From assembly GCA_010015805.1 (NCBI GenBank), contig ML978135.1, positions 558,001 through 622,000 of the forward strand: a stretch of 64,000 bases of DNA, read 5' to 3'. The stretch's first letter is position 1, and the number at the start of each line of letters is the position of its first letter. Origin of the DNA: Rhizodiscina lignyota. Its lineage: Eukaryota. A program made the translations under genes and the position numbers. Positions 1 to 64,000 of this stretch are shown one piece after another. The notes beneath the pieces are model-generated. The model searched no databases. It saw only the letters and a program-made list of their open reading frames with translations, and was not told the origin of the DNA.

Positions 1-723
1 CGGAAGAGGATATAATTTTGCGAACCTCGCATCTTCGTTTGAAGATTTTGTTGCGCTCCCCGGCACAACGTACTCTTCGAGTGTGAGTGGGACTTTTGAT
101 TAGACTCGGGCAGATCTAACAAGGAATAGGATAATCCCTCTGCGCTGCCTCAGAATGATAGTACCAAAACGCCGACAGCTGGTTCCTTGCAAAACAGCTT
201 GGTCTTGGGACAAGCAACGAAGCAGCCCGGTCCGCAAGGCCAACAGCAAGGTCAAAGTAAGCCACAGGCTCAAGCGCAACAAGGCCAGTCTCAAGGACAG
301 CAACCTCCAGCTCAGACACATACTCCAGAACAGCATCCACAAACAGCGCCTCCTCTATTTCCAAACAACACGCTCAACGTTCGGGTGACCATTGAGAAAC
401 CAAGCTCGCCTCTCTACTCTCCAATCGAAGGCCTCCGCAGCCTTTCCGGTCGTAGTCCGGGAAGGACACATTCTCTTCGTCGCTCGAGGTCTCGAAATGG
501 ATTGATGAAAGAATACGGCGCTGCCCAAGATGACGCGCTGTCGCATATTGCCCAAACAAACGCCACTGTCGGCGCCCGCGGCCCATTGCGAAGATCGTAC
601 GCTGAGAAAATGAAAGACATGGAAATCTCGACGAAGGACGGGTATCGCGAGAAATACGGGCGACGAGCGACGCCGGAAAATCGCAAGTCGTATCCTTCAG
701 GAAGGCCATTTAGCTCCGTGTGA
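1..723 (+). CDS. 3' part of a hypothetical Gln/Pro/Ser-rich protein (5' end outside window)
   Basis: Open frame 2..82 (GRGYNFANLASSFEDFVALPGTTYSSS) joins, via intron 83..129 (GTGAGT...CTAAC...TAG), the frame running to TGA at 721-723. Low-complexity QG-rich segment. Confidence 0.6.
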
Positions 724-732
724 GCTCCGCAA

Positions 733-1080
733 CTAGAGATCGACGAGGAACTCACATGGCGGCCCGCGAGGAGCAAAAGTATCTGCCACCATCGCCATGG
801 AAACTGGGTGCTCGAGACTCTCCGGAGGTTCTGCAGCAGCCCGGCATGCACATTTTTGGCATTCGCAAGTCCAAATATGATGCTGTCCCGAAGCATATTT
901 TAGCGCTGCATCGGGATCTCCACTCGGACCTGTGCAGATAAGGCAAGACAGGCTCGAAAATGCCTCTTTCTTGACGACGTACGCTCCAGTTCGGTAGCAT
1001 TCAGGCCAGGATTTACATTGAACATTGGTCCGTGCGATGTGGATGCACGGGTGGTATACTCTTATGACTTCGAAGCACAT
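733..1080 (-). CDS. Small Cys/His-rich hypothetical protein (115 aa)
   Basis: ATG-initiated single ORF, MCFEVIRVYHPCIH...CxxC...CxCxxC. Resembles small fungal MC...CxH orphan proteins. Confidence 0.4.
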   Translation of the reverse strand: MCFEVIRVYHPCIHIARTNVQCKSWPECYRTGAYVVKKEAFSSLSCLICTGPSGDPDAALKYASGQHHIWTCECQKCACRAAAEPPESLEHPVSMAMVADTFAPRGPPCEFLVDL

Positions 1081-1384
1081 GGTTTGATACCCTAGCGTTG
1101 GAGCTTTGCTGATCGATGTATAACAGGCGATGGCGTTTTCTGTACGGCACTCCGCAGAAGTTGAAATATTGTTAATTATTAGTCGGCGTGTACTTATAGC
1201 TTTTCTTCGAATACAAGCGCCTGTCGATCGTGACAGAGTAGAGTGACAAACTGTTGGAATTTTTTCTGAGTCCTTGTGACACCAAATCTACGGCGCTTAA
1301 AGGTACACTTGCGCAATGCTATGACTGTCCCATAAATACGAATGACAAATTGGCAAACCTTACAAGGGAAACTTCCTAAATCCT

Positions 1385-2365
1385 TCAAAGGGCGCTGAGC
1401 ACCCTTGGGTCGCGGGGCTTGGTGGCAATACCAGCCCAGATACCGCCATCCATGATCTGGGTCGTACCATTTGTGTACGCCGACTCGTGGGAAATCAGGA
1501 ACAGTGCCGTGTATCCCGTTTCCCAGCTGGCAGACGTTAGCATATGTGACACATCTAAATGGGTTCACGAAGCAACTTACCCGGTCGCTTGCCTTCCGAA
1601 TGCTACTGTGGCAGCTCGGTTCTTTACCTTCCTGCCTGATGAACGACCCATGGGAGTCTCGACGTAGCCCTGGTTTGATGTTAGCATATTTGTTCTTCTA
1701 AAGCAGGATTTCTAACTTACCATGCAAATAGCATTGCACCTGATTGCTTTGTCCTCGCCGGCTCTCGCGGTCGCCCTGCTAAGGGCCAACAGTGCGGCCT
1801 TGCTGGCCTCGTAGACCGGGTTGTTGTCGAGGGCTCTGATTGCGCTGGCGGAGCTGATGAGGACGATGCTGGCACCTGGGTCCATGACCTCAATTCCATG
1901 CTTGCAGAACATGAAGTGGCTTCTCGTGTTGATGGCAAAGTCCTCATCCCACGCTTCCATCGACGTCTCGGCCATCGGGATACGTCTTGACGTGCCAACA
2001 ACAACCACCATGCCGTCCAGACCACCCATCATCTTCTTGACCTCTTCAAGACACTTCTTGGTCTCTTTCGCCTCAGCGTAAACATCGAAGACGTATGGAT
2101 ACGCGACATTGCCCTCGGACTTGATGTGCTTTACGGTGTCCTCGGCGGAGTGCTGATTCCGGTCAAGGACGACGACTTGGGCTCCCTCGCGGGCAAACAG
2201 CACGGACATGGCGCGGCCATTGCCAATCGAGTGCTCGACATCTGGAGGCTGGTCACGCTGTCCACCACCAACGACAAGGATCTTGCGGCCCTGGAGACGT
2301 CCTCTGCCTGGGGCCTTGCCCAAGGTCTCGGCGAAGATGGAGAGGGAGGGATCAATTTCAACCAT
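1385..2365 (-). CDS. Short-chain dehydrogenase/reductase (3-oxoacyl-reductase-like), 3 exons
   Basis: ATG in CACAATGG context at 2365. ILVVGGG...GNGRA Rossmann motif with an insertion, catalytic YEASK, RCNAI-GYVETPMG, final exon ...MDGGIWAG...LSAL*. Two GTAAGT...CTAAC...CAG introns near 1670-1720 and 1526-1580. Confidence 0.9.
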
Positions 2366-3438
2366 TGTGGGTATGTCGTGTGATTCAATTGGCACTTGAA
2401 GCTAAAGGGAAAAATTCAAGATGAAGTGCGTTCCGAACTCCTACGTTTTATTTGGTCTGGAAGCTATGAACGCGGGGAGTTGACGGCCGTCCGGTCCCCG
2501 CACGGCTCCTCGGCATCCAATTGGACGTAAAATATCTATCGGTAGTCATTGGAAGCTTTAGCGGCTTGCATAGGCCTGTACAAAGATTGTCGACAAGGCG
2601 TCTTAGCGAGCGTATTTCGCTCCGGCGACGACAGGCGGACCGTGGTCTTCCGTCGTGGCATGCCGCGTGGGATGTTGAAGCCTCAGTCTCAACTCCGATT
2701 CTTCGGAGCAGAGTGGCATTGGCAACGATTATGGAGCGTCAGTATGGGATAGAGCAGGGTGTTCTCGACGGCGAGTCTCCGTGGCCTTTGAGATTGACGT
2801 TGCTGTCAAGGTGGAGCAGTTTTAGCCCGATTAGTCGGTCCGAAGAGGGATGGCTATCTGCTGCGTCAAGTAGAATCGGAACTCCTGCAGTGAGCGCCGA
2901 AGTGCAGCACGGGATGGAATAGGATCCGGTCGACGTCTCGAGGCCCTGCTTTCTGATCATATCATTTGCTGTGGATGGGTGCCGGTCAGGTCCAATCAGA
3001 CAGGACGGAGAGGGCGTCTTTCAGCCTCATCAAGTGGACACTGGACTTCGATGCAAGTACTCATTAGACAGCAGGGCCACACTTAACAGCTAGTTACTTC
3101 CAAGCTCCTATACCCTCCGGAATTCGAATATGTCGTAAGCAGAAGGATCTGTACTCGGAAGCGGATATGGTTGGGAGCATGACCAGTAGGAAGGGAGTGT
3201 GCAGGGGTCGTGCACTATTGCTGGATCTTAGATTCAATGAAACTATTCCCAGAATCTACTTTCACGCTGCAGAACTTGTGATAGTTCTGGTGTCTGAAGG
3301 TCAATTGCATTCAATCGTGAGATGTGAACTTGTTCATTTAACGTGCACAAAGGTACACGCAGGCGGTGCTCTGCAGCCTTCCACCGATCTGGGAAGGTGG
3401 GTCCGTCCGTTCCTCGACCTCCTCCTTCCTCGTCACCA

Positions 3439-3990
3439 CTACTTTGTCTTCCAGTTGTTCCGCGCCTCCATCAGCTCCTCCATCCTCTTGTCCTCGCATC
3501 CCTTCTCGGTGCATCGTGAGCACGGCGGCTTGTCCTCCAACGCCAATTCCACCTCGCAGAACTCTCGGACGTGCTGCGCGACCGAGTTATGGCTGCGCAC
3601 GAGCTTCGCCATTATCGCGTCCAAGGACTTCAACGAGTCCTCCCTCATCGTTTGGGCGTCCATCGCCCCGAAGCGCTCAGCGGCACGCGTCCAGTTGATC
3701 TGTAGCCATAAGTGCAGCAACAAGCTAGAAAAGCAGTCATGGAGACTCACGTTCATGCTGCCTTGAACCTTGAAAGGCGAGCCCAGACTTGCCATGCAGC
3801 AACGGAGGCGCTGCATCTCCTCTCCTTCCAGGCCCTTCATGGCCTCCCATGTTGATGGATGCCATTCTCTCATCCGACGGGCGTACAATTGCTTTCTCTG
3901 CTCGAGCCACGCGCCGTGGGCCTCCATTTCGTCCGAGCCCGTATTCGGGGCATAACGCTCTGGCGTTGGGGCCATAGGTGTAAGAGGCAT
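3439..3990 (-). CDS. Hypothetical protein, 2 exons
   Basis: ATG at 3990. In-frame 51-nt intron 3700..3750 (GTGAGT...CTACAG). Helical, charged protein with a CxxC near the C-terminus. Confidence 0.55.
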   Translation of the reverse strand: MPLTPMAPTPERYAPNTGSDEMEAHGAWLEQRKQLYARRMREWHPSTWEAMKGLEGEEMQRLRCCMASLGSPFKVQGSMNVSLHDCFSSLLLHLWLQINWTRAAERFGAMDAQTMREDSLKSLDAIMAKLVRSHNSVAQHVREFCEVELALEDKPPCSRCTEKGCEDKRMEELMEARNNWKTK

Positions 3991-4548
3991 GATGGAGTTG
4001 TAGTTGGAGTGAATTGGAGTGGTGTGGTGTGTGGTGTTGGTTGAATGAGTGGGTGGCACTAGGGAAGGTAATTTTGACTCCCCAACTTCTTATGAAGTGA
4101 TGAACGCATTATTGACCTTCACCAGCGGCAGCCACGCCTCCCACCCCTCGACTGTCACCAACTCAACCTCTTACCAACTGCATTCGAATGAACCCACACA
4201 GTGTCCATATATCTTCAAGTATACTGGCTTTTCGATGAAGGATCTTGCAATTCAGGCGCATCCTAAAAGAGGAGTTTCCCTCAGGATGACACGCGTTGGA
4301 AGCTGGCGAGTCCGCCCGCCAAAGGCACACTGGCAGCTTCCAACGCCCATGGCTAAGGCTTGAGGCATCAAGCATTGCGGCCGATAGGAGCATTTATCTT
4401 GATTTTCCCATGGAATATGATCAACCAGACCACCATCACCCACTGTGACTATGCGTCAGCTAGGAGCACTCAGTCTGTTGTAGTTCTTTGGCCAATCACT
4501 CCAGCCGCATCTCGAGTCTACTACATCGAGAATATCTCGACCTCTACA

Positions 4549-7270
4549 ATGGCTCTTCATATCCGAGAAGAACACCACAGCTGCGCTGAGCAGTTTTCGC
4601 GCTTTTGTGTATCCCAGATCCTTCTCGGCGCAACCGTGCTTCCCCCACTGTTCACCTTGTGCTCCTCCATGGTGCCAAGCATTCATAACGTCTTCGCTCG
4701 GGTCAAGCATCACAACTCATCACAACTCGTCAGCAACTGCGAAGCAGAGAACCTGCTGAGAAAACATAACTGTTCATCGTCTCGAAAGCACAAATACATG
4801 ACTACAACTCCCAGCTTGTTGTCGACAGCAAGAGATATTGCGTCCAAGTGACGATGACCACCTCCTTCCTCTCACATGACAACCGAGGGTCACGACAAGA
4901 AAGACTTAGGTTATCTCGGATTTAACCAAGAGATAGAACACCTATTCGAAACGAGACCCGATAGGAAATTCTCAAACCGCAGCTCTACTTGACCTTTGGA
5001 TTGGAGACAGCGTCAACACAATCGACTCTCACTAAGACAACGACGGCCTCCTATTTACTATCGAGTCTGGTCGACGCTGGGACAACACTTTGATGGAATA
5101 AGACACATACAAACTTGACCAAAAAGAGGTGCATCTGAGGCGACGGTACCGATCTTCGTCTTCCCCGCGAGTGCCTCACGCCATAGACTTGCGTTCATCA
5201 GGCTGACAGTGGTGCAAGAGATACCGATGCATGATTTGGGTAGCAGGAGAAAGAGCACGGAATGATGAAATTGTGTATGGGGTTGCTACAACTGTGGGAA
5301 TGATGCGCAGCGACATCTTGACAACAGGTGCAGCTGCGGCGTGGTGTTGGGCGATTGGGAGGATTCAAGACTTTGGACCATTCGCCGGGCATAGTGGAGG
5401 GCTAAATCCCACTGTCCAAATGTTCATCGATCTTCTCATGGGCCAGCAGCGAATTTTCCAGATTGCCGGTGCTCTCGTGGGTGCTCTCGCTGCTATCCCA
5501 ACCAGGATGACCGTCATCAGTCATGGATGTACACCTCTGGTAATCCAGCAGAAGATATGCGAAGCAACTATATGCCAATGAGTCTGCACCGAGCGTGGAT
5601 TAATGTTGGAGGAAGCTGCAGCAGAGACACGTCACACGTCGCTCTCAACAACGCCGCGGTACGTTGAGTCTCGGCCTGGGCAGCATCATAGCCGCATGGG
5701 ACAATCGAAGCTGCGTGATGATCTGAGGGCGAGTTTCTTCGACTACCTCACGGGCCATCTCTTCCTGGGCCACAGCCACCCGGACGGTGCCGTTTCGGTT
5801 TCTCGCTGACAGATATATCACGCTCTGTGAGACAACTCGCAATACGACACCCTCGCTCCAATCGACACAACTCTCAGAGCCTCCCAGCTGTTCGGCCTTC
5901 TGCTACGCAGGCTTCAGAATCCGACTCCATGGGAAATGAGAGCATTTTGCTACTTGTAAAATGTCCGGTCCGCACACAGCAAGGTCCATAAAGGCGTCGT
6001 AGAGCACCAGTGAACGCAAGCTGACGGACCAGCAAGCTATCCTGGTTCTCTCACGGCGAGGGCCTCGCACATTTAAAAACTGTACAGATACTAATGAGTG
6101 CTTTCCTTCCAGTGCGGACCCGCTCGGCTAGCTAGGATACACTCTTCCCCAGCTAGCTTTGCTGATTGATCTACGGCATTGCTATACATCACTGCCATGG
6201 AGAAAGGCTGTGACCGTATTGCCCGCCGACATCGCGAATTCTTTTCACACGTCGCACGACGCTATTGTTGCGAAAAGAGGCTGCTTCGAGAATTTTTTCC
6301 CTTTCGCGTTTCAAAGTCTTCGAGTCGGATCTAGCTGCTTGCTGCAAAATTACAGACCACTGGAGGAGTCTGTGTCATTCCAACAGACCGATAAAGTCAT
6401 ATGGGCATCAATAGTCGACGTCGGACTTTGATTCGGGAGCCTTTGATCAACAATCTGGAGTCTAGATGGTTAGCGACCAGACTACTGCTCCGATTCGAAC
6501 AATGGTAGGATGCCGAGAAGTCTCACTAGAGTATCTCACACAAGCCAATCGACACCTCAACGGAATCTCCTCTGACGAGCAAGCTCGGTTTTGCTACGCC
6601 GGGATGTATGAGTTGGGATGGAGGCAGCATTGGTGGCCACAGACAGCGTGAAGCGGCTTATGTGCTATTGACTAGGCGCTACACCCTGCCTAAAGAAACA
6701 ACATGCATTAGCCGCAGAGTGATTTCTGTTTCAAAACCCCCGCTCATTTGATGTATCCTCTGGATTCAAACCATCAACGATCTGGCCGAGGACTGTGAGA
6801 TATTGATATCCTGGGGCGCCGCAAACGCCTCCTGTTGCTGGTGAGCAGAGCGTCGTCGTGGGGCTTTCCTGCTGCGAAACGGATCGTGGGGATTTGCGTA
6901 TCGCATCTGCACGCAAGCAACGTTAGCGCTCCTCGCTTTCGAGACGGTGTCAACATGCGAACCTTGATACCAAACGCCTGGCTCTTGTCGAGAGTGTCCT
7001 CATTCGCCGACATCTCTATATGTGGCTCCACGGTCGAGAGGTGCCTGCCGTCATTGTCGTGTCGACTCTCGCAAGCGATGATGTTGTGGACAGGCAGTCA
7101 GCTCAATTCGCATCCGAGATGTCAAGATACGTACCTTGAGGCCATAATACAACCGGCTCGTCATATCTACCTGTCGATTCCACGGAAGCAGACGCAGTGT
7201 CGGTATGTACTCGCGCTTACTGAGGTAGTAAGATCAGTAAGCTGGCTGGACCCCCTGGAATACCATTGAT
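4549..7270 (+). pseudogene. Possible decayed multi-exon gene relic of unknown family
   Basis: Protein-like same-strand fragments. 5231..5581 and 5603..5809 are the same frame split by a single TGA. An acceptor-like ACTAAT...CCAG near 6112 is followed by a frame with one TAG and then ORF 6159..6431. Confidence 0.25.
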
Positions 7271-9916
7271 CGGTCCAGGTGTTCATGCAGCGAGCTATGT
7301 TTTAATCTTGGCCACTGTTCTTCTCTCTGTGACGATGGAATAGTCAAGGAGCGGATGTGAGGCCGTATCATGTCCCTCCGTCACATCGGAGCCAAACGTT
7401 GTCGTTTGGTCTCCCCTTCCCGAAACGTCCCAAAGGCGCATGCTGTAGCGCGACAACGAATGTTAAACAGATTGTGCTGCTGAAGGAGGTAAAGCTGAAA
7501 CAGTCTGCCATGTCAGTTGTATCACTCCAATGCCAGTCTTGTTGTAAGGAGGGAGTGCCGCGTACGAGGCCAAACCAGGCCTACGAGTAGCGTCTATGGG
7601 GCGTTATGCCAGCAATGCGGACAGGCCAGCGTTGCTAAATGCGTCGGCTGTTGCACGATTGGTACATCATTGCTTCCTGGAGCCTCCACAGCGCGGAGAT
7701 GACGTTGTCCACCTTTCTGCTTGATCGCCGCTGACGCGCGTGTTGCTTATCGTTGGACTCTGCACGATGAGCTACGAGGCTGGTTGGATGCTTGATCGAA
7801 AGGTTGCTCTCTAGGATTCGTATTCGAACGGCAAACGACGAGTATCCGACAAATCGCAATGATATTGTTGTGGGTGGGCGTGTTGTTGAGTGACTGAGGC
7901 TGGACTGCCGCCACTCCAACGAGCAGCACCGGCACTCAGAGTCTTGCCAGCCTATGACAGCGAGCAAACCAAGCGCTCTCGTGCTGCTGGCCGTGGGGAA
8001 TTCAGTTAGGACGAAGATCTCGGCTTACCATCATCGCTTTCGTGATGAGCTAGTGGCGCCTTCTGTGCGCGCGTCGTGGAGCGCGGAAACATTCGCTGCG
8101 ACAGTCGGACGAAGTCAGAGGCTTCTGTTCATTGAGAATTCCATCGATCCATCTACACGGACTGAGATCGAACTCATCCCAGCGTATTAACGACAAAAGA
8201 TGATGCTGTTGAGGTTGGGGTGGGTGGCTCGTGGTGAAAAGCAGGGCGTACGAAGCAAAAACCTCAAATATCCCAAGTCTTGGCACAATGCGACCGGTGA
8301 CGCACACCACGGTCTAACAGCGATACAGGCGTCTATAAGGCGAAAACGAGCTCCTGTGCTCTTGAGATGGAGGAGAGTAGGCTCTGCTATCGATGGAAGT
8401 ACAGCAAAAGTCTTCCACTCTACTACGTCATTGAGTACCCTATGCGCTGCTCGAATTGGGCATGCTCCTTCTTACAGGAGCTCTACCAACATTGCTACGT
8501 GACCGATTGTTTGATGGATTGGCATACGGCAGCCTGCAAAGCATGGGACAATCGATACATGGTAGCAAACAAGGGCAGTGCGATATCACCACATCACAGC
8601 GTCACAGCATTAAGGACCGCAATGATTGCGCGACTGGGTATTTTCATAAGCCGCGACCGTCGGGCAAAACAAGCAACTCTCTTCCTCGGCCGCCAGCACC
8701 AGGCTGACGGGACGCTGAAAAGATAATTCGGGCTGTGCCTGTAAGGGGGGTTCCAAAAAAAAAGTTCAGAAAGGCGAGGACATTCGGCGTCCTTTTATAC
8801 CCGCTGAGAGCCAACTCTGCTGAGTCATTCCTGCTACCGCCACATTTGCGTCCCGTCCACTCACTGCACGCAATTGACGGGCTTTGCGCCCACGACTTGA
8901 CTGCGTGGTGATTGTATGCTCGTGCAGGAGGATCTAGACTACTTCCCCGTTGTCTGGACTCCAATTGCAGCTCTATGAGGTGATTTAACCCTACATAGTG
9001 CCAATGCGCTCCGCGGCTGGTGCACCATTGGGAGTTTAACTTCTGAGCTATATATTAGACTCTGAATTTTTGGGTCATCGGGGAGGAGGTAGAATGGCTC
9101 AGTTGGGCCACTCTCTCGCGAAAGGCGGCACCATGACCAGAGAGCGTCCACGTACATAAAACAGGAGTACCGTCGCACACGCATCACAGCAGGGTAGCGA
9201 GAGCAGACACCAGTAGACGGCCATACAATATATCCAGGGATTGAAGAGGTCATATTATATATAATGGACTATAAGAGCTCTCTTCCTCTCAGGTACACTG
9301 CATAAACTGTTTATCGTGCATGAGGGCCGTGCATGAAGATGTTCATTTCGTCCTCAAGAGGAATGAGAACCTGCTCTTTGATTGTACGCATAAAATCCCT
9401 GATCTGCTAGTATAACGATTAGTGAGGCTGCATTGGGATCCTCCGTACATGAAGCGCGTAAAAGCTGAGTATCACGAAAGATTTAAGAGCGAACCTGAAG
9501 ATATCGCGGGCATGGACACTGGGTGGGAGTTTTGAGAGTTTTGCGTAAGCCTGCTAAACCTGGACAGAGAGAGAGCGAGTGTGCAGTCAGGTAGAGATAG
9601 CCTTGATAGCGGTTACCAGGAGCTTTTGGATGACGAATGATAGAGACTCTAATGCGTAAAACGAGCTTTGGAACCGTCGGATCGGCCGACTCCACATTGG
9701 CTCGCAAATACAATATCATCTCTTCCTTATCGAATGTACACTGCTAATGACACACCAAACCTTGAACTATACATGATTCGCACGGAGTACACGCACGCAG
9801 TGTCCAAATCGATCTTAATCCTATCGGGATGTATCCAAAAGCAACCTCGACAACAAACGCCGCTGTTACCATCACCTTGCCCCGAACGGTTGGCCTCATA
9901 TTCATCGTCAGGTCTT

Positions 9917-11308
9917 TTATGACAGAGTATCCTTGATTGGATCCTTCTCCGCACTGTCAATAGCCTTCAGGAACTTCTCGCCGGCTTCCTTGTCCCCAGC
10001 AAACAAATGATCCGCCACCATCCTCTTCGGCGTCTCCCCGAGCCACTGGAACAGTGAGAAGTCCTGGAACTGATCGGCGTGGAAGATCTCCAGCATCTCA
10101 AGCGGTTCGTCGTCACTCAGATTCTCAACGAAGTGGCCCATGTTCTGCGGAACAATACCAACGTCACCAGCCGTGTAGTCGAAGGTCCTCGCCGTCCCCT
10201 GTGCACCGAAAACAGTCACGCGCGCGCGTCCGCGGATGAAGAAGGACCACTCGTCTGCGTTGGGGTGCCAGTGCATTTCTCGGAGTGCACCAGGTGCGAT
10301 CTCAAGGTGGGCTGAGGCCACGGTCTTTGAGATTGGGAAATTGGTGGAATCTGTAATGCGCACGAGGCCGCCGGAACTGTGGATGGGCTCCTGGTCGAGC
10401 ATCTTGTGCGTGAAGTTTAGCTGTGACTTTTTGATTGCCTTTCCTCGAGGCTCTTCATCCTTGAGCGGGCCCGGGATAGATCCTTGGAAAATGTACTTCT
10501 CGCCCGGGAGGTTCTTGAAGACCTGGGGCTTGAGTCCGAAGTTCTCCCCCAGCACCGATTTGGGGGTATGCGCCAGCCAGTCCGTCAAAAGGAAAGTCGA
10601 CTCTTCGGAGAAGCCGCCATCGTCGAAAATGAGCAGAAACTCCGTGCCATTCGGTCCGAGGCCTTGCAAGCTGTGAGGGAATCCCGATGGGAAGTACCAT
10701 AAATCGCCCTTTTTCAGGTCGTCCATGAAATATCCACCGTCCGTGTCGATGGTCGAGATTCTCACCTCGCCTTCCAGCACGTATGCCCATTCTGCTTCCT
10801 TGTGCCAGTGCAGTTCTCTGATGACGCCTTCGTCAAGACGCATGTTTACCCCGGCGAGCTGAACGCTGGTTCCAAGCTCGCGGGTGGTGGTCTGGCGAGT
10901 CCAGCCGCCTTCCTGTCTCGGAATATCAGCATGAGCGTTTTGCAATTGGCGTGGAGCGGTCAAACCAACCTCAATTCTGACGTGCGAATCTGCGAAACTC
11001 CAGCGCATGGCCTTCATGTCCCCGTGATCTGTGCTGGGAGGACGAATCATGTCGGGATTTTGTCTTTGCCTGGCGTCATTTTGCGGACCCAGAATGGTCG
11101 CGCCATCGCCGTTCCTGAACGGCAGAGGCTGCAGTTTCTCCCCAATGGAGTCGACTTTGTTGTCGTACGGATCGCGCCACTCACGTGTATATGGATCGTC
11201 TTTGAGGTATTCGATTGGAGACTGGAACACCTTTTGTTTCACCACAGGGCGGGGAATGGCCGAACACTGGTGGGCTGCAAGCAGAAACAGCGCAATTGAG
11301 CCCTTCAT
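9917..11308 (-). CDS. oxdC: Secreted oxalate decarboxylase (bicupin, Mn-dependent)
   Basis: Signal peptide MKGSIALFLLAAHQCSA. Two cupin motifs IRELHWHKEAEW and LREMHWHPNADEW. Lid FSEEST. In-frame 57-nt intron 10913..10969. Confidence 0.95.
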   Translation of the reverse strand: MKGSIALFLLAAHQCSAIPRPVVKQKVFQSPIEYLKDDPYTREWRDPYDNKVDSIGEKLQPLPFRNGDGATILGPQNDARQRQNPDMIRPPSTDHGDMKAMRWSFADSHVRIEVGLTAPRQLQNAHADIPRQEGGWTRQTTTRELGTSVQLAGVNMRLDEGVIRELHWHKEAEWAYVLEGEVRISTIDTDGGYFMDDLKKGDLWYFPSGFPHSLQGLGPNGTEFLLIFDDGGFSEESTFLLTDWLAHTPKSVLGENFGLKPQVFKNLPGEKYIFQGSIPGPLKDEEPRGKAIKKSQLNFTHKMLDQEPIHSSGGLVRITDSTNFPISKTVASAHLEIAPGALREMHWHPNADEWSFFIRGRARVTVFGAQGTARTFDYTAGDVGIVPQNMGHFVENLSDDEPLEMLEIFHADQFQDFSLFQWLGETPKRMVADHLFAGDKEAGEKFLKAIDSAEKDPIKDTLS

Positions 11309-11781
11309 GGTGATTTATTCCACGATGCACAACGCGCTCGCGTGATTGAAGTCGAGATAAACTTCCGCGAAAACTTATTTTCCTCTCCCTGTCGCGCGCG
11401 CCCCTTTATGGCCTGGAGCGTCGGCTGCTTATGTTTACGTCACGATATATTTCACGGGCTTCTTCCCAAGCGACGCGCGGAGAGCGTGCGAGTCGCGCGA
11501 GATGAAACTTACTAACGATTATGGCATGGTCCGAATTATTTTCGCTGGCGGCCAGCGCCCCAAGCGGCTCATCACCGTGTCACCGTTGTCGGCGCAAGCT
11601 TGCAGCCTATCATTTGTCATGGCATTTTCACTTTCCCGTCGTCAACGGCGATCATATCGGATAATCCCCGCAATCCCGGCGCTTCAAATATCTCCTTGGT
11701 CATTGAAATTTTTGTCGCATTGACTTTCAACTCCGGCTTTCATTCTCTTCCAAATATCTCAATTGGCTCGTCAAAGGCGTC
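11309..11781. promoter_or_regulatory. Probable bidirectional promoter between oxdC and the DUF1275 gene
   Basis: 473 bp between divergent ATGs. Clustered CGCG words at ~11333-11500 and a TTACGTCA (CRE-like) site at ~11435-11442. Confidence 0.45.
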
Positions 11782-12636
11782 ATGGCTTCAGCGGGGTCCG
11801 GTTATGGCTCGATTGCGCGCACGGGGAATGGGCAGCCTCAAAGACCGTCCGACGAAGAAAGTTCACCACTCCTTGGGAGGCCAAAGGACTCCGAGCCTTC
11901 GTATGCGAAACGATTCCATCGCCACATGACTAGAGATATATCTACTCGTCGCGGCGACCTACTCCTGCTCGTGTGCTACGTCATTACCGGCCTTCTGGAC
12001 AGTTCCTCGATCTCTATCTGGGGCTCCTTCGTGAGCATGCAGACCGGAAATACCGTGTATATTGGACTTGGACTGTCAGATCCCTTCGGTGGGACGCGTT
12101 GGCTCAAAGCTTTAACCTCTCTTGGATTTTTCTGCATGGCTTCCTTCATCTTCGCCAGATACCACCGCTTCTTCTCTCCACGAAAGCGATGGGTCCTGTT
12201 CTCTTCCTTCGTCTTCCAACTGTTTTGCATCATTGGCGCCGCTCTCATCATCACGCTGGAAAAGACTGATACGGACGCACCGGGAGGTGAACTGCGCTGG
12301 CAAATTCTTGTCCCGATCGCAATGGTTGCCTTCCAAGCGGGAGGACAGGCCGTCACGAGTAGAGCGCTGAAATTCAACGCCCTAACGAGCGTGGTGTTGA
12401 CAAGTATCTACTGCGACCTCTTCTCGGACGCGAAACTGTTTGCAGCGCCAACGCAGAACGTGGAGAGAAACCAAAGGATGGCTGCGCCGATTTGTGTTTT
12501 GATTGGAGCGATTGGTGGCGGCCTCTGGTCGCAGAGCGAAGTCGGAATCGCGGGAGCTTTGTGGACTGCTGCCATATTGAAGGTGTTCCTGGTTATCGCA
12601 TGGCTGCTGTGGAAGTCGGAGAAAGAGGAAGACTGA
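11782..12636 (+). CDS. DUF1275 / YoaK-family multi-pass membrane protein
   Basis: Family-type motifs TGLLD, FVSMQTGNT, AFQAGGQ, TSVVLTSIYCDL. About 6-7 hydrophobic segments. Single exon. Confidence 0.85.
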   Translation: MASAGSGYGSIARTGNGQPQRPSDEESSPLLGRPKDSEPSYAKRFHRHMTRDISTRRGDLLLLVCYVITGLLDSSSISIWGSFVSMQTGNTVYIGLGLSDPFGGTRWLKALTSLGFFCMASFIFARYHRFFSPRKRWVLFSSFVFQLFCIIGAALIITLEKTDTDAPGGELRWQILVPIAMVAFQAGGQAVTSRALKFNALTSVVLTSIYCDLFSDAKLFAAPTQNVERNQRMAAPICVLIGAIGGGLWSQSEVGIAGALWTAAILKVFLVIAWLLWKSEKEED

Positions 12637-13902
12637 TGTATGATGGGATCGGCAAAGTGGAAATGCATTTGGAAGGTGTCACGTTCTGCGCAGCTGTAAG
12701 CATTTCCGGTCAGGAGCCAGCCGCTTGATTGTGTCAATGAACACAATGGAACTCATTCAGCAATTTAGACATTCGGGAGCGCAAGTGTGAGATATATCCA
12801 GACGGCGCATTCCATGCTCTTCAAGCCTTGCATGGTATGCATCTAGAACTAGAGAAATAGAAACGCCAGTAATGGAGTCAGACTTTACCACTTCATCACC
12901 AACAGTAGGCTGCTATAAGGTGGCCTTGGTTACCACGCCGCCCTGTCAGCTCTCTTGGGTTCACACAAACACGGCGAGCATTCTGAAATAATTAATGCAT
13001 CAGGAGTAGCATTTGCCTGACCCGGAACGCTTGTTGCGTTCAACCACCAAAGCGGATCAAGCGAATACTCATCGAAAACATCGTCCACGGAAGCGAAACT
13101 CTCCGAAGTGCGAACCGACAACATAGAAGCATCTGAGGACGAGCCGGAACTTCTGCTTCCCAGTTTGGCCGTGGCCGCGGCGGTCGGTGATAGCTCAAAG
13201 TACGCATTTTCAAATCTCTAGCCTCGCCTCGAAGGTATCAAGAGGGCGACCAGGAAATTAGATAACAAAGCGTACAGGTTTTCCAATGGTTCGCTATTAC
13301 TTAGTATACTCCGAAGAACGTATAATGGAGCTTTCAGAGACCGTCTCAATTAATATGAGAAGAGCGACGTGTTACAACTTAGTTGGCGGTCAAGGAATTT
13401 ATCACCCACGAAGGTGTCAAGCTGGGAATTCAGAATCGGAAAAAGACAGGGAGCTGGGAAGGAACTAAAATCGTGTCGCCCCATCTTAGCAATTCGCGTT
13501 CACAGATGGACGGGCACTGGCATGCGCGAGCTCGAGGATAGAATTGATCAGCCTACTTTTGCCTCAGAGGAATTATCGAAAACTCAAGGAAATGCCCAGG
13601 TCAATATGATAACTCCGCATATCCAAAACCACTATTCACCGGAACGTACTTTTCCAAGTGCAATTCCCTTCGATCAATTTCCTTTCGACTCCGTCTGGGT
13701 TGGATGGACGATCAATTTCGCCAAAACGCCAACCGAGGTGAGATACGCAAAACCGCCAACCAGAAGCGACCAATCAGTTGAAGAGATCCAAGTCCTCCCA
13801 TTTCAAAGGACTCCTAAGATGCCTCCTTCTAGTTGTCATTATAGGTTGAGGCATCTTCGGGACCGCCTTTGACATCTGCAACGGGGCCGTCTCTTCCCTC
13901 TT

Positions 13903-14475
13903 CTAGGGAAGTTCCAAACTCTGCATGACACGCTTGAGACTCTCAAGAGCAGGTTCAATGGTGGTTCGGTATTCCCAGCATTCCTGGAGGTCGCTCTCCA
14001 GTGCAGAGATGCGAGATTCCATGGTGTGCAGTTTATTCTTCCCCGCAGAGACCTCCTGTCTTAAGGCGCCCTTCTCTTCTAGCAGCTTTATATTTGATAA
14101 CTTCAAGCGAACAATTTCCCCACGTTGCTGGGAAGCTTTCTCCTGGAGCGATCGTGATTCTTCCTCCGAGCTCTTCTTGAGACTGTTAAGCTCCCTTTCC
14201 AGGCGCTCGGCGTCCGCCCGCGCTTTCTGAATGTTGTCCAGGGCATCTTTGAGCAAGTCGACATTCTTCTTTGATGTTGCGATGCTCTTTGTCCTCGTTT
14301 CAATGGTTTGCTTAAGCACAACCTCGGACTCTTTCAATCTCCACATGTGGATGAATGCTTCCTTTTCAGAAGACTCCTCAGAAGACTGGCGCTTCTGCCT
14401 CTTCACGTGAGGATTTTCTTGCTCAGAGTAGTCACTGGTACTGCGCTTCAGTGTCATCTTCACAGTGGACGTCAC
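13903..14475 (-). CDS. Hypothetical coiled-coil protein with basic NLS-like N-terminus
   Basis: LKRS...KRQKRQ followed by ~130 aa of E/K/L/R-rich heptad pattern. True start may be the ATG at ~14457. Confidence 0.6.
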   Translation of the reverse strand: MTSTVKMTLKRSTSDYSEQENPHVKRQKRQSSEESSEKEAFIHMWRLKESEVVLKQTIETRTKSIATSKKNVDLLKDALDNIQKARADAERLERELNSLKKSSEEESRSLQEKASQQRGEIVRLKLSNIKLLEEKGALRQEVSAGKNKLHTMESRISALESDLQECWEYRTTIEPALESLKRVMQSLELP

Positions 14476-15547
14476 GATGTTGAACTGGCCCTTCTAAAAT
14501 GTTAACAATGTTCAGTGGAGAGTTGTCGTTACTTACTGGTTCGTCACGTTATACGTGGACGGTACGTGACTGATGGTTTTGCTTTTTTCGCTGGCGATCT
14601 AACGATGCTGGACTTCTTTACCCGAGCTGGGAGATGAATGTTGGTATCTTGAGAGTCTTGAGGCAAGATGAAGAGAGTTGATGTGAGCTTTTGAAGAACA
14701 GGAGTTTGTGGGGATTCGGGAAACTTGTCTCAGCGAGTGAATATGTTCCGTTAGCGCGGTCCACGGCAGCAGTAAATTGTAATTGACGGTATATCTGTTT
14801 CACTCAGGCTGTGTCTTGCGCGGTAATGATAGACATTTGAGAACGAGCTCAGAAGTGAAGGAACTGAAACTTGAGAGATGGAAGTTGTTGAAAGCTTAGC
14901 GCAGGATGTGTAAGAAGATATAGATATCGATGCTATAAGAACTGGATGAGACAACCATCCAGTGGGTGACAAAATAATTGAGTTGTGGCTGCAACATGTC
15001 GAGCTACGAGGATGTATATCCTTTAGCAAATTATACATATTAAAGCTGTGTATTTTGGATTGATACGCTCTGGTATATGTTTAATCGAGTTTTCAGAAAT
15101 GCTCTCGCTTGTGCTGAAGAATAAACCGGGTTCTTACTACAGCCGTTAGGTCAATCGGGCTCAACAATTTTTCACTCGGTCAAAGGGAGTGAGTAGAAAA
15201 CAAAGTTGGTGAAAATAAGTAGTTCATTCACGTTAAGTAGTGTGGGCTCGCCATGAAGGTACGCTGATAAACTCTACTCATGCTTTTCTTTCATTGCATG
15301 TCCGTATCAAGCTCATCCTCATTCCCGCGTATCAAAATCAGCCTTTCCGCCGATTATCCAGTAATCTCCAGACAAAGTGAACGAAATGTCAAAATGGATT
15401 GAAACCATTGGACGCCCTTATTACCATCCTCGCGATCCACTTCGAGGATATGTTACATTCTGTTCTGCAAACGGCAAGTCGCTACGATTTGTCCGCTTCG
15501 TCCTTCACATCGTTGCTTGGACTTGGGGGAACGCGCTCCCGTTTGAC

Positions 15548-16479
15548 TTAATCCTGATAGTACAGGATCGACCGGATGCGCGAGAGCTGGTCCAATTCAC
15601 GGAAGCGATCATCTTGAAGCGCAGCCACCCTAGCCAGGCTAGCCTGATGCAACCTATGTAATTCGTCGCCTTGCCTCTCGAGCTCCTCCAACTTCGCCCA
15701 GAAGTTATCGAGGTCCTCATCTCGCTCTTTGATCAAAACCACCACCTCGTCGAACGCGTTTAGCAGGGCATCATTGTCGGCCCGCAGGCTATCGTTTTCC
15801 TTCTTCCGGCGCTCCAGTTCTTCATGAGAGCTTTTCATGAGCTCAGTATCGGCTTTCAAGTGCGCCTTCTCGGATGTCCAGAGTCCCTTTTCAGCCTTCA
15901 AGTGCTCGTTCTCAGACGTCAAGCGCTCCTTTTCCGCCTTCAAGCGTTCGCCTTCGGCTTTCAAGGTCACGTTTTCGGATTCAACGCGCTCAATATTTTG
16001 CAACGCTTCTTCCATTGAGGTGAGATTCTTGGCCATGGTGTCCATTGTCTTTCTGTGCCTTTGCACTTTACTCATAAGCGCATGCTTGGAACGTTGGAGA
16101 GGGGTGTCGGTGTCGTCGGTATTCTGTCTCGGTCGCTTCCCAGCCAGTTCGTTATCCTCGAATGTACCCGAGCCGCCGCGCTTCAATTGCGGAGCTGTCG
16201 CATCATGACCTTGGTCCTGCTTCTTCAATAATACTATGAATTGAAACGTGATATGCCATAACAGCATATAACCCAGGAAGCAACAGAGCCTTTATCCCCA
16301 TCAGAGGAGTCGGGATGTTGTGTTTCACCAGATCAATAACACTTCATACACCTATGCGAGGGACTTACAGTCATGCTCTTGCCCAGTTTTGGACCCTGAT
16401 GAGGTGCGGGCGTATCATATTCGCTCGGTAAATCACTGAGCTCAGAGTCGTCATCGGAGAAGTCGTGGTCGGTGCCCAT
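15548..16479 (-). CDS. Hypothetical coiled-coil protein, probable paralog of 13903..14475
   Basis: Exon 1 16369..16479 (MGTDHDFSDDDSELSDLPSEY...), GTAAGT donor, in-phase CAG acceptor at 16217-16219. Then LKRGG...KRPR and a long coiled coil. Confidence 0.6.
15835..15965 (-). repeat. Degenerate 21-bp coding tandem repeat (heptads LKAExEx)
   Basis: LKAEGER LKAEKER LTSENEH LKAEKGL WTSEKAH LKADTEL; TTCAAG recurs on the + strand at 21-bp multiples. Confidence 0.6.
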
Positions 16480-16840
16480 TTTCTCTGCAGTCTCGTCGGA
16501 AGTCGTGTAAAGGAAACGCAGTGGAGGAAGAACAGTGTCGGCGTCGAATATCTGGTACGATGATTTCAGAGTCGTGAGATGACTCAAAGCTTCAGCTTTA
16601 CGAAACCACCTGGTTGTGTTATTACTGAAGTGGTGGAATGGAAGATGATAGCAGAGGCGTTGTAGTTGGAAGATGTTCGAGGTCCAAGCCAGATACAGGG
16701 CTAAAACGACGCTAGTGAACAGGACATGTTTGTGTTCGTGACGTAGTTCGGTAGTCTCCGGTAATCTCGCATGACATATCATTCTGCTTTTCTTGGCTAT
16801 TAACTGATGAAATGGCGTCATGTGAGGCGCTAACACTGTG

Positions 16841-17992
16841 TTAATCAGAGTCTTGGCTGTCTTCGCCTTCAGCATCCTCGTCTTCAGAATGTTCCTCGTC
16901 CCAATCTTCATCATCCTCTTCATCAAAGGAGTTGCCATCACTTGAGTCTTGAAAGTCTTCAACAGTGCCAACGGGTTGCATGCGTTTCGCTTTGTCCTCC
17001 TCCGGCATCTCGCCTTTCTTCCAAACCCACCGATCAACAACCACAACATACTCAACAGTATCACTATCTCCATGGTGCCCCCACGTCTGGCCGGCCAGCT
17101 TGCTTGGCCCGTTCCATTTCCATTCTTCTAGCTTCGTATCGGCAGCGCTCAAGTGATTGCCATCCTGAACTGCCAGTTTCCAGTCCTTGTTTCTCGCGAC
17201 GATTGCGTCAAGCTGGGACTTCTTCCAAGCGAGCGTCTCGTACTCGACACAGAGCTCTTTCAGGCCAGGAGGGCCATCAAACCGCGCGAGCCATTCTTCC
17301 GACATACGGAGGTCCTCGTTGGACTCCCAGTACCACCAATCTGAGTAGCGGAATGTGATCGTGAGCCTCTTTGGCCTGAAGTTCCGAAGGCGGAAGATTT
17401 TCGCCAGATTACTGCCATCCTCAATCCAGTACATTTGAGTGAAGAAGTGAACCGATGTAAGGTCCTCAACGTTCTCGTTGCTCAAGCCTCTTGTGAAAAA
17501 ACGGATACAATCTGCGGTTCCTGCCCTGCCTGGTGGACCACGGGACGCTCCAAACCAAAAGGGGTGCTCTGCCTCTCTCATCACGGCTCTCCGACTTTCA
17601 CAGTAGATGAGTTTGCATGTTTGCAGCAGTGCACATTCGACCTTCTTGGATGCCTCGAATCCTGGCCGATACCAGTACGAGTCTTCGCTGTAATGCTTCT
17701 CAGGATCCGGATCGTCGTATGGGACCAACATCCACTTGAAAATCTCATTTCGCAGCTCTCCCGGCAGTTTGTTGAACAATGGGGACTGATGTTGCGGATT
17801 GCAGTCTTCGTACGTAAGGTTGGCGAGACTCTCCTGAGCAGCCATGACTCGGGCTCTTCGCTTGGCAACCCTGCGCTCCCGGACAACGATTTTGGCCTTC
17901 GTTTCGGTGCGAGACCAGATGCGTATAATTGATCGGATAAGCCAAGACTGTAGGAAGATATGTCCGATTATGGAGAGAAAATGAATTGGCAT
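16841..17992 (-). CDS. Hypothetical protein with F-box-like motif and acidic tail
   Basis: QSPLFNKLPGELRNEIF and LLQTCKLIYCE motifs typical of fungal F-box-like families. D/E-rich C-terminus. Start codon uncertain. Confidence 0.75.
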   Translation of the reverse strand: MPIHFLSIIGHIFLQSWLIRSIIRIWSRTETKAKIVVRERRVAKRRARVMAAQESLANLTYEDCNPQHQSPLFNKLPGELRNEIFKWMLVPYDDPDPEKHYSEDSYWYRPGFEASKKVECALLQTCKLIYCESRRAVMREAEHPFWFGASRGPPGRAGTADCIRFFTRGLSNENVEDLTSVHFFTQMYWIEDGSNLAKIFRLRNFRPKRLTITFRYSDWWYWESNEDLRMSEEWLARFDGPPGLKELCVEYETLAWKKSQLDAIVARNKDWKLAVQDGNHLSAADTKLEEWKWNGPSKLAGQTWGHHGDSDTVEYVVVVDRWVWKKGEMPEEDKAKRMQPVGTVEDFQDSSDGNSFDEEDDEDWDEEHSEDEDAEGEDSQDSD

Positions 17993-18599
17993 ACTTAGGA
18001 GTCGGGAGAAGAGGCGAGAGGAGAGAGTTTATATGTAGGACTACGCCGCCGAGGGATGTCGATAAACAAGCTGCTAATGGAGGAAATATGCCGCTTCCCG
18101 CGTTCAAGTCACCGACGGACTGAATGATTGGCCAAGAAGGCGTAGTTGCCTGCGGGAACTGGGGTTGTTATATACGCGAAACTGTGATGTCAAGGCAGCG
18201 ACGACTTCGCCACCTGGAGATCCATTCTCGGCCAAATTCCAATAAAGGGGCCTGGTCCGATATTTACCCGAATATCACGTGCTATGTGGAGTGATGGCAA
18301 CTTGGAGCTAAGTATTGAAATATTTCGCGCTAATAGCCTAGCGCGTAATTTTCGAACAATGCTCCCAGTGTTGGAGCGTGTCAGTGGATTGCTATCATCT
18401 CAGACAGGGTGAGGTTATTGTATTGTTCGGAGTGGATTCAACTGCATATACAGAGCTGGGAATCTTCGTAATCTACATCATCATCATATCTCAAGCCTAA
18501 ATCATCCCACAAGAGCTTTGTACTCTGTACTCTGTGTTCCGTCCCTCGCTTGCGCCTATGTTCCGTTTGCATTACTCACAGTCGATGGAAAGTCAGGAA

Positions 18600-21176
18600 T
18601 CAATGCTCCTTTCCACTCCTCAGCCGCCGGTAATCTGCGTCATGCCGCAAATACTTCTCCTGCCTCTCGTCTCCGTCCCTCAAGAACTCGCTCACAACAC
18701 CCGCCAGATAGCAGCTGAGCGCGAGCAAAGCGGCCGTTGTGAGCAACTTCTTGATGGCTCTACGTCGCACAAACCTGCGATATCTTCTTCTTATCGTTCG
18801 AGACTTCAAATATCTTCTGAGTTTCTCGTATTGCTCGTGCCCACCACGGCTTCCAGAGAACACTGGCTCGACTCTCTTAGGTCGAAGACCCTGGAATGTG
18901 GATGTCGTCGGGGACTGGAGCTTGGTGGAGTAAAATGGTCCAGCAGCAGCCTCAGGCTCATGTGCCTGTGTTTCAGAGGAAGAAGTCTCAATAGCTGAGG
19001 TCCTGCCAACAGCTGTGGGGTAATATGAAGGCGGTGAATCCTGAAGAGGTGAATCTTGAATAGGCATTCCCCAAGGCTTCTTGGAAGGTGAAGAAAGTGA
19101 AGCAGACACTTTTTTCTGCAAGGCCGATGCTGGTTCCGACACGTGCTGTGCCTTAGGCTGCAGTGTTTCCAGCTCTGGTCCTCCATCGAGCGAAGCTGGT
19201 GGCAGATCTGGAACGACTCCAAGAGACATATCTAAGTCAAGTGCTGTCTCCGCAGCTTGGGCATCATTCTTTCCAATATTGACCTGCTCTTCCAGTGCGC
19301 TGAGAGCCGGATCATGCATTGGGACACGTTCCTGACGATGTTTGGTGGTAATTGCTCCGTAACGGTCTTCATAGATTCCTCGAATCTCCTTCTCCAGCTG
19401 TACATCTTTGTTGGCTTGCTCTTGCACAGCTGGTGATGATTCCTGCGGCCTGTCATTGCGCTTATGCCACTTCTCTTCAATGCCTCTCATCGCCCTGCGT
19501 TGGCGCTCTACCTCATCATTCAATTTTCCAGCCATCTTCACCTTCTTCTCAACCAGGCTCTTGCACTTGCCGATGCCCTCTCGAACGTTGGCCATGCTCT
19601 CATGGATGTTCTCAATAAGCTGCTCCGCATCGCGGATTTTGGCAAATGGTCTCTTGTTCCACGCGTACCTGTCTAGACTTGGTTCCATGTGCTCCGGAGG
19701 ATCTGTGGCAGGAACCTTTGGGGCGCTCAAAACCGCGGCGGCGATTAAGTTAGACGCTGTAGCTTGAACCTTGGCATCAGCATCGAGGGTTGCCTGGAGG
19801 GTTTGAAAGTCCCTTGGTATAAGAGTAAGCGTGCCACGCTTCGCAAGCTCTTCACATTGCTGTCTCAAAGCCATGATATCCGCCAGAATCTTACTGCGCA
19901 GATCACCGTATTCCCGGAGCGCCTTTCTCGCTTTCTTCTCGCGTTCCTGGAAGTCTTTGGCGGCTTCCTTGAGTTGCTCTCTTTGAAGTTTCCACAAAGC
20001 GCTCTCTTCAACTGTGCGTTGTGGTACAGCATGCTGAATTGCTGGCCTTGCAATCGGCTCTTCTGGTGTTTGATGCATCTTATCAAACTGTGCCTCAAGT
20101 TGAGATCGTTTTTCAGCTTCCTGCTCAGCCGACATTTTCTGCGGCTCTTTCAAATGACCCATTCTAGCCCGAACATCGTCCGCTGTAAGAAGATCTTCGT
20201 CGTTCTCAGGTAGTCGAGGCTTCGGTGCCGGCGTTGGTTCATGAGCTTGGCTCTCATTCAAACCTTCCACTGAGAACGTGTCTGCCGAGATAGAGGAGGA
20301 ACTTGCACCCTCAGTTGTCTTGCTTATTGGTTTTGCATCATCTTTCTTTGTGCTGATTCTGACCTTCGGCTCGAAGGGCTTGACGGGTATCTCGACCCAC
20401 TCGTGCGATTCTTGGATGTTTGTAGGCTTATTTGGCACCATGCGGTTTGATATAGCATCGTATGCCCAGCCATCCTTGATTGAGTTGCCCTTGTTCCCCT
20501 GGTTTGCTAGTACTTGCTCCGTTCCCCTCTCCTTTCCGAGAAATCCATCCAAAAAGCCGTTTTGCTCCGGGTACTTCATACTAGAAGCTTGTTCCTTTGG
20601 TTGAGCGTGCTGCTTCTTCTTCTCCAACTGGGCTCGTACACCTTCCATCCGTTGTTTGACCTCCGACCGCATCAGGTCAAACTCCTTCGTCTGCTGCTCC
20701 CACAACCGTTTCCACTCAGCGCTATATGGTCCCCAGCGCCAGTCCAAGCCTTTCAGCATCCGATTGGAGGGTCCGAAGAGGCCTTCATACGGGTCTTTGT
20801 TCATAAACCGCTCGATCATCTCGCGTCGCATCTTCCACATCTTCTCCCTTGTGTTAAAAAACTCATCGCGCTCAACCACTGGCTCGGACTCGCCCTTGGC
20901 TTGATTATCGGCCTTTTTGGGACGCTGCTCAGTGCCATCGATCGGGTTGGGCGAGGGAGTCGAACGATTCCACGAGCTATATCGTCGAGGCGAGCGGCGG
21001 CAGAACCAGTGGAAATGCCTTGCTCGTTCAACTTGAAGGTTCGAGCTCCTGTTTGATAACTGTAGAGCCACGTTGTATGCCGCCGGAGCGAGCGATACCA
21101 CCGCTGCGGAAGTGAGGTGCGAGGTGGTAATCGCAAGGGCGCGGGGTGCGGCGAGGTGCAGCGTTGGAGGCAACAT
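18600..21176 (-). CDS. Conserved filamentous-fungal hypothetical protein, probably mitochondrial with a C-terminal TM helix
   Basis: Long single ORF with ATG at 21176. Arg/Ser-rich presequence-like N-terminus, blocks DPYEGLFG, YDAISNRMVP, RVEPVFSG, then a basic run and hydrophobic LLTTAALLALSCYLAGVVSEF. Confidence 0.8.
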   Translation of the reverse strand: MLPPTLHLAAPRALAITTSHLTSAAVVSLAPAAYNVALQLSNRSSNLQVERARHFHWFCRRSPRRYSSWNRSTPSPNPIDGTEQRPKKADNQAKGESEPVVERDEFFNTREKMWKMRREMIERFMNKDPYEGLFGPSNRMLKGLDWRWGPYSAEWKRLWEQQTKEFDLMRSEVKQRMEGVRAQLEKKKQHAQPKEQASSMKYPEQNGFLDGFLGKERGTEQVLANQGNKGNSIKDGWAYDAISNRMVPNKPTNIQESHEWVEIPVKPFEPKVRISTKKDDAKPISKTTEGASSSSISADTFSVEGLNESQAHEPTPAPKPRLPENDEDLLTADDVRARMGHLKEPQKMSAEQEAEKRSQLEAQFDKMHQTPEEPIARPAIQHAVPQRTVEESALWKLQREQLKEAAKDFQEREKKARKALREYGDLRSKILADIMALRQQCEELAKRGTLTLIPRDFQTLQATLDADAKVQATASNLIAAAVLSAPKVPATDPPEHMEPSLDRYAWNKRPFAKIRDAEQLIENIHESMANVREGIGKCKSLVEKKVKMAGKLNDEVERQRRAMRGIEEKWHKRNDRPQESSPAVQEQANKDVQLEKEIRGIYEDRYGAITTKHRQERVPMHDPALSALEEQVNIGKNDAQAAETALDLDMSLGVVPDLPPASLDGGPELETLQPKAQHVSEPASALQKKVSASLSSPSKKPWGMPIQDSPLQDSPPSYYPTAVGRTSAIETSSSETQAHEPEAAAGPFYSTKLQSPTTSTFQGLRPKRVEPVFSGSRGGHEQYEKLRRYLKSRTIRRRYRRFVRRRAIKKLLTTAALLALSCYLAGVVSEFLRDGDERQEKYLRHDADYRRLRSGKEH

Positions 21177-22165
21177 TTTCGAAGCTTCTTGTTCCGAGCT
21201 TGCTATTCGACCGGCGTTCCTTTGAGGTGAGAAATGGATATATCGATATCGAGGCGTTACCAAGGCAAACTTGACACGAGGCTGTGACGCGTAGAGCTCG
21301 GCTGGTGGAGGACAATCGGGAGGACCTTGGAGTCACAGCCGTACAGATCAGAAGATAACGGGCACTCCGACCATGATTGAAGAGCCCGAACCGAGCTCTC
21401 TGTCCTCGATCAAAGCCAAACAGATGAGATAACTTATGGGAAGTTCGGTAAATGAGAAGGAAGAGTGGATGAACTGAAGGTTGCTAATCACCGAGATGAC
21501 GCGGGGTACTACGATATCTCCATGCCGAATGGGGCAAGCCACGGTACGTCTCCTTAGTCCTAAAGCCTTCAGGACAACGACACTTCGATTGAGAAACCTA
21601 CATGTAAGTGTCGCTCTTCATTTCATTATGTATCCTCGGATTGTGTCAATCTGCCTTTTCTAGCTCTCATCCTCGGATTCATATCGTATCGAGCAAATCC
21701 GTTCAGCTTGATCCATACATGAACCATGCATTCTGCACTATGCAGTTGCTTCTTGTCGTCTCGTAGCATTTCCTTTGGCTTCTTCGCACCTAACACAGTT
21801 CGGTTCGGCGTTCAAAAAACCCTTTCCTCTCCCCGCAAATCCGAATCTCGCGACGCGAGATATCGAATGGGGCAAATGGTCAGGGGCAGTGCATCGTCCA
21901 AGAAACCTAAGGGAGCTAGCCTTAGGCAGCAGTGCTCCTTCTAGCAAATCACTGCCTTCAGAACCACGCATTTCACGCAATTGAGGAAAATGCTTCACAA
22001 AAAGTCACAGGATCACGCGTCGTGGTCGAACGCGTATCAAGATAATAGATTATTAAGGCACGCGCTGCACCACAATTCCTTTCTCACCTATCCGTACAGT
22101 CCTCACCCGGCACTTAAATTTATTCAAGCACGCAACAATCTCAGCTGAAAGTGTCCCCTGCCACA

Positions 22166-22662
22166 ATGATTGATCACTGCGGAATCCTCGTTGCCAAAGA
22201 GCAATTCGACGATATCGTCAAGTTCTACGTTGCTACCCTTGAGCCTCTGGGCTACAAAAAGCTCCACGAGTACGCAGGCATGGCCGTTGGACTTGGTGAA
22301 GATGGTGCAGATTTCTGGATTGGAGCGAAGGGCGACGCTGGCGGCCCGTCGGATCGTCACATCGCCTTCCGTGCAAAAGGTTTGTTCACTAATCCCTCAA
22401 TCTTCAATTCAGCTTCCCCTGCGCAGCTTAGCTGAGACTCACGTAGACCGTGCGACTGTGAAGAAGTTCTACGACGCAGCAATGACGGCTGGCGCGAAGG
22501 ATAATGGCGAGCCTGGCCCGAGGGCTCATTACCACGAGAATTACTATGGCGCGGTGAGTTTGACACTATACACGTAAGAGGGTACCTGTTGAAGGATCTT
22601 AGTTCATCCTTGATCCCCTCGGAAACAACATCGAGGCTTGCTGCCATCACCCGGAAGTTTAA
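22166..22662 (+). CDS. Glyoxalase/bleomycin-resistance (VOC) family protein, 3 exons
   Basis: MIDHCGI...FY...LEPLGY, HIAFRA, GAKDNGEPGPRAHYHENYYGA-FILDPLGNNIEAC. Two GT-AG introns. Confidence 0.9.
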
Positions 22663-23649
22663 AGTGACGATATTCTCGGTCCGATTGAACTGCTCTTTCG
22701 GCTTCCATTGCAGTGTTCGACGGAACTCTGCTCTTTCGCTCTTTTGCAGCTGATGGGTCGCAACGGCACACCGTTTTGTGTTCTATGATATCGTAAGATG
22801 TTTCTCAAACTCCTCGTTTGAACCAGACAAAGAAATCAAAAGTCTCAATGAAATCTAAGTTCCAGATCTTAGTGATTATGCCATCATCGAAGTGCATCTG
22901 TGATGGCCGAGATAACGCTGTGAAAGATGCGAATGGGCCCTCACACTTCCCTAACCGTAATTGATCCGCATTGGATGCTTGCCAACTACATGATCACAAG
23001 CCTCTGGAAGGGAGACGGGGTTGGATATTTGAGGTACGTTATCCAACACCACGTGTTGTAAACTCCAAATATTTTCCAATGGAGAAAAGAAATTGTTTAC
23101 CTCTGGATATGGCGAAATTCCTGGCATCTATGCACGATAAATGTTTTCTGTGGCCTAAAATAATTAACTGTCAACTGCCGAAAGCCGTCTCCGATAGTTT
23201 CCACGGCAATAACGTTTCAGCTTTTCCTGTCGGCAACACGGCATCAAATGCGTGTCAATTGCTCTTCAATGCCCTTCAAAATCCTCTGCCCATGGGGAAA
23301 AGGTCCCCGCATTGGGCTTCATCGTGGTCATTCATTGGGGTGAATCAGGGATGGAGCTCGCGCCTTCAGATATTTGTGCTCTGGCGGATGCTAACTCCCC
23401 GGTCAGGTTGGGGAATATGATGAACCATATTTAACCTTCATACCTAATTAATAGCTCCCATATTGTTACCTAAGTCTACAAGTACCTACGTAAGTAGAAT
23501 TTTGCTCTCTCCAACTTGCCGGATGACCCGATTCGGGCTAAATGCATCTTTCTTCCAGGTTCTGCCTTTATATCTACTCCATGCCTTGACGCTCATTAGG
23601 AGATGATGCAAGGCATTGAAACAAGTTCGATATAACTGCTTCAAAAAAC

Positions 23650-24978
23650 ATGGCGAGTGAACAGAAGCGTATCCGCATTGCTGTCGTTGGTGGCGGGATC
23701 GGAGGTCTCTGTCTGGCGCTTGGTCTCTTGCGACACCCACAACTGGACGTACATGTCTACGAAGCGGCACCACAGTTCGCTGAAATCGGGGCTGGCGTAG
23801 CATTTGGAATCAATGCTCAGACAGCGTTGTTCAAGTTGGATCCACGGATCAGGCCTGCATATGAGACGATTCGAACATCGAATGTCGACGCAAGTACGGA
23901 TGCGGAACAGAAAAAGGCAACGTATTTCAGGATCCAGCTGGGTATGGATCATAAGAATGGGAAAGATAAAGCTGATGACCAAATTTGCGAGATCATGTGT
24001 GTTGGAGGCTTCAGCAGCGTTCATCGCGCACGGTTCTTGGATTCGCTTGTAGCGCTACTACCGGAGAAAGTAATGCAAGATAATGTCAGTTTTGGACACA
24101 GGTTTGTAGATTTAAAAGAGCTGCCTGATGGGAAAGTGCAATTGGAATTTGCAAATGGAAAAACTGCCGAAGCCGATGCGGTTATCGGCTGCGACGGGAT
24201 CAAGAGCGAGGTCCGACAAATCCTGCTTGGTAGAGACAGGCCCGAGTCGAAGCCACGATTCACGCACAAATACGCTTATCGTGGCCTTATTCCGATGGAA
24301 CGAGCACGAGCAGAGCTGGGTGACAGGCAAGCTCAAAATAGTCATCACAACCTGGGATACGACGGTCATGTTCTCACATTCCCAATCGACAAAGGCAAGA
24401 CAATGAATGTAGTTGCATTCCAGACCATGGAACGCGACTGGGACCAGTCGGACTGGGTCAAGCAGGTGAAGAAGGAAGACTTGGTGAGAGACTTTCAGCA
24501 CTGGGGGGCCAATGTCAGGAAAATCATCGGCATGATGGAGAGGTGTGACATGTGGGCCCTCTTCGAGCACCCTCCGTCGCACACATATCACAAGAAAGGC
24601 CAGATCTGTTTACTAGGAGATGCAGCGCATGCCAGCACTCCGCACCAAGGGTCAGGCGCCGGAATGGCTATCGAGGACGCGTACATTCTGTCCAGCCTCC
24701 TGGGAGATATTCAAGACACCAGTATGCTGGAAGCGGTGTTCCATGCATATGAAACGGTCAGGAAAGCCAGGACGCAGCTCCTGGTGTCCAGAAGTCACGA
24801 ACAGTCGATGCTTTACGACTTCCAAGCGGATGGAATCCGTGACGACGTATCGAAGCTTGCCGAGATCCTCCCTCGGAGATGGGACTGGATATGGGACGAA
24901 GATTTGGAAGTCGAGTTGAGAGATGCCAGATCAATATTGAACCAGAAGGCGCCGAATGCCAGTAAGCCGAACATCTAA
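23650..24978 (+). CDS. FAD-dependent monooxygenase, salicylate-hydroxylase-like
   Basis: VVGGGIGG, EIGAGV, VIGCDG, LLGDAAHASTPHQGSGAGMAIED motifs. Single exon, 442 aa. Confidence 0.93.
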   Translation: MASEQKRIRIAVVGGGIGGLCLALGLLRHPQLDVHVYEAAPQFAEIGAGVAFGINAQTALFKLDPRIRPAYETIRTSNVDASTDAEQKKATYFRIQLGMDHKNGKDKADDQICEIMCVGGFSSVHRARFLDSLVALLPEKVMQDNVSFGHRFVDLKELPDGKVQLEFANGKTAEADAVIGCDGIKSEVRQILLGRDRPESKPRFTHKYAYRGLIPMERARAELGDRQAQNSHHNLGYDGHVLTFPIDKGKTMNVVAFQTMERDWDQSDWVKQVKKEDLVRDFQHWGANVRKIIGMMERCDMWALFEHPPSHTYHKKGQICLLGDAAHASTPHQGSGAGMAIEDAYILSSLLGDIQDTSMLEAVFHAYETVRKARTQLLVSRSHEQSMLYDFQADGIRDDVSKLAEILPRRWDWIWDEDLEVELRDARSILNQKAPNASKPNI

Positions 24979-25269
24979 AGGGCACTGTATACTGCATAGA
25001 ACATCTGTTACAGTGTTACTCATAGACTTCCACCAGCTGTCACAATGCGCAGCTGTGTCATCCCATTACACACCTTGTGCCAATTTCACATGCCTGATTC
25101 AAGCATCACCGTTCCATCAACACAGAGCGGCTGTTACACACTATTCAGATATATATTTCGCGCTCTCTTCAACTCTCTCTCTACATTCCTTTTCATATGC
25201 TCTCTGTTCTCCAACTAGAACGAACACGTTTCCTCATACGATACCTTCCCATACACTCTCCATCCTCTA

Positions 25270-26175
25270 ATGGTAATGGACATCTCCAAATCGCAAAAAA
25301 GAAAAACAATATCGAAGACACACTTCAAATCCCACGGCAGAACCAAACGACTCACAACGTACTCCAAGTCTTCGACCTTCAACCGAAATGGAATCTTTGA
25401 CTTCTTGGGTCTGCCTGGAGAACTCCGCATCATGGTCTACGAGTGGAGTTTACTTTTATCGTATCACGAGGGCATTCCTGTTCCTCGATCTGGTACACTT
25501 GTAGCATCCGAGTATTTTGCGTCCTTAAGGAACCCAATCGCCGCTCTAAACCGACAGGTTCGTGAAGAATTCCTTCCGCACCTTCGAGGGAAGCAGATCT
25601 GCGTCGACATGCGCGAATATCGATTTTATCTGCCCTTCGGATCTGTCGTACAAGACTTCAAGGCACGCCATGATCGCCGATGCATCAACATGCCGTACAA
25701 CTACCTTCTCTGGAGATTCCCGCCGCGCACACTCGGCAACTGCTGGCAATATCTCAATGACTTTGTCGATGTCATAGCTAATAGTCACGTCCCAAGGCAC
25801 CTGGAAGTCGATTTCGGAAAAGGAACAGAATACGATACGAACACCGTTGGCGGTCTCATCATCGAACTGCTTAGAGTGACAAAGGAGCATATGGATGACT
25901 CCATTGATTGGTCGAGCTATTGGGGTGGTGGTATGGGCTTCTTACGTCTTAAATCGCTCAAATTCACTTGGCAGCTGCCTCTTTGCAGCAAACCATTAGC
26001 CGGCAAGGATCGTAAGATGGTAGAACGAGGTCTAAATATAGCATCAGAGAGGATAAAGGGGGCTCTATTCAAGAGACTGATTCCTGAGGCCGAGAGGATT
26101 GCTAAGGCTGAGAGGCAAGTGCGATCTAACAGAAAGTGCCGTCACCACCGTGGAACAACACTGCCTTCGATGTGA
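25270..26175 (+). CDS. Hypothetical protein with F-box-like motif
   Basis: Basic N-terminus, then FDFLGLPGELRIMVYE and LNRQVREE. 301-aa ORF. Confidence 0.65.
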   Translation: MVMDISKSQKRKTISKTHFKSHGRTKRLTTYSKSSTFNRNGIFDFLGLPGELRIMVYEWSLLLSYHEGIPVPRSGTLVASEYFASLRNPIAALNRQVREEFLPHLRGKQICVDMREYRFYLPFGSVVQDFKARHDRRCINMPYNYLLWRFPPRTLGNCWQYLNDFVDVIANSHVPRHLEVDFGKGTEYDTNTVGGLIIELLRVTKEHMDDSIDWSSYWGGGMGFLRLKSLKFTWQLPLCSKPLAGKDRKMVERGLNIASERIKGALFKRLIPEAERIAKAERQVRSNRKCRHHRGTTLPSM

Positions 26176-26597
26176 ATCGCGAGACCGTGGAGAGGTTCCG
26201 AACCCGGCATCGAAGAAGATGAAACAAACTATGTTCAGGAGGCTGGTTGCTGAGGTAGAAATGGGAACAGGAGTTTTCATGACTGAAAGCGCCGTATAAG
26301 CCGGAAGCTGTATCTTGGGTCGTGGGACTCGGATTTATGGTCGGAGGAATGATTTTTGAGCGCCGAACCGAATTATCTTGGGTGCGAATAAGGAAAGGGA
26401 ATGCTGAGACGACAAGCGATTAGATTCTCGATTTGATCTCGGCCAAAATCACTAATTCATTTGCACTACATATGCTACATTCTATGCACCAGGAGAAATT
26501 ATCATTAACTACGCTGTCTGCAGTATCAATTCCATCTCAACGCTGACACGAAGAACAACACTAACGCACCCCTACGTCGGGTCTCCTAGCTTGCCTA

Positions 26598-27773
26598 CTA
26601 ATTATTGTTGTTGCAATCCGGGCACGGGACTGGCACATTCAGGTAGCATCTGTTGTTGTTGCAGTTGCGGTTGTCATCCTCCTCCTCCTCCTCTTCCTCT
26701 TCTTCCTCCTCTTCTTCCTCCTCTTCTTCCTCCTCCTCTTCCTCATAGTGCTCCGGATGTTCAGGAGGGCCGCCATGACCGCCGGGAGGCCCAAATGAAG
26801 GTGGGGGTGGCTGGAACCAAGGCGGGGGACCAGAAGGAGCGAACGGAGGTTGAGAGGGGCCCGATGGTGCTTGCGGGGGTTGAGGAGGTCCTGAGGGCTG
26901 CTCCTGAGATGGGGCACTAGGTGCCTCGAACGAAGGCTGCTCCTCAGCGGGGGGACTTGGTGGCTGGAACCAAGGTGGAGGCCCGGAGGGAGCGAACGAA
27001 GGTGGAGAAGGCGGAGCAGGTGCTGATGGTGGCTGCTGTGCCGCACGTGCGAAGGGACAATCGGGCTTGTCGTCCTCGCAGGATGGAGCTGAGGGGGCTG
27101 AAGGGCCTGAAGGAGCTGAAGGAGCAGTAGGTGGAGATGGATGTGACGGCGGCGCTGGATGTGCGAAAGGGCAGCCGTGCTTGCTGGCCTTGCAAGCTGG
27201 AGCTGGTGGTGAAGGAGGGGCGGCGCAGCTTGATGTTGTGTCGTCATCCGTTGAAATGGTAATAGAGACACACTTCTGGCCGGTGAGCGCCCTGAGGAGA
27301 TTCATTAGCTAATACAATGGTAGTAAAGGAAAAACGAAACCTTACTTGTTATAGATGTTCCACTCCTTGCTGTTCACAGGGCAGGCGTAGAATGCAGTGC
27401 TGTCGTTGTATGCAATGTCGCCATCCGACGTGATGGATGCACCAGTAGCGGCTGCATCAATGTCAGTTCTGTCATAGGGCAGTGCACTAAAGTATCACTT
27501 ACCAGTAGCACCAGCCTGGCACACCCACTGGCCATTGGGATCCGAAAAGAGGCAACCACGGCCCGAGTTGTCGTAAATGGCACCATCGCGAAGGCAGTAT
27601 GTCGCTGGCGAATAGCTACCGCCAATACGATTTTGGCCGTCAGTAGTCTGGCCGATGCTACCAGAAGCCGAGCCATGGGCCCACAGCGAGGAGCAGCACC
27701 CCTGCTGTCGCGGCCGAAGAGGCGAAGCAATACCCCCGAGGGCAAAGACGAAAGGTACGTATGCGTACTTCAT
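26598..27773 (-). CDS. Secreted Pir/Cis3-like cell-wall protein with Pro-rich, poly-Glu and Cys/Asn tail (~356 aa, 3 exons)
   Basis: Signal peptide MKYAYVPFVFALGGIASP. GQTTDGQNRIG, GRGC, QWVC, FYACP...WNIY...C motifs. Introns 27452..27502 and 27292..27345 keep the frame. Confidence 0.8.
26679..26744 (-). repeat. GAG/GAA trinucleotide tract encoding 22 Glu
   Basis: 66 nt of CTC/TTC triplets on the + strand. Confidence 0.95.
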
Positions 27774-28936
27774 CTTGAGGGCCGTTTGGAGCGAGCGACA
27801 AGCAAAGAGTGAGATGAACAGGTGAAAGAGGAGGGGAGAAGGCAACCTCTCCCTTATACCTAAGCAGATTCTTCATGTGGGCCTTGGAAGCATTGAGATA
27901 TACCAGTTGACACCACTAGAGAAGGATTGGATTCAACATCACTGGCTTTGTTGAGATTAAAATGGTGCAACCAACCTGCGGGGAAGCACTCAGACAGACG
28001 GGGATTGGCAACGCGGAAGGGAACTGACAGAGCTCGCAAGTAAGATAGGAAGGAAAAGATGACGGTAGAGCTGAGAAGGAGTTTTCCCATCTTTTGGACG
28101 GTAAATTTTCAAGCCTCATAACCGATGGCGATGACAAGAACAAAAACCCCAGACGGTGAAGAGAAGGAGAGATAAATCGCCACAGAAAAGGGAGACGAGG
28201 TCTCCACAAAAAGGAGAGAGGCCCCTGGGACCCAGCACTTGTCATGTCACCTTCACGTGAAATGTAGTCGAGATGAGTTTTGCTTTGGAAAGAGTCCCGA
28301 TCTCTTTGGTTTCCATGGCTGCGGGGAAAACCCGCCTCTTCGCAGGATGAGCAGACATCTGCAAACAGCAACCGTGCAGCATCACAAGAACAAGGAGCAA
28401 GACTGAGACGAGTATTAGAATCAAGCATGAAAGCACTGTTGAGAGCTGAAGTCTTCTGGGAACTGCAGCTCTCGTTGAGACCTGTGCCCACGAGGGAAGC
28501 CGTCAGAATGCGCAGTGCTGGGATTTATCCGCGCATTGCTCCAGCTTTGAGCAGAACTGTTATGTACATGAGAAATCAGATTATCTCGGACGTGAATCTG
28601 AGATGGCAGACGCTCTTAGAAATGCGATGCAATATTGATAGTAGTGACGAAGGGATTTGAAAGATGAAGGAGAGGAGACTCGGAGGATCACGTAGACAAA
28701 GTAAACGGTGATACAGCGGACCCCAGCAAAGAAAGGGACAATATCGACGGCCTTGGAGGCGAAGCGGCCCGCGGATCGATGGGACTCGCCGATTGCGGCC
28801 GAATTTGCAATCACTAAACTTCATTATTCTTGTACATATCTTGAATCGACCTTCTAGAGATTGGCCATGCACTAATCACAGTTTGAGATACCCGACGCGT
28901 GTATGGATATTAGATTTCGTCCTTGAGGACTGCGCA

Positions 28937-30716
28937 ATGACACCAAGAGGCCCATTCGTGGGCCTCCGATTTCTGCCCCGAACAGCCATCCGTCCTGTGA
29001 GGCGAGATCAGACGAGACGCATATGTTCGAGCTGCCTACGACATCTGAGGTCGAGGGGTGATTTCAGGGGAGCGGCAGCTGCGAGACCGTTTCCACAATG
29101 GCGGGCCTTGGAAAGCCAGATTCGCCATAGTCGCGGGACACCAACAGCTCAACGGGCCTCGCTGGCTACTGTGGCCAATGGTAAGAAACTCTCTCAGGTG
29201 CGCTAGTTCTAAACTACACTGACAAAATGAGTAGTGAGAGAGAACAATCGCGGGCCCATAGAAGAATACGATGAGCGCGTCCACGCCGGACGGTTGCGCG
29301 ACGATGAGCATCAACGAGGTATCATCGGCCATCTTCAAGACCTCCACGATATGCTCGTCGACTACACTCCCCCCAAAGTTATACATCCAACCATAGAATC
29401 TCTTCAGCCACCTAAGAAGTCCGTATTCAGCTCTCTCTTCGGTGGCGGACAAACAAGTTACAAAACCAAAATCACTATTCCACCAGATGTACCCAAGGGA
29501 TTATATATGTATGGCGACGTTGGCAGTGGGAAGACGATGCTTATGGACCTATTTTTCGAGACGATACCCGGCAACATAAAGTCGAAGACGCGAATACACT
29601 TCCACAACTTCATGCAAGAGGTGCATAAGGAGATGCACAAATTCAAGATGACACATGGCAATGACATTGATGGCATTCCTTTCGTCGCTGCGAATATTGC
29701 AGAGAAAGCCAGTGTGCTGTGCTTCGATGAGTTCCAGTGTACCGACGTGGCTGACGCAATGATTTTGAGGCGTCTGATTGAAAGCTTGATGAGCCACGGT
29801 TCAGTGATTGTCACGACCTCCAATAGACATCCGGACGAACTATACAAAAACGGGATACAACGAGAGAGCTTCATTCCATGTATCAACCTGTTAAAGGAAA
29901 GACTACGTGTGATCAACCTCGACTCAACTACAGACTACCGCAAGATTCCACGTCCGCCTTCTGGAGTGTACTACCATCCATTAGACAAAGCGGCAAAGAC
30001 CCACGCCGACAAGTGGTTCCGCTTCCTTGGTGATTTCGAAAACGACCCTCCTCATCCAGCGACGCACTCGGTGTGGGGCCGAGAGATTGACGTGCCTTTG
30101 GCTAGCGGCCGATGCGCAAAGTTCACCTTCAAAGAACTCATCGGACGTGCAACTGGAGCAGCAGACTATCTAGAACTAATGCGAAACTATGAGGCCTTCA
30201 TCATCACGGACGTTCCGGGAATGAGCCACAAGACAAGAGACTGGGCACGGCGATTCATCACATTTATCGATGCCGTGTACGAGAGTCGTGTACGTGATTT
30301 CCCTCCTTACTTAAACCTCTTAATTGGTGCTGATACCTCGCCAGGCAAAACTCGTCATGACGACCGAGCTCTCGCTAACCAATCTCTTCCTCTCTCATAA
30401 TGAGCTGGAAGAAGCAGTAACGACATCACAATCAACTGGTGATGTAGCGCCTGGTCCAGATAATAACCACGACGTGTCTGACGTTATGCGAAGCCTTATG
30501 GATGATCTCGGCATGAATATGAACATGTTGAAGAACAGTAGTATCTTTAGCGGAGACGAGGAGCGGTTCGCATTCGCAAGAGCATTGAGCCGGCTGAGTG
30601 AGATGGGGAGCCAAGAGTGGGTTGAACGCGGAATGGGCCTGGAGGATAAGGGAGGCAAGCAGGAGATGGAATCGTGGCAGCGTGTGAGGAGTAGATGGAG
30701 AGAAGATAGCCTGTAG
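28937..30716 (+). CDS. AFG1: Mitochondrial AFG1/LACE1-family ATPase, 3 exons
   Basis: Presequence-like N-terminus. PKGLYMYGDVGSGKT (Walker A), LCFDEFQ (Walker B), TSNRHPDELY, ARRFITFIDAVYE, FARALSRLSEM. Confidence 0.95.
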
Positions 30717-31479
30717 GGTGATTTGAGGATTTGCTGAGATACCCATTGAGTGTAAACTCACCAATATGCGGAAGCTTCTCGCAACCGCTGAATGCAATTG
30801 TAACAGACTGGCCCTATAGACTATTTGCTCGCGTGAACCTGCGGAGTAGCTCCTTCATAGACAGACGAGAGCATCCACAGGGAAGGAGGTACAAAAGTTA
30901 TAGCCTTCCAATTATAGTTTAGCGCTGATCGCCTGGTTTCAACCACGTCGTCCTCGTAACTTCTGCGCTGGATTGCATTCCTTACAGGTCGGGCATGAAA
31001 GTCGACCAACCCCATGTTTTCATGAAGAGGCCTCGTACTGTGTATTTCGATGAATAAAAGTTTTACATTTGTCCTGCGGCTTGAGTGCTTTTCATCCGAG
31101 TGGGATGCCTAGCTGCCACTGCATATTGTTTGTCTGCCTATAAACTGGATCCAGCAGTAGTACTAAGTCGGAAAGCCACCTATGATCAAGAATGCCAACC
31201 TATGATAGACGAGCAGGAGCAAACGTGAAAGATAACAAAAGCAGGCAGAAAACTCAATGGCGGCTTTGCAGCCCGCCATATCAAGATGGTGGTGGCTGAG
31301 TCGTACGACATGCAGCCTTGCGATAGTTGCGGAACAACACTTCCCAGAACCTCTGACTTACCATAGGTATATAGATATGCAGGAACCAAAGGGGTTCATG
31401 GCGAGTACTCATTCGTCATGCATTAACATGCACAACTCCAGCGCATTGCCACGCTTTCCGTCAACAATATCAGCCAAGG

Positions 31480-33950
31480 ATGGATAGACATGACCTCGAA
31501 GCCGGCGATCCTCTCCAACCACTATTGACCGAGAATCCAGTAAAGACAAAGACAGTTGGTAGTGCGACATCAACTACAAACTCACCTGTCGCAACCAGTG
31601 AAGCCGCATACCGTGATGAATTGTCACCAACATCCGTTGCAAAGAGCGGGATTCCCGATACAGTTCCTGAAGATGGTGCGTTCCTCGAACCAGTGAATTT
31701 GCCTGCCCCGATGATCCAAGACCCAAAGGAGCCGGCAATCAGTAAGGTCTCTATTCAAACTACAACACGTAGTGGTCAAGCTCCGGAAAAGCCTGGTGGA
31801 CTTCCTGGAGCACACGCATCGTCAAATCGTGATTCCCACGGAATCTACTGGAGGTCGCCTGCCCTCATGGGATCTGGTTGGGCAGCTGGAGTCATATTCA
31901 GTATTGGACATCATCTATTCTACTCTCATTTTAATGGACTCATTGTCGGAAGCACAAACGAAGAGCAGTGGAACATCAGGTTTGTCTCTCCTTGGGCCTA
32001 CAGAGTCTTTTCTCGCAAACTCACTATTGAATTTAGAATTGGCTCTTTATTTGCACTGGTCGTAAAGACCATGCTCACAAGCTCTGTCTGGTTTGCCTAC
32101 ACTCAATGGCTCTGGCGGACTCTGAAGCGCAGAGCGATATCCCTCAGGGGTTTAGACGCTGCATTCAGTGCCGAGATCTCTATATGGTCTCTATTGAATC
32201 ATGAGTTGATCCTCAAGGTACGTATGGGAGCTGTACTAGCATTGATAGCTTGGTAAGTAACTCAGCTCTGTCATGGACTGCACATTTATTTCGTCACAGG
32301 TGCCTGCAGATTCCACCTTTGATAACGCCCGCTACCCTTCTGGTCATCCCCAGTTCCAATACCATACGTAATGAAACGAATGTCCTTAGCCTGGATATTG
32401 CGAATGCCACCAGTGCCAATTTCTTTGCGTACTTTATTCCGCTTAACGACACTGGCAATTTTCCGAACGCGAATAACAAACAGCCAGAGTTTCGACGGGC
32501 CACGCTCAATTCTTACTCGACTATCAACGGCCTCGGCCTCACTTGGTCAGATCCTTCCTGTAACTGCTCCTTTCGATGACTGTTCGTACCCTCTCAGCTT
32601 CTCGGCACCGTACGTGCACTGTACAGCAGCAAACTCGACCGTTGAACGTATTACGGATGCCCTTCTTGCGAAGATGAATTCTACTTGGGAAAAGAGCGGC
32701 CTGGCATTCATCGAAGCATATTACGCCTTTGTCCCTTCCCATGACGCGGATATGGAGAACATGACGACAATTTTCTATGAGGGCAAGAACTATACGGCCC
32801 TTGACCAGCCACGATTGCAAGAACAGCCAATGAACGCGACCAATGAGCTTTGGACGAAATACTATCGATATTCGCTTGATTCAAACGGGAACCTAAGATA
32901 CGACTTAAATGGAAAGCCCGTCGTTGTTCCAAATTACTCAGTGTGCAGTCTCTGGAACGCCTCGTACGAAGTCGAATTTTCATTCGCAGATGGCGTTCAG
33001 ACTGTCTCGAATAAAGGAATGAAACTTCTCCATCCCGTGGACTACCCTAGCAGTAATCCGAGTGAGGCATCTGACCCGGTGCAGATGGCATACTCGGCCC
33101 TGTTCATGGTTCTCACAGACCAGGTAGTGGGCATGATGGGCATATTCATCAACGACAGAACTTCAACACCTCAATATGGTTCAATCGATACGGAAATCGA
33201 GCACAACAGTCTTCTTGGGAGCAACGATCTGGACTATTTCTTCTATCTCAATTCGCTTGTAACCAAGCAAAATCAGACCACGTACTCTCCTCAACGACTC
33301 TCAGACAAGGAACTTGCCCAGAACCAGACACTGTCTTTCCTGCTACAACAGCTGTCTTTCAACGCGACAGTCAGCCTCATGAATGATCCTCTGCTCGCGT
33401 ACGTTCACAAGCTGCGTCCATGAATGAGACCGACACTAATTGCTACTGTAACAGATCCGAAGTAATGGCAAATGTCACCCATACAACACCCGTCAATCGA
33501 TATTCGTACGACGTAAGGAATCTTTGGCTCGCGTACGGTCTTGGTAACTTCTTCGCCCTCTGCGCCGTCGCCCTCGGTGTAATTGCCTTCATAAGCAATG
33601 ACGCCAGCCACAACAATGCTGTCTCAACGCTCTTGTCCATAGGCCGAGACCGGAGTTTGGATCCTCTGTTCCCGCCGTGCTGTCATGGAAGACTCCCCCT
33701 GCCGGAAGAGACTATGAATGCGCCGTTGAGGGTCCTGAAACAAGATGACGGAGTTGAAAATCTCATTCCGCCTCCAGGTGTTAAAATCGAGCCCTCTTGT
33801 AGAACTTGCGAAGCTCGAGCTGCTGCCGCAGCGTCTCCCAGATCTCCGAACACGGAGCGACGCCGTCTAAGCTCGTTCACTCGCTGGACAACAGGACCAA
33901 AGCCGTCGGAACGGAAGTCCAGCAGATTGGGATCTCTTGATTCCGTGTAG
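31480..33950 (+). CDS. Hypothetical multi-pass membrane glycoprotein, apparently carrying a frameshift near 32490
   Basis: GHHLFY, AYTQWLWRTLK, ITPATL, GPRSILTRLS, C..WNASY, LWLAYG blocks and many NxS/T sites. Introns near 31980-32036, 32253-32299 and 33399-33455. Confidence 0.75.
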
Positions 33951-34634
33951 AATAATAAGATGACGTTATTTGGCAATGTACTGATTATGTATTAGTTTTC
34001 TAACGCAGCAAATGTATATCGGATGGAACGCCCATGGACCATGGTTTCTGTGACCAATTGATACAGCCCTGCGCTCACAGGAATTATCAGTCCTAATTGA
34101 TCCTCCCCTAAAAGCACCGGCCCAAAAAATCATTCTGGGAATATTGAGAAGGCGATTCGGTAACTTGCTAGCAAAGAATGAGGAGGGTGGACAACAAGCC
34201 ACGAGATATGCAGCTACCTCGGAGAGAGAAATTGGTGCTGGATCTGAAAATACATCATATTTGCAAGCACCAATGGTCATAGGTCTGCGGGGTTGTTTGG
34301 TAGTTAGCATTCTAGTAGTATTATTTACATAAAGCAGCTTAGTTCCCATAGATCTGGGAATGGATATTGATTCGGAATAGTAGAACTGATAAGCCGAAAG
34401 GACACAAGAGCCCTAGTGATGCTTCTGGGATTCCAGAGTATGTCAATGCTAAGCCCAACGAAACAAGCCTTCGTGATCTGGCTTCAAGAGTCAGCATATC
34501 AAACCATGTCCGGACAAAGAATGCAATAAACTATACCTGCCATAGCCTTAGAAATGCTGTTACCCCAAACGCGCGAGTGTCTCCAACTCCGACGTATAGG
34601 TATCAAAGGAGAGGCCGTTAACGTATCCAGCCAT

Positions 34635-35234
34635 TTAACCAGTGGTATCAAGTTTCGCATTTCCCACCTTCACTCCACGATATTGATTCGGTAAACTCCT
34701 CTGCCTTCTGTATTCGGGGCTCTGGTTCTCGACATTTGGCGTTCGGCTTCCTCGACTCGGTGGCAAGCTCCGCTTTCTCGCCTTCTTTGGCATTTCCTGG
34801 CTGCGACCTTCCCCTGCTCCATCCTGTATCTCCCCCTCATCATCAGACTCGACAATGACGCCCTCCGTTGGGCTTCTCGATCTGTTCCTAGGTCTGCCTC
34901 GAAAAGTATGATCTGCGTCTGCGTCGCTTCTGCGTCTCCTTTTAGGTGTCGTCTTCTCCTTGGGCGAAGAGAAGTCGCTACGCTCCGAGGACGTAGTCCG
35001 GTGCTGACGCCATCGTCTCTTCTCACGGTGTCTGCTAGCTGATCGTCGGCCGTGGCCTCGAGATGGCGATGGTGATCTCGTGGGACTTGGTGAAACTGCA
35101 CTGTGCCTTCGCCGTTTGCGGCCTCGCGTCGGTGACGAGCGGGATGGGGGGTCGGACGGCTGCAAGGGCTCAATGGATGGTACGACGAGTCTGTCGACGA
35201 TCATTTTATCGGGAAGGGTATTGACAGTCGCCAT
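34635..35234 (-). CDS. Hypothetical Arg/Ser-rich basic protein
   Basis: ATG in CACAATGG context at 35234. SPTRGRKRRR and RGRPRNRSRSP low-complexity segments. Divergent from KRR1 at 210 bp. Confidence 0.55.
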   Translation of the reverse strand: MATVNTLPDKMIVDRLVVPSIEPLQPSDPPSRSSPTRGRKRRRHSAVSPSPTRSPSPSRGHGRRSASRHREKRRWRQHRTTSSERSDFSSPKEKTTPKRRRRSDADADHTFRGRPRNRSRSPTEGVIVESDDEGEIQDGAGEGRSQEMPKKARKRSLPPSRGSRTPNVENQSPEYRRQRSLPNQYRGVKVGNAKLDTTG

Positions 35235-35444
35235 TGTGGGTTGTTTGCATGGCTTAAGCGAGATGGTGGATGCTGCCTGGTGAGTTGTCGGATCGGCACT
35301 AGGTCTTGATGTCACACGAGCCAAGAATGCCAAGTCTGGGGTTCTGCCACCGCCCTGGATACTTTTTCTTGCTTGGACCCTTTGTGTCAGGGACATTGTA
35401 TCTGTTCCGCGACTTTTTGATGCACAACAACTGCACCTCTCAGG

Positions 35445-36564
<1,120 letters not shown>

Positions 36565-37482
36565 GAGCGGTTTGTAGTTGTCGTGGTGTTTGATGCTCGT
36601 TATTTGCATTAGTTTTAGATATCCCCGCGATCAGCAGCGTCTCTTTTACATTAAGCAGACGAAGATATCCTTTGAAGAACTCCGAGTTTGTTTGTTTAAG
36701 CGAGCCTGAAAATAATATAAGATGCCCATCTTGCCCCCTACAGATTTTCAAATGGATTGTGTTTCCTGCTTCGCCAGTCATCGAATAATCAAAATCACCG
36801 AGAGCAGCTCGGTTGTTAGCAGTTTCCCCGCCAAAGGCCTCCCGTATCATTTCCAACCTCATGTCTCCGACTCGATAACAGCAGCATCTTCGTGTTCAAC
36901 CGTTTCGGAATTCCCCACGCCCTTCATGTCCAAGACGGGACTTTCAACCACTCCGTTCTGGAGCGAAGCAGTTCGTTGCTTACGTTTTACGGCCCCGATG
37001 CGGACGCAACAGCCTCCGCCGCCGCTTTGCTCGCGAGCACATTCGGCCGTTGTGGACTCTTTCAGTTTCTGCCTATATGCGAAGTTGCCAACCCGATAAT
37101 GGTCTAATGACCCATCTGAAAACCAGGGAGCGGCATTGCTCGGTTTCATATCATTCTGATTCATTCTGCTGTGCGACATTATTACCGCTGGGGGCTGATG
37201 TCAGACACGAAGGCTACGATACGATGAAACAGAATGCCGTATCGTAACGCGCGCAGGCTCGCAAAGTCGCGTCGGTTGCGACAAGACCCGCAAGGACAGA
37301 CGGCAGGTTGTTTTGATGTGTTTTGGCAACGTCTGTTGCATTGCCTGTGAGATGCCATTTCTATATACGTATCTGCAAATGCGACTCGGCTGTTCTTTTC
37401 TGCATATGTTTGCCGTCAACTGAAAATTGGACGTTTGCCCCATTCGGAGCATTACTTTCTTGCCCCCCGAGGATTTCACTGC

Positions 37483-37516
37483 TCGGTTTCGTAACAATCC
37501 ATTCGGTTTCGTAACA
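37483..37516. repeat. Perfect 14-bp direct repeat TCGGTTTCGTAACA x2 (20-bp period)
   Basis: Copies at 37483-37496 and 37503-37516, ~560 bp upstream of the P450 ATG. Confidence 0.8.
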
Positions 37517-38076
37517 GTCAGCTCGTTTGTCGCGATCCAGTCTGTGCTTACCGAGAACTGCAAGGCGTGGGACAAATTTTAAGGATGACCCAATGGAGTT
37601 CTACCTGTCAACGTGGTTTGCCGAGTGGCAGAAGTGGCCATCCATCAATATCGGTCACATCCTCGAATCATCTCCCCATTCCACGCGCACGGAAGAGCCG
37701 CTACCCGATCACATCCCGGAATGCTTTTTGCGCCTGGATCCCTGGGGCCTTGACTCGGTGACTTGTGGTCTTATTACCCGGCTGTTGTGCTTACGACTAC
37801 TCGGCACCTTCGTTTAAGGCCTCCCCAAGCATGCCAACTGCCCATGTTGTATTACGTTACCCTGATCCGTTTTAGTTCAGGCTCCTATTTATCTCACGGC
37901 TTCTTCACGACTATCTCAACATCTACGCTAGCCAGCCTCAATCAGGTATCAAGAGGTGCTGAGTAAGTGACGTGGACAGGGATATACAGGCGCTTCCTTA
38001 AAGCATCTTGTTGCTTCCTCGAACAATCAACTGGATCAATACCACCCGAGGTTCTTCGCCAGCATCAAGATACAAG

Positions 38077-40071
38077 ATGAATGTCTTCTCATCCACCATG
38101 GAAATCCTTCCAGCGAAAGAGTTGCCGTTCGCACTGGTATTGTTAATGGTCGCTGCCGTACTATATCGTTATGTTCAGTACAGCAAGGGGCCAATGATCG
38201 ACCACATACCGATCTTGGGAAAAGAGCTTGGTGGAGTTGACAAGCGAAAAAGCGAATATGCGAAGAATGGTCTCTCAATGTTGAAGACTGGCTACCAGCA
38301 GGTTTGTCGTCATCAGTTTGTGACAATTGCTAAGTTCACCGAGCTGACGGTGTACAGTACAGCAGGGGAGTCGTTCGGATTGATACCGCCGATGGTAAAA
38401 TCTAACCTCTCTACTGGTATGCCGAAATGTTTCCAATGGCTGATTCACTTCCAGGACCTCGAATCTTGCTTGGCCCAGAGCTGCTCGAAGAGGTCAAGAG
38501 CAAACCTGACAGCGTTGTCGACAACAGAGGCCCCATTAGAGAGGTTCGTCATTTTGATATAGATCGACTTAGCATCTGGCTGCCCTTAAATTCAGCATAC
38601 CAGAGCCCATGGCCTGACACTTTTACAGTCGATATCGGCAAAGTATACCGCACTACCCGAGACAGACGCAATAATGCTTCACAATATCAAAGCCGAATTA
38701 ACACCAAAGTTGGGTATGTAATCCCGTCACTTGTGCGCCGAGTACTTGAGAAGTATTGTTCATACCTACTGATCATTGATGGACAGGAGCCTTAAACGAG
38801 AAGTTGTCAAAAGAGGTCGATTATGCAGTAAAGGTGGAATTGCCAGAAGCTAAAGGTGCGTTACATATAATACGTTCACATTAGAATCTCATACTCATAA
38901 ATGTTACACAGACTGGACCCCGGTTAAAGGATATGCAAAGCTTCTTCGAATCGTAGCCATGGCCTCAACCCGCATTTTCCTCGACTCGGACCTTGCGCAC
39001 AACGAGGAGTGGCTGGAGACCTCGATCGGATATACCGTTAGTGTTGCAAATGGCTCCCGCATGATCAAACAATGGCGCCCGTGGCTGAGGCCGTTCGTCT
39101 ACCGCTTTCTCCCGGAGATTCGAAAGCTTCATGAGACTCGAGCGACGGCAATCCGCTTGCTGAAGCCAATTATTCAGGAGCGCCGCGAGTCCGAGGGCAA
39201 AGAAGGGTATGAGAAGCCAAACGACTTTCTGCAGTGGATGATGGATGCGCGCATCAAGAAACACCTCCGGGATAAGGACTACTACTACCAGGCTGAGCTT
39301 CAACTTGTCCTGTCATTTGCCGCTATCCATACGACCACAAATGCGGTGACCAACATGTTGTATGACCTCGGGACAATGCCCGATGTTGTGGACATGATTC
39401 GACAGGAGGTTAAAGAGGAGTTGGAGAAGACTAATGGTGTCTGGGATGGAAAGTTGATGAAGTCCTTGAAGAAGACGGACAGCTTCATGAAGGAGAGCCA
39501 GCGACACAACCCGATCGGCTACAGTACGTTTCTATTCTCAACTCCTGTCAAGATGTCGCATTTGACTAACACGCATCGCAGCACTCTTTACTCGACGAAT
39601 CCTTAAGCCGTTCACCCTTTCGGATGGAACATACCTCCCAGCCGGCGCAAATGTCACCTCGAACTCGCACATGATCTCTCACGATAGTGATTTCGTTGGC
39701 GACAACCCATGGGAGTTTGACGCGTTAAGGTACTACAAGAAGAGCCTTGCAAGTGACGGCCCCGCCAAGGAGGCTGCTGGCAAGCACCAATTCGTGTCTC
39801 TATCTATGGGATCGCAAATGTTTGGCTATGGACGTCACGCTTGCCCGGGCCGCTTCTTCGCCGGCAACGAGATCAAGTTGATATTGGTGAAGATATTGAT
39901 GAGTTACGATATCAAGCTAGAGAATACGACGGAGAGGTACAAGAACTTCTCTTGGGAGGGCAGTGTGGGTGTTCATCATGTGATATGTTATATCTCTGCG
40001 CAGTTACTGACACGTCTTAGAACATGCCCGATGTCAGCAAGAACATCTTGATCAAGCGCTTGCAGACGTAG
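38077..40071 (+). CDS. Cytochrome P450 monooxygenase (ent-kaurene-oxidase-like class), 8 exons
   Basis: N-terminal TM anchor, I-helix FAAIHTTT, K-helix KESQR, heme motif FGYGRHACPGRFFA. Seven GT-AG introns give a continuous frame ending IKRLQT*. Confidence 0.93.
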
Positions 40072-40740
40072 AAAAACTCAAGTCCTCCCAATGAGGAAAA
40101 TACCCCCGAAGGCTCCGAGTCCTTCTGAATACTACAACATCGATAAGCCGGCGCTTCAGACTGGTTTAACTTAGTAGCGAAGATCAGCATGGCAGTTAGG
40201 TATCACAGTTGTCCTTCGATATTCACTTACTCCAGAGATGCTGGGATGGCACATTACTGCATGACGCTTCCCTACACCAGGGTAGCTGCGATATATGTAC
40301 ATACTCGGGAGTCTCGACACTTGTTTCGAGACGTGAATAATAATAATAATTTATTCAAAGATATGAGTTCTCGTACCTCTCATTTCTCTTCCTTCCTGTT
40401 CATTAAGCCTGGCTACACGCCTTTCCTATACCGCTCTGCTCGATTCTGCTTACATTGCCCATCCTTCAACCTGTTACCAAAACACCCTTTCCCATAACCA
40501 TTCTTCATTCCAGATATGGTGCAGCAATTCACACCACTATGCAGTTCCATTCCTAATCGTCATGCGCAACCGAGCGTATGCGCGAGCTACGCGAGCCATT
40601 CTTCTCTATTCGGAGAATTCCGATTTCGTACTTCGATACCGCTGCTCGTAGCAGGTCCGACAAATACGAGAAGAAGCGAAAAGCGCCGCCGCAAGCCCAG
40701 AAACCGGGCTACAAATGACAATAAACGATCTTATCCGTCA

Positions 40741-43349
40741 TCATTCAGGTTCGAATCCGACGCCAGGAAACAAATTCCTCCCGTTCATTTCCAGTCCGAA
40801 ATCCAGCAAAGTTAATATTCGCTTCCGAACCGCACTCGCCAGCGTCCCAGAATCTCCTTCCAAACATCCCTTATCTTCCTTCGACTTCCCTAGCCGCGCA
40901 TGCCACGCCCACAGTCCGTGCAATCCTCCCGGGAATGGTTCTCTTCTTCCATCCCACCCGTCCTTCAGCCTGTACTTCCCCTTTCCTTCCTCTTCCCTAA
41001 CACACGCTTTTAGCGAGTGCTGGTCCTGGTCCTTCACGCCGAGCGCGACGCCGTCCATGAATGGCAGCGGGTGCCGATTTATGCCACAGTGCGTGACTTT
41101 GGCGCACATCATGAGCATGCCTTCATTGAAGACCCAGTAGAACAGGCCAGGTCGCGGGCCGTCTGGGAAGCGTTCATTGTAGAGAGTCTCGTTGAATGTG
41201 AGGCTGCATGTCGTGGAAAGGACAGCATTCGTGGTGCGGGTGTTCGGTGGACCGAACACGAGGAGGTTGTTGTTCCAGGAGGCATCGCCAAACTACATTA
41301 CTGTTAGAAGTCGTTGTTCTCAACAGTACATTTAAGCAGCATGGAGCAACTTACCGCTGGAGCAGAAGGTCCACTGCGAATTAGCGGCGTGAGGTCCCGT
41401 AGCAGTATCGTGTCCGAATCGACCCACACTCCGCCGTACTTGTCGAGTAGAAGATTGCGAACAATGTCAGACATGCTGTCCTTACGAAGCTTGATTTTCT
41501 TCGCATACTCCTTGTCTGACCACTCTGGCATGTTCTCAACACAGGTTCCCGCCGCTTCTTGATCCGGGTGGAACTCGCGGAACTCGATGTAGTGGCCCCA
41601 CTCCCCAGTCGAATATTTGTCGATCACGGCTTGCGGAATATCGCTCTCCATATGCCAATAGATCACCCGATGTCCATCGCCAAGTCGCTGCGTTGCAAGG
41701 AATGCCTCGATCGCGAGAACATTCGTTTCATGCCAGGGTCCACGCCAGAAGAAGTGGAATATAAAGCCTCCTGGAGAGACCGGATAGACCGGGCACTCAG
41801 ACTTGAGGAATTCGAGCTCCCAATCAACAAGTTGGCTGGAGCTTGGAGTGATGTGATTGCTCTTGACGAAGTTTTCGACACAATCGACGGGGTTGTCCGT
41901 CTCGCCCCATACCGCTGGTGTGATGTTGTGTGGCGTGAAGAAGCGGTGCACATCGTCCAAAATGTCTACAGTTTGTTGTTCTGTAGGTTGGTAATAAGAG
42001 ACGAGATATGCAAGTATAGCGATCATTCCGACTGCAGTGTATAGCCGTGTCGGCGTTGGGGCTGGAAGAGAGGGGCGTTCGATGCTATTATCAGTATTTG
42101 GGCTGATGTGGCCATTTAGGCCAGATTCCATGTTATCAGTATTCTGCCCTTCATTTTCTGTGGTCGTAGGTAGAGGCTGGTAGCTGTGTCTGCTCGGCTG
42201 TACGCTTGTATAATAGTTATATGCCCACGTGGAAATGCTGATTATTCCCGCGCCCCATACTGCCTTGACCGTGAGAGTCTCTGCTCGGAGATGCGGGAAC
42301 AGCATGCATTGCACGATTGCCACGGTCACCATGGAAGCCGAAGTGCCAGCAAGCTTGACTAGGTTGTCTTTCTTGCGGAGAATGTTTGCAACCACTAAGC
42401 CCGTGGCAGCGGTAAATATGATGACTGTAGTGTTTGCAAGAAGGGGCAGGCTGAGGTTCGGTTGGATGCCTTTGATGACGTCTTGTACGGAGACCGATCG
42501 ACTGATTCTTGCATCCATGATGGCAACACTAATACCAGAGAACAGAGTGCCCCACACGTAGAGCCAGAACTAAGAGCAAAAGGTCAGTCTCGACCTCACA
42601 CGTCAACTGATATGTCCACCTTACCTGTGCTGTCCAGAAGGGGATTGGCTGCTTCATTATCAGCTCCGTGTATATGCTTGTGAACCCAGAGATGATGGCA
42701 ATGGTCAGTCCGATAATGGTTCCCGTCAAATACTGGCCGCCAGTTGCGTTACCGTCATCCCCATACCCATAGCTCATGCCTATTAGCGCCGACAGGCGAT
42801 CAACGAAAGCCATTGGGTTCTGAAAAATGAGGAGGCCAATGGAAAGACATGCCAGTGATAGCCATGGCCTCCAGTCCAGTAACCTTCGAACAATGAGATG
42901 ATGTAAGATCGCGGTGATTGGGAGCTTGGCAAGGACAGCAGCCTGCAGCAATGAGGGTGTCGTATACTGTAGACCAATGAGGTATAGAATGTTATTGGCA
43001 AAGTAGAGTAACGCAGGAAAGGCGTAGAGTGTGTATCCTTTCAGAAATCGGCTCCTTCCAGGCGACTCTTTTAAGTTGACGGCGTCGATAAAATCCCTTA
43101 GCGTCAAAGTACCAGTCTTTCTCCGCAGACTACGGAGTAAAAAGAACGATGCGAATAGAAGTTTGACAACTTCCGCTCTGGCGCAATGTTAGTGGCGTCT
43201 TGCATCATATTCACGATGACCACGTACCCAAATGTGATGAGAGTCGACGAAATCAGTACATTGGATTGCAGAGCGCCATACAAAAGAACTGTTCTAAGGG
43301 TATCAAAAGCCACGAACGCCGGAAGGAAAAAGTAGTGGTTGTAAGTCAT
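40741..43349 (-). CDS. Nucleotide-sugar transporter (SLC35A/UDP-Gal-type) fused to a DxD glycosyltransferase (GT32-like), ~813 aa, 4 exons
   Basis: Exons 43228..43349, 42625..43177, 41355..42569, 40741..41292. Transporter motifs AEVVKL, YAFPALLYFANN, KLPITA, WLSL, SGFTSIYTE, DNLVK. GT motif SDIVRNLLLDKYGGVWVDSDTILLRDL. Confidence 0.85.
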
Positions 43350-44450
43350 CGCGATGTTCAATGCGACAGACCGCTAAATGAACAACAGATGGAAAGAGAG
43401 CGTGTGAATGGAAATGAAGAGCATCAGAGATGACAAGTAATTTTTCTTTAAGAGGAGGCGTCCCCGTCCTCAACGTTGACTCTCGCTTGTGCAACTGTTA
43501 CCGCTGGTTATGCGAGGGGTACGCGCCGCCTCCCAACACCACCCTGTCCAATAACATGTTTAATAATTGCAAATGGAGTGGTGAAAGAATCACAGATATA
43601 AAGACCTGAGTCGTGTTTGTCCAAAAAGGGGCGGTTTTGTGGCCATGAATGGCTGCCCAACATGCATAATCCCTATTAGGTACCGTTTACGCCGCTATCC
43701 TTGCGAGCTGAGTAGATACTATCCAGCTACAGTTGTGTTAGAGCTGACGATCAGATCTTATCATAGCATTGCCGAGAACTTCAAAAGTATCTTGGCAACG
43801 ATAAAGCATATTAACTCTTCTCAGTTTTTGTTATGTCTTGATACTTAGGGCGATTGCAATTTTCGTTAGTCGGGCTGCCGCATATGCAACTCATGCATCT
43901 CGATTCCAATAGCAAGAGCGCCGATTTCCGACTCTTTCTATCGTCGTTTAGAAAAGTCGAGCTCGGTATGTTTCCCCACGTCCAGAACATCTTATACGAT
44001 TTTCGGTCGAGAAGTATTCCGTACTCCGTAAATGAGGCGCTATCTGCGCCGTGGCAGCTTGAAGCATATCAGCGAATAGGCTCGGGCGTCCTGCCATAAA
44101 GGCTAGTCGGCGAGCTCGTGAACGAAAATTGAAAGCCTTTTGATCATTTAAATAAGGGTCCGCAGAGCTCCAGGACTCCAAGTAAGTGTTAGCGGTGTAC
44201 AAAGACATTCGAATTACAACTCAGAGTCAAGCTTACCCGTTGGATACCCCAGCAGAGTGGTTCAGTTTCTGCGCATGTTTATGTTTGCGATGATGCATTG
44301 AGATCGGAGAAAAGAAGGGTGGGGGTATAGTGGAAGATTTCCAATTTGCTAAGAGATATCTTTGATAATCTCGCGCGAGTCGCACCGCTGCAGGGGCTAT
44401 TAATACATACAACACGAAACCCCGGCTCTTCCCGCCTTTAGCATGCAAGC

Positions 44451-45568
44451 TTAACTGATGAAACATAAGCATCCGAGACCGATATAGAAAATAAACAGCG
44501 GGTATACGGCAATAGCAACGCGATTTCTTAGGACGCCAGAGCCACCAAGGATACTGACACCTGCTGCGAGCGACCACAGGATCAAGACTATGTATACGGG
44601 GATGCGCGCAATCCAGTAGAGGTGGAAAGCTGAGAGGATCGAGGCGATTACAAGAGGGAAGATGGTGTAACCGATGATGCAAACGGATTGGAAGAACGAA
44701 CTGCAACGTAGTCAGTTTTCGCATCTCTGATACGTCGCTGGATGAGATGGCATACATGTTCCCTCCAAGAAGCTTGATCTGCAAAGTCACAACGGCTTCG
44801 CCGACCCAAACCATTGTGAAAACGCCGGAGAAGACAAGCTGCTTCTGGTCTTCGTGTGCAGACATTGAGAGGAAGAAGCTGAGCAGAAGACAGAACAGCA
44901 ACGGGCCCCTTGACGAGTATTAGCAAATTGTTCGAAAGGTCGTTTTGGATGATTGTACCATAAATCCCAATCTCTCAAGCCCTCGCTCATGCCTCCTTGC
45001 AGCACGACGTCGGCATCTGGCCATCTGCCAACAAGCCCTCTGAGCCTGTCCGTCACGTTCCCCTCTCCGCCCATAAGGCCTTGAGCAGCTTCTCCTCTCT
45101 CCTCTCCGCCAATACCGCCGCCTTCTCTCATAAGCATGCCGCCAAGGAGATATTTAGGCCATAGCACAAGCATCATCTTCTCCCACACAGCCTTCAGGTC
45201 TCGTGACAACGTTTCCCAGACGCTCTCGTCAATTGTGTTCGTAGGTGCTCTCCGGTCTTCTCCCGGTATTTGCGATGTGAGATAGTTCTGAGTGCTGCGT
45301 GAGGAGCCTTGAGCTTGTCCGATGTTGCCCGTCAACGGGGCGCGATCGGAGGTACCAGAAGGATTAATAGGATCGTCGAGGTCATCGAGAGTTGCTGCAT
45401 AACAGTCAGCATACTGTTTATACCCCCTCAAGCGGCATAGAGGTTGAGAGCAGTGGACATACCGTCGTCGGGGTCGATGAGGTCGCGCTCAATTGCGTCG
45501 TTGTCAAAGTTGCTGTAAGGGTTGGCGGAGTTACCGCCACCAGATGAAGATGGCATCATGGCTGCCAT
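44451..45568 (-). CDS. YIP4: Yip1-domain Golgi membrane protein (Yip4/YIPF6-like), 4 exons
   Basis: NTIDESVWETLSRDL, LRDWDLW-GPLLFCL, TLQIKLLGG, C-terminus ...YPLFIFYIGLGCLCFIS*. Confidence 0.88.
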
Positions 45569-45853
45569 CTTGCAAGCTTCTTCAGAGCATTCAAGGCAGG
45601 AGTCGTGGGTGTAAAAGCTGGTCGTCAGAGCTGAGCAGGCAACTCAATTGCAGCCCTGTGGCCTCAAGCTCGCCGAATCTGACGCCCCTGCCGCGCGTCT
45701 AAATTTGCCGATTCTCGGTGCTAAGCGCGGAAAATGTCCAAGGGTCCCCACGCTTATGACGCAGCTTGCAGGTAAAGTTAAAGTTTTCCGCCGCATCGAG
45801 TCGTGTCTGGGTGCACTGTACGAGTTGTCTTCCGTTCAATTGGTATTCCAACG

Positions 45854-47249
45854 ATGCCGGAAGAAAAGATTCTGGACGATATATCACATCGACGGTATAA
45901 TCCGCTACGAGGCAGCTGGTTGTTGGTCTCGCCGCATCGGACGAAACGGCCATGGCAGTATGATTTCACGTGTGAAAAGTTGGGACGAAAGAAGAGCTGA
46001 TGCATGGCACAATATAGAGGACAGCAAGAGGCGCCGAGTAAAACCACGCTTCCAGAATATGACCCTTCAGTACGAATACTCTTCTGTGAATTTCTCCGGT
46101 GCCGTTTCTGAACAGCGTCCAGTGCTACCTCTGTCCGGGCAATAAGCGGGCGCAAGGCGACACCAATCCCAAATACGAAAGCACATTCGTATTCGTGAAC
46201 GACTACAGCGCTGTGAAAGAGGAACAAGCAGAATATGCCGCTCATGATCAAGATGGCAGTATGTCTTTCTAGCTTTCTCAACAAGTGTCCAGCAATGCGC
46301 CGGTACTCACGATTGTATCCAATCCAGCACTCTCTACACGTCTTCTGCGCGCCGAAGCAGTAACAGGGAAATGTTATGTTCTCGCTTTCACTCCGTCGCA
46401 CAATCTCACTCTCGCCGACCTATCTCCCGCGCAAATCCTACCTATCATCACCGCCTGGACTCGAATTTATACCGCACATCTCTCTCCGCACTCCCCACTC
46501 GCTGCACTTGCATCGTCTACCACTCTCCAGCCTTCTAGCCATGATGCCGACGTCGCAACACCCAATGCGCAATACAAATACATGCAAATTTTCGAGAACA
46601 AGGGCGCCGCGATGGGTTGCTCGAATCCGCACCCACACGGACAAATATGGACAACCACAGGCATGCCAGAGGAACCAGGCATTGAACTGCACAACCTGCA
46701 GAAATATAGGAGAGAACAAGGAGGTGCGAACCTGCTTGAAGATTATGCGGCGCTGGAGAGTGACAAGAAGGAGAGAACGGTGTTCGAGAATGCGACCTTC
46801 ATCGCAGTATGCCCGTGGTGGGGGATATGGCCATTCGAAGTAATGGTCATATGCAAGAAGCACAAGCTTAGTCTCGTAGATCTGGACGATGCCGAGCGAG
46901 AAGGACTGGCAGAGGTGCTAGCTGAGGTGACTCGAAGATACGACAACTTGTTCGAGACCCAATTTCCATACAGCATGGGATTACATCAGGCACCATTGGA
47001 GGGAACAAAAGAGGAAATAGAAGCAAGTCATCTCCATATACACTTCTATCCTCCGCTATTGAGAAGTGCGACGGTACGAAAGTTTTTGGTTGGGTATGTA
47101 GAGATAGAGTGGACTCATCCAAAAGGAGCTAATGCTAACCCACATGCAGGTACGAACTGATGGCGGAGCCGCAGAGGGACATCACCCCAGAGCAGGCGGC
47201 GGCACGGTTACGTGATTGCGGTGGAGAGTTGTACAGGAGAAAACTCTAG
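45854..47249 (+). CDS. GAL7: Galactose-1-phosphate uridylyltransferase, ~5 exons
   Basis: [48 protein letters not shown] (catalytic HPH), [22 protein letters not shown]. Confidence 0.97.
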
Positions 47250-47405
47250 ATTTGTTGACTAACACAATCGATAGAACGTCTGCTTTGCTCGCAACTCAGT
47301 ATGCGAATGCTTCAAGAACGATATCAGTATGGATGTTTCCGTGCTAGCTAATGAATGTACTCGCCTACCAGGGCTCGCCATATGGCCATCTGCTGCACGG
47401 TTCCC

Positions 47406-47994
47406 TTACTTCACGTAGTGACTCCTCTGTAAGAGCATCCATGGCAAGCTTATTGAAGCCACAACGATAGGTCCAATAAGACCTCGATTCCATCTCGTCG
47501 TCTTGAAGTAGAGCCACTCCGCGTAGAAGTGAAAAGCAGCAATCTGTGCATCAACTAGAACTTTAGTACAAATCTCTGACAATAGCTTTCAAGGAAAGTT
47601 GGGAGTCTTACAGTAAAAGTCCACGTCGCCATATCATACCAGCTCCTCTCATTGATGTGATACGCAGCATACAGTCTCACAATACTGGTCAAGAACGTCC
47701 ATGTCCCAAAGGTCCTTCCAGACAGCGGCGTTGCAGGACTTGCGCTCTTTAGGTCGGGGCCAGAGTAGACTTGTGAGGTATAATGAAGCGTCAAATATGC
47801 TTGTACGCTGTTTCCAATTGACACGACTGCAAGCTTCAAAGATTATTAGACAAATTAAAATGGCCAGAATAGGGGTAGATAGGTACGAAACGAGGCATTA
47901 ATTAGAACAAGTAGAAAAGGAGAATACATACGAACAGCAGCCATTTTGGAAGCACGCCTCCTTGTGAAGGAAATAGAGTTGAAATTGAATCCAT
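47406..47994 (-). CDS. ERG28: Ergosterol biosynthesis scaffold protein Erg28, 3 exons
   Basis: GVLPKWLLF, SIGNSVQAY, TPLSGRTFGTWT, RLYAAY, HFYAEWLYFKT, WMLLQRSHYVK*. Confidence 0.93.
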
Positions 47995-48239
47995 TTTAAT
48001 TCACTAAACACCCTGATGATGCTACATACAAAGTGTTGAGTACGACGATGAAGGTTTGACAGTCTCTCGGAAGCTCCGTATTTGAATTTCATACGGAGAA
48101 GGTCCAAGCTCCTTTATCCCTGCAGCTTCGCCAGCTTGCCTAGAAAAAGTGTCGCGAGACACTGCCACGCAGCTCAACGCGTCGATTCAAGCTTGCGACT
48201 CTTCTCTTCCCAAGTAAACTTCAAATTCCAGAGTTCACC

Positions 48240-49307
48240 ATGGACAAGTCGGGGAATACGGGTAGCTTGGATGATTACAACTACTTCACCCATCCGGCCT
48301 TTCAGATCTTCACGGTCATCGGCCTCCTGTATATATCCACAAAGATTGCGAGCTTCGTGCAGCTAGTGGCAAGCATCTTTGTCTTGCCTGGCACATCCGT
48401 ACATTACCAACCCTTCTAAATCACCCGATATAATGCTAACATCTTACCTTAGCTCTCTAAATTCGGTCCCAAGGGAAGCTGGGTTGTCATAACCGGTGCG
48501 TCCGACGGTATTGGGAAAGAGTTCGCCCTCCAGCTTGCGCAGAAAGGCTTCAACCTCGTCCTCGTATCGCGTACAGCCTCGAAGCTCCAAGACCTTTCGA
48601 CTGAAATCAAAGACAAACATGGCGCCGAGTCCAAAGTGCTCGCCATGGACTTCTCCGCAAACCGCGATAAAGACTATGTGGCGTTGGAGAAGCTTATCAA
48701 GGACCTCGACATCGCCATTTTGATAAATAACGTGGGCCTGAGCCACGCTATACCGGTGCCGTTCTTGGAGACACCACACGAGGAGATGACGAATATCATC
48801 ATGATCAATTGTTTAGCTACGCTCAGGGTAACGCAGATCGTTGCGCCGAGCATGGTGGAGAAAGGACGGGGATTCATTCTTACAATGTCCTCGTTTGGTG
48901 GTCTGCTACCTACACCTCTCCTCGCAACATACTCTGGTAGCAAGGCTTTCCTCCAGCAATGGTCATCAGCTCTCGGCTCGGAACTCGCACCAAAGGGCGT
49001 CACCGTGCAATGCGTTCAGTCGTACCTCGTCACTTCCGCCATGTCGAAAGTGCGAAGATCCACCTCCCTCATTCCAAGCCCAAAGACATTTGTCAGGAGC
49101 GTTCTGGGCGGCATTGGTCAAAGTAGAGGTGCACAGGGGATGGCATACACGAGCACACCATTCTGGACTCATGCGTTTATGCACTGGGGCCTCGCTAATA
49201 CCGTGGGGACCATGAGCACGATGGTGGTGAATATTAACAAGAGCCTCCACGAGGGAATTAGGAAAAGAGCGCTAAGGAAGGCGGAGAGGGATGCAAAGAA
49301 ACAATGA
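48240..49307 (+). CDS. IFA38: Very-long-chain 3-oxoacyl-CoA reductase, 2 exons
   Basis: N-terminal TM segment, [36 protein letters not shown], dilysine-like tail ...DAKKQ. Confidence 0.92.
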
Positions 49308-50584
49308 GCCTGTCCAGGGCACCCTTTCAATACCTACTCTCGAATTTCTCTTTGGCACTGGATTTAATTTCGATGCTTGGTTTGGACATCTTGATTCGGT
49401 GGCAGCATCGACGGCCATGTAATATTCACGCATAATGAATGGGATGGTATGCATGATACGTGTTCACCATTCACACGGCAGCCGGGCGGAGCTCTGGGCG
49501 CATTTTCATGTAGCGAGCATGTGAAGGACATTTTACACAGTACCTTTGTCTTTCCCTGTAAATCTCGATAATTCTCCAATGGGAAAGCGCAACAAACATG
49601 GGGTGCCCCAAATCGAGATGTAACCGGCCCATGGCATCGCGTGCTTTTGTAAGACGGGAACAACTATTAAATCCCCATTAATGTATAAAAGCATGATTCG
49701 CGAGGCAATTGATGCCACCGGTTGATTTTGCTCTATCTGGTGCTTGCGGAAGGTAAAATTTTGTTCCAATCTACCCACTGCGCTGCGTCTACGGAGTAAA
49801 AGGCTAGCGAATCTATTCTACAGGCCTAACGACAGTCACTTCCTGTTCCCTTTCAATAAAGGTGGTAATGGCCTAGACTCATATATTTCTCCACGCCCAA
49901 AAATTCTATATATCAGTATTTCTTTCCAACTCTTACTTTCCTTCTGTCAACGTTGACTATAACGCTCTATCCTTCAATTCCATTCGAGATGCCCTAACCC
50001 TACCTTTACTCTCGGCCCGGCTCCTCCACTCTGCAATACGACAACGTACCACCTGACACTTATAGCCATTTATCCAGTCATACGAAGGTGGAACGCACCC
50101 CGCAAAATATCATGCAAGCCAAACGGTTAGTGCCGCTGGAACAACCAAAAGCTGCAGGACGACATCATGGATCGGTTTAGATTCCGGCCCAATGTGCGTT
50201 TGTCGTGTCATTTCCGCGTCTTCCAACGAGAATTTTTGCAGGATCGGGACGACAACCGTCCAATTGGTTGAGATGGACCTTCTGGCATGTGCAGCGATCC
50301 ATGAACAAGCTTCGGCCAAGCTTTACAATTGCAACCTCGCGGAGATGTTCGCGTGGTTCGAGCTTCCCAGTTCGGGTTTCGTGGTGAGATGTCCCGAGCA
50401 AATGAGCTCACATCTCCCGCGAACGGCGGACGCGAACGGTGAAGGAAGCTTTCGATCTACATACATGGCCCACTAGTGGAGAATATTACGAATATGGGGA
50501 AAGGCGAGGAGGTTTAAATGGAGCTCCACCGCCCCGCCTCCGTCACAATTCGGTGGACCTACCTCTCTTGATCCTTTGGCTGCC

Positions 50585-52321
50585 ATGATGAAGCTGCTGA
50601 GATCGTTGCAATTGGTTGCTCTGACGAGCTTCGCGAGCGCGTATATCACCAAAGATGGGAAGGTTATAATACCTGGGGCGTCTAGTTTCAACGGTTTAAA
50701 CCTCGTACCGCAAATGGGATGGGATAATTGGTATTGATAGCGCAGAGCTTAATATCTCGAGCTGATATTGACATTGGACATAGGAATGCATTCGGATGCA
50801 GCATAAACGAGACTCTGGTGCTCAATACAGCCCAGAAAATGGTCGACTTTGGCCTCCGCGATCTCGGCTACAACTACGTCGTCCTCGATGATTGCTGGTC
50901 TGAAGGACGAAACTCGAGTGGATATCTAGTCCCCAACCAGAAGACTTTCCCACATGTACGTCATATCCTCGGTATTTTCTGTGATCGAGTACACGCGGTT
51001 GACATAGGTCGTTACAGGGCATGAAATATGTCGCCGACAAGGTTCACGACCTGAATATGAAATTCGGCATGTACTCCTCGGCTGGTATCTACACTTGCGG
51101 CAAATATCCAGGCTCCCTTGGCTATGAACAGAAAGATGCAGACGTTTGGGCAAGCTGGGGTGTCGACTACCTAAAGTACGACAACTGCTACAATCAGGGC
51201 CAGTCTGGTACCCCGAAACTCTCCTTCGACAGATACAATGTCATGTCACAAGCATTGAACAAGACGGGCAGGAAGATTCTCTATTCATTGTGCAACTGGG
51301 GCGATGGTAAACTCCTCGTGACTCGAGCTGTTGGTGTCTGAGCACTTACTGAGATCTCCTCAAAGATAATCCTTTTGATTGGGCATACACCATTTCGAAC
51401 AGCTATCGTATGAGCGGCGATATTTACGACAGTTTTGATCGTCCAGATTCCCGATGCCCATGCACTGAGGCGATCGGATGCTCCTGGCCGGGATTCCACT
51501 GCTCAGTAATGAATATCTTGAACAAGATGGCAGCAATTCAATCACGCTCACAGCCTGGCGCCTTCAATGACATGGATATGCTCGAGGTCGGCAATGGCGG
51601 ACAAAGCGGTGCGTTCTCGAGTCTTGCCCAACTTCTAATTCAGAATCGTGCATGGGTGCTTACACATATCGCAGACGATGAATACAAAGTGCACTTCTCG
51701 ATGTGGGCCATGAATTCCTCTCCGCTTCTCATGGGCACAAATGTCTTGACGCTCACGCCCGCGAACCTGGCGATTTACTCCAACCCAGCAGTCATTGCGC
51801 TCAACCAGGACCCTTCCGGTAGCGTTGGCATCCGCAAGTGGCGCACAATCACAAAGGATGGCGGCGAAATTGCTTTGTGGACGCGTGAGATGAACAACAG
51901 CGATACCGTCATCGCTCTCATCAACGCGGCAAACAGCACCATGACGTTGACTGCAACAGCGGCAGACATTTTCTTGGACCAGAGCACAGCCGGAAGTTTC
52001 GCGCCCGCGCCTGAGCTCTCGGAGTCATGGGATGTGTACGATCTCTGGGGCAACAGAATGTCGAATGATGAAGCTGCGACTGTCTTGAACGGTACGGCTC
52101 CGACAATCGAGGCGACTAGCAACAGTACGACGAGGTATAATGCTACCGCGTTGAGCTATGCCGATGGCCTGAATGCCAATAATACGGCGCTGTTAGGCAC
52201 CAAGGTTGGAACAATGGCACCGCATGGAAGCTGGAGTGCGAAACTTGATCGCCACAGTATTGGACTGTTTAGGTTGCGGCAGGCTTCGAATAACTCAAAG
52301 AGGAAGAGAGACGAGCTATGA
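50585..52321 (+). CDS. Secreted alpha-galactosidase, GH27, multi-exon
   Basis: Signal peptide, [29 protein letters not shown] (nucleophile Asp), RMSGDI (acid/base Asp), [18 protein letters not shown]. Confidence 0.95.
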
Positions 52322-52494
52322 ATATAGTTCATTCGGATATCATAAGGTCTTTGAAATGTAAATATCCTTGAAGGGAGAAAGATATAAATGAATCGGTCGC
52401 TTAACAAACGCTCTCTGCGAGATGGCTAATCCTAGCCTGATATCGCGTGTTTTGCATATTTATATAAAATTCAAACTTGCAGCTAATGGATTTC

Positions 52495-52630
52495 GAAAAG
52501 GTAGAATGGCTCGGCGGTTACGCCCTGGAGCATTCTTCCTCCTGAACACCTCCAGCTATACCGGATATAGTTGGGGCTGTTAGGTCTGGGGAATAGGTTC
52601 GACTCCCGCCGGGATCAAACCTATTCTTTT
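52495..52630 (+). ncRNA. Candidate RNA polymerase III transcript (A box/B box), not a canonical tRNA
   Basis: TATATAA 52461-52467, A-box-like TGGCTCGGCGG 52507-52517, B box GGTTCGACTCC 52596-52606, and a long G-U-rich hairpin between them. 5' end is approximate. Confidence 0.6.
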
Positions 52631-52653
52631 GCCCTTTTTTTGTCTTTTTTTTT
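52627..52653 (+). terminator. Oligo-T Pol III terminator cluster
   Basis: T4 (52627-30), T7 (52635-41) and T9 (52645-53) starting ~20 nt after the B box. Confidence 0.6.
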
Positions 52654-53266
52654 AAAATAAAAAAAGAAACCCTTTGAAATCCGATATACAAGACTCAATC
52701 TTACCTCTAACTCCCAAACTGATATGGTTTGGGCAGTTGGGCCAATTAGAGCTCGACTGCTCGAGCATTGCACGGTCGACAGATTCGAGGCCTAAGGAGC
52801 CTCAACGCCCCTCAAAGTGTCTGTTTCCTCTCTCTTTTTTCTTCTCTTCTCAAAATTAATCTGCTTATTTTTAAGGCGCACGTTGCTCTGAGCTGGAAAG
52901 TTGGTCATAGCTTCGAATTGGAAGGGTTGAGTGCTTGGGTGAATGACTGAGAGGGCCCGCTCCGAGGACGAAGTCCAACGAGCCTTGATGCCATTGCCTT
53001 AACAATCCCCTGACGTTTAAGACTCTATCCAGAAGCCGTGAACACTCTGCAAGGAGAGAAATGGCGGGATATCACGAAAGAGTCTCAAGTTCGACCTGCT
53101 CCGAGAACCCCGCCGACAGTAGACGAAGTCATCCGAGGTCGGCGGTCCGTAGAGATCCTCGACTATATAGAATGCTTCCGTTAATAATAATCTATGATGC
53201 TATATTCGTTATTAAAGGTTCTTAGCTGAAACTAAAAATCTGCTTGAGATCTCAAGGATTTTGACG

Positions 53267-54981
53267 ATGGCTCAGCAACATGAACAGGTAAGGCTTCCGC
53301 TGCTTGATTCCTATTGGTACAAGCGAACTAATAGACAGGCAGACTCGAACCGAAACGGATGCGTTTGGCCCAATTGAAGTATCAAATCCCAAGACCCAAT
53401 TCTCAATCTCTCTCTGATGGAGTCTTCGCACAATCTAGGTCCCGGCTGACAAGTATTGGGGAGCTCAAACCCAGCGGTTGGTACTCATATCTCTCCAAAG
53501 CAATCAAGCAAGCAGTCATTGATCAACCAGGTCTCAGATCATTACAAAATTTTCGCATCAACCAGCCCCATGATCGCATGCCACCCTCATTAATCCGAGC
53601 GTGGGGAATCCTCAAGGGTGCGGCTGCCCACGTCAATGTTGAGCACAAGGTATTAGGTAGCAATCTCTCATTTCGACGTAACGGCCACGTTGGACTGAGT
53701 TCGAGCAGATCCTAGACTTGGTGAAGCGATCCAGAAGGCAGCCGCAGAAGTAGCTTCCCTAGATTTGATAGATCATTTCCCGCTCGTAGTATGGCAAACC
53801 GGCTCCGGGACGCAGACGAACATGAACTCGAACGAGGTCATATCGAACCGGGCGAACGAAATCCTTGGTTCTCAGCTTGGCACCAAGAGTCCAGTGCATC
53901 CGAACGATCATGTAAATCTCTCTGGCTCATCCAATGATGGCATGGCCACGGCGATGCATATTTCCGCAGTTCTGGATGTGGAAGACCTAGTACTTCCTGC
54001 CCTGAAGAGCCTTCGGAGCGCCATGGAGAAGAAGACGAAGCAATTCGATCATATTATCAAGATCGGGAGGACGCATCTTCAGGATGCCGTCCCGTTATCT
54101 TTAGGGCAAGAGTTCTCCGGGTTCGCGAAACAGCTAGAATATGGACAAGGACGTGTAGAGCAAGCACTCGAAGGCCTCCGCTCTTTGGCCATGGGAGGTA
54201 CAGCTACTGGGTCCGGACTGAATACCTATGAGGGATTCCATGCTGCCTTCGCCAAGCGCGTTAGTGAGGTGACGGGGAAGCACTTCGTTGCAGCGGAGAA
54301 CCTATTCGAGGCTATATCGGCAAACGATGCAATCGTTCATGCATCCGGCGCTCTAAACACTTTAGCGTGCTCTTTGTTTAAAATAGCCCAAGACATCCGG
54401 TTCGAAGGCTGTGGGCCTAGATGTGGTTTGGGGGAGCTCGTTCTTCCAGAAAACGAGCCAGGTTCTTCATTCATGCCAGGGAAAGTCAATCCAACACAAT
54501 GCGAGTCGATGACTATGATTTGTGCAAAGGTGATCGGGAATCACACGGCTATCACCATCGGAGGTTTGAGCGGGCAATTCCAACTCAATGCTTTCAAACC
54601 GCTCTTGATATCGGACTTCCTGCATTCGGTGCGACTCCTCAGCGACGGTATGCGGAGCTTCGAGGTCAATCTTCTTGAAGGGCTTCAGGCAGACGAGAAG
54701 CGTATCAAATATCTTCTAGACCAAAGGTATGTCGCTGTTTGCTTGCTCTGCTTCGAAAAGAAGGAGTATCTGATCAGTTTTGCAGTCTCATGCTCGTAAC
54801 GTGCCTTAGCGGAACCATTGGATACGACGTAGCGTCCAAGGTCGCGAAGAATGCGCATAAGAAGGGAACAACGCTGAGAGAATCTGCCATCGAGCTGAAC
54901 GCGCTTAGTGGCGAGAAATTCGACGAGCTCGTCAGACCAGAGTTGATGATTGCACCATCGAAACTTCCGGGGGCGGCGTAA
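53267..54981 (+). CDS. Class II fumarate hydratase, divergent copy without mitochondrial presequence, ~6 exons
   Basis: [81 protein letters not shown]. Confidence 0.92.
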
Positions 54982-55647
54982 AGTTGATTTAGTGTGTTAT
55001 CTGTAGTATATTAGAGACACGAATCGGCACGAACAATGTCATTTCATTTCCAATTGGGTAGAGCATGAAATACTTTGATGGAGAAACGCATTAGTCGCTG
55101 TTTAACTCCATTGAGGTGTGCAGTTTGCCATGGCTTTGGTGAGTTTGTATATAGGAAAGCGCAAAATTCAATCAGTAGAAAGAAGAATTCAAGACATTAC
55201 CATGGGATAGGGCTACCTTATCGTACAAATTTTGCTTACAGCGGTATTGTATTCTCAGATGATACCTACAGTAGACGTTCACATCTTGATAGCTTAAGAG
55301 TCTCTTCTGACCTGCTCTAAATCCACTGGCGTTCTGGTCTGCTGAGCTATCGGCTGCTTTCAAGCTGTATAGGCTTCAATTGCAATACTTCGTGGAGTTC
55401 GAGAAACAGGGTAGAGCGGTATGGGAGAGCGGCCCCTTGTAATATAGCCTCTCTCCTATTGCGGGCTAGCCTGGGGTGTGCCTTGGATGTGGCGCTCGCA
55501 CGCGCGCCTGATGCACGGTGATCGCAAGCCGCATTATCCAGATCGCGAACTTTCGGCGTCGCGTCGTTTGAAGAAGACGAGGAAGACAAAGACGACTTTC
55601 AATGCTATCGAAAGAATGACCGCGGAGCAAGCAGACATCCACCCACA

Positions 55648-58600
55648 ATGAACGGAGACCCCCTTGCAGCTGCAGCTGCAGCTACACGTCGCCCAGCGAC
55701 AAACGGCGTAAACAACAATGACGACACTCTGAGTGACTCTCTCAGAAACCTGTCACTCAATGGCCCCGCAGTCACAAATGGCGCCCGTCGAAATAGCGAC
55801 CGATATGCTTCTCTCTCCTCACAATCCCCTTCTACTACGCGACCGAGCGCTCTTCGCCGCAGCTCCAGTGCCCTGAGTGTAGACCGACGCTCTGCATCCC
55901 CTGCTTTGACCAGGAAAACATCAACGTCGTCGTTGCGCAACGGCGACTCTTCAGGAACACCACTTCGCAGCTCGTCGAGGAGGTCTTCGGCGCATTTCCT
56001 CTCTTCTCCCACATTTGGAGGAAGGTCGCCTCTTGCGCCGCAGATGGAGGAGGCACTGCCGCCTCCACCAACGGCGGCATCAATTGCTGCAGATCACTTT
56101 CGTAAAGAGCTGGACTTGCATGGTACGGACACATCCAAAGTCAACACCGTGGTCATACTTCACGATGCGTGTTATGGTCACCGCTATTCGCGCCCCAAGA
56201 CGAGCAAGAGCACTCTGAGCATGATTGTTGAGCGTCCGGAGAGGATACATGCAGGCATACTAGGAATCACATCGGCGTATATAAGGCTAGGAGAGAGACA
56301 TGCTGAAGGCCAAAACCCGCCACATCCACGCAAAGAACCAAATCCAGCTCTTCCGTTCAAGATCAAGAGGACCTCACGTTCAATGCCAGTCACCTCTCCG
56401 GTGGTCACAAATGTCCATGGAACGGCTTGGATGAGCGAATTGAAGACTATGTGCGAATCTGCGGGACAGAAGCTCGCAACAACAGGAAAAGAGCTGGTCA
56501 GACCGGATGCAGGTGCTAGGGGTGCCAGCGCAGGGAAGGCAAAGTTGCACGAAGGTGATCTATATCTCTGCTCAGAGTCGCTCGACGCGTTTCAAGGAGC
56601 ATTGGGTGGCGTATGCGATGGTATCGATGCCGTATTTGAGGGTGTCAAGTCAGGCCAGGGACCTTCGAGTGCTTTCGTATGCATTCGCCCTCCAGGCCAC
56701 CACTGCTCTGCAGATTTTCCATCGGGTTTCTGCTGGCTCAACAACGTCCATGTTGGCATCGAGTATGCAACGCAGACCCACGGCTTGACACACGCAGCGA
56801 TCATCGACTTTGATCTCCATCATGGAGATGGCTCCCAAGCGATTACGTGGCGTCACAATGCCAAGGTGGCCAAAATGCCGGCTAAAACGCCAGCGAGCAA
56901 GAAGACTGCCATTGGATACTTTAGCCTTCATGACATCAACTCGTATCCGTGCGAAGAAGGGGAGGACGAGAAAGTGCAGAACGCAAGCTTGTGCATTGAG
57001 AACGCTCATGGTCAAAGTATTTGGAATGTGCACCTTCAGCCATGGAAGACTGAGACGGAATTCTGGCAATTGTACGAATCGCGGTATACAATTCTGCTGG
57101 ACAAAGCACGAAACTTCCTCCGAGCGCATACGCAACGATTGCGGAGTGCGCCAAACCTCCCTCAGTCCAAAGCGGCTATATTCCTCTCGGCAGGCTTCGA
57201 CGCAAGTGAATGGGAAAGCCAAGGCATGCAGAGACACAAGGTCAATGTGCCCACCGAATTTTATGCCCGTTTAACTGCCGACGTTGTGAAGCTGTCTAAA
57301 GAAGAAGACCTTGCGGTGGACGGCCGCATCATCAGTGTCCTAGAAGGCGGCTACAGTGACCGAGCGCTTACAAGCGGTGTCCTGAGTCATTTAGCTGGTC
57401 TTTGTGAAGGCCAGACAGCACTGGAAGATGAGAAGCGGATGCAGAATGGGCTAGCTTGGGACATGGGAAAGCAGATGGCTGCTCTCGCTCTTGGAACGAT
57501 CGATGTCAAGATGGAGGATGAAGATGAGATGCCAACCTCCAAGGTCCAAAAGACATACAGCTATAAGCCAGAATGGTGGCATATAAGCTCCCTCTCCGAA
57601 CTCGAACTACTCTCCAACCCAGCCCCGCCTCAGCCGCCAAAGAAGCCAGCCAGGACTGGAGCACCCCCGACGTATTCTTCACCAACTCAGTCATTCACCG
57701 CGAAAGTTGTTGATCCAACAAAGATTCGCACATCCTCCGGACGCTATGCCTCTTCAACATCTCCCTCTCGGATGCCTACCCCACCACCACCTGATGTCGA
57801 CTGGGCTACTGCGGCTTTCGAACTTCACAAATTGTTGGTTCCTACCGATCGCGAAACGAAAAGCTGCAAGCCAGAGCACTTATCGGAGACTCGCGCAAAG
57901 AAGGATCGTCAATCTGTGATTGGTCCTACCCAGCCTCAGCCTCTATCTACCGCTCTCAACGCAGGTGGTCGTCAGCTTCGAGATCGCAAAGCGCGCGCGC
58001 CAAACTATGCTGATCCTCAGTCGGACAACGAATCTGTGACTTCGAGGCGCTCAGTTTCACACTCTGATCGAAGAAGAACGATCGCAGAGTTCCCACTTGT
58101 GCCCAGTGAGGAGAACATCCATCCTGGTGGTCGACGACTAAGCGTCGCATCAAACGTAAGTGGTGTCAGCGGCGTCGCGCCGAGTGTTGCGGCATCCAGA
58201 AAGCCCGCACTTTCAAAGCCCGCAGGTGCTGGCGTACAGGTCAAAAAGACTCGTGGGAAGCCTGACAGCACCACTACCGGTGCCCCGCCAGTCCCAAGGG
58301 TCCCATCTGCATTCGGTGGAAGCAGAGCCAAGCCAGCAAGTACAGCAGCTGGAGCCCAGAGAAAAATCTCACCTAATGATGCCGGCTCAGACGATGCCAT
58401 GAATGCATTAACGAGCGGGATTCAACGCATCAAGATCAAGGTTCCAACAGAAGAAGAGCGCGCCGCGAAGGAGGCCAAGAGAGCTGCGGATGAAGCAGAA
58501 AAGAAGAAGGCCACTACTGCAGCAAGGGCGGGAGCAAAGAAAACGCCTGCTCCTCGCGCTGCAAAGGTGCCGGCTTCAAAGAAATCTGCTGCATTATCGA

Positions 58601-59532
58601 AGTCAACAGTTGCTCCTGCAGTCACTGCAGGCAGTTCCCTTCCAGTGACGGCGACCGTGGGAAATACTCCACTAGTCGCGCCTCAACCGGAGGCCCCTAT
58701 CTCCATTCCTCCTGAAGTACGTCTCCCTGCTGAAGTATCTCCCGACTCTCTTACATCTGGTCAAGAGCACCCATTAGGGTTTACGGCCATCCCTCCACCG
58801 CTCATGTCTCCCCCGGCCGCTGTGCCACCTCCTATCGACGAAGTCACATCTACCATACCAGGACGGGTCTATCCCTCGCCACCTCACGAACCAGAAATTA
58901 CCGCTGCGCTCCCCGTACCAGCTGGTGTAGTACCTACCGTGAAGCTTTCTCCTCTACCCCCTCCGAGACCTGACACCCCACCTCAACCCCCTCCACATAT
59001 CATGCCCGCTCAAACCAACAATTCTGGCCCGGCTCAACTCCAAAACGATTTCGTTCCTTGGCAACCTTTGGTATCCGTCAGTGCACCTCCGAAGAACTTG
59101 ACACATCAACCACAGCAGTTACAATGGTTGCCACCAAACTCCGATCCTTCTATCCGCAGCGCAGCAGGTAGCGGACCGCCATCGATTAAAGCTCCACCCC
59201 CAACGTCCAGCCCGCATGAACCTCCGATGGGGCTTCCGAGCGATTCTCCGGCACAGCCTTTGAACTCACAGAATCCGACGGGAGTTACTGTGCCCATGCA
59301 GCAGTTTCAGGCAACACCCGCCGTGGTCATGCGGCCGAACTCAAGAGGGCAGAATATGCCTGTTTTCACCTCGGATAGTCCGATTCCTTTCGCCCCTTCT
59401 GTCCATGTTAGTGCACCTCCTGCGGACTTGAGGCCGAGCGAACCCCCTGTGGCCACCGAGTCCGCTACGGGGAACGCTGAGACGAGGAAACAGGTTGATA
59501 TCTGGGACGTGCCTGAGACGCCGATGAAGTAA
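55648..59532 (+). CDS. HOS3: Histone deacetylase Hos3 with long disordered Pro-rich C-terminus (1294 aa)
   Basis: IVERPER, RPPGHHC, GFCWLNN, DFDLHHGDG, SLHDINSYPC, SAGFDASEWE, LEGGYSD. Single exon. Confidence 0.93.
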   Translation: MNGDPLAAAAAATRRPATNGVNNNDDTLSDSLRNLSLNGPAVTNGARRNSDRYASLSSQSPSTTRPSALRRSSSALSVDRRSASPALTRKTSTSSLRNGDSSGTPLRSSSRRSSAHFLSSPTFGGRSPLAPQMEEALPPPPTAASIAADHFRKELDLHGTDTSKVNTVVILHDACYGHRYSRPKTSKSTLSMIVERPERIHAGILGITSAYIRLGERHAEGQNPPHPRKEPNPALPFKIKRTSRSMPVTSPVVTNVHGTAWMSELKTMCESAGQKLATTGKELVRPDAGARGASAGKAKLHEGDLYLCSESLDAFQGALGGVCDGIDAVFEGVKSGQGPSSAFVCIRPPGHHCSADFPSGFCWLNNVHVGIEYATQTHGLTHAAIIDFDLHHGDGSQAITWRHNAKVAKMPAKTPASKKTAIGYFSLHDINSYPCEEGEDEKVQNASLCIENAHGQSIWNVHLQPWKTETEFWQLYESRYTILLDKARNFLRAHTQRLRSAPNLPQSKAAIFLSAGFDASEWESQGMQRHKVNVPTEFYARLTADVVKLSKEEDLAVDGRIISVLEGGYSDRALTSGVLSHLAGLCEGQTALEDEKRMQNGLAWDMGKQMAALALGTIDVKMEDEDEMPTSKVQKTYSYKPEWWHISSLSELELLSNPAPPQPPKKPARTGAPPTYSSPTQSFTAKVVDPTKIRTSSGRYASSTSPSRMPTPPPPDVDWATAAFELHKLLVPTDRETKSCKPEHLSETRAKKDRQSVIGPTQPQPLSTALNAGGRQLRDRKARAPNYADPQSDNESVTSRRSVSHSDRRRTIAEFPLVPSEENIHPGGRRLSVASNVSGVSGVAPSVAASRKPALSKPAGAGVQVKKTRGKPDSTTTGAPPVPRVPSAFGGSRAKPASTAAGAQRKISPNDAGSDDAMNALTSGIQRIKIKVPTEEERAAKEAKRAADEAEKKKATTAARAGAKKTPAPRAAKVPASKKSAALSKSTVAPAVTAGSSLPVTATVGNTPLVAPQPEAPISIPPEVRLPAEVSPDSLTSGQEHPLGFTAIPPPLMSPPAAVPPPIDEVTSTIPGRVYPSPPHEPEITAALPVPAGVVPTVKLSPLPPPRPDTPPQPPPHIMPAQTNNSGPAQLQNDFVPWQPLVSVSAPPKNLTHQPQQLQWLPPNSDPSIRSAAGSGPPSIKAPPPTSSPHEPPMGLPSDSPAQPLNSQNPTGVTVPMQQFQATPAVVMRPNSRGQNMPVFTSDSPIPFAPSVHVSAPPADLRPSEPPVATESATGNAETRKQVDIWDVPETPMK

Positions 59533-60244
59533 TTAGACGGATGGTTTCTTTCGGCCTGGTGTCGTTATTCTATGTGGCCCTTTCCCCCTTCCCTTCCCCT
59601 TCCCCTTCATTCCTCACGCAGGACCTTACAACCCCTTTATACCGTAGAGATACCCTTATCGTTGCTGGGCAATTCTATTTCGTTCTTTCGATAATACCCG
59701 GATTTGGATCAAGTGTATCTTTGTTTTGTTGTAACTTAGACATGGAAGGAAATCGACTGATTTTGAGAAGTTTAAACACGTAATTCTTACCGTGCATGCG
59801 CTGGTACCGATGCGCATATACGTCGTCGCGTCGGGCACTACAACTAGCGCGCACGTCGAGACGCGCCTGTCAAACAACAACACTGGCTGATATGGACCAA
59901 AAGCTTAACATTCACAGGGTGTTGCCGAAGTGCCAAGTACCCAATTAGTGGACAAGAAGGCAGCGATTCGTCACTGCGCGCGAAATTACCTCAAGATACT
60001 AACACGTGCAACAAGATCGAAGTGAAATGGTTGGCCGAGTCGCTTGCAGATGAACACATCTGTCACATCAGCACGCTAAACAGATTTCTCCTTGCAAAGT
60101 ATACGGCATCCTCTTCCACCTTTCCTGGTAAAACATCTTTCTTAAATTGACCATCTGAGACGTTCTCTCTGCGCTCTCTTTTATATTCGCGGTACGTTAG
60201 GGAACTTCGGTTTGTTTCTTGCGCTTCAAAGTGTATCCTACATC

Positions 60245-61048
60245 ATGCCAGGCAAGACTGCGCAGCTTCGGCCAGCGCCGCTTCGACCAGCTAAGCCGCA
60301 ACTACCTCCTGTGCCGCTCCCTCAATATCCTGCTCACCCTCCACATCCCAAAAGGACGTATCCTCTGTCTAGGAGGCTTCAGAGCCGAGAGTTCTATCGA
60401 GAAGCCGAGGAGGAACATCTGGTTTCGCGTAAGGAGCTCGCAGACACGAGGCGCAATCGCTACGCGTTGGCGATCGAGAACATCCGCCGCAAAAACTCGG
60501 ATCCGAGCAAGCGCCGACGACAGCAGAGAGCCGCTCAACTAGCTCAATTTAATCGTGACGCTACTCCTTCTCCTCAACTACGCCTACCTCCTGCTCAAGT
60601 CCCAGGCGTGGCTGCTCCGCACAGTGCAGCAATCGGCGGCCAAGTATTGAACGGTGCTCCAGATAGTCATGCCTCAAGCATCCAGCAAGGCCAGCGCAAC
60701 ATTCAGGGTGCTCGAGGTCATCACACCCTGCACCCCGGCCCCGTTGGTCTCCCGGACGTGACCAAAACTAAGGACAATGAGGACGACTGTGCGGAACAAC
60801 AGACTTCTGGCCCAGTGGATGCCGCTGAACAGATGGACATGGAAGTTGACAAGCTGGATGATTTGGTGGAAGGTAAGTCGACACACTACGTATGTGGATC
60901 AGCTGTATACTCTCACGTCGTGATTCAGGAGATCTGTGAACGATTCGGAGAGATGATTCATTCCATGATGACAACACTGGAGGAAGGGAGCAGGCTGCAG
61001 AGAAGTATACTTGAGATTCGAATTCCTCTACGAATGATGGCATGCTGA
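60245..61048 (+). CDS. Hypothetical Pro/Arg-rich protein; 3' end uncertain
   Basis: ATG at 60245 in CATCATGC context, long open frame. A GTAAGT...CAG intron at 60873..60928 would end the protein at TGA ~60939 instead. Confidence 0.5.
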   Translation: MPGKTAQLRPAPLRPAKPQLPPVPLPQYPAHPPHPKRTYPLSRRLQSREFYREAEEEHLVSRKELADTRRNRYALAIENIRRKNSDPSKRRRQQRAAQLAQFNRDATPSPQLRLPPAQVPGVAAPHSAAIGGQVLNGAPDSHASSIQQGQRNIQGARGHHTLHPGPVGLPDVTKTKDNEDDCAEQQTSGPVDAAEQMDMEVDKLDDLVEGKSTHYVCGSAVYSHVVIQEICERFGEMIHSMMTTLEEGSRLQRSILEIRIPLRMMAC

Positions 61049-64000
61049 TGCGGAGATAATTTGTTATGAGAGCGATGGTTGAGGTGATAGGAAAATTGTC
61101 TGGTAGTGGCGATATGATTGACTCGGCTTCCAGGCCCACAGCGAAACGGAAAGACAGATCGAGTCGGAATCAAAAATGCAAGATGCATAGAAGCTCTCCC
61201 GCGCTGTGCTCTGTTCCCAACCATCCAATCTTCCTTTCATTGGCTAAACCGTCTCGAATAGGCACGCTCAAACGCCGAATGCAGTTGCACCGATCAGTTT
61301 CCTGTTGCTTGAAGTGCACGTTGTTGCCAGCCTCTTATTTTTCGTCATTTGTATCTGGCCTGCGGCAGTTTCTGTGACATCTTGAATCTCCATAATAAAG
61401 CTGGTCCTCGAAAACCGAAATCGCTTCGTGCTACCTGCACAGTAAGCGGCCTGACATAAATTTGTAGCTCGGTCTATCCCATGGCCACATAAAAAGGCCT
61501 CGCAGAAGCTTTGTTGCGGTTTTGATATTCATATCATCATATGAGATTTGATGAGGCTGACAGACTTAGGCGCCCCGATCCAATTCCGTAATAGGGCGAA
61601 ATAATGTCCAAATTAGATCATTGATGAATACTTGGCACGCATCGGAATTTTCTGCTTAGAAGATCTGTAGATTCGGACGCAACGAATGCCAATAACATCA
61701 AAACTGCTAACTGCGGCTCCCTGGAAGGTGTCGCGTGCCCTTAAATCGGTCTGGGCAATAAATGCGCTAAACCTTACTTCTACAGGGTTGTAGCTACATA
61801 CTACGTTGGGCTTCTTTGATTATGTACTCTTCTCACAGGGCACAGCCCTAAATACCCGTTTTTGTCAGTACTTTAACTCGGCTCCTCCAGGTGGTCAACC
61901 GTCGAGGCTCAGCATTATGCACCCCAGCATGGTGTCCTGTCAAAGCCTCTTACTATTCTCCCTATAGTGGAGCTAATATCCCCGAAATGGCATAATCGGG
62001 CAAGGATTGTAGGGTGGACCTCTAGAATTAATTGCTCTCTGCGTGCCTGTCGCTCTTAGTAGGCTAGCTCCTTCCACACCTCTTTGACTTCAATATTGAA
62101 GTACTCATTGTCTCGGAATGTGTATAGGCAAGCACATACATATCCGATTTCACACTAATTCTCTGCGGGATTGCTTGTCTTTCTTCTCAAAGGTCAAATC
62201 TGACAAAATTGATCAGAGCCTTTTCAAGAAAGTTGCGCTGCATTGTCGCTGACGGAAAAACCGCTCTAAGTTAGATTTGTTGCTACTCTGTCGCTTCGAA
62301 ATATGTCTTACAATACGTACAAAATCTGTAAATTTCGGCTGAGTCTGAATTCTTGACACCTTCGATCGATGCCTTGTTTCATACCCAATTGATGAGGAAT
62401 AAATATATGGACTGGTTTTGATTTTAGTAGACTCGAGATTGCTTTAGCTCTGCGTATTCCATAGCGGTGTGTAACCATACAGAATTAAAAGATGTTTCAA
62501 ATTTAGCAGCTGGCAAGTTTTGTTCTGGACTAAATGATGACCGCTCTTGGCTACATAATACGTATTGCAGAATGCTAATTCACGGCATAACTTTTACGTC
62601 GGCGGCCGTCTCTCCTTTGTAGATTTAGAAACAAAGGATGATACATTATTTCGTACTCCATAGTGACCGCAGCAACGCTGCCTGAAGAGTATATTCCGAG
62701 GATTCCTTGCATGCCCTCCATCCATTCAGCATGCAAAGCCTACGATCTTGGATAATGGTGCAGTTGCAGTTTTGTAAAATGATGTTGTTCCACAGGGATT
62801 GGTCAGCCGATCGTACATAAGCTTCCCGTTTCGACGGGCAAGGCGCCAACAGCATGCACCCCATGATTCCTGTCTTAAGATCTCATCGATGCTTGTTTAC
62901 CTCCTATTCATTAATATTACTATTGGCGGTACTTGCGAGTATCCTCAACCTTAGGGTCGGCGACTAGCCGTAACTAACCGCGAAGGTCGAAGCTGAGCGC
63001 GTGCGCTGAGACGAATCATCTATGTAAGAATCGCCTTCGAAAGTCTACCACAAGCCTTGGCGGATTAACCGAGCATCTTATGGTAAGTAAAAGGTGCACG
63101 GCTTCTCGTATATGTAGGTGCTAGCCCTAACAACACTCCAGATCCATCCGGGACTCTAACCCGTGGGCCGTACCTGAGGCTGAAGTGCTCCGGCCCTCCT
63201 GCCGATCAACTCACGTGTCCTAAAATAGTAGAACTACGTGATCTATACTCTGTAGTCTACCTATCGGATGAAGCAATCAAACGAGGAGTGGCGCCAAACG
63301 GATACAACTCCTAATCAGTTTAATCGAGCTCCGCCGATGATCTGATCGTTCGAAGACTTCCCGGAGCACAACAGGTCTGATATCAGATTCCTCCCCTACG
63401 TACCCGCAATTGCGGAAGTTTACCTACGTATAGGTGAACAATAGAGAATGATTATTGTACCTTTTAGATACAGTCTTACAATTGATTTCATACTTCGCGG
63501 GCAGATTGCCCAATCCACGTCTATTTCTTACATAAATCGGAAATATATATAACAAATAGCACGTATTCTACAGCAACTTGAGCCAATGGTTATGCTGGCT
63601 CAACCCTTGACTATCAGGGGAAAATTTTCTTCTTACGAAGCGCGCAAGCCAATGCTTAATGATTAATCCCTTTACCTCATGTCTTACACGGAACACGACT
63701 GGATGTCGCCATGTCGCTTCAGCAGTACAATTCTATTCTCAGCCTCAATGATTTCGTACCTTACTCCCCCAGTACATTTCTGAGACTCCGACTTACCTTG
63801 CGCTGCGAGAATCAATAGTTACAGCGTCAGCTTACACGCCATGAGCTTTGGACCATACGACTGTCTGAGTAGTGGAACTTGCCAAAGAGTCTGGATTATT
63901 AAGGCTATTCTGGATTCACTCGCCACCAGGAGTTGCATATAAAAGGATGGCATTGGACCAATTTATCATACACATCAGCATCCCACAGCAGTTACACACA

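Follow-up and report, generated by a model that had tools for sequence, protein, structure and literature searches.

In Kluyveromyces lactis, the genes encoding a Golgi GlcNAc-transferase and a UDP-GlcNAc transporter are reportedly contiguous, a finding attributed to Guillen, Abeijon and Hirschberg (1999). A fungal transporter is there genetically linked to the transferase that consumes its cargo, although the two are encoded by adjacent genes rather than as one polypeptide and the transferase belongs to a GT family other than the one considered below. In the mammalian Golgi the association is physical, since the passages of PMC9368800 on this subject describe non-covalent complexes of SLC35A2 with UGT8 and B4GalT1/4, and of SLC35A2 and SLC35A3 with Mgat1-5. 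In these complexes, an SLC35A-type nucleotide-sugar transporter (NST) is joined to a glycosyltransferase (GT) that uses the imported sugar, the partners being separate polypeptides whose association was seen by FRET, PLA or NanoBiT (PMC9368800). A transporter-GT fusion has been mentioned in passing for a green alga, in a single sentence that offers no topology analysis (PMC5082852). This O. tauri ostta19g00600-type fusion also combines a transporter-type domain and a GT in one uncharacterised gene (PMC5082852).

We analyzed a window of 64,000 nucleotides from the fungus Rhizodiscina lignyota (assembly GCA_010015805.1, contig ML978135.1, positions 558,001 to 622,000), in which an earlier note, made from the sequence alone, had recognized a gene for an NST fused to a GT32-like enzyme. 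Unlike the algal fusion as presented in that sentence, which associates a TPT-type transporter with a GT92 domain, the fungal gene combines PF04142 with PF04488/PF05704. It differs from the mammalian complexes in that the connection is covalent, 1:1 and made via an 11th helix, with a GT32-like partner. No paper on a fungal NST-GT fusion architecture was found in the body of literature searched, and the statement of the earlier note that no characterized protein with this architecture was known still stands. The protein itself has already been annotated, as a hypothetical protein, and has about 20 fused relatives. The new points are that helix 11 is a property of the transporter clade and that this clade has several alternative fusion partners.

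Gene model and conservation of the fused frame

The coding region is composed of four exons (122 + 553 + 1215 + 552 = 2442 nt) separated by three introns, all of the GT..AG type and each containing a CTAAC or CTGAC branch-like motif (Table 1). The deduced protein is identical in length (813 aa) and sequence to the NCBI entry 'hypothetical protein NA57DRAFT_80691' of R. lignyota (referred to as P0001), and the translation of exon 3 is 100% identical to this entry. The four exons, canonical splice signals and approximately 813 codons read in the earlier note were therefore borne out. Exon 3 translated alone matched the C-terminal end of PF04142 in addition to PF05704 and PF04488. Since the transporter-GT junction is located within this exon and both domains are matched there, the junction does not depend upon the splice model, as the earlier note had argued.

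Table 1. Coordinates of the fusion gene and of its predicted protein regions within the window
Feature	Position	Strand	Description
NST-GT fusion gene, whole coding region	40741..43349	-	4 exons, 813 codons + stop (40741-40743); same as P0001
Exon 1	43228..43349	-	ATG at 43349; residues 1-40 + 2 nt of Gly41; N-terminus aligns with homologues
Intron 1	43178..43227	-	50 nt, GTACGT...CTAAC...CAG
Exon 2	42625..43177	-	residues 41-225; predicted transporter helices 2-6; PF04142 5.9e-10
Intron 2	42570..42624	-	55 nt, GTAAGG...CTGAC...TAG
Exon 3	41355..42569	-	residues 226-630; transporter C-terminal half, linker, helix 11, GT core with DxD
Intron 3	41293..41354	-	62 nt, GTAAGT...CTAAC...TAG
Exon 4	40741..41292	-	residues 631-813 + stop; GT domain C-terminal part; kept to end in homologues
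Nucleotide-sugar transporter core	42210..43349	-	residues 1-345, introns 1 and 2 in span; PF04142 65.6 bits
Cytosolic linker (predicted)	42060..42209	-	residues 346-395; mean pairwise identity 0.15; 21-93 aa in relatives; holds Met372 (42129-42131)
Helix 11 + flanks	41985..42059	-	residues 396-420, hydrophobic core about 400-419, Arg400 before it; from hydropathy
Predicted luminal GT32/Caps_synth-like domain	40744..41984	-	residues 421-813, intron 3 in span; Pfam, Atlas, 8 conserved Cys + 2 sequons
DxD motif D609-S610-D611 (GAT TCG GAC)	41412..41420	-	read directly

The Logan contig of the sole public run containing this DNA agrees with positions 40600-43500 throughout (0 differences, 0 gaps), which excludes an artefact due to a single assembler, although the run is probably the source sample and the contig is thus not independent data. 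The GC content ranges from 0.49 to 0.57 along the gene and does not shift abruptly at the junction. An assembly or repeat artefact at this site was considered and rejected, as direct repeats are absent and the one 18-nt imperfect inverted pair is likely to be due to chance. Among the public runs listed for this DNA there was no RNA run; the single run, of a kind not given, is stored as contigs.

Searches with exon 3 identified 20 long proteins, 19 of which contain PF04142 together with PF04488 and/or PF05704. The pair PF04488 plus PF05704 was precomputed for 17 of the 20, and one member of the pair for 2 more. The long fused relatives belong to the Ascomycota and Basidiomycota (Rhizodiscina, Saitoella, Exophiala, Phaeosphaeriaceae, Sporobolomyces and Rhodosporidiobolus), and one more member, from the chytrid Rhizophlyctis, was identified separately. 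Both halves are collinear in 10 of 17 related metagenome loci, 8 of these 10 having a single frame with no stop at the junction; one of the loci (L003) displays an intronless ORF of 808 aa containing both domains. The mean pairwise identity is 0.52 for the GT core and 0.42 for the transporter core versus 0.15 for the linker. On the basis of these values and of the kept motif residues described below, both halves are judged to be under constraint.

The halves can also exist separately. Stand-alone transporters of the same clade, including the paralogue NA57DRAFT_71649 of R. lignyota itself, end just after helix 11, and stand-alone type II relatives of the GT are represented by P0044 and P0053. 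The locus could accordingly specify two products, namely, a transporter translated from an mRNA that terminates within the linker, and a type II GT originating from an internal promoter or from the linker methionine singled out in the earlier note (Met372 of P0001, codon 42131..42129). Against this, the halves are not separated by a stop in this gene or in the 8 open loci of the 10 considered above, the position of Met372 is occupied by Met in 1 of 20 sequences, and the linker, in spite of its variable length, keeps the frame open in all 20 aligned proteins. We therefore regard the production of two separate polypeptides as highly improbable. Together, the position of the junction in exon 3, the conserved relatives and the open metagenome frames indicate that the fusion is real and not a gene-model artefact, and the description of the fusion gene given in the earlier note was confirmed in every detail.

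The transporter half and its probable donor

PF04142 matched residues 30-343 of P0001 (5.3e-18; 65.6 bits versus a cut-off of 27), covering profile positions 34-315 of 315. The transporter motifs quoted in the earlier note were all retrieved in the protein: AEVVKL (residues 42-47), PALLYFANN (95-103), KLPITA (125-130), SIYTE (208-212) and DNLVK (293-297). A profile built from the 20 relatives matched the solved CMP-sialic acid transporters 6i1r (1.3e-24; chain residues 21-303 of 322), 6oh2 (1.6e-17) and also 6oh4, the single-sequence phmmer match to 6i1r being only 1.4e-08. Hydropathy analysis detected 9 of the 10 core helices, and the tenth (about residues 325-343) rests on the alignment to the CMP-sialic acid transporter (CST). 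Residues 1-345 are thus assigned, by profile and alignment, to an SLC35A-type NST with a 10-helix core (PF04142, DMT superfamily).

Over its entire length, the 10-helix core can be aligned with the maize (6i1r) and mouse (6oh2/6oh4) CSTs (PMC6508934) despite low overall identity. Substrate coordination by the mouse protein (mCST) involves K55, K124, N210, Y214 and K272 (PMC6508934). Four of these five positions are kept in the fusion family, as K46 (20/20 sequences), K125 (19/20), Tyr229 (20/20) and K297 (18/20) align to K55, K124, Y214 and K272, respectively. Unlike the CSTs, the fusion family has Gln in place of N210 (Q225, 19/19), a conservative change, and Ala in place of Ser261 (Ala286, 20/20). 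UDP-Gal and UDP-GlcNAc transporters have Gly at the position of Tyr229 and Ala at that of Ala286, and UDP-sugar transporters have Asn at the position of Q225. The fusion protein additionally differs from the CSTs by its 11th helix and a 390-residue domain predicted to be luminal.

The nature of the donor was considered in the light of these residues. The Q225/Tyr229 combination is mixed with respect to both CSTs (N, Y) and UDP-sugar transporters (N, G), so that CMP- or other donors are possible. A CMP- or GDP-sugar donor, with a chemistry unlike the classical GT32 alpha-transfer, would be in keeping with the CSTs being the closest solved relatives and with the CST-like Tyr229. However, the invariant Ala286 resembles that of UDP-sugar transporters and is unlike CST Ser261, and the DxD motif is conserved in the fusion family. 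A DxD motif fits NDP-sugars bound via a metal better than it fits CMP-sugars. The GDP-mannose transporters of fungi are members of a Pfam family other than PF04142, and that family is absent from the P0001 matches, which argues against a GDP-sugar. A non-UDP donor is consequently considered unlikely, and the SLC35A-type family, Ala286 and a DxD enzyme implying an NDP-sugar point to a donor that is probably a pyrimidine, UDP-type nucleotide sugar.

The genomic neighborhood was also considered. GAL7 (46273-47160) and a GH27 alpha-galactosidase gene (51003-52321) are located 3-9 kb from the fusion gene. Comparison by tblastn of GAL7, GH27 and four other neighbors with the 17 related metagenome loci gave 0 hits, in a search of low power because most flanks are short. 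The only long flanks contained BUB1-like and CoA-transferase genes or nothing recognizable. Since GAL7 and GH27 were not found next to relatives in the 17 loci, a galactose gene cluster was rejected as evidence for UDP-Gal.

Helix 11 and the glycosyltransferase half

The extra helix reported in the earlier note, RLYTAVGMIAILAYLVSYY, corresponds to residues 400-418 of P0001 and is directly preceded by Lys or Arg in all 20 aligned sequences. Counts of Lys and Arg in the 15-residue flanks of this helix revealed no clear bias. Eight Cys columns, conserved in 17-20 of the 20 sequences, are all located in the GT part beyond helix 11, none being present in the transporter. The recurrent N-glycosylation sequons N440 (9/20) and N664 (11/20) are likewise both in the GT part, after helix 11. 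This confinement of the conserved Cys residues and sequons fits a luminal enzyme. The termini of mCST are thought to be cytoplasmic. The GT domain would accordingly be luminal and type II-like, with helix 11 standing in for the signal-anchor. The proposal of the earlier note that the extra helix places the GT in the lumen agrees with every topology test that was run (helix count, Cys residues and sequons). The helix did not, however, arrive with the GT: the stand-alone members that end right after helix 11 also have it, which makes it a trait of the transporter clade. The order of transporter, linker, one extra helix and DxD-containing GT32-like domain in one polypeptide is otherwise as described in the note and is conserved in relatives.

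The C-terminal part of P0001 matched two GT families, PF05704 (3.8e-07; 30.2 bits versus a cut-off of 24.5; residues 581-615) and PF04488 (1.1e-05; 26.4 bits versus a cut-off of 23; residues 575-622), these matches being short (35-48 residues around the DxD) and marginal (3-6 bits over the cut-offs). The assignments to PF04142 and PF04488 suggested in the earlier note were hence both recovered above cut-offs, and the C-terminal domain did not lack a GT match. Atlas feature hits to GT32 clusters reached 0.96. With respect to a possible GT-A fold, Atlas's own model, which is poor as a whole (pLDDT 0.58, pTM 0.43), gave a TM-score of 0.66 over 317 residues with a GT32 cluster and of 0.58-0.59 with Gb3_synth clusters. 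A search for PDB sequence relatives of the GT part found no significant solved structure, and NCBIfam reported 0 families for P0001 and P0044. Clostridial GT44 glucosyltransferase domains gave only non-significant PDB matches around the DxD (E 0.015-0.37) and were not retained as evidence of kinship. Based on the Pfam and Atlas matches, the C-terminal part is predicted to be a GT32-like glycosyltransferase domain.

Enzymes of the GT32, PF04488 and PF05704 families include Och1, the Sur1/Csh1 MIPC synthases and A4GALT/A4GNT. The fusion shares with them the signature SD..R...L..YGG.W.D.D, seen in P0001 as the SDIVR...YGGVWVDSD segment pointed out in the earlier note (residues 592-611), together with an upstream H..W motif. 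It is also membrane anchored and predicted to be luminal, its Atlas neighbors being the GT32 and Gb3_synth clusters. Unlike these enzymes, the fusion is anchored by transporter helix 11 instead of an N-terminal signal-anchor and has extra conserved regions (421-485 and 661-810) with 8 cysteines. The nearest relatives of its GT part are all uncharacterized.

D609 is kept in 19 of 20 sequences and D611 in 20 of 20, as are H497, W500, G604, G605 and W607. A Rhodotorula taiwanensis member (P0229), outside the 20-sequence alignment, has G-D-E in place of D-x-D. If one half were non-catalytic, the transporter might act only as a polytopic anchor, for the membrane or for Golgi retention, or else the GT might be a lectin-like pseudo-enzyme. 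The relative lacking the DxD speaks for this possibility, as do P0034 and P0035, which match the GT region by phmmer yet give no Pfam GT hit. However, the substrate-binding lysines, the H..W motif and the DxD are kept here, as they are in 18-20 of the 20 relatives, and both cores are far more conserved than the linker. The loss of activity of either half is therefore improbable.

Proposed coupling of sugar import to sugar transfer

We consider it probable, for the proposal as a whole, that a UDP-type importer is tethered to a luminal, retaining GT32-like transferase in one 813-residue protein of the Golgi or ER membrane. The N-terminal 345 residues would form a 10-helix SLC35A-type antiporter importing a nucleotide sugar with a pyrimidine base, the most likely one being a UDP-sugar. 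From the cytosolic C-terminus of the transporter, the chain would run through the variable linker to helix 11, which would cross back to the lumen and serve as signal-anchor for a GT32-like domain that is disulfide bonded and metal dependent (DxD). By analogy with its family, this domain would be a retaining glycosyltransferase, transferring the imported sugar as an alpha-linked residue to a luminal acceptor that may be a glycolipid, a glycoprotein or a wall glycan. As the two activities would reside in one polypeptide with an anchor helix, the enzyme and the entry point of its donor would share one membrane patch at a stoichiometry of 1:1.

The earlier note raised substrate channeling as a possible consequence of such proximity. 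The fusion could ensure only co-targeting and co-expression, the donor mixing with the luminal pool without channeling or kinetic gain. The linker is of considerable and variable length (21-93 aa), and the 65-residue stem between helix 11 and the GT core (identity 0.33) speaks against a rigid arrangement. Members of the same transporter clade are fused to other domains, including GT61 in Rhodotorula paludigena, acyltransferase-3 in Leotiomycetes and an unassigned, possibly GT8-like domain in a chytrid. With partners as unrelated as GT61 and acyltransferase-3, a co-evolved interface is not required. The stand-alone members of the clade point in the same direction; their existence also implies that the fusion is not needed for transport. 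On the other side, that the fusion was kept repeatedly and independently in lineages ranging from chytrids to Dikarya suggests a selective benefit, although co-targeting alone could supply it. We take the explanation by co-targeting and co-expression only seriously while leaning slightly against it; under the preferred tethered-importer proposal, a kinetic benefit such as channeling may be gained.

The design of the fusion protein is rare, conserved and as yet unstudied, and it could reveal how the supply of sugars in cells is coupled to their use. It bears on two questions of Golgi biology, namely, how NSTs pair with particular GTs and whether transporter-enzyme complexes channel the donor, and a conserved natural fusion is evolutionary evidence that proximity is selected. 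Because a single gene would specify two activities sharing a substrate, an assay of either half would deorphanize the other, and fused versus split forms would provide a simple experimental system for measuring channeling. The 11-helix transporter clade with its GT61 and acyltransferase-3 partners turns the fusion from a curiosity into a possible design rule, and the family, which occurs in black yeasts, red yeasts and chytrids, constitutes an unexplored branch of glycan synthesis in fungi. More tentatively, and with more doubt than confidence on our part, the SLC35A-like clade, whose helix 11 would leave the C-terminus in the lumen, may be a general fungal device, a recurrent covalent platform for glycan-building or glycan-modifying enzymes. 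If so, passing the imported donor directly to an enzyme dedicated to it would be a modular principle that has been selected for in Golgi glycosylation, and each fusion would be a natural 'Rosetta stone' revealing which transporter feeds which enzyme.

Structure of the fusion gene

The fusion gene is composed of four exons on the reverse strand, whose total length of 2442 nt corresponds to 813 codons plus the stop codon. The three introns (50, 55, and 62 nt), read from three frame changes, are all bounded by GT..AG, with fungal-type 5' sites (GTACGT, GTAAGG, and GTAAGT), and each contains a CTAAC or CTGAC motif close to its 3' end. A database search with exon 3 retrieved the NCBI hypothetical protein NA57DRAFT_80691 (P0001; residue numbers below follow this protein), which comprises 813 residues and is 100% identical across this exon. 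The four-exon model of about 813 codons proposed in the earlier note agrees with P0001 in length, and every motif quoted there is present in the protein at the expected place.

Both families named in the earlier note for an HMM check matched P0001 above the curated cut-offs, namely, Nuc_sug_transp (PF04142; 65.6 bits, residues 30 to 343) and Gly_transf_sug (PF04488; 26.4 bits, residues 575 to 622), as did Caps_synth (PF05704; 30.2 bits, residues 581 to 615). In the translation of exon 3 alone, both glycosyltransferase (GT) matches were found along with the C-terminal part of the transporter match, indicating that the domain junction lies inside one exon, as had been claimed, and is independent of the splice calls. 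A Logan contig from the sole public run containing this DNA was identical across positions 40600 to 43500, excluding an assembler artefact; the run is probably from the same sample as the assembly and does not provide independent data. Scanning for repeats and composition revealed neither a repeat nor a compositional break at the junction. The transporter-GT fusion that had been noticed is confirmed.

Exons of the fusion gene and other features of the window
Feature	Positions	Strand	Evidence or remark
Fusion gene, exon 1	43349..43228	-	sequence, stop-to-stop frames, frame changes
Fusion gene, exon 2	43177..42625	-	sequence, stop-to-stop frames, frame changes
Fusion gene, exon 3	42569..41355	-	sequence, stop-to-stop frames, frame changes
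Fusion gene, exon 4	41292..40741	-	sequence, stop-to-stop frames, frame changes
Bicupin	9920-11314	-	PF00190, two stretches
DUF1275 membrane protein	11707-12633	+	
Long frame (910 aa)	18603-21332	-	no Pfam match
FAD monooxygenase	23620-24975	+	
AFG1-like ATPase	29231-30397	+	
Long frame	31375-33950	+	no Pfam match
Cytochrome P450, multi-exon	38002-40051	+	PF00067 on two ORF pieces
Two long frames that overlap, located between fusion gene and GAL7, probably a spliced gene	44233-45488	-	no Pfam family
GAL7, galactose-1-phosphate uridylyltransferase	46273-47160	+	PF02744 2.1e-49
Short-chain dehydrogenase, looks like 3-ketoacyl reductase type	48453-49307	+	PF00106 4.5e-41; weak Polysacc_synt_2 4.1e-4
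GH27 alpha-galactosidase	51003-52321	+	PF16499 5.8e-26, PF17801
1336-codon open frame with histone-deacetylase domain	55522-59529	+	

Conservation of the fused architecture

Searching proteins of 710 to 2025 residues with exon 3 (E <= 1e-3) identified 20 proteins, 19 of which combined PF04142 with PF04488 and/or PF05704. These originate from Ascomycota and Basidiomycota, the named sources being Rhizodiscina, Saitoella complicata (two paralogues), S. coloradoensis, Exophiala viscosa, E. sideris, a Phaeosphaeriaceae species, Sporobolomyces salmonicolor, S. koalae, S. pararoseus, and Rhodosporidiobolus azoricus. Outside this set, the chytrid Rhizophlyctis rosea also has a fused member (690 residues). 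A full-length fused member of Rhodotorula taiwanensis (P0229; 773 aa, 43% identical to database protein P0013) has G-D-E in place of the D-x-D of other members and no Pfam GT match; it may be a pseudo-enzyme or have a variant metal site.

The alignment of the 20 sequences holds over the full length, across the three exon junctions and to the C terminus. The linker, of 21 to 93 residues, is in frame in all of them. Mean pairwise identity is 0.42 for the transporter core, 0.52 for the GT core, and 0.15 for the linker (18 rows, after removal of the truncated P0007 and of P0019, which has an internal gap). A separate GT starting at the linker Met (Met372), envisaged in the earlier note as a refutation, finds no favor in the alignment, since only 1 of the 20 sequences has Met at this position. 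Metagenome DNA provided a test independent of gene callers. Among 17 related loci, 10 carried both halves on one strand, the transporter first and the GT after it. In 8 of these, the halves shared a frame that no stop interrupted at the junction, the whole stretch being stop-free in 7. In L015 and L016, the frame changes within the linker, presumably owing to an intron, and L003 has a single intronless ORF of 808 codons with both Pfam domains. Exon 3 was matched by 30 of 1.84 billion cluster representatives at E <= 1e-30 and by 316 at E <= 1e-3, indicating that this architecture is rare. Together, these results show both the architecture of the fusion and its conservation.

Helix 11, topology, and evolution

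Hydropathy analysis of P0001 revealed nine of the ten core helices, the tenth resting on alignment to solved transporters, and one more at residues ~400 to 419 (helix 11). Lys or Arg immediately precedes helix 11 in 20/20 sequences; charge counts in the wider flanks were not decisive. A stand-alone R. lignyota paralogue encoded on another contig (P0050; KAF2102660.1, NA57DRAFT_71649, 425 aa) is 43% identical to fusion residues 8 to 424, spanning the core, linker, and helix 11, and terminates six residues past the helix. Among 44 full-core proteins examined, ten distinct clusters end 0 to 7 residues past such a helix, five of them being gene models from named genomes (Rhizodiscina, Xylariales, Microbotryomycetes, and two Pseudohyphozyma). 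In metagenome locus L014, an ORF (1955-2974) has its stop codon immediately after helix 11, with no GT-like sequence within 10 kb downstream. Because stand-alone paralogues keep the helix and end just after it, helix 11 is a trait of the transporter clade. Beside the L014 transporter, a 301-residue frame (4384-5289, reverse strand) is rich in collagen-like G-A-x / G-P-A triplets and continues into a Cys-rich tail.

Eight Cys columns (P0001 positions 455, 484, 568, 659, 693, 699, 727, and 773) are kept in 17 to 20 of the 20 sequences, all in the GT part and none in the transporter, and recurrent N-x-S/T sequons are present at N440 (9/20) and N664 (11/20). Such a distribution would be consistent with a luminal GT domain that is glycosylated and disulfide-bonded, and supports the orientation that the earlier note had predicted from the extra helix. 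Residues H497, W500, G604, G605, W607, and D611 are the same in all 20 sequences, and D609 in 19 of them. In the ESM Atlas, the feature neighbours of residues 425 to 813 were GT32 clusters (0.96). The Atlas model, which is poor for the whole protein (pLDDT 0.58), gave TM-scores of 0.66 with a basidiomycete GT32 cluster and 0.58 to 0.59 with plant alpha-1,4-glycosyltransferase (Gb3_synth) clusters. The Pfam matches, the Atlas neighbours, and the conserved DxD support the assignment of a GT32-like domain.

Gene models link the same transporter clade to other partners: GT61 (PF04577) in P0088 and P0092 of Rhodotorula paludigena, which lie two locus tags apart on one contig; acyltransferase-3 (PF01757) in P0138 (Chlorociboria) and P0161 (Cudoniella); and, in P0155 of the chytrid Gaertneriomyces, a C-terminal domain with no Pfam match. 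For the latter, only 45% of the members of the nearest Atlas cluster (score 0.96) carry GT8, so that a GT8-like domain is a lead only. In a quick tree of transporter cores (40 rows, omitting near-duplicates and rows lacking a full core), stand-alone forms were interspersed among fused ones, at a resolution too low for an order of events to be drawn. The GT61 pair formed the sister group of four GT32-fused members from basidiomycetes (SH-aLRT 90), and the GT32 label changed at least four times on well-supported branches. In a quick GT-domain tree (33 rows, with an outgroup that is not clean and where two long branches meet), all 23 fused members formed one group (SH-aLRT 92), together with two short metagenome proteins that could be fragments of fused genes. 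Outside this group fell the stand-alone type II proteins P0044 (metagenome), P0053 (stramenopile Phaeothamnion), and P0061; Azospirillum, choanoflagellates, and Mortierellomycota have more distant GT relatives, all uncharacterised. These findings would fit a scenario in which a type II GT was fused early in fungi to an 11-helix transporter, with losses and domain swaps occurring later.

Probable donor and proposed function

The profile of the 20 relatives matched the maize CMP-sialic acid transporter (6i1r; 1.3e-24, residues 21 to 303 of 322) and the mouse transporter mCST (6oh4 and 6oh2; 3.3e-18 and 1.6e-17). Substrate-site residues named in Ahuja and Whorton 2019 (PMC6508934) were mapped through the printed profile alignment. 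mCST K55, K124, Y214, and K272 correspond to K46 (20/20), K125 (19/20), Y229 (20/20), and K297 (18/20) of P0001, whereas N210 and S261 are replaced by Q225 (19/19) and A286 (20/20). According to the same paper, Y214 and S261 are replaced by Gly and Ala, respectively, in the transporters of UDP-Gal and UDP-GlcNAc. The Q, Y, A signature of the fusion transporter fully matches neither the CMP-Sia nor the UDP-sugar class. The donor is probably a UDP-sugar, given the SLC35A-type family, Ala286, and the metal-type DxD; with Tyr229, a CMP-type donor is also conceivable. GT32 enzymes are retaining, and an alpha linkage is therefore expected from the GT part.

GAL7 and GH27 genes lie 3 to 9 kb from the fusion gene on the opposite strand, which would suggest galactose. 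Neither was found in the flanks, mostly short, of the 17 related loci, the two loci with long flanks having unrelated genes or nothing recognisable; these neighbours were provisionally treated as coincidence. The cytochrome P450 gene is convergent with the fusion gene and ends ~700 nt from its 3' end.

In the consulted sections, a review (PMC9368800) lists UGT8, Mgat1-5, and B4GalT1/4 as non-covalent partners of SLC35A2 and SLC35A3 and suggests functional coupling. Neither these sections nor those of PMC6709370 mention a natural transporter-GT fusion, and our literature search found no published description of a fungal one. Yau et al. 2016 (PMC5082852) mention in passing a transporter-GT gene fusion in a green alga, which differs from the fungal fusion in family on both the transporter and GT sides. 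In agreement with the earlier note, which knew of no characterised protein of this architecture, the fungal protein combining an SLC35A-type transporter, helix 11, and a GT32-like domain appears to be undescribed, as does the modular 11-helix clade. The main rival explanation would limit the role of the tether to co-targeting. The interpretation in the earlier note, of import coupled to transfer, is supported by our analysis: most likely, the first half of the fusion protein would import a pyrimidine (probably UDP) sugar and would be covalently tethered, via the clade-specific helix 11, to a luminal retaining glycosyltransferase. The imported sugar may then be channelled to this enzyme.
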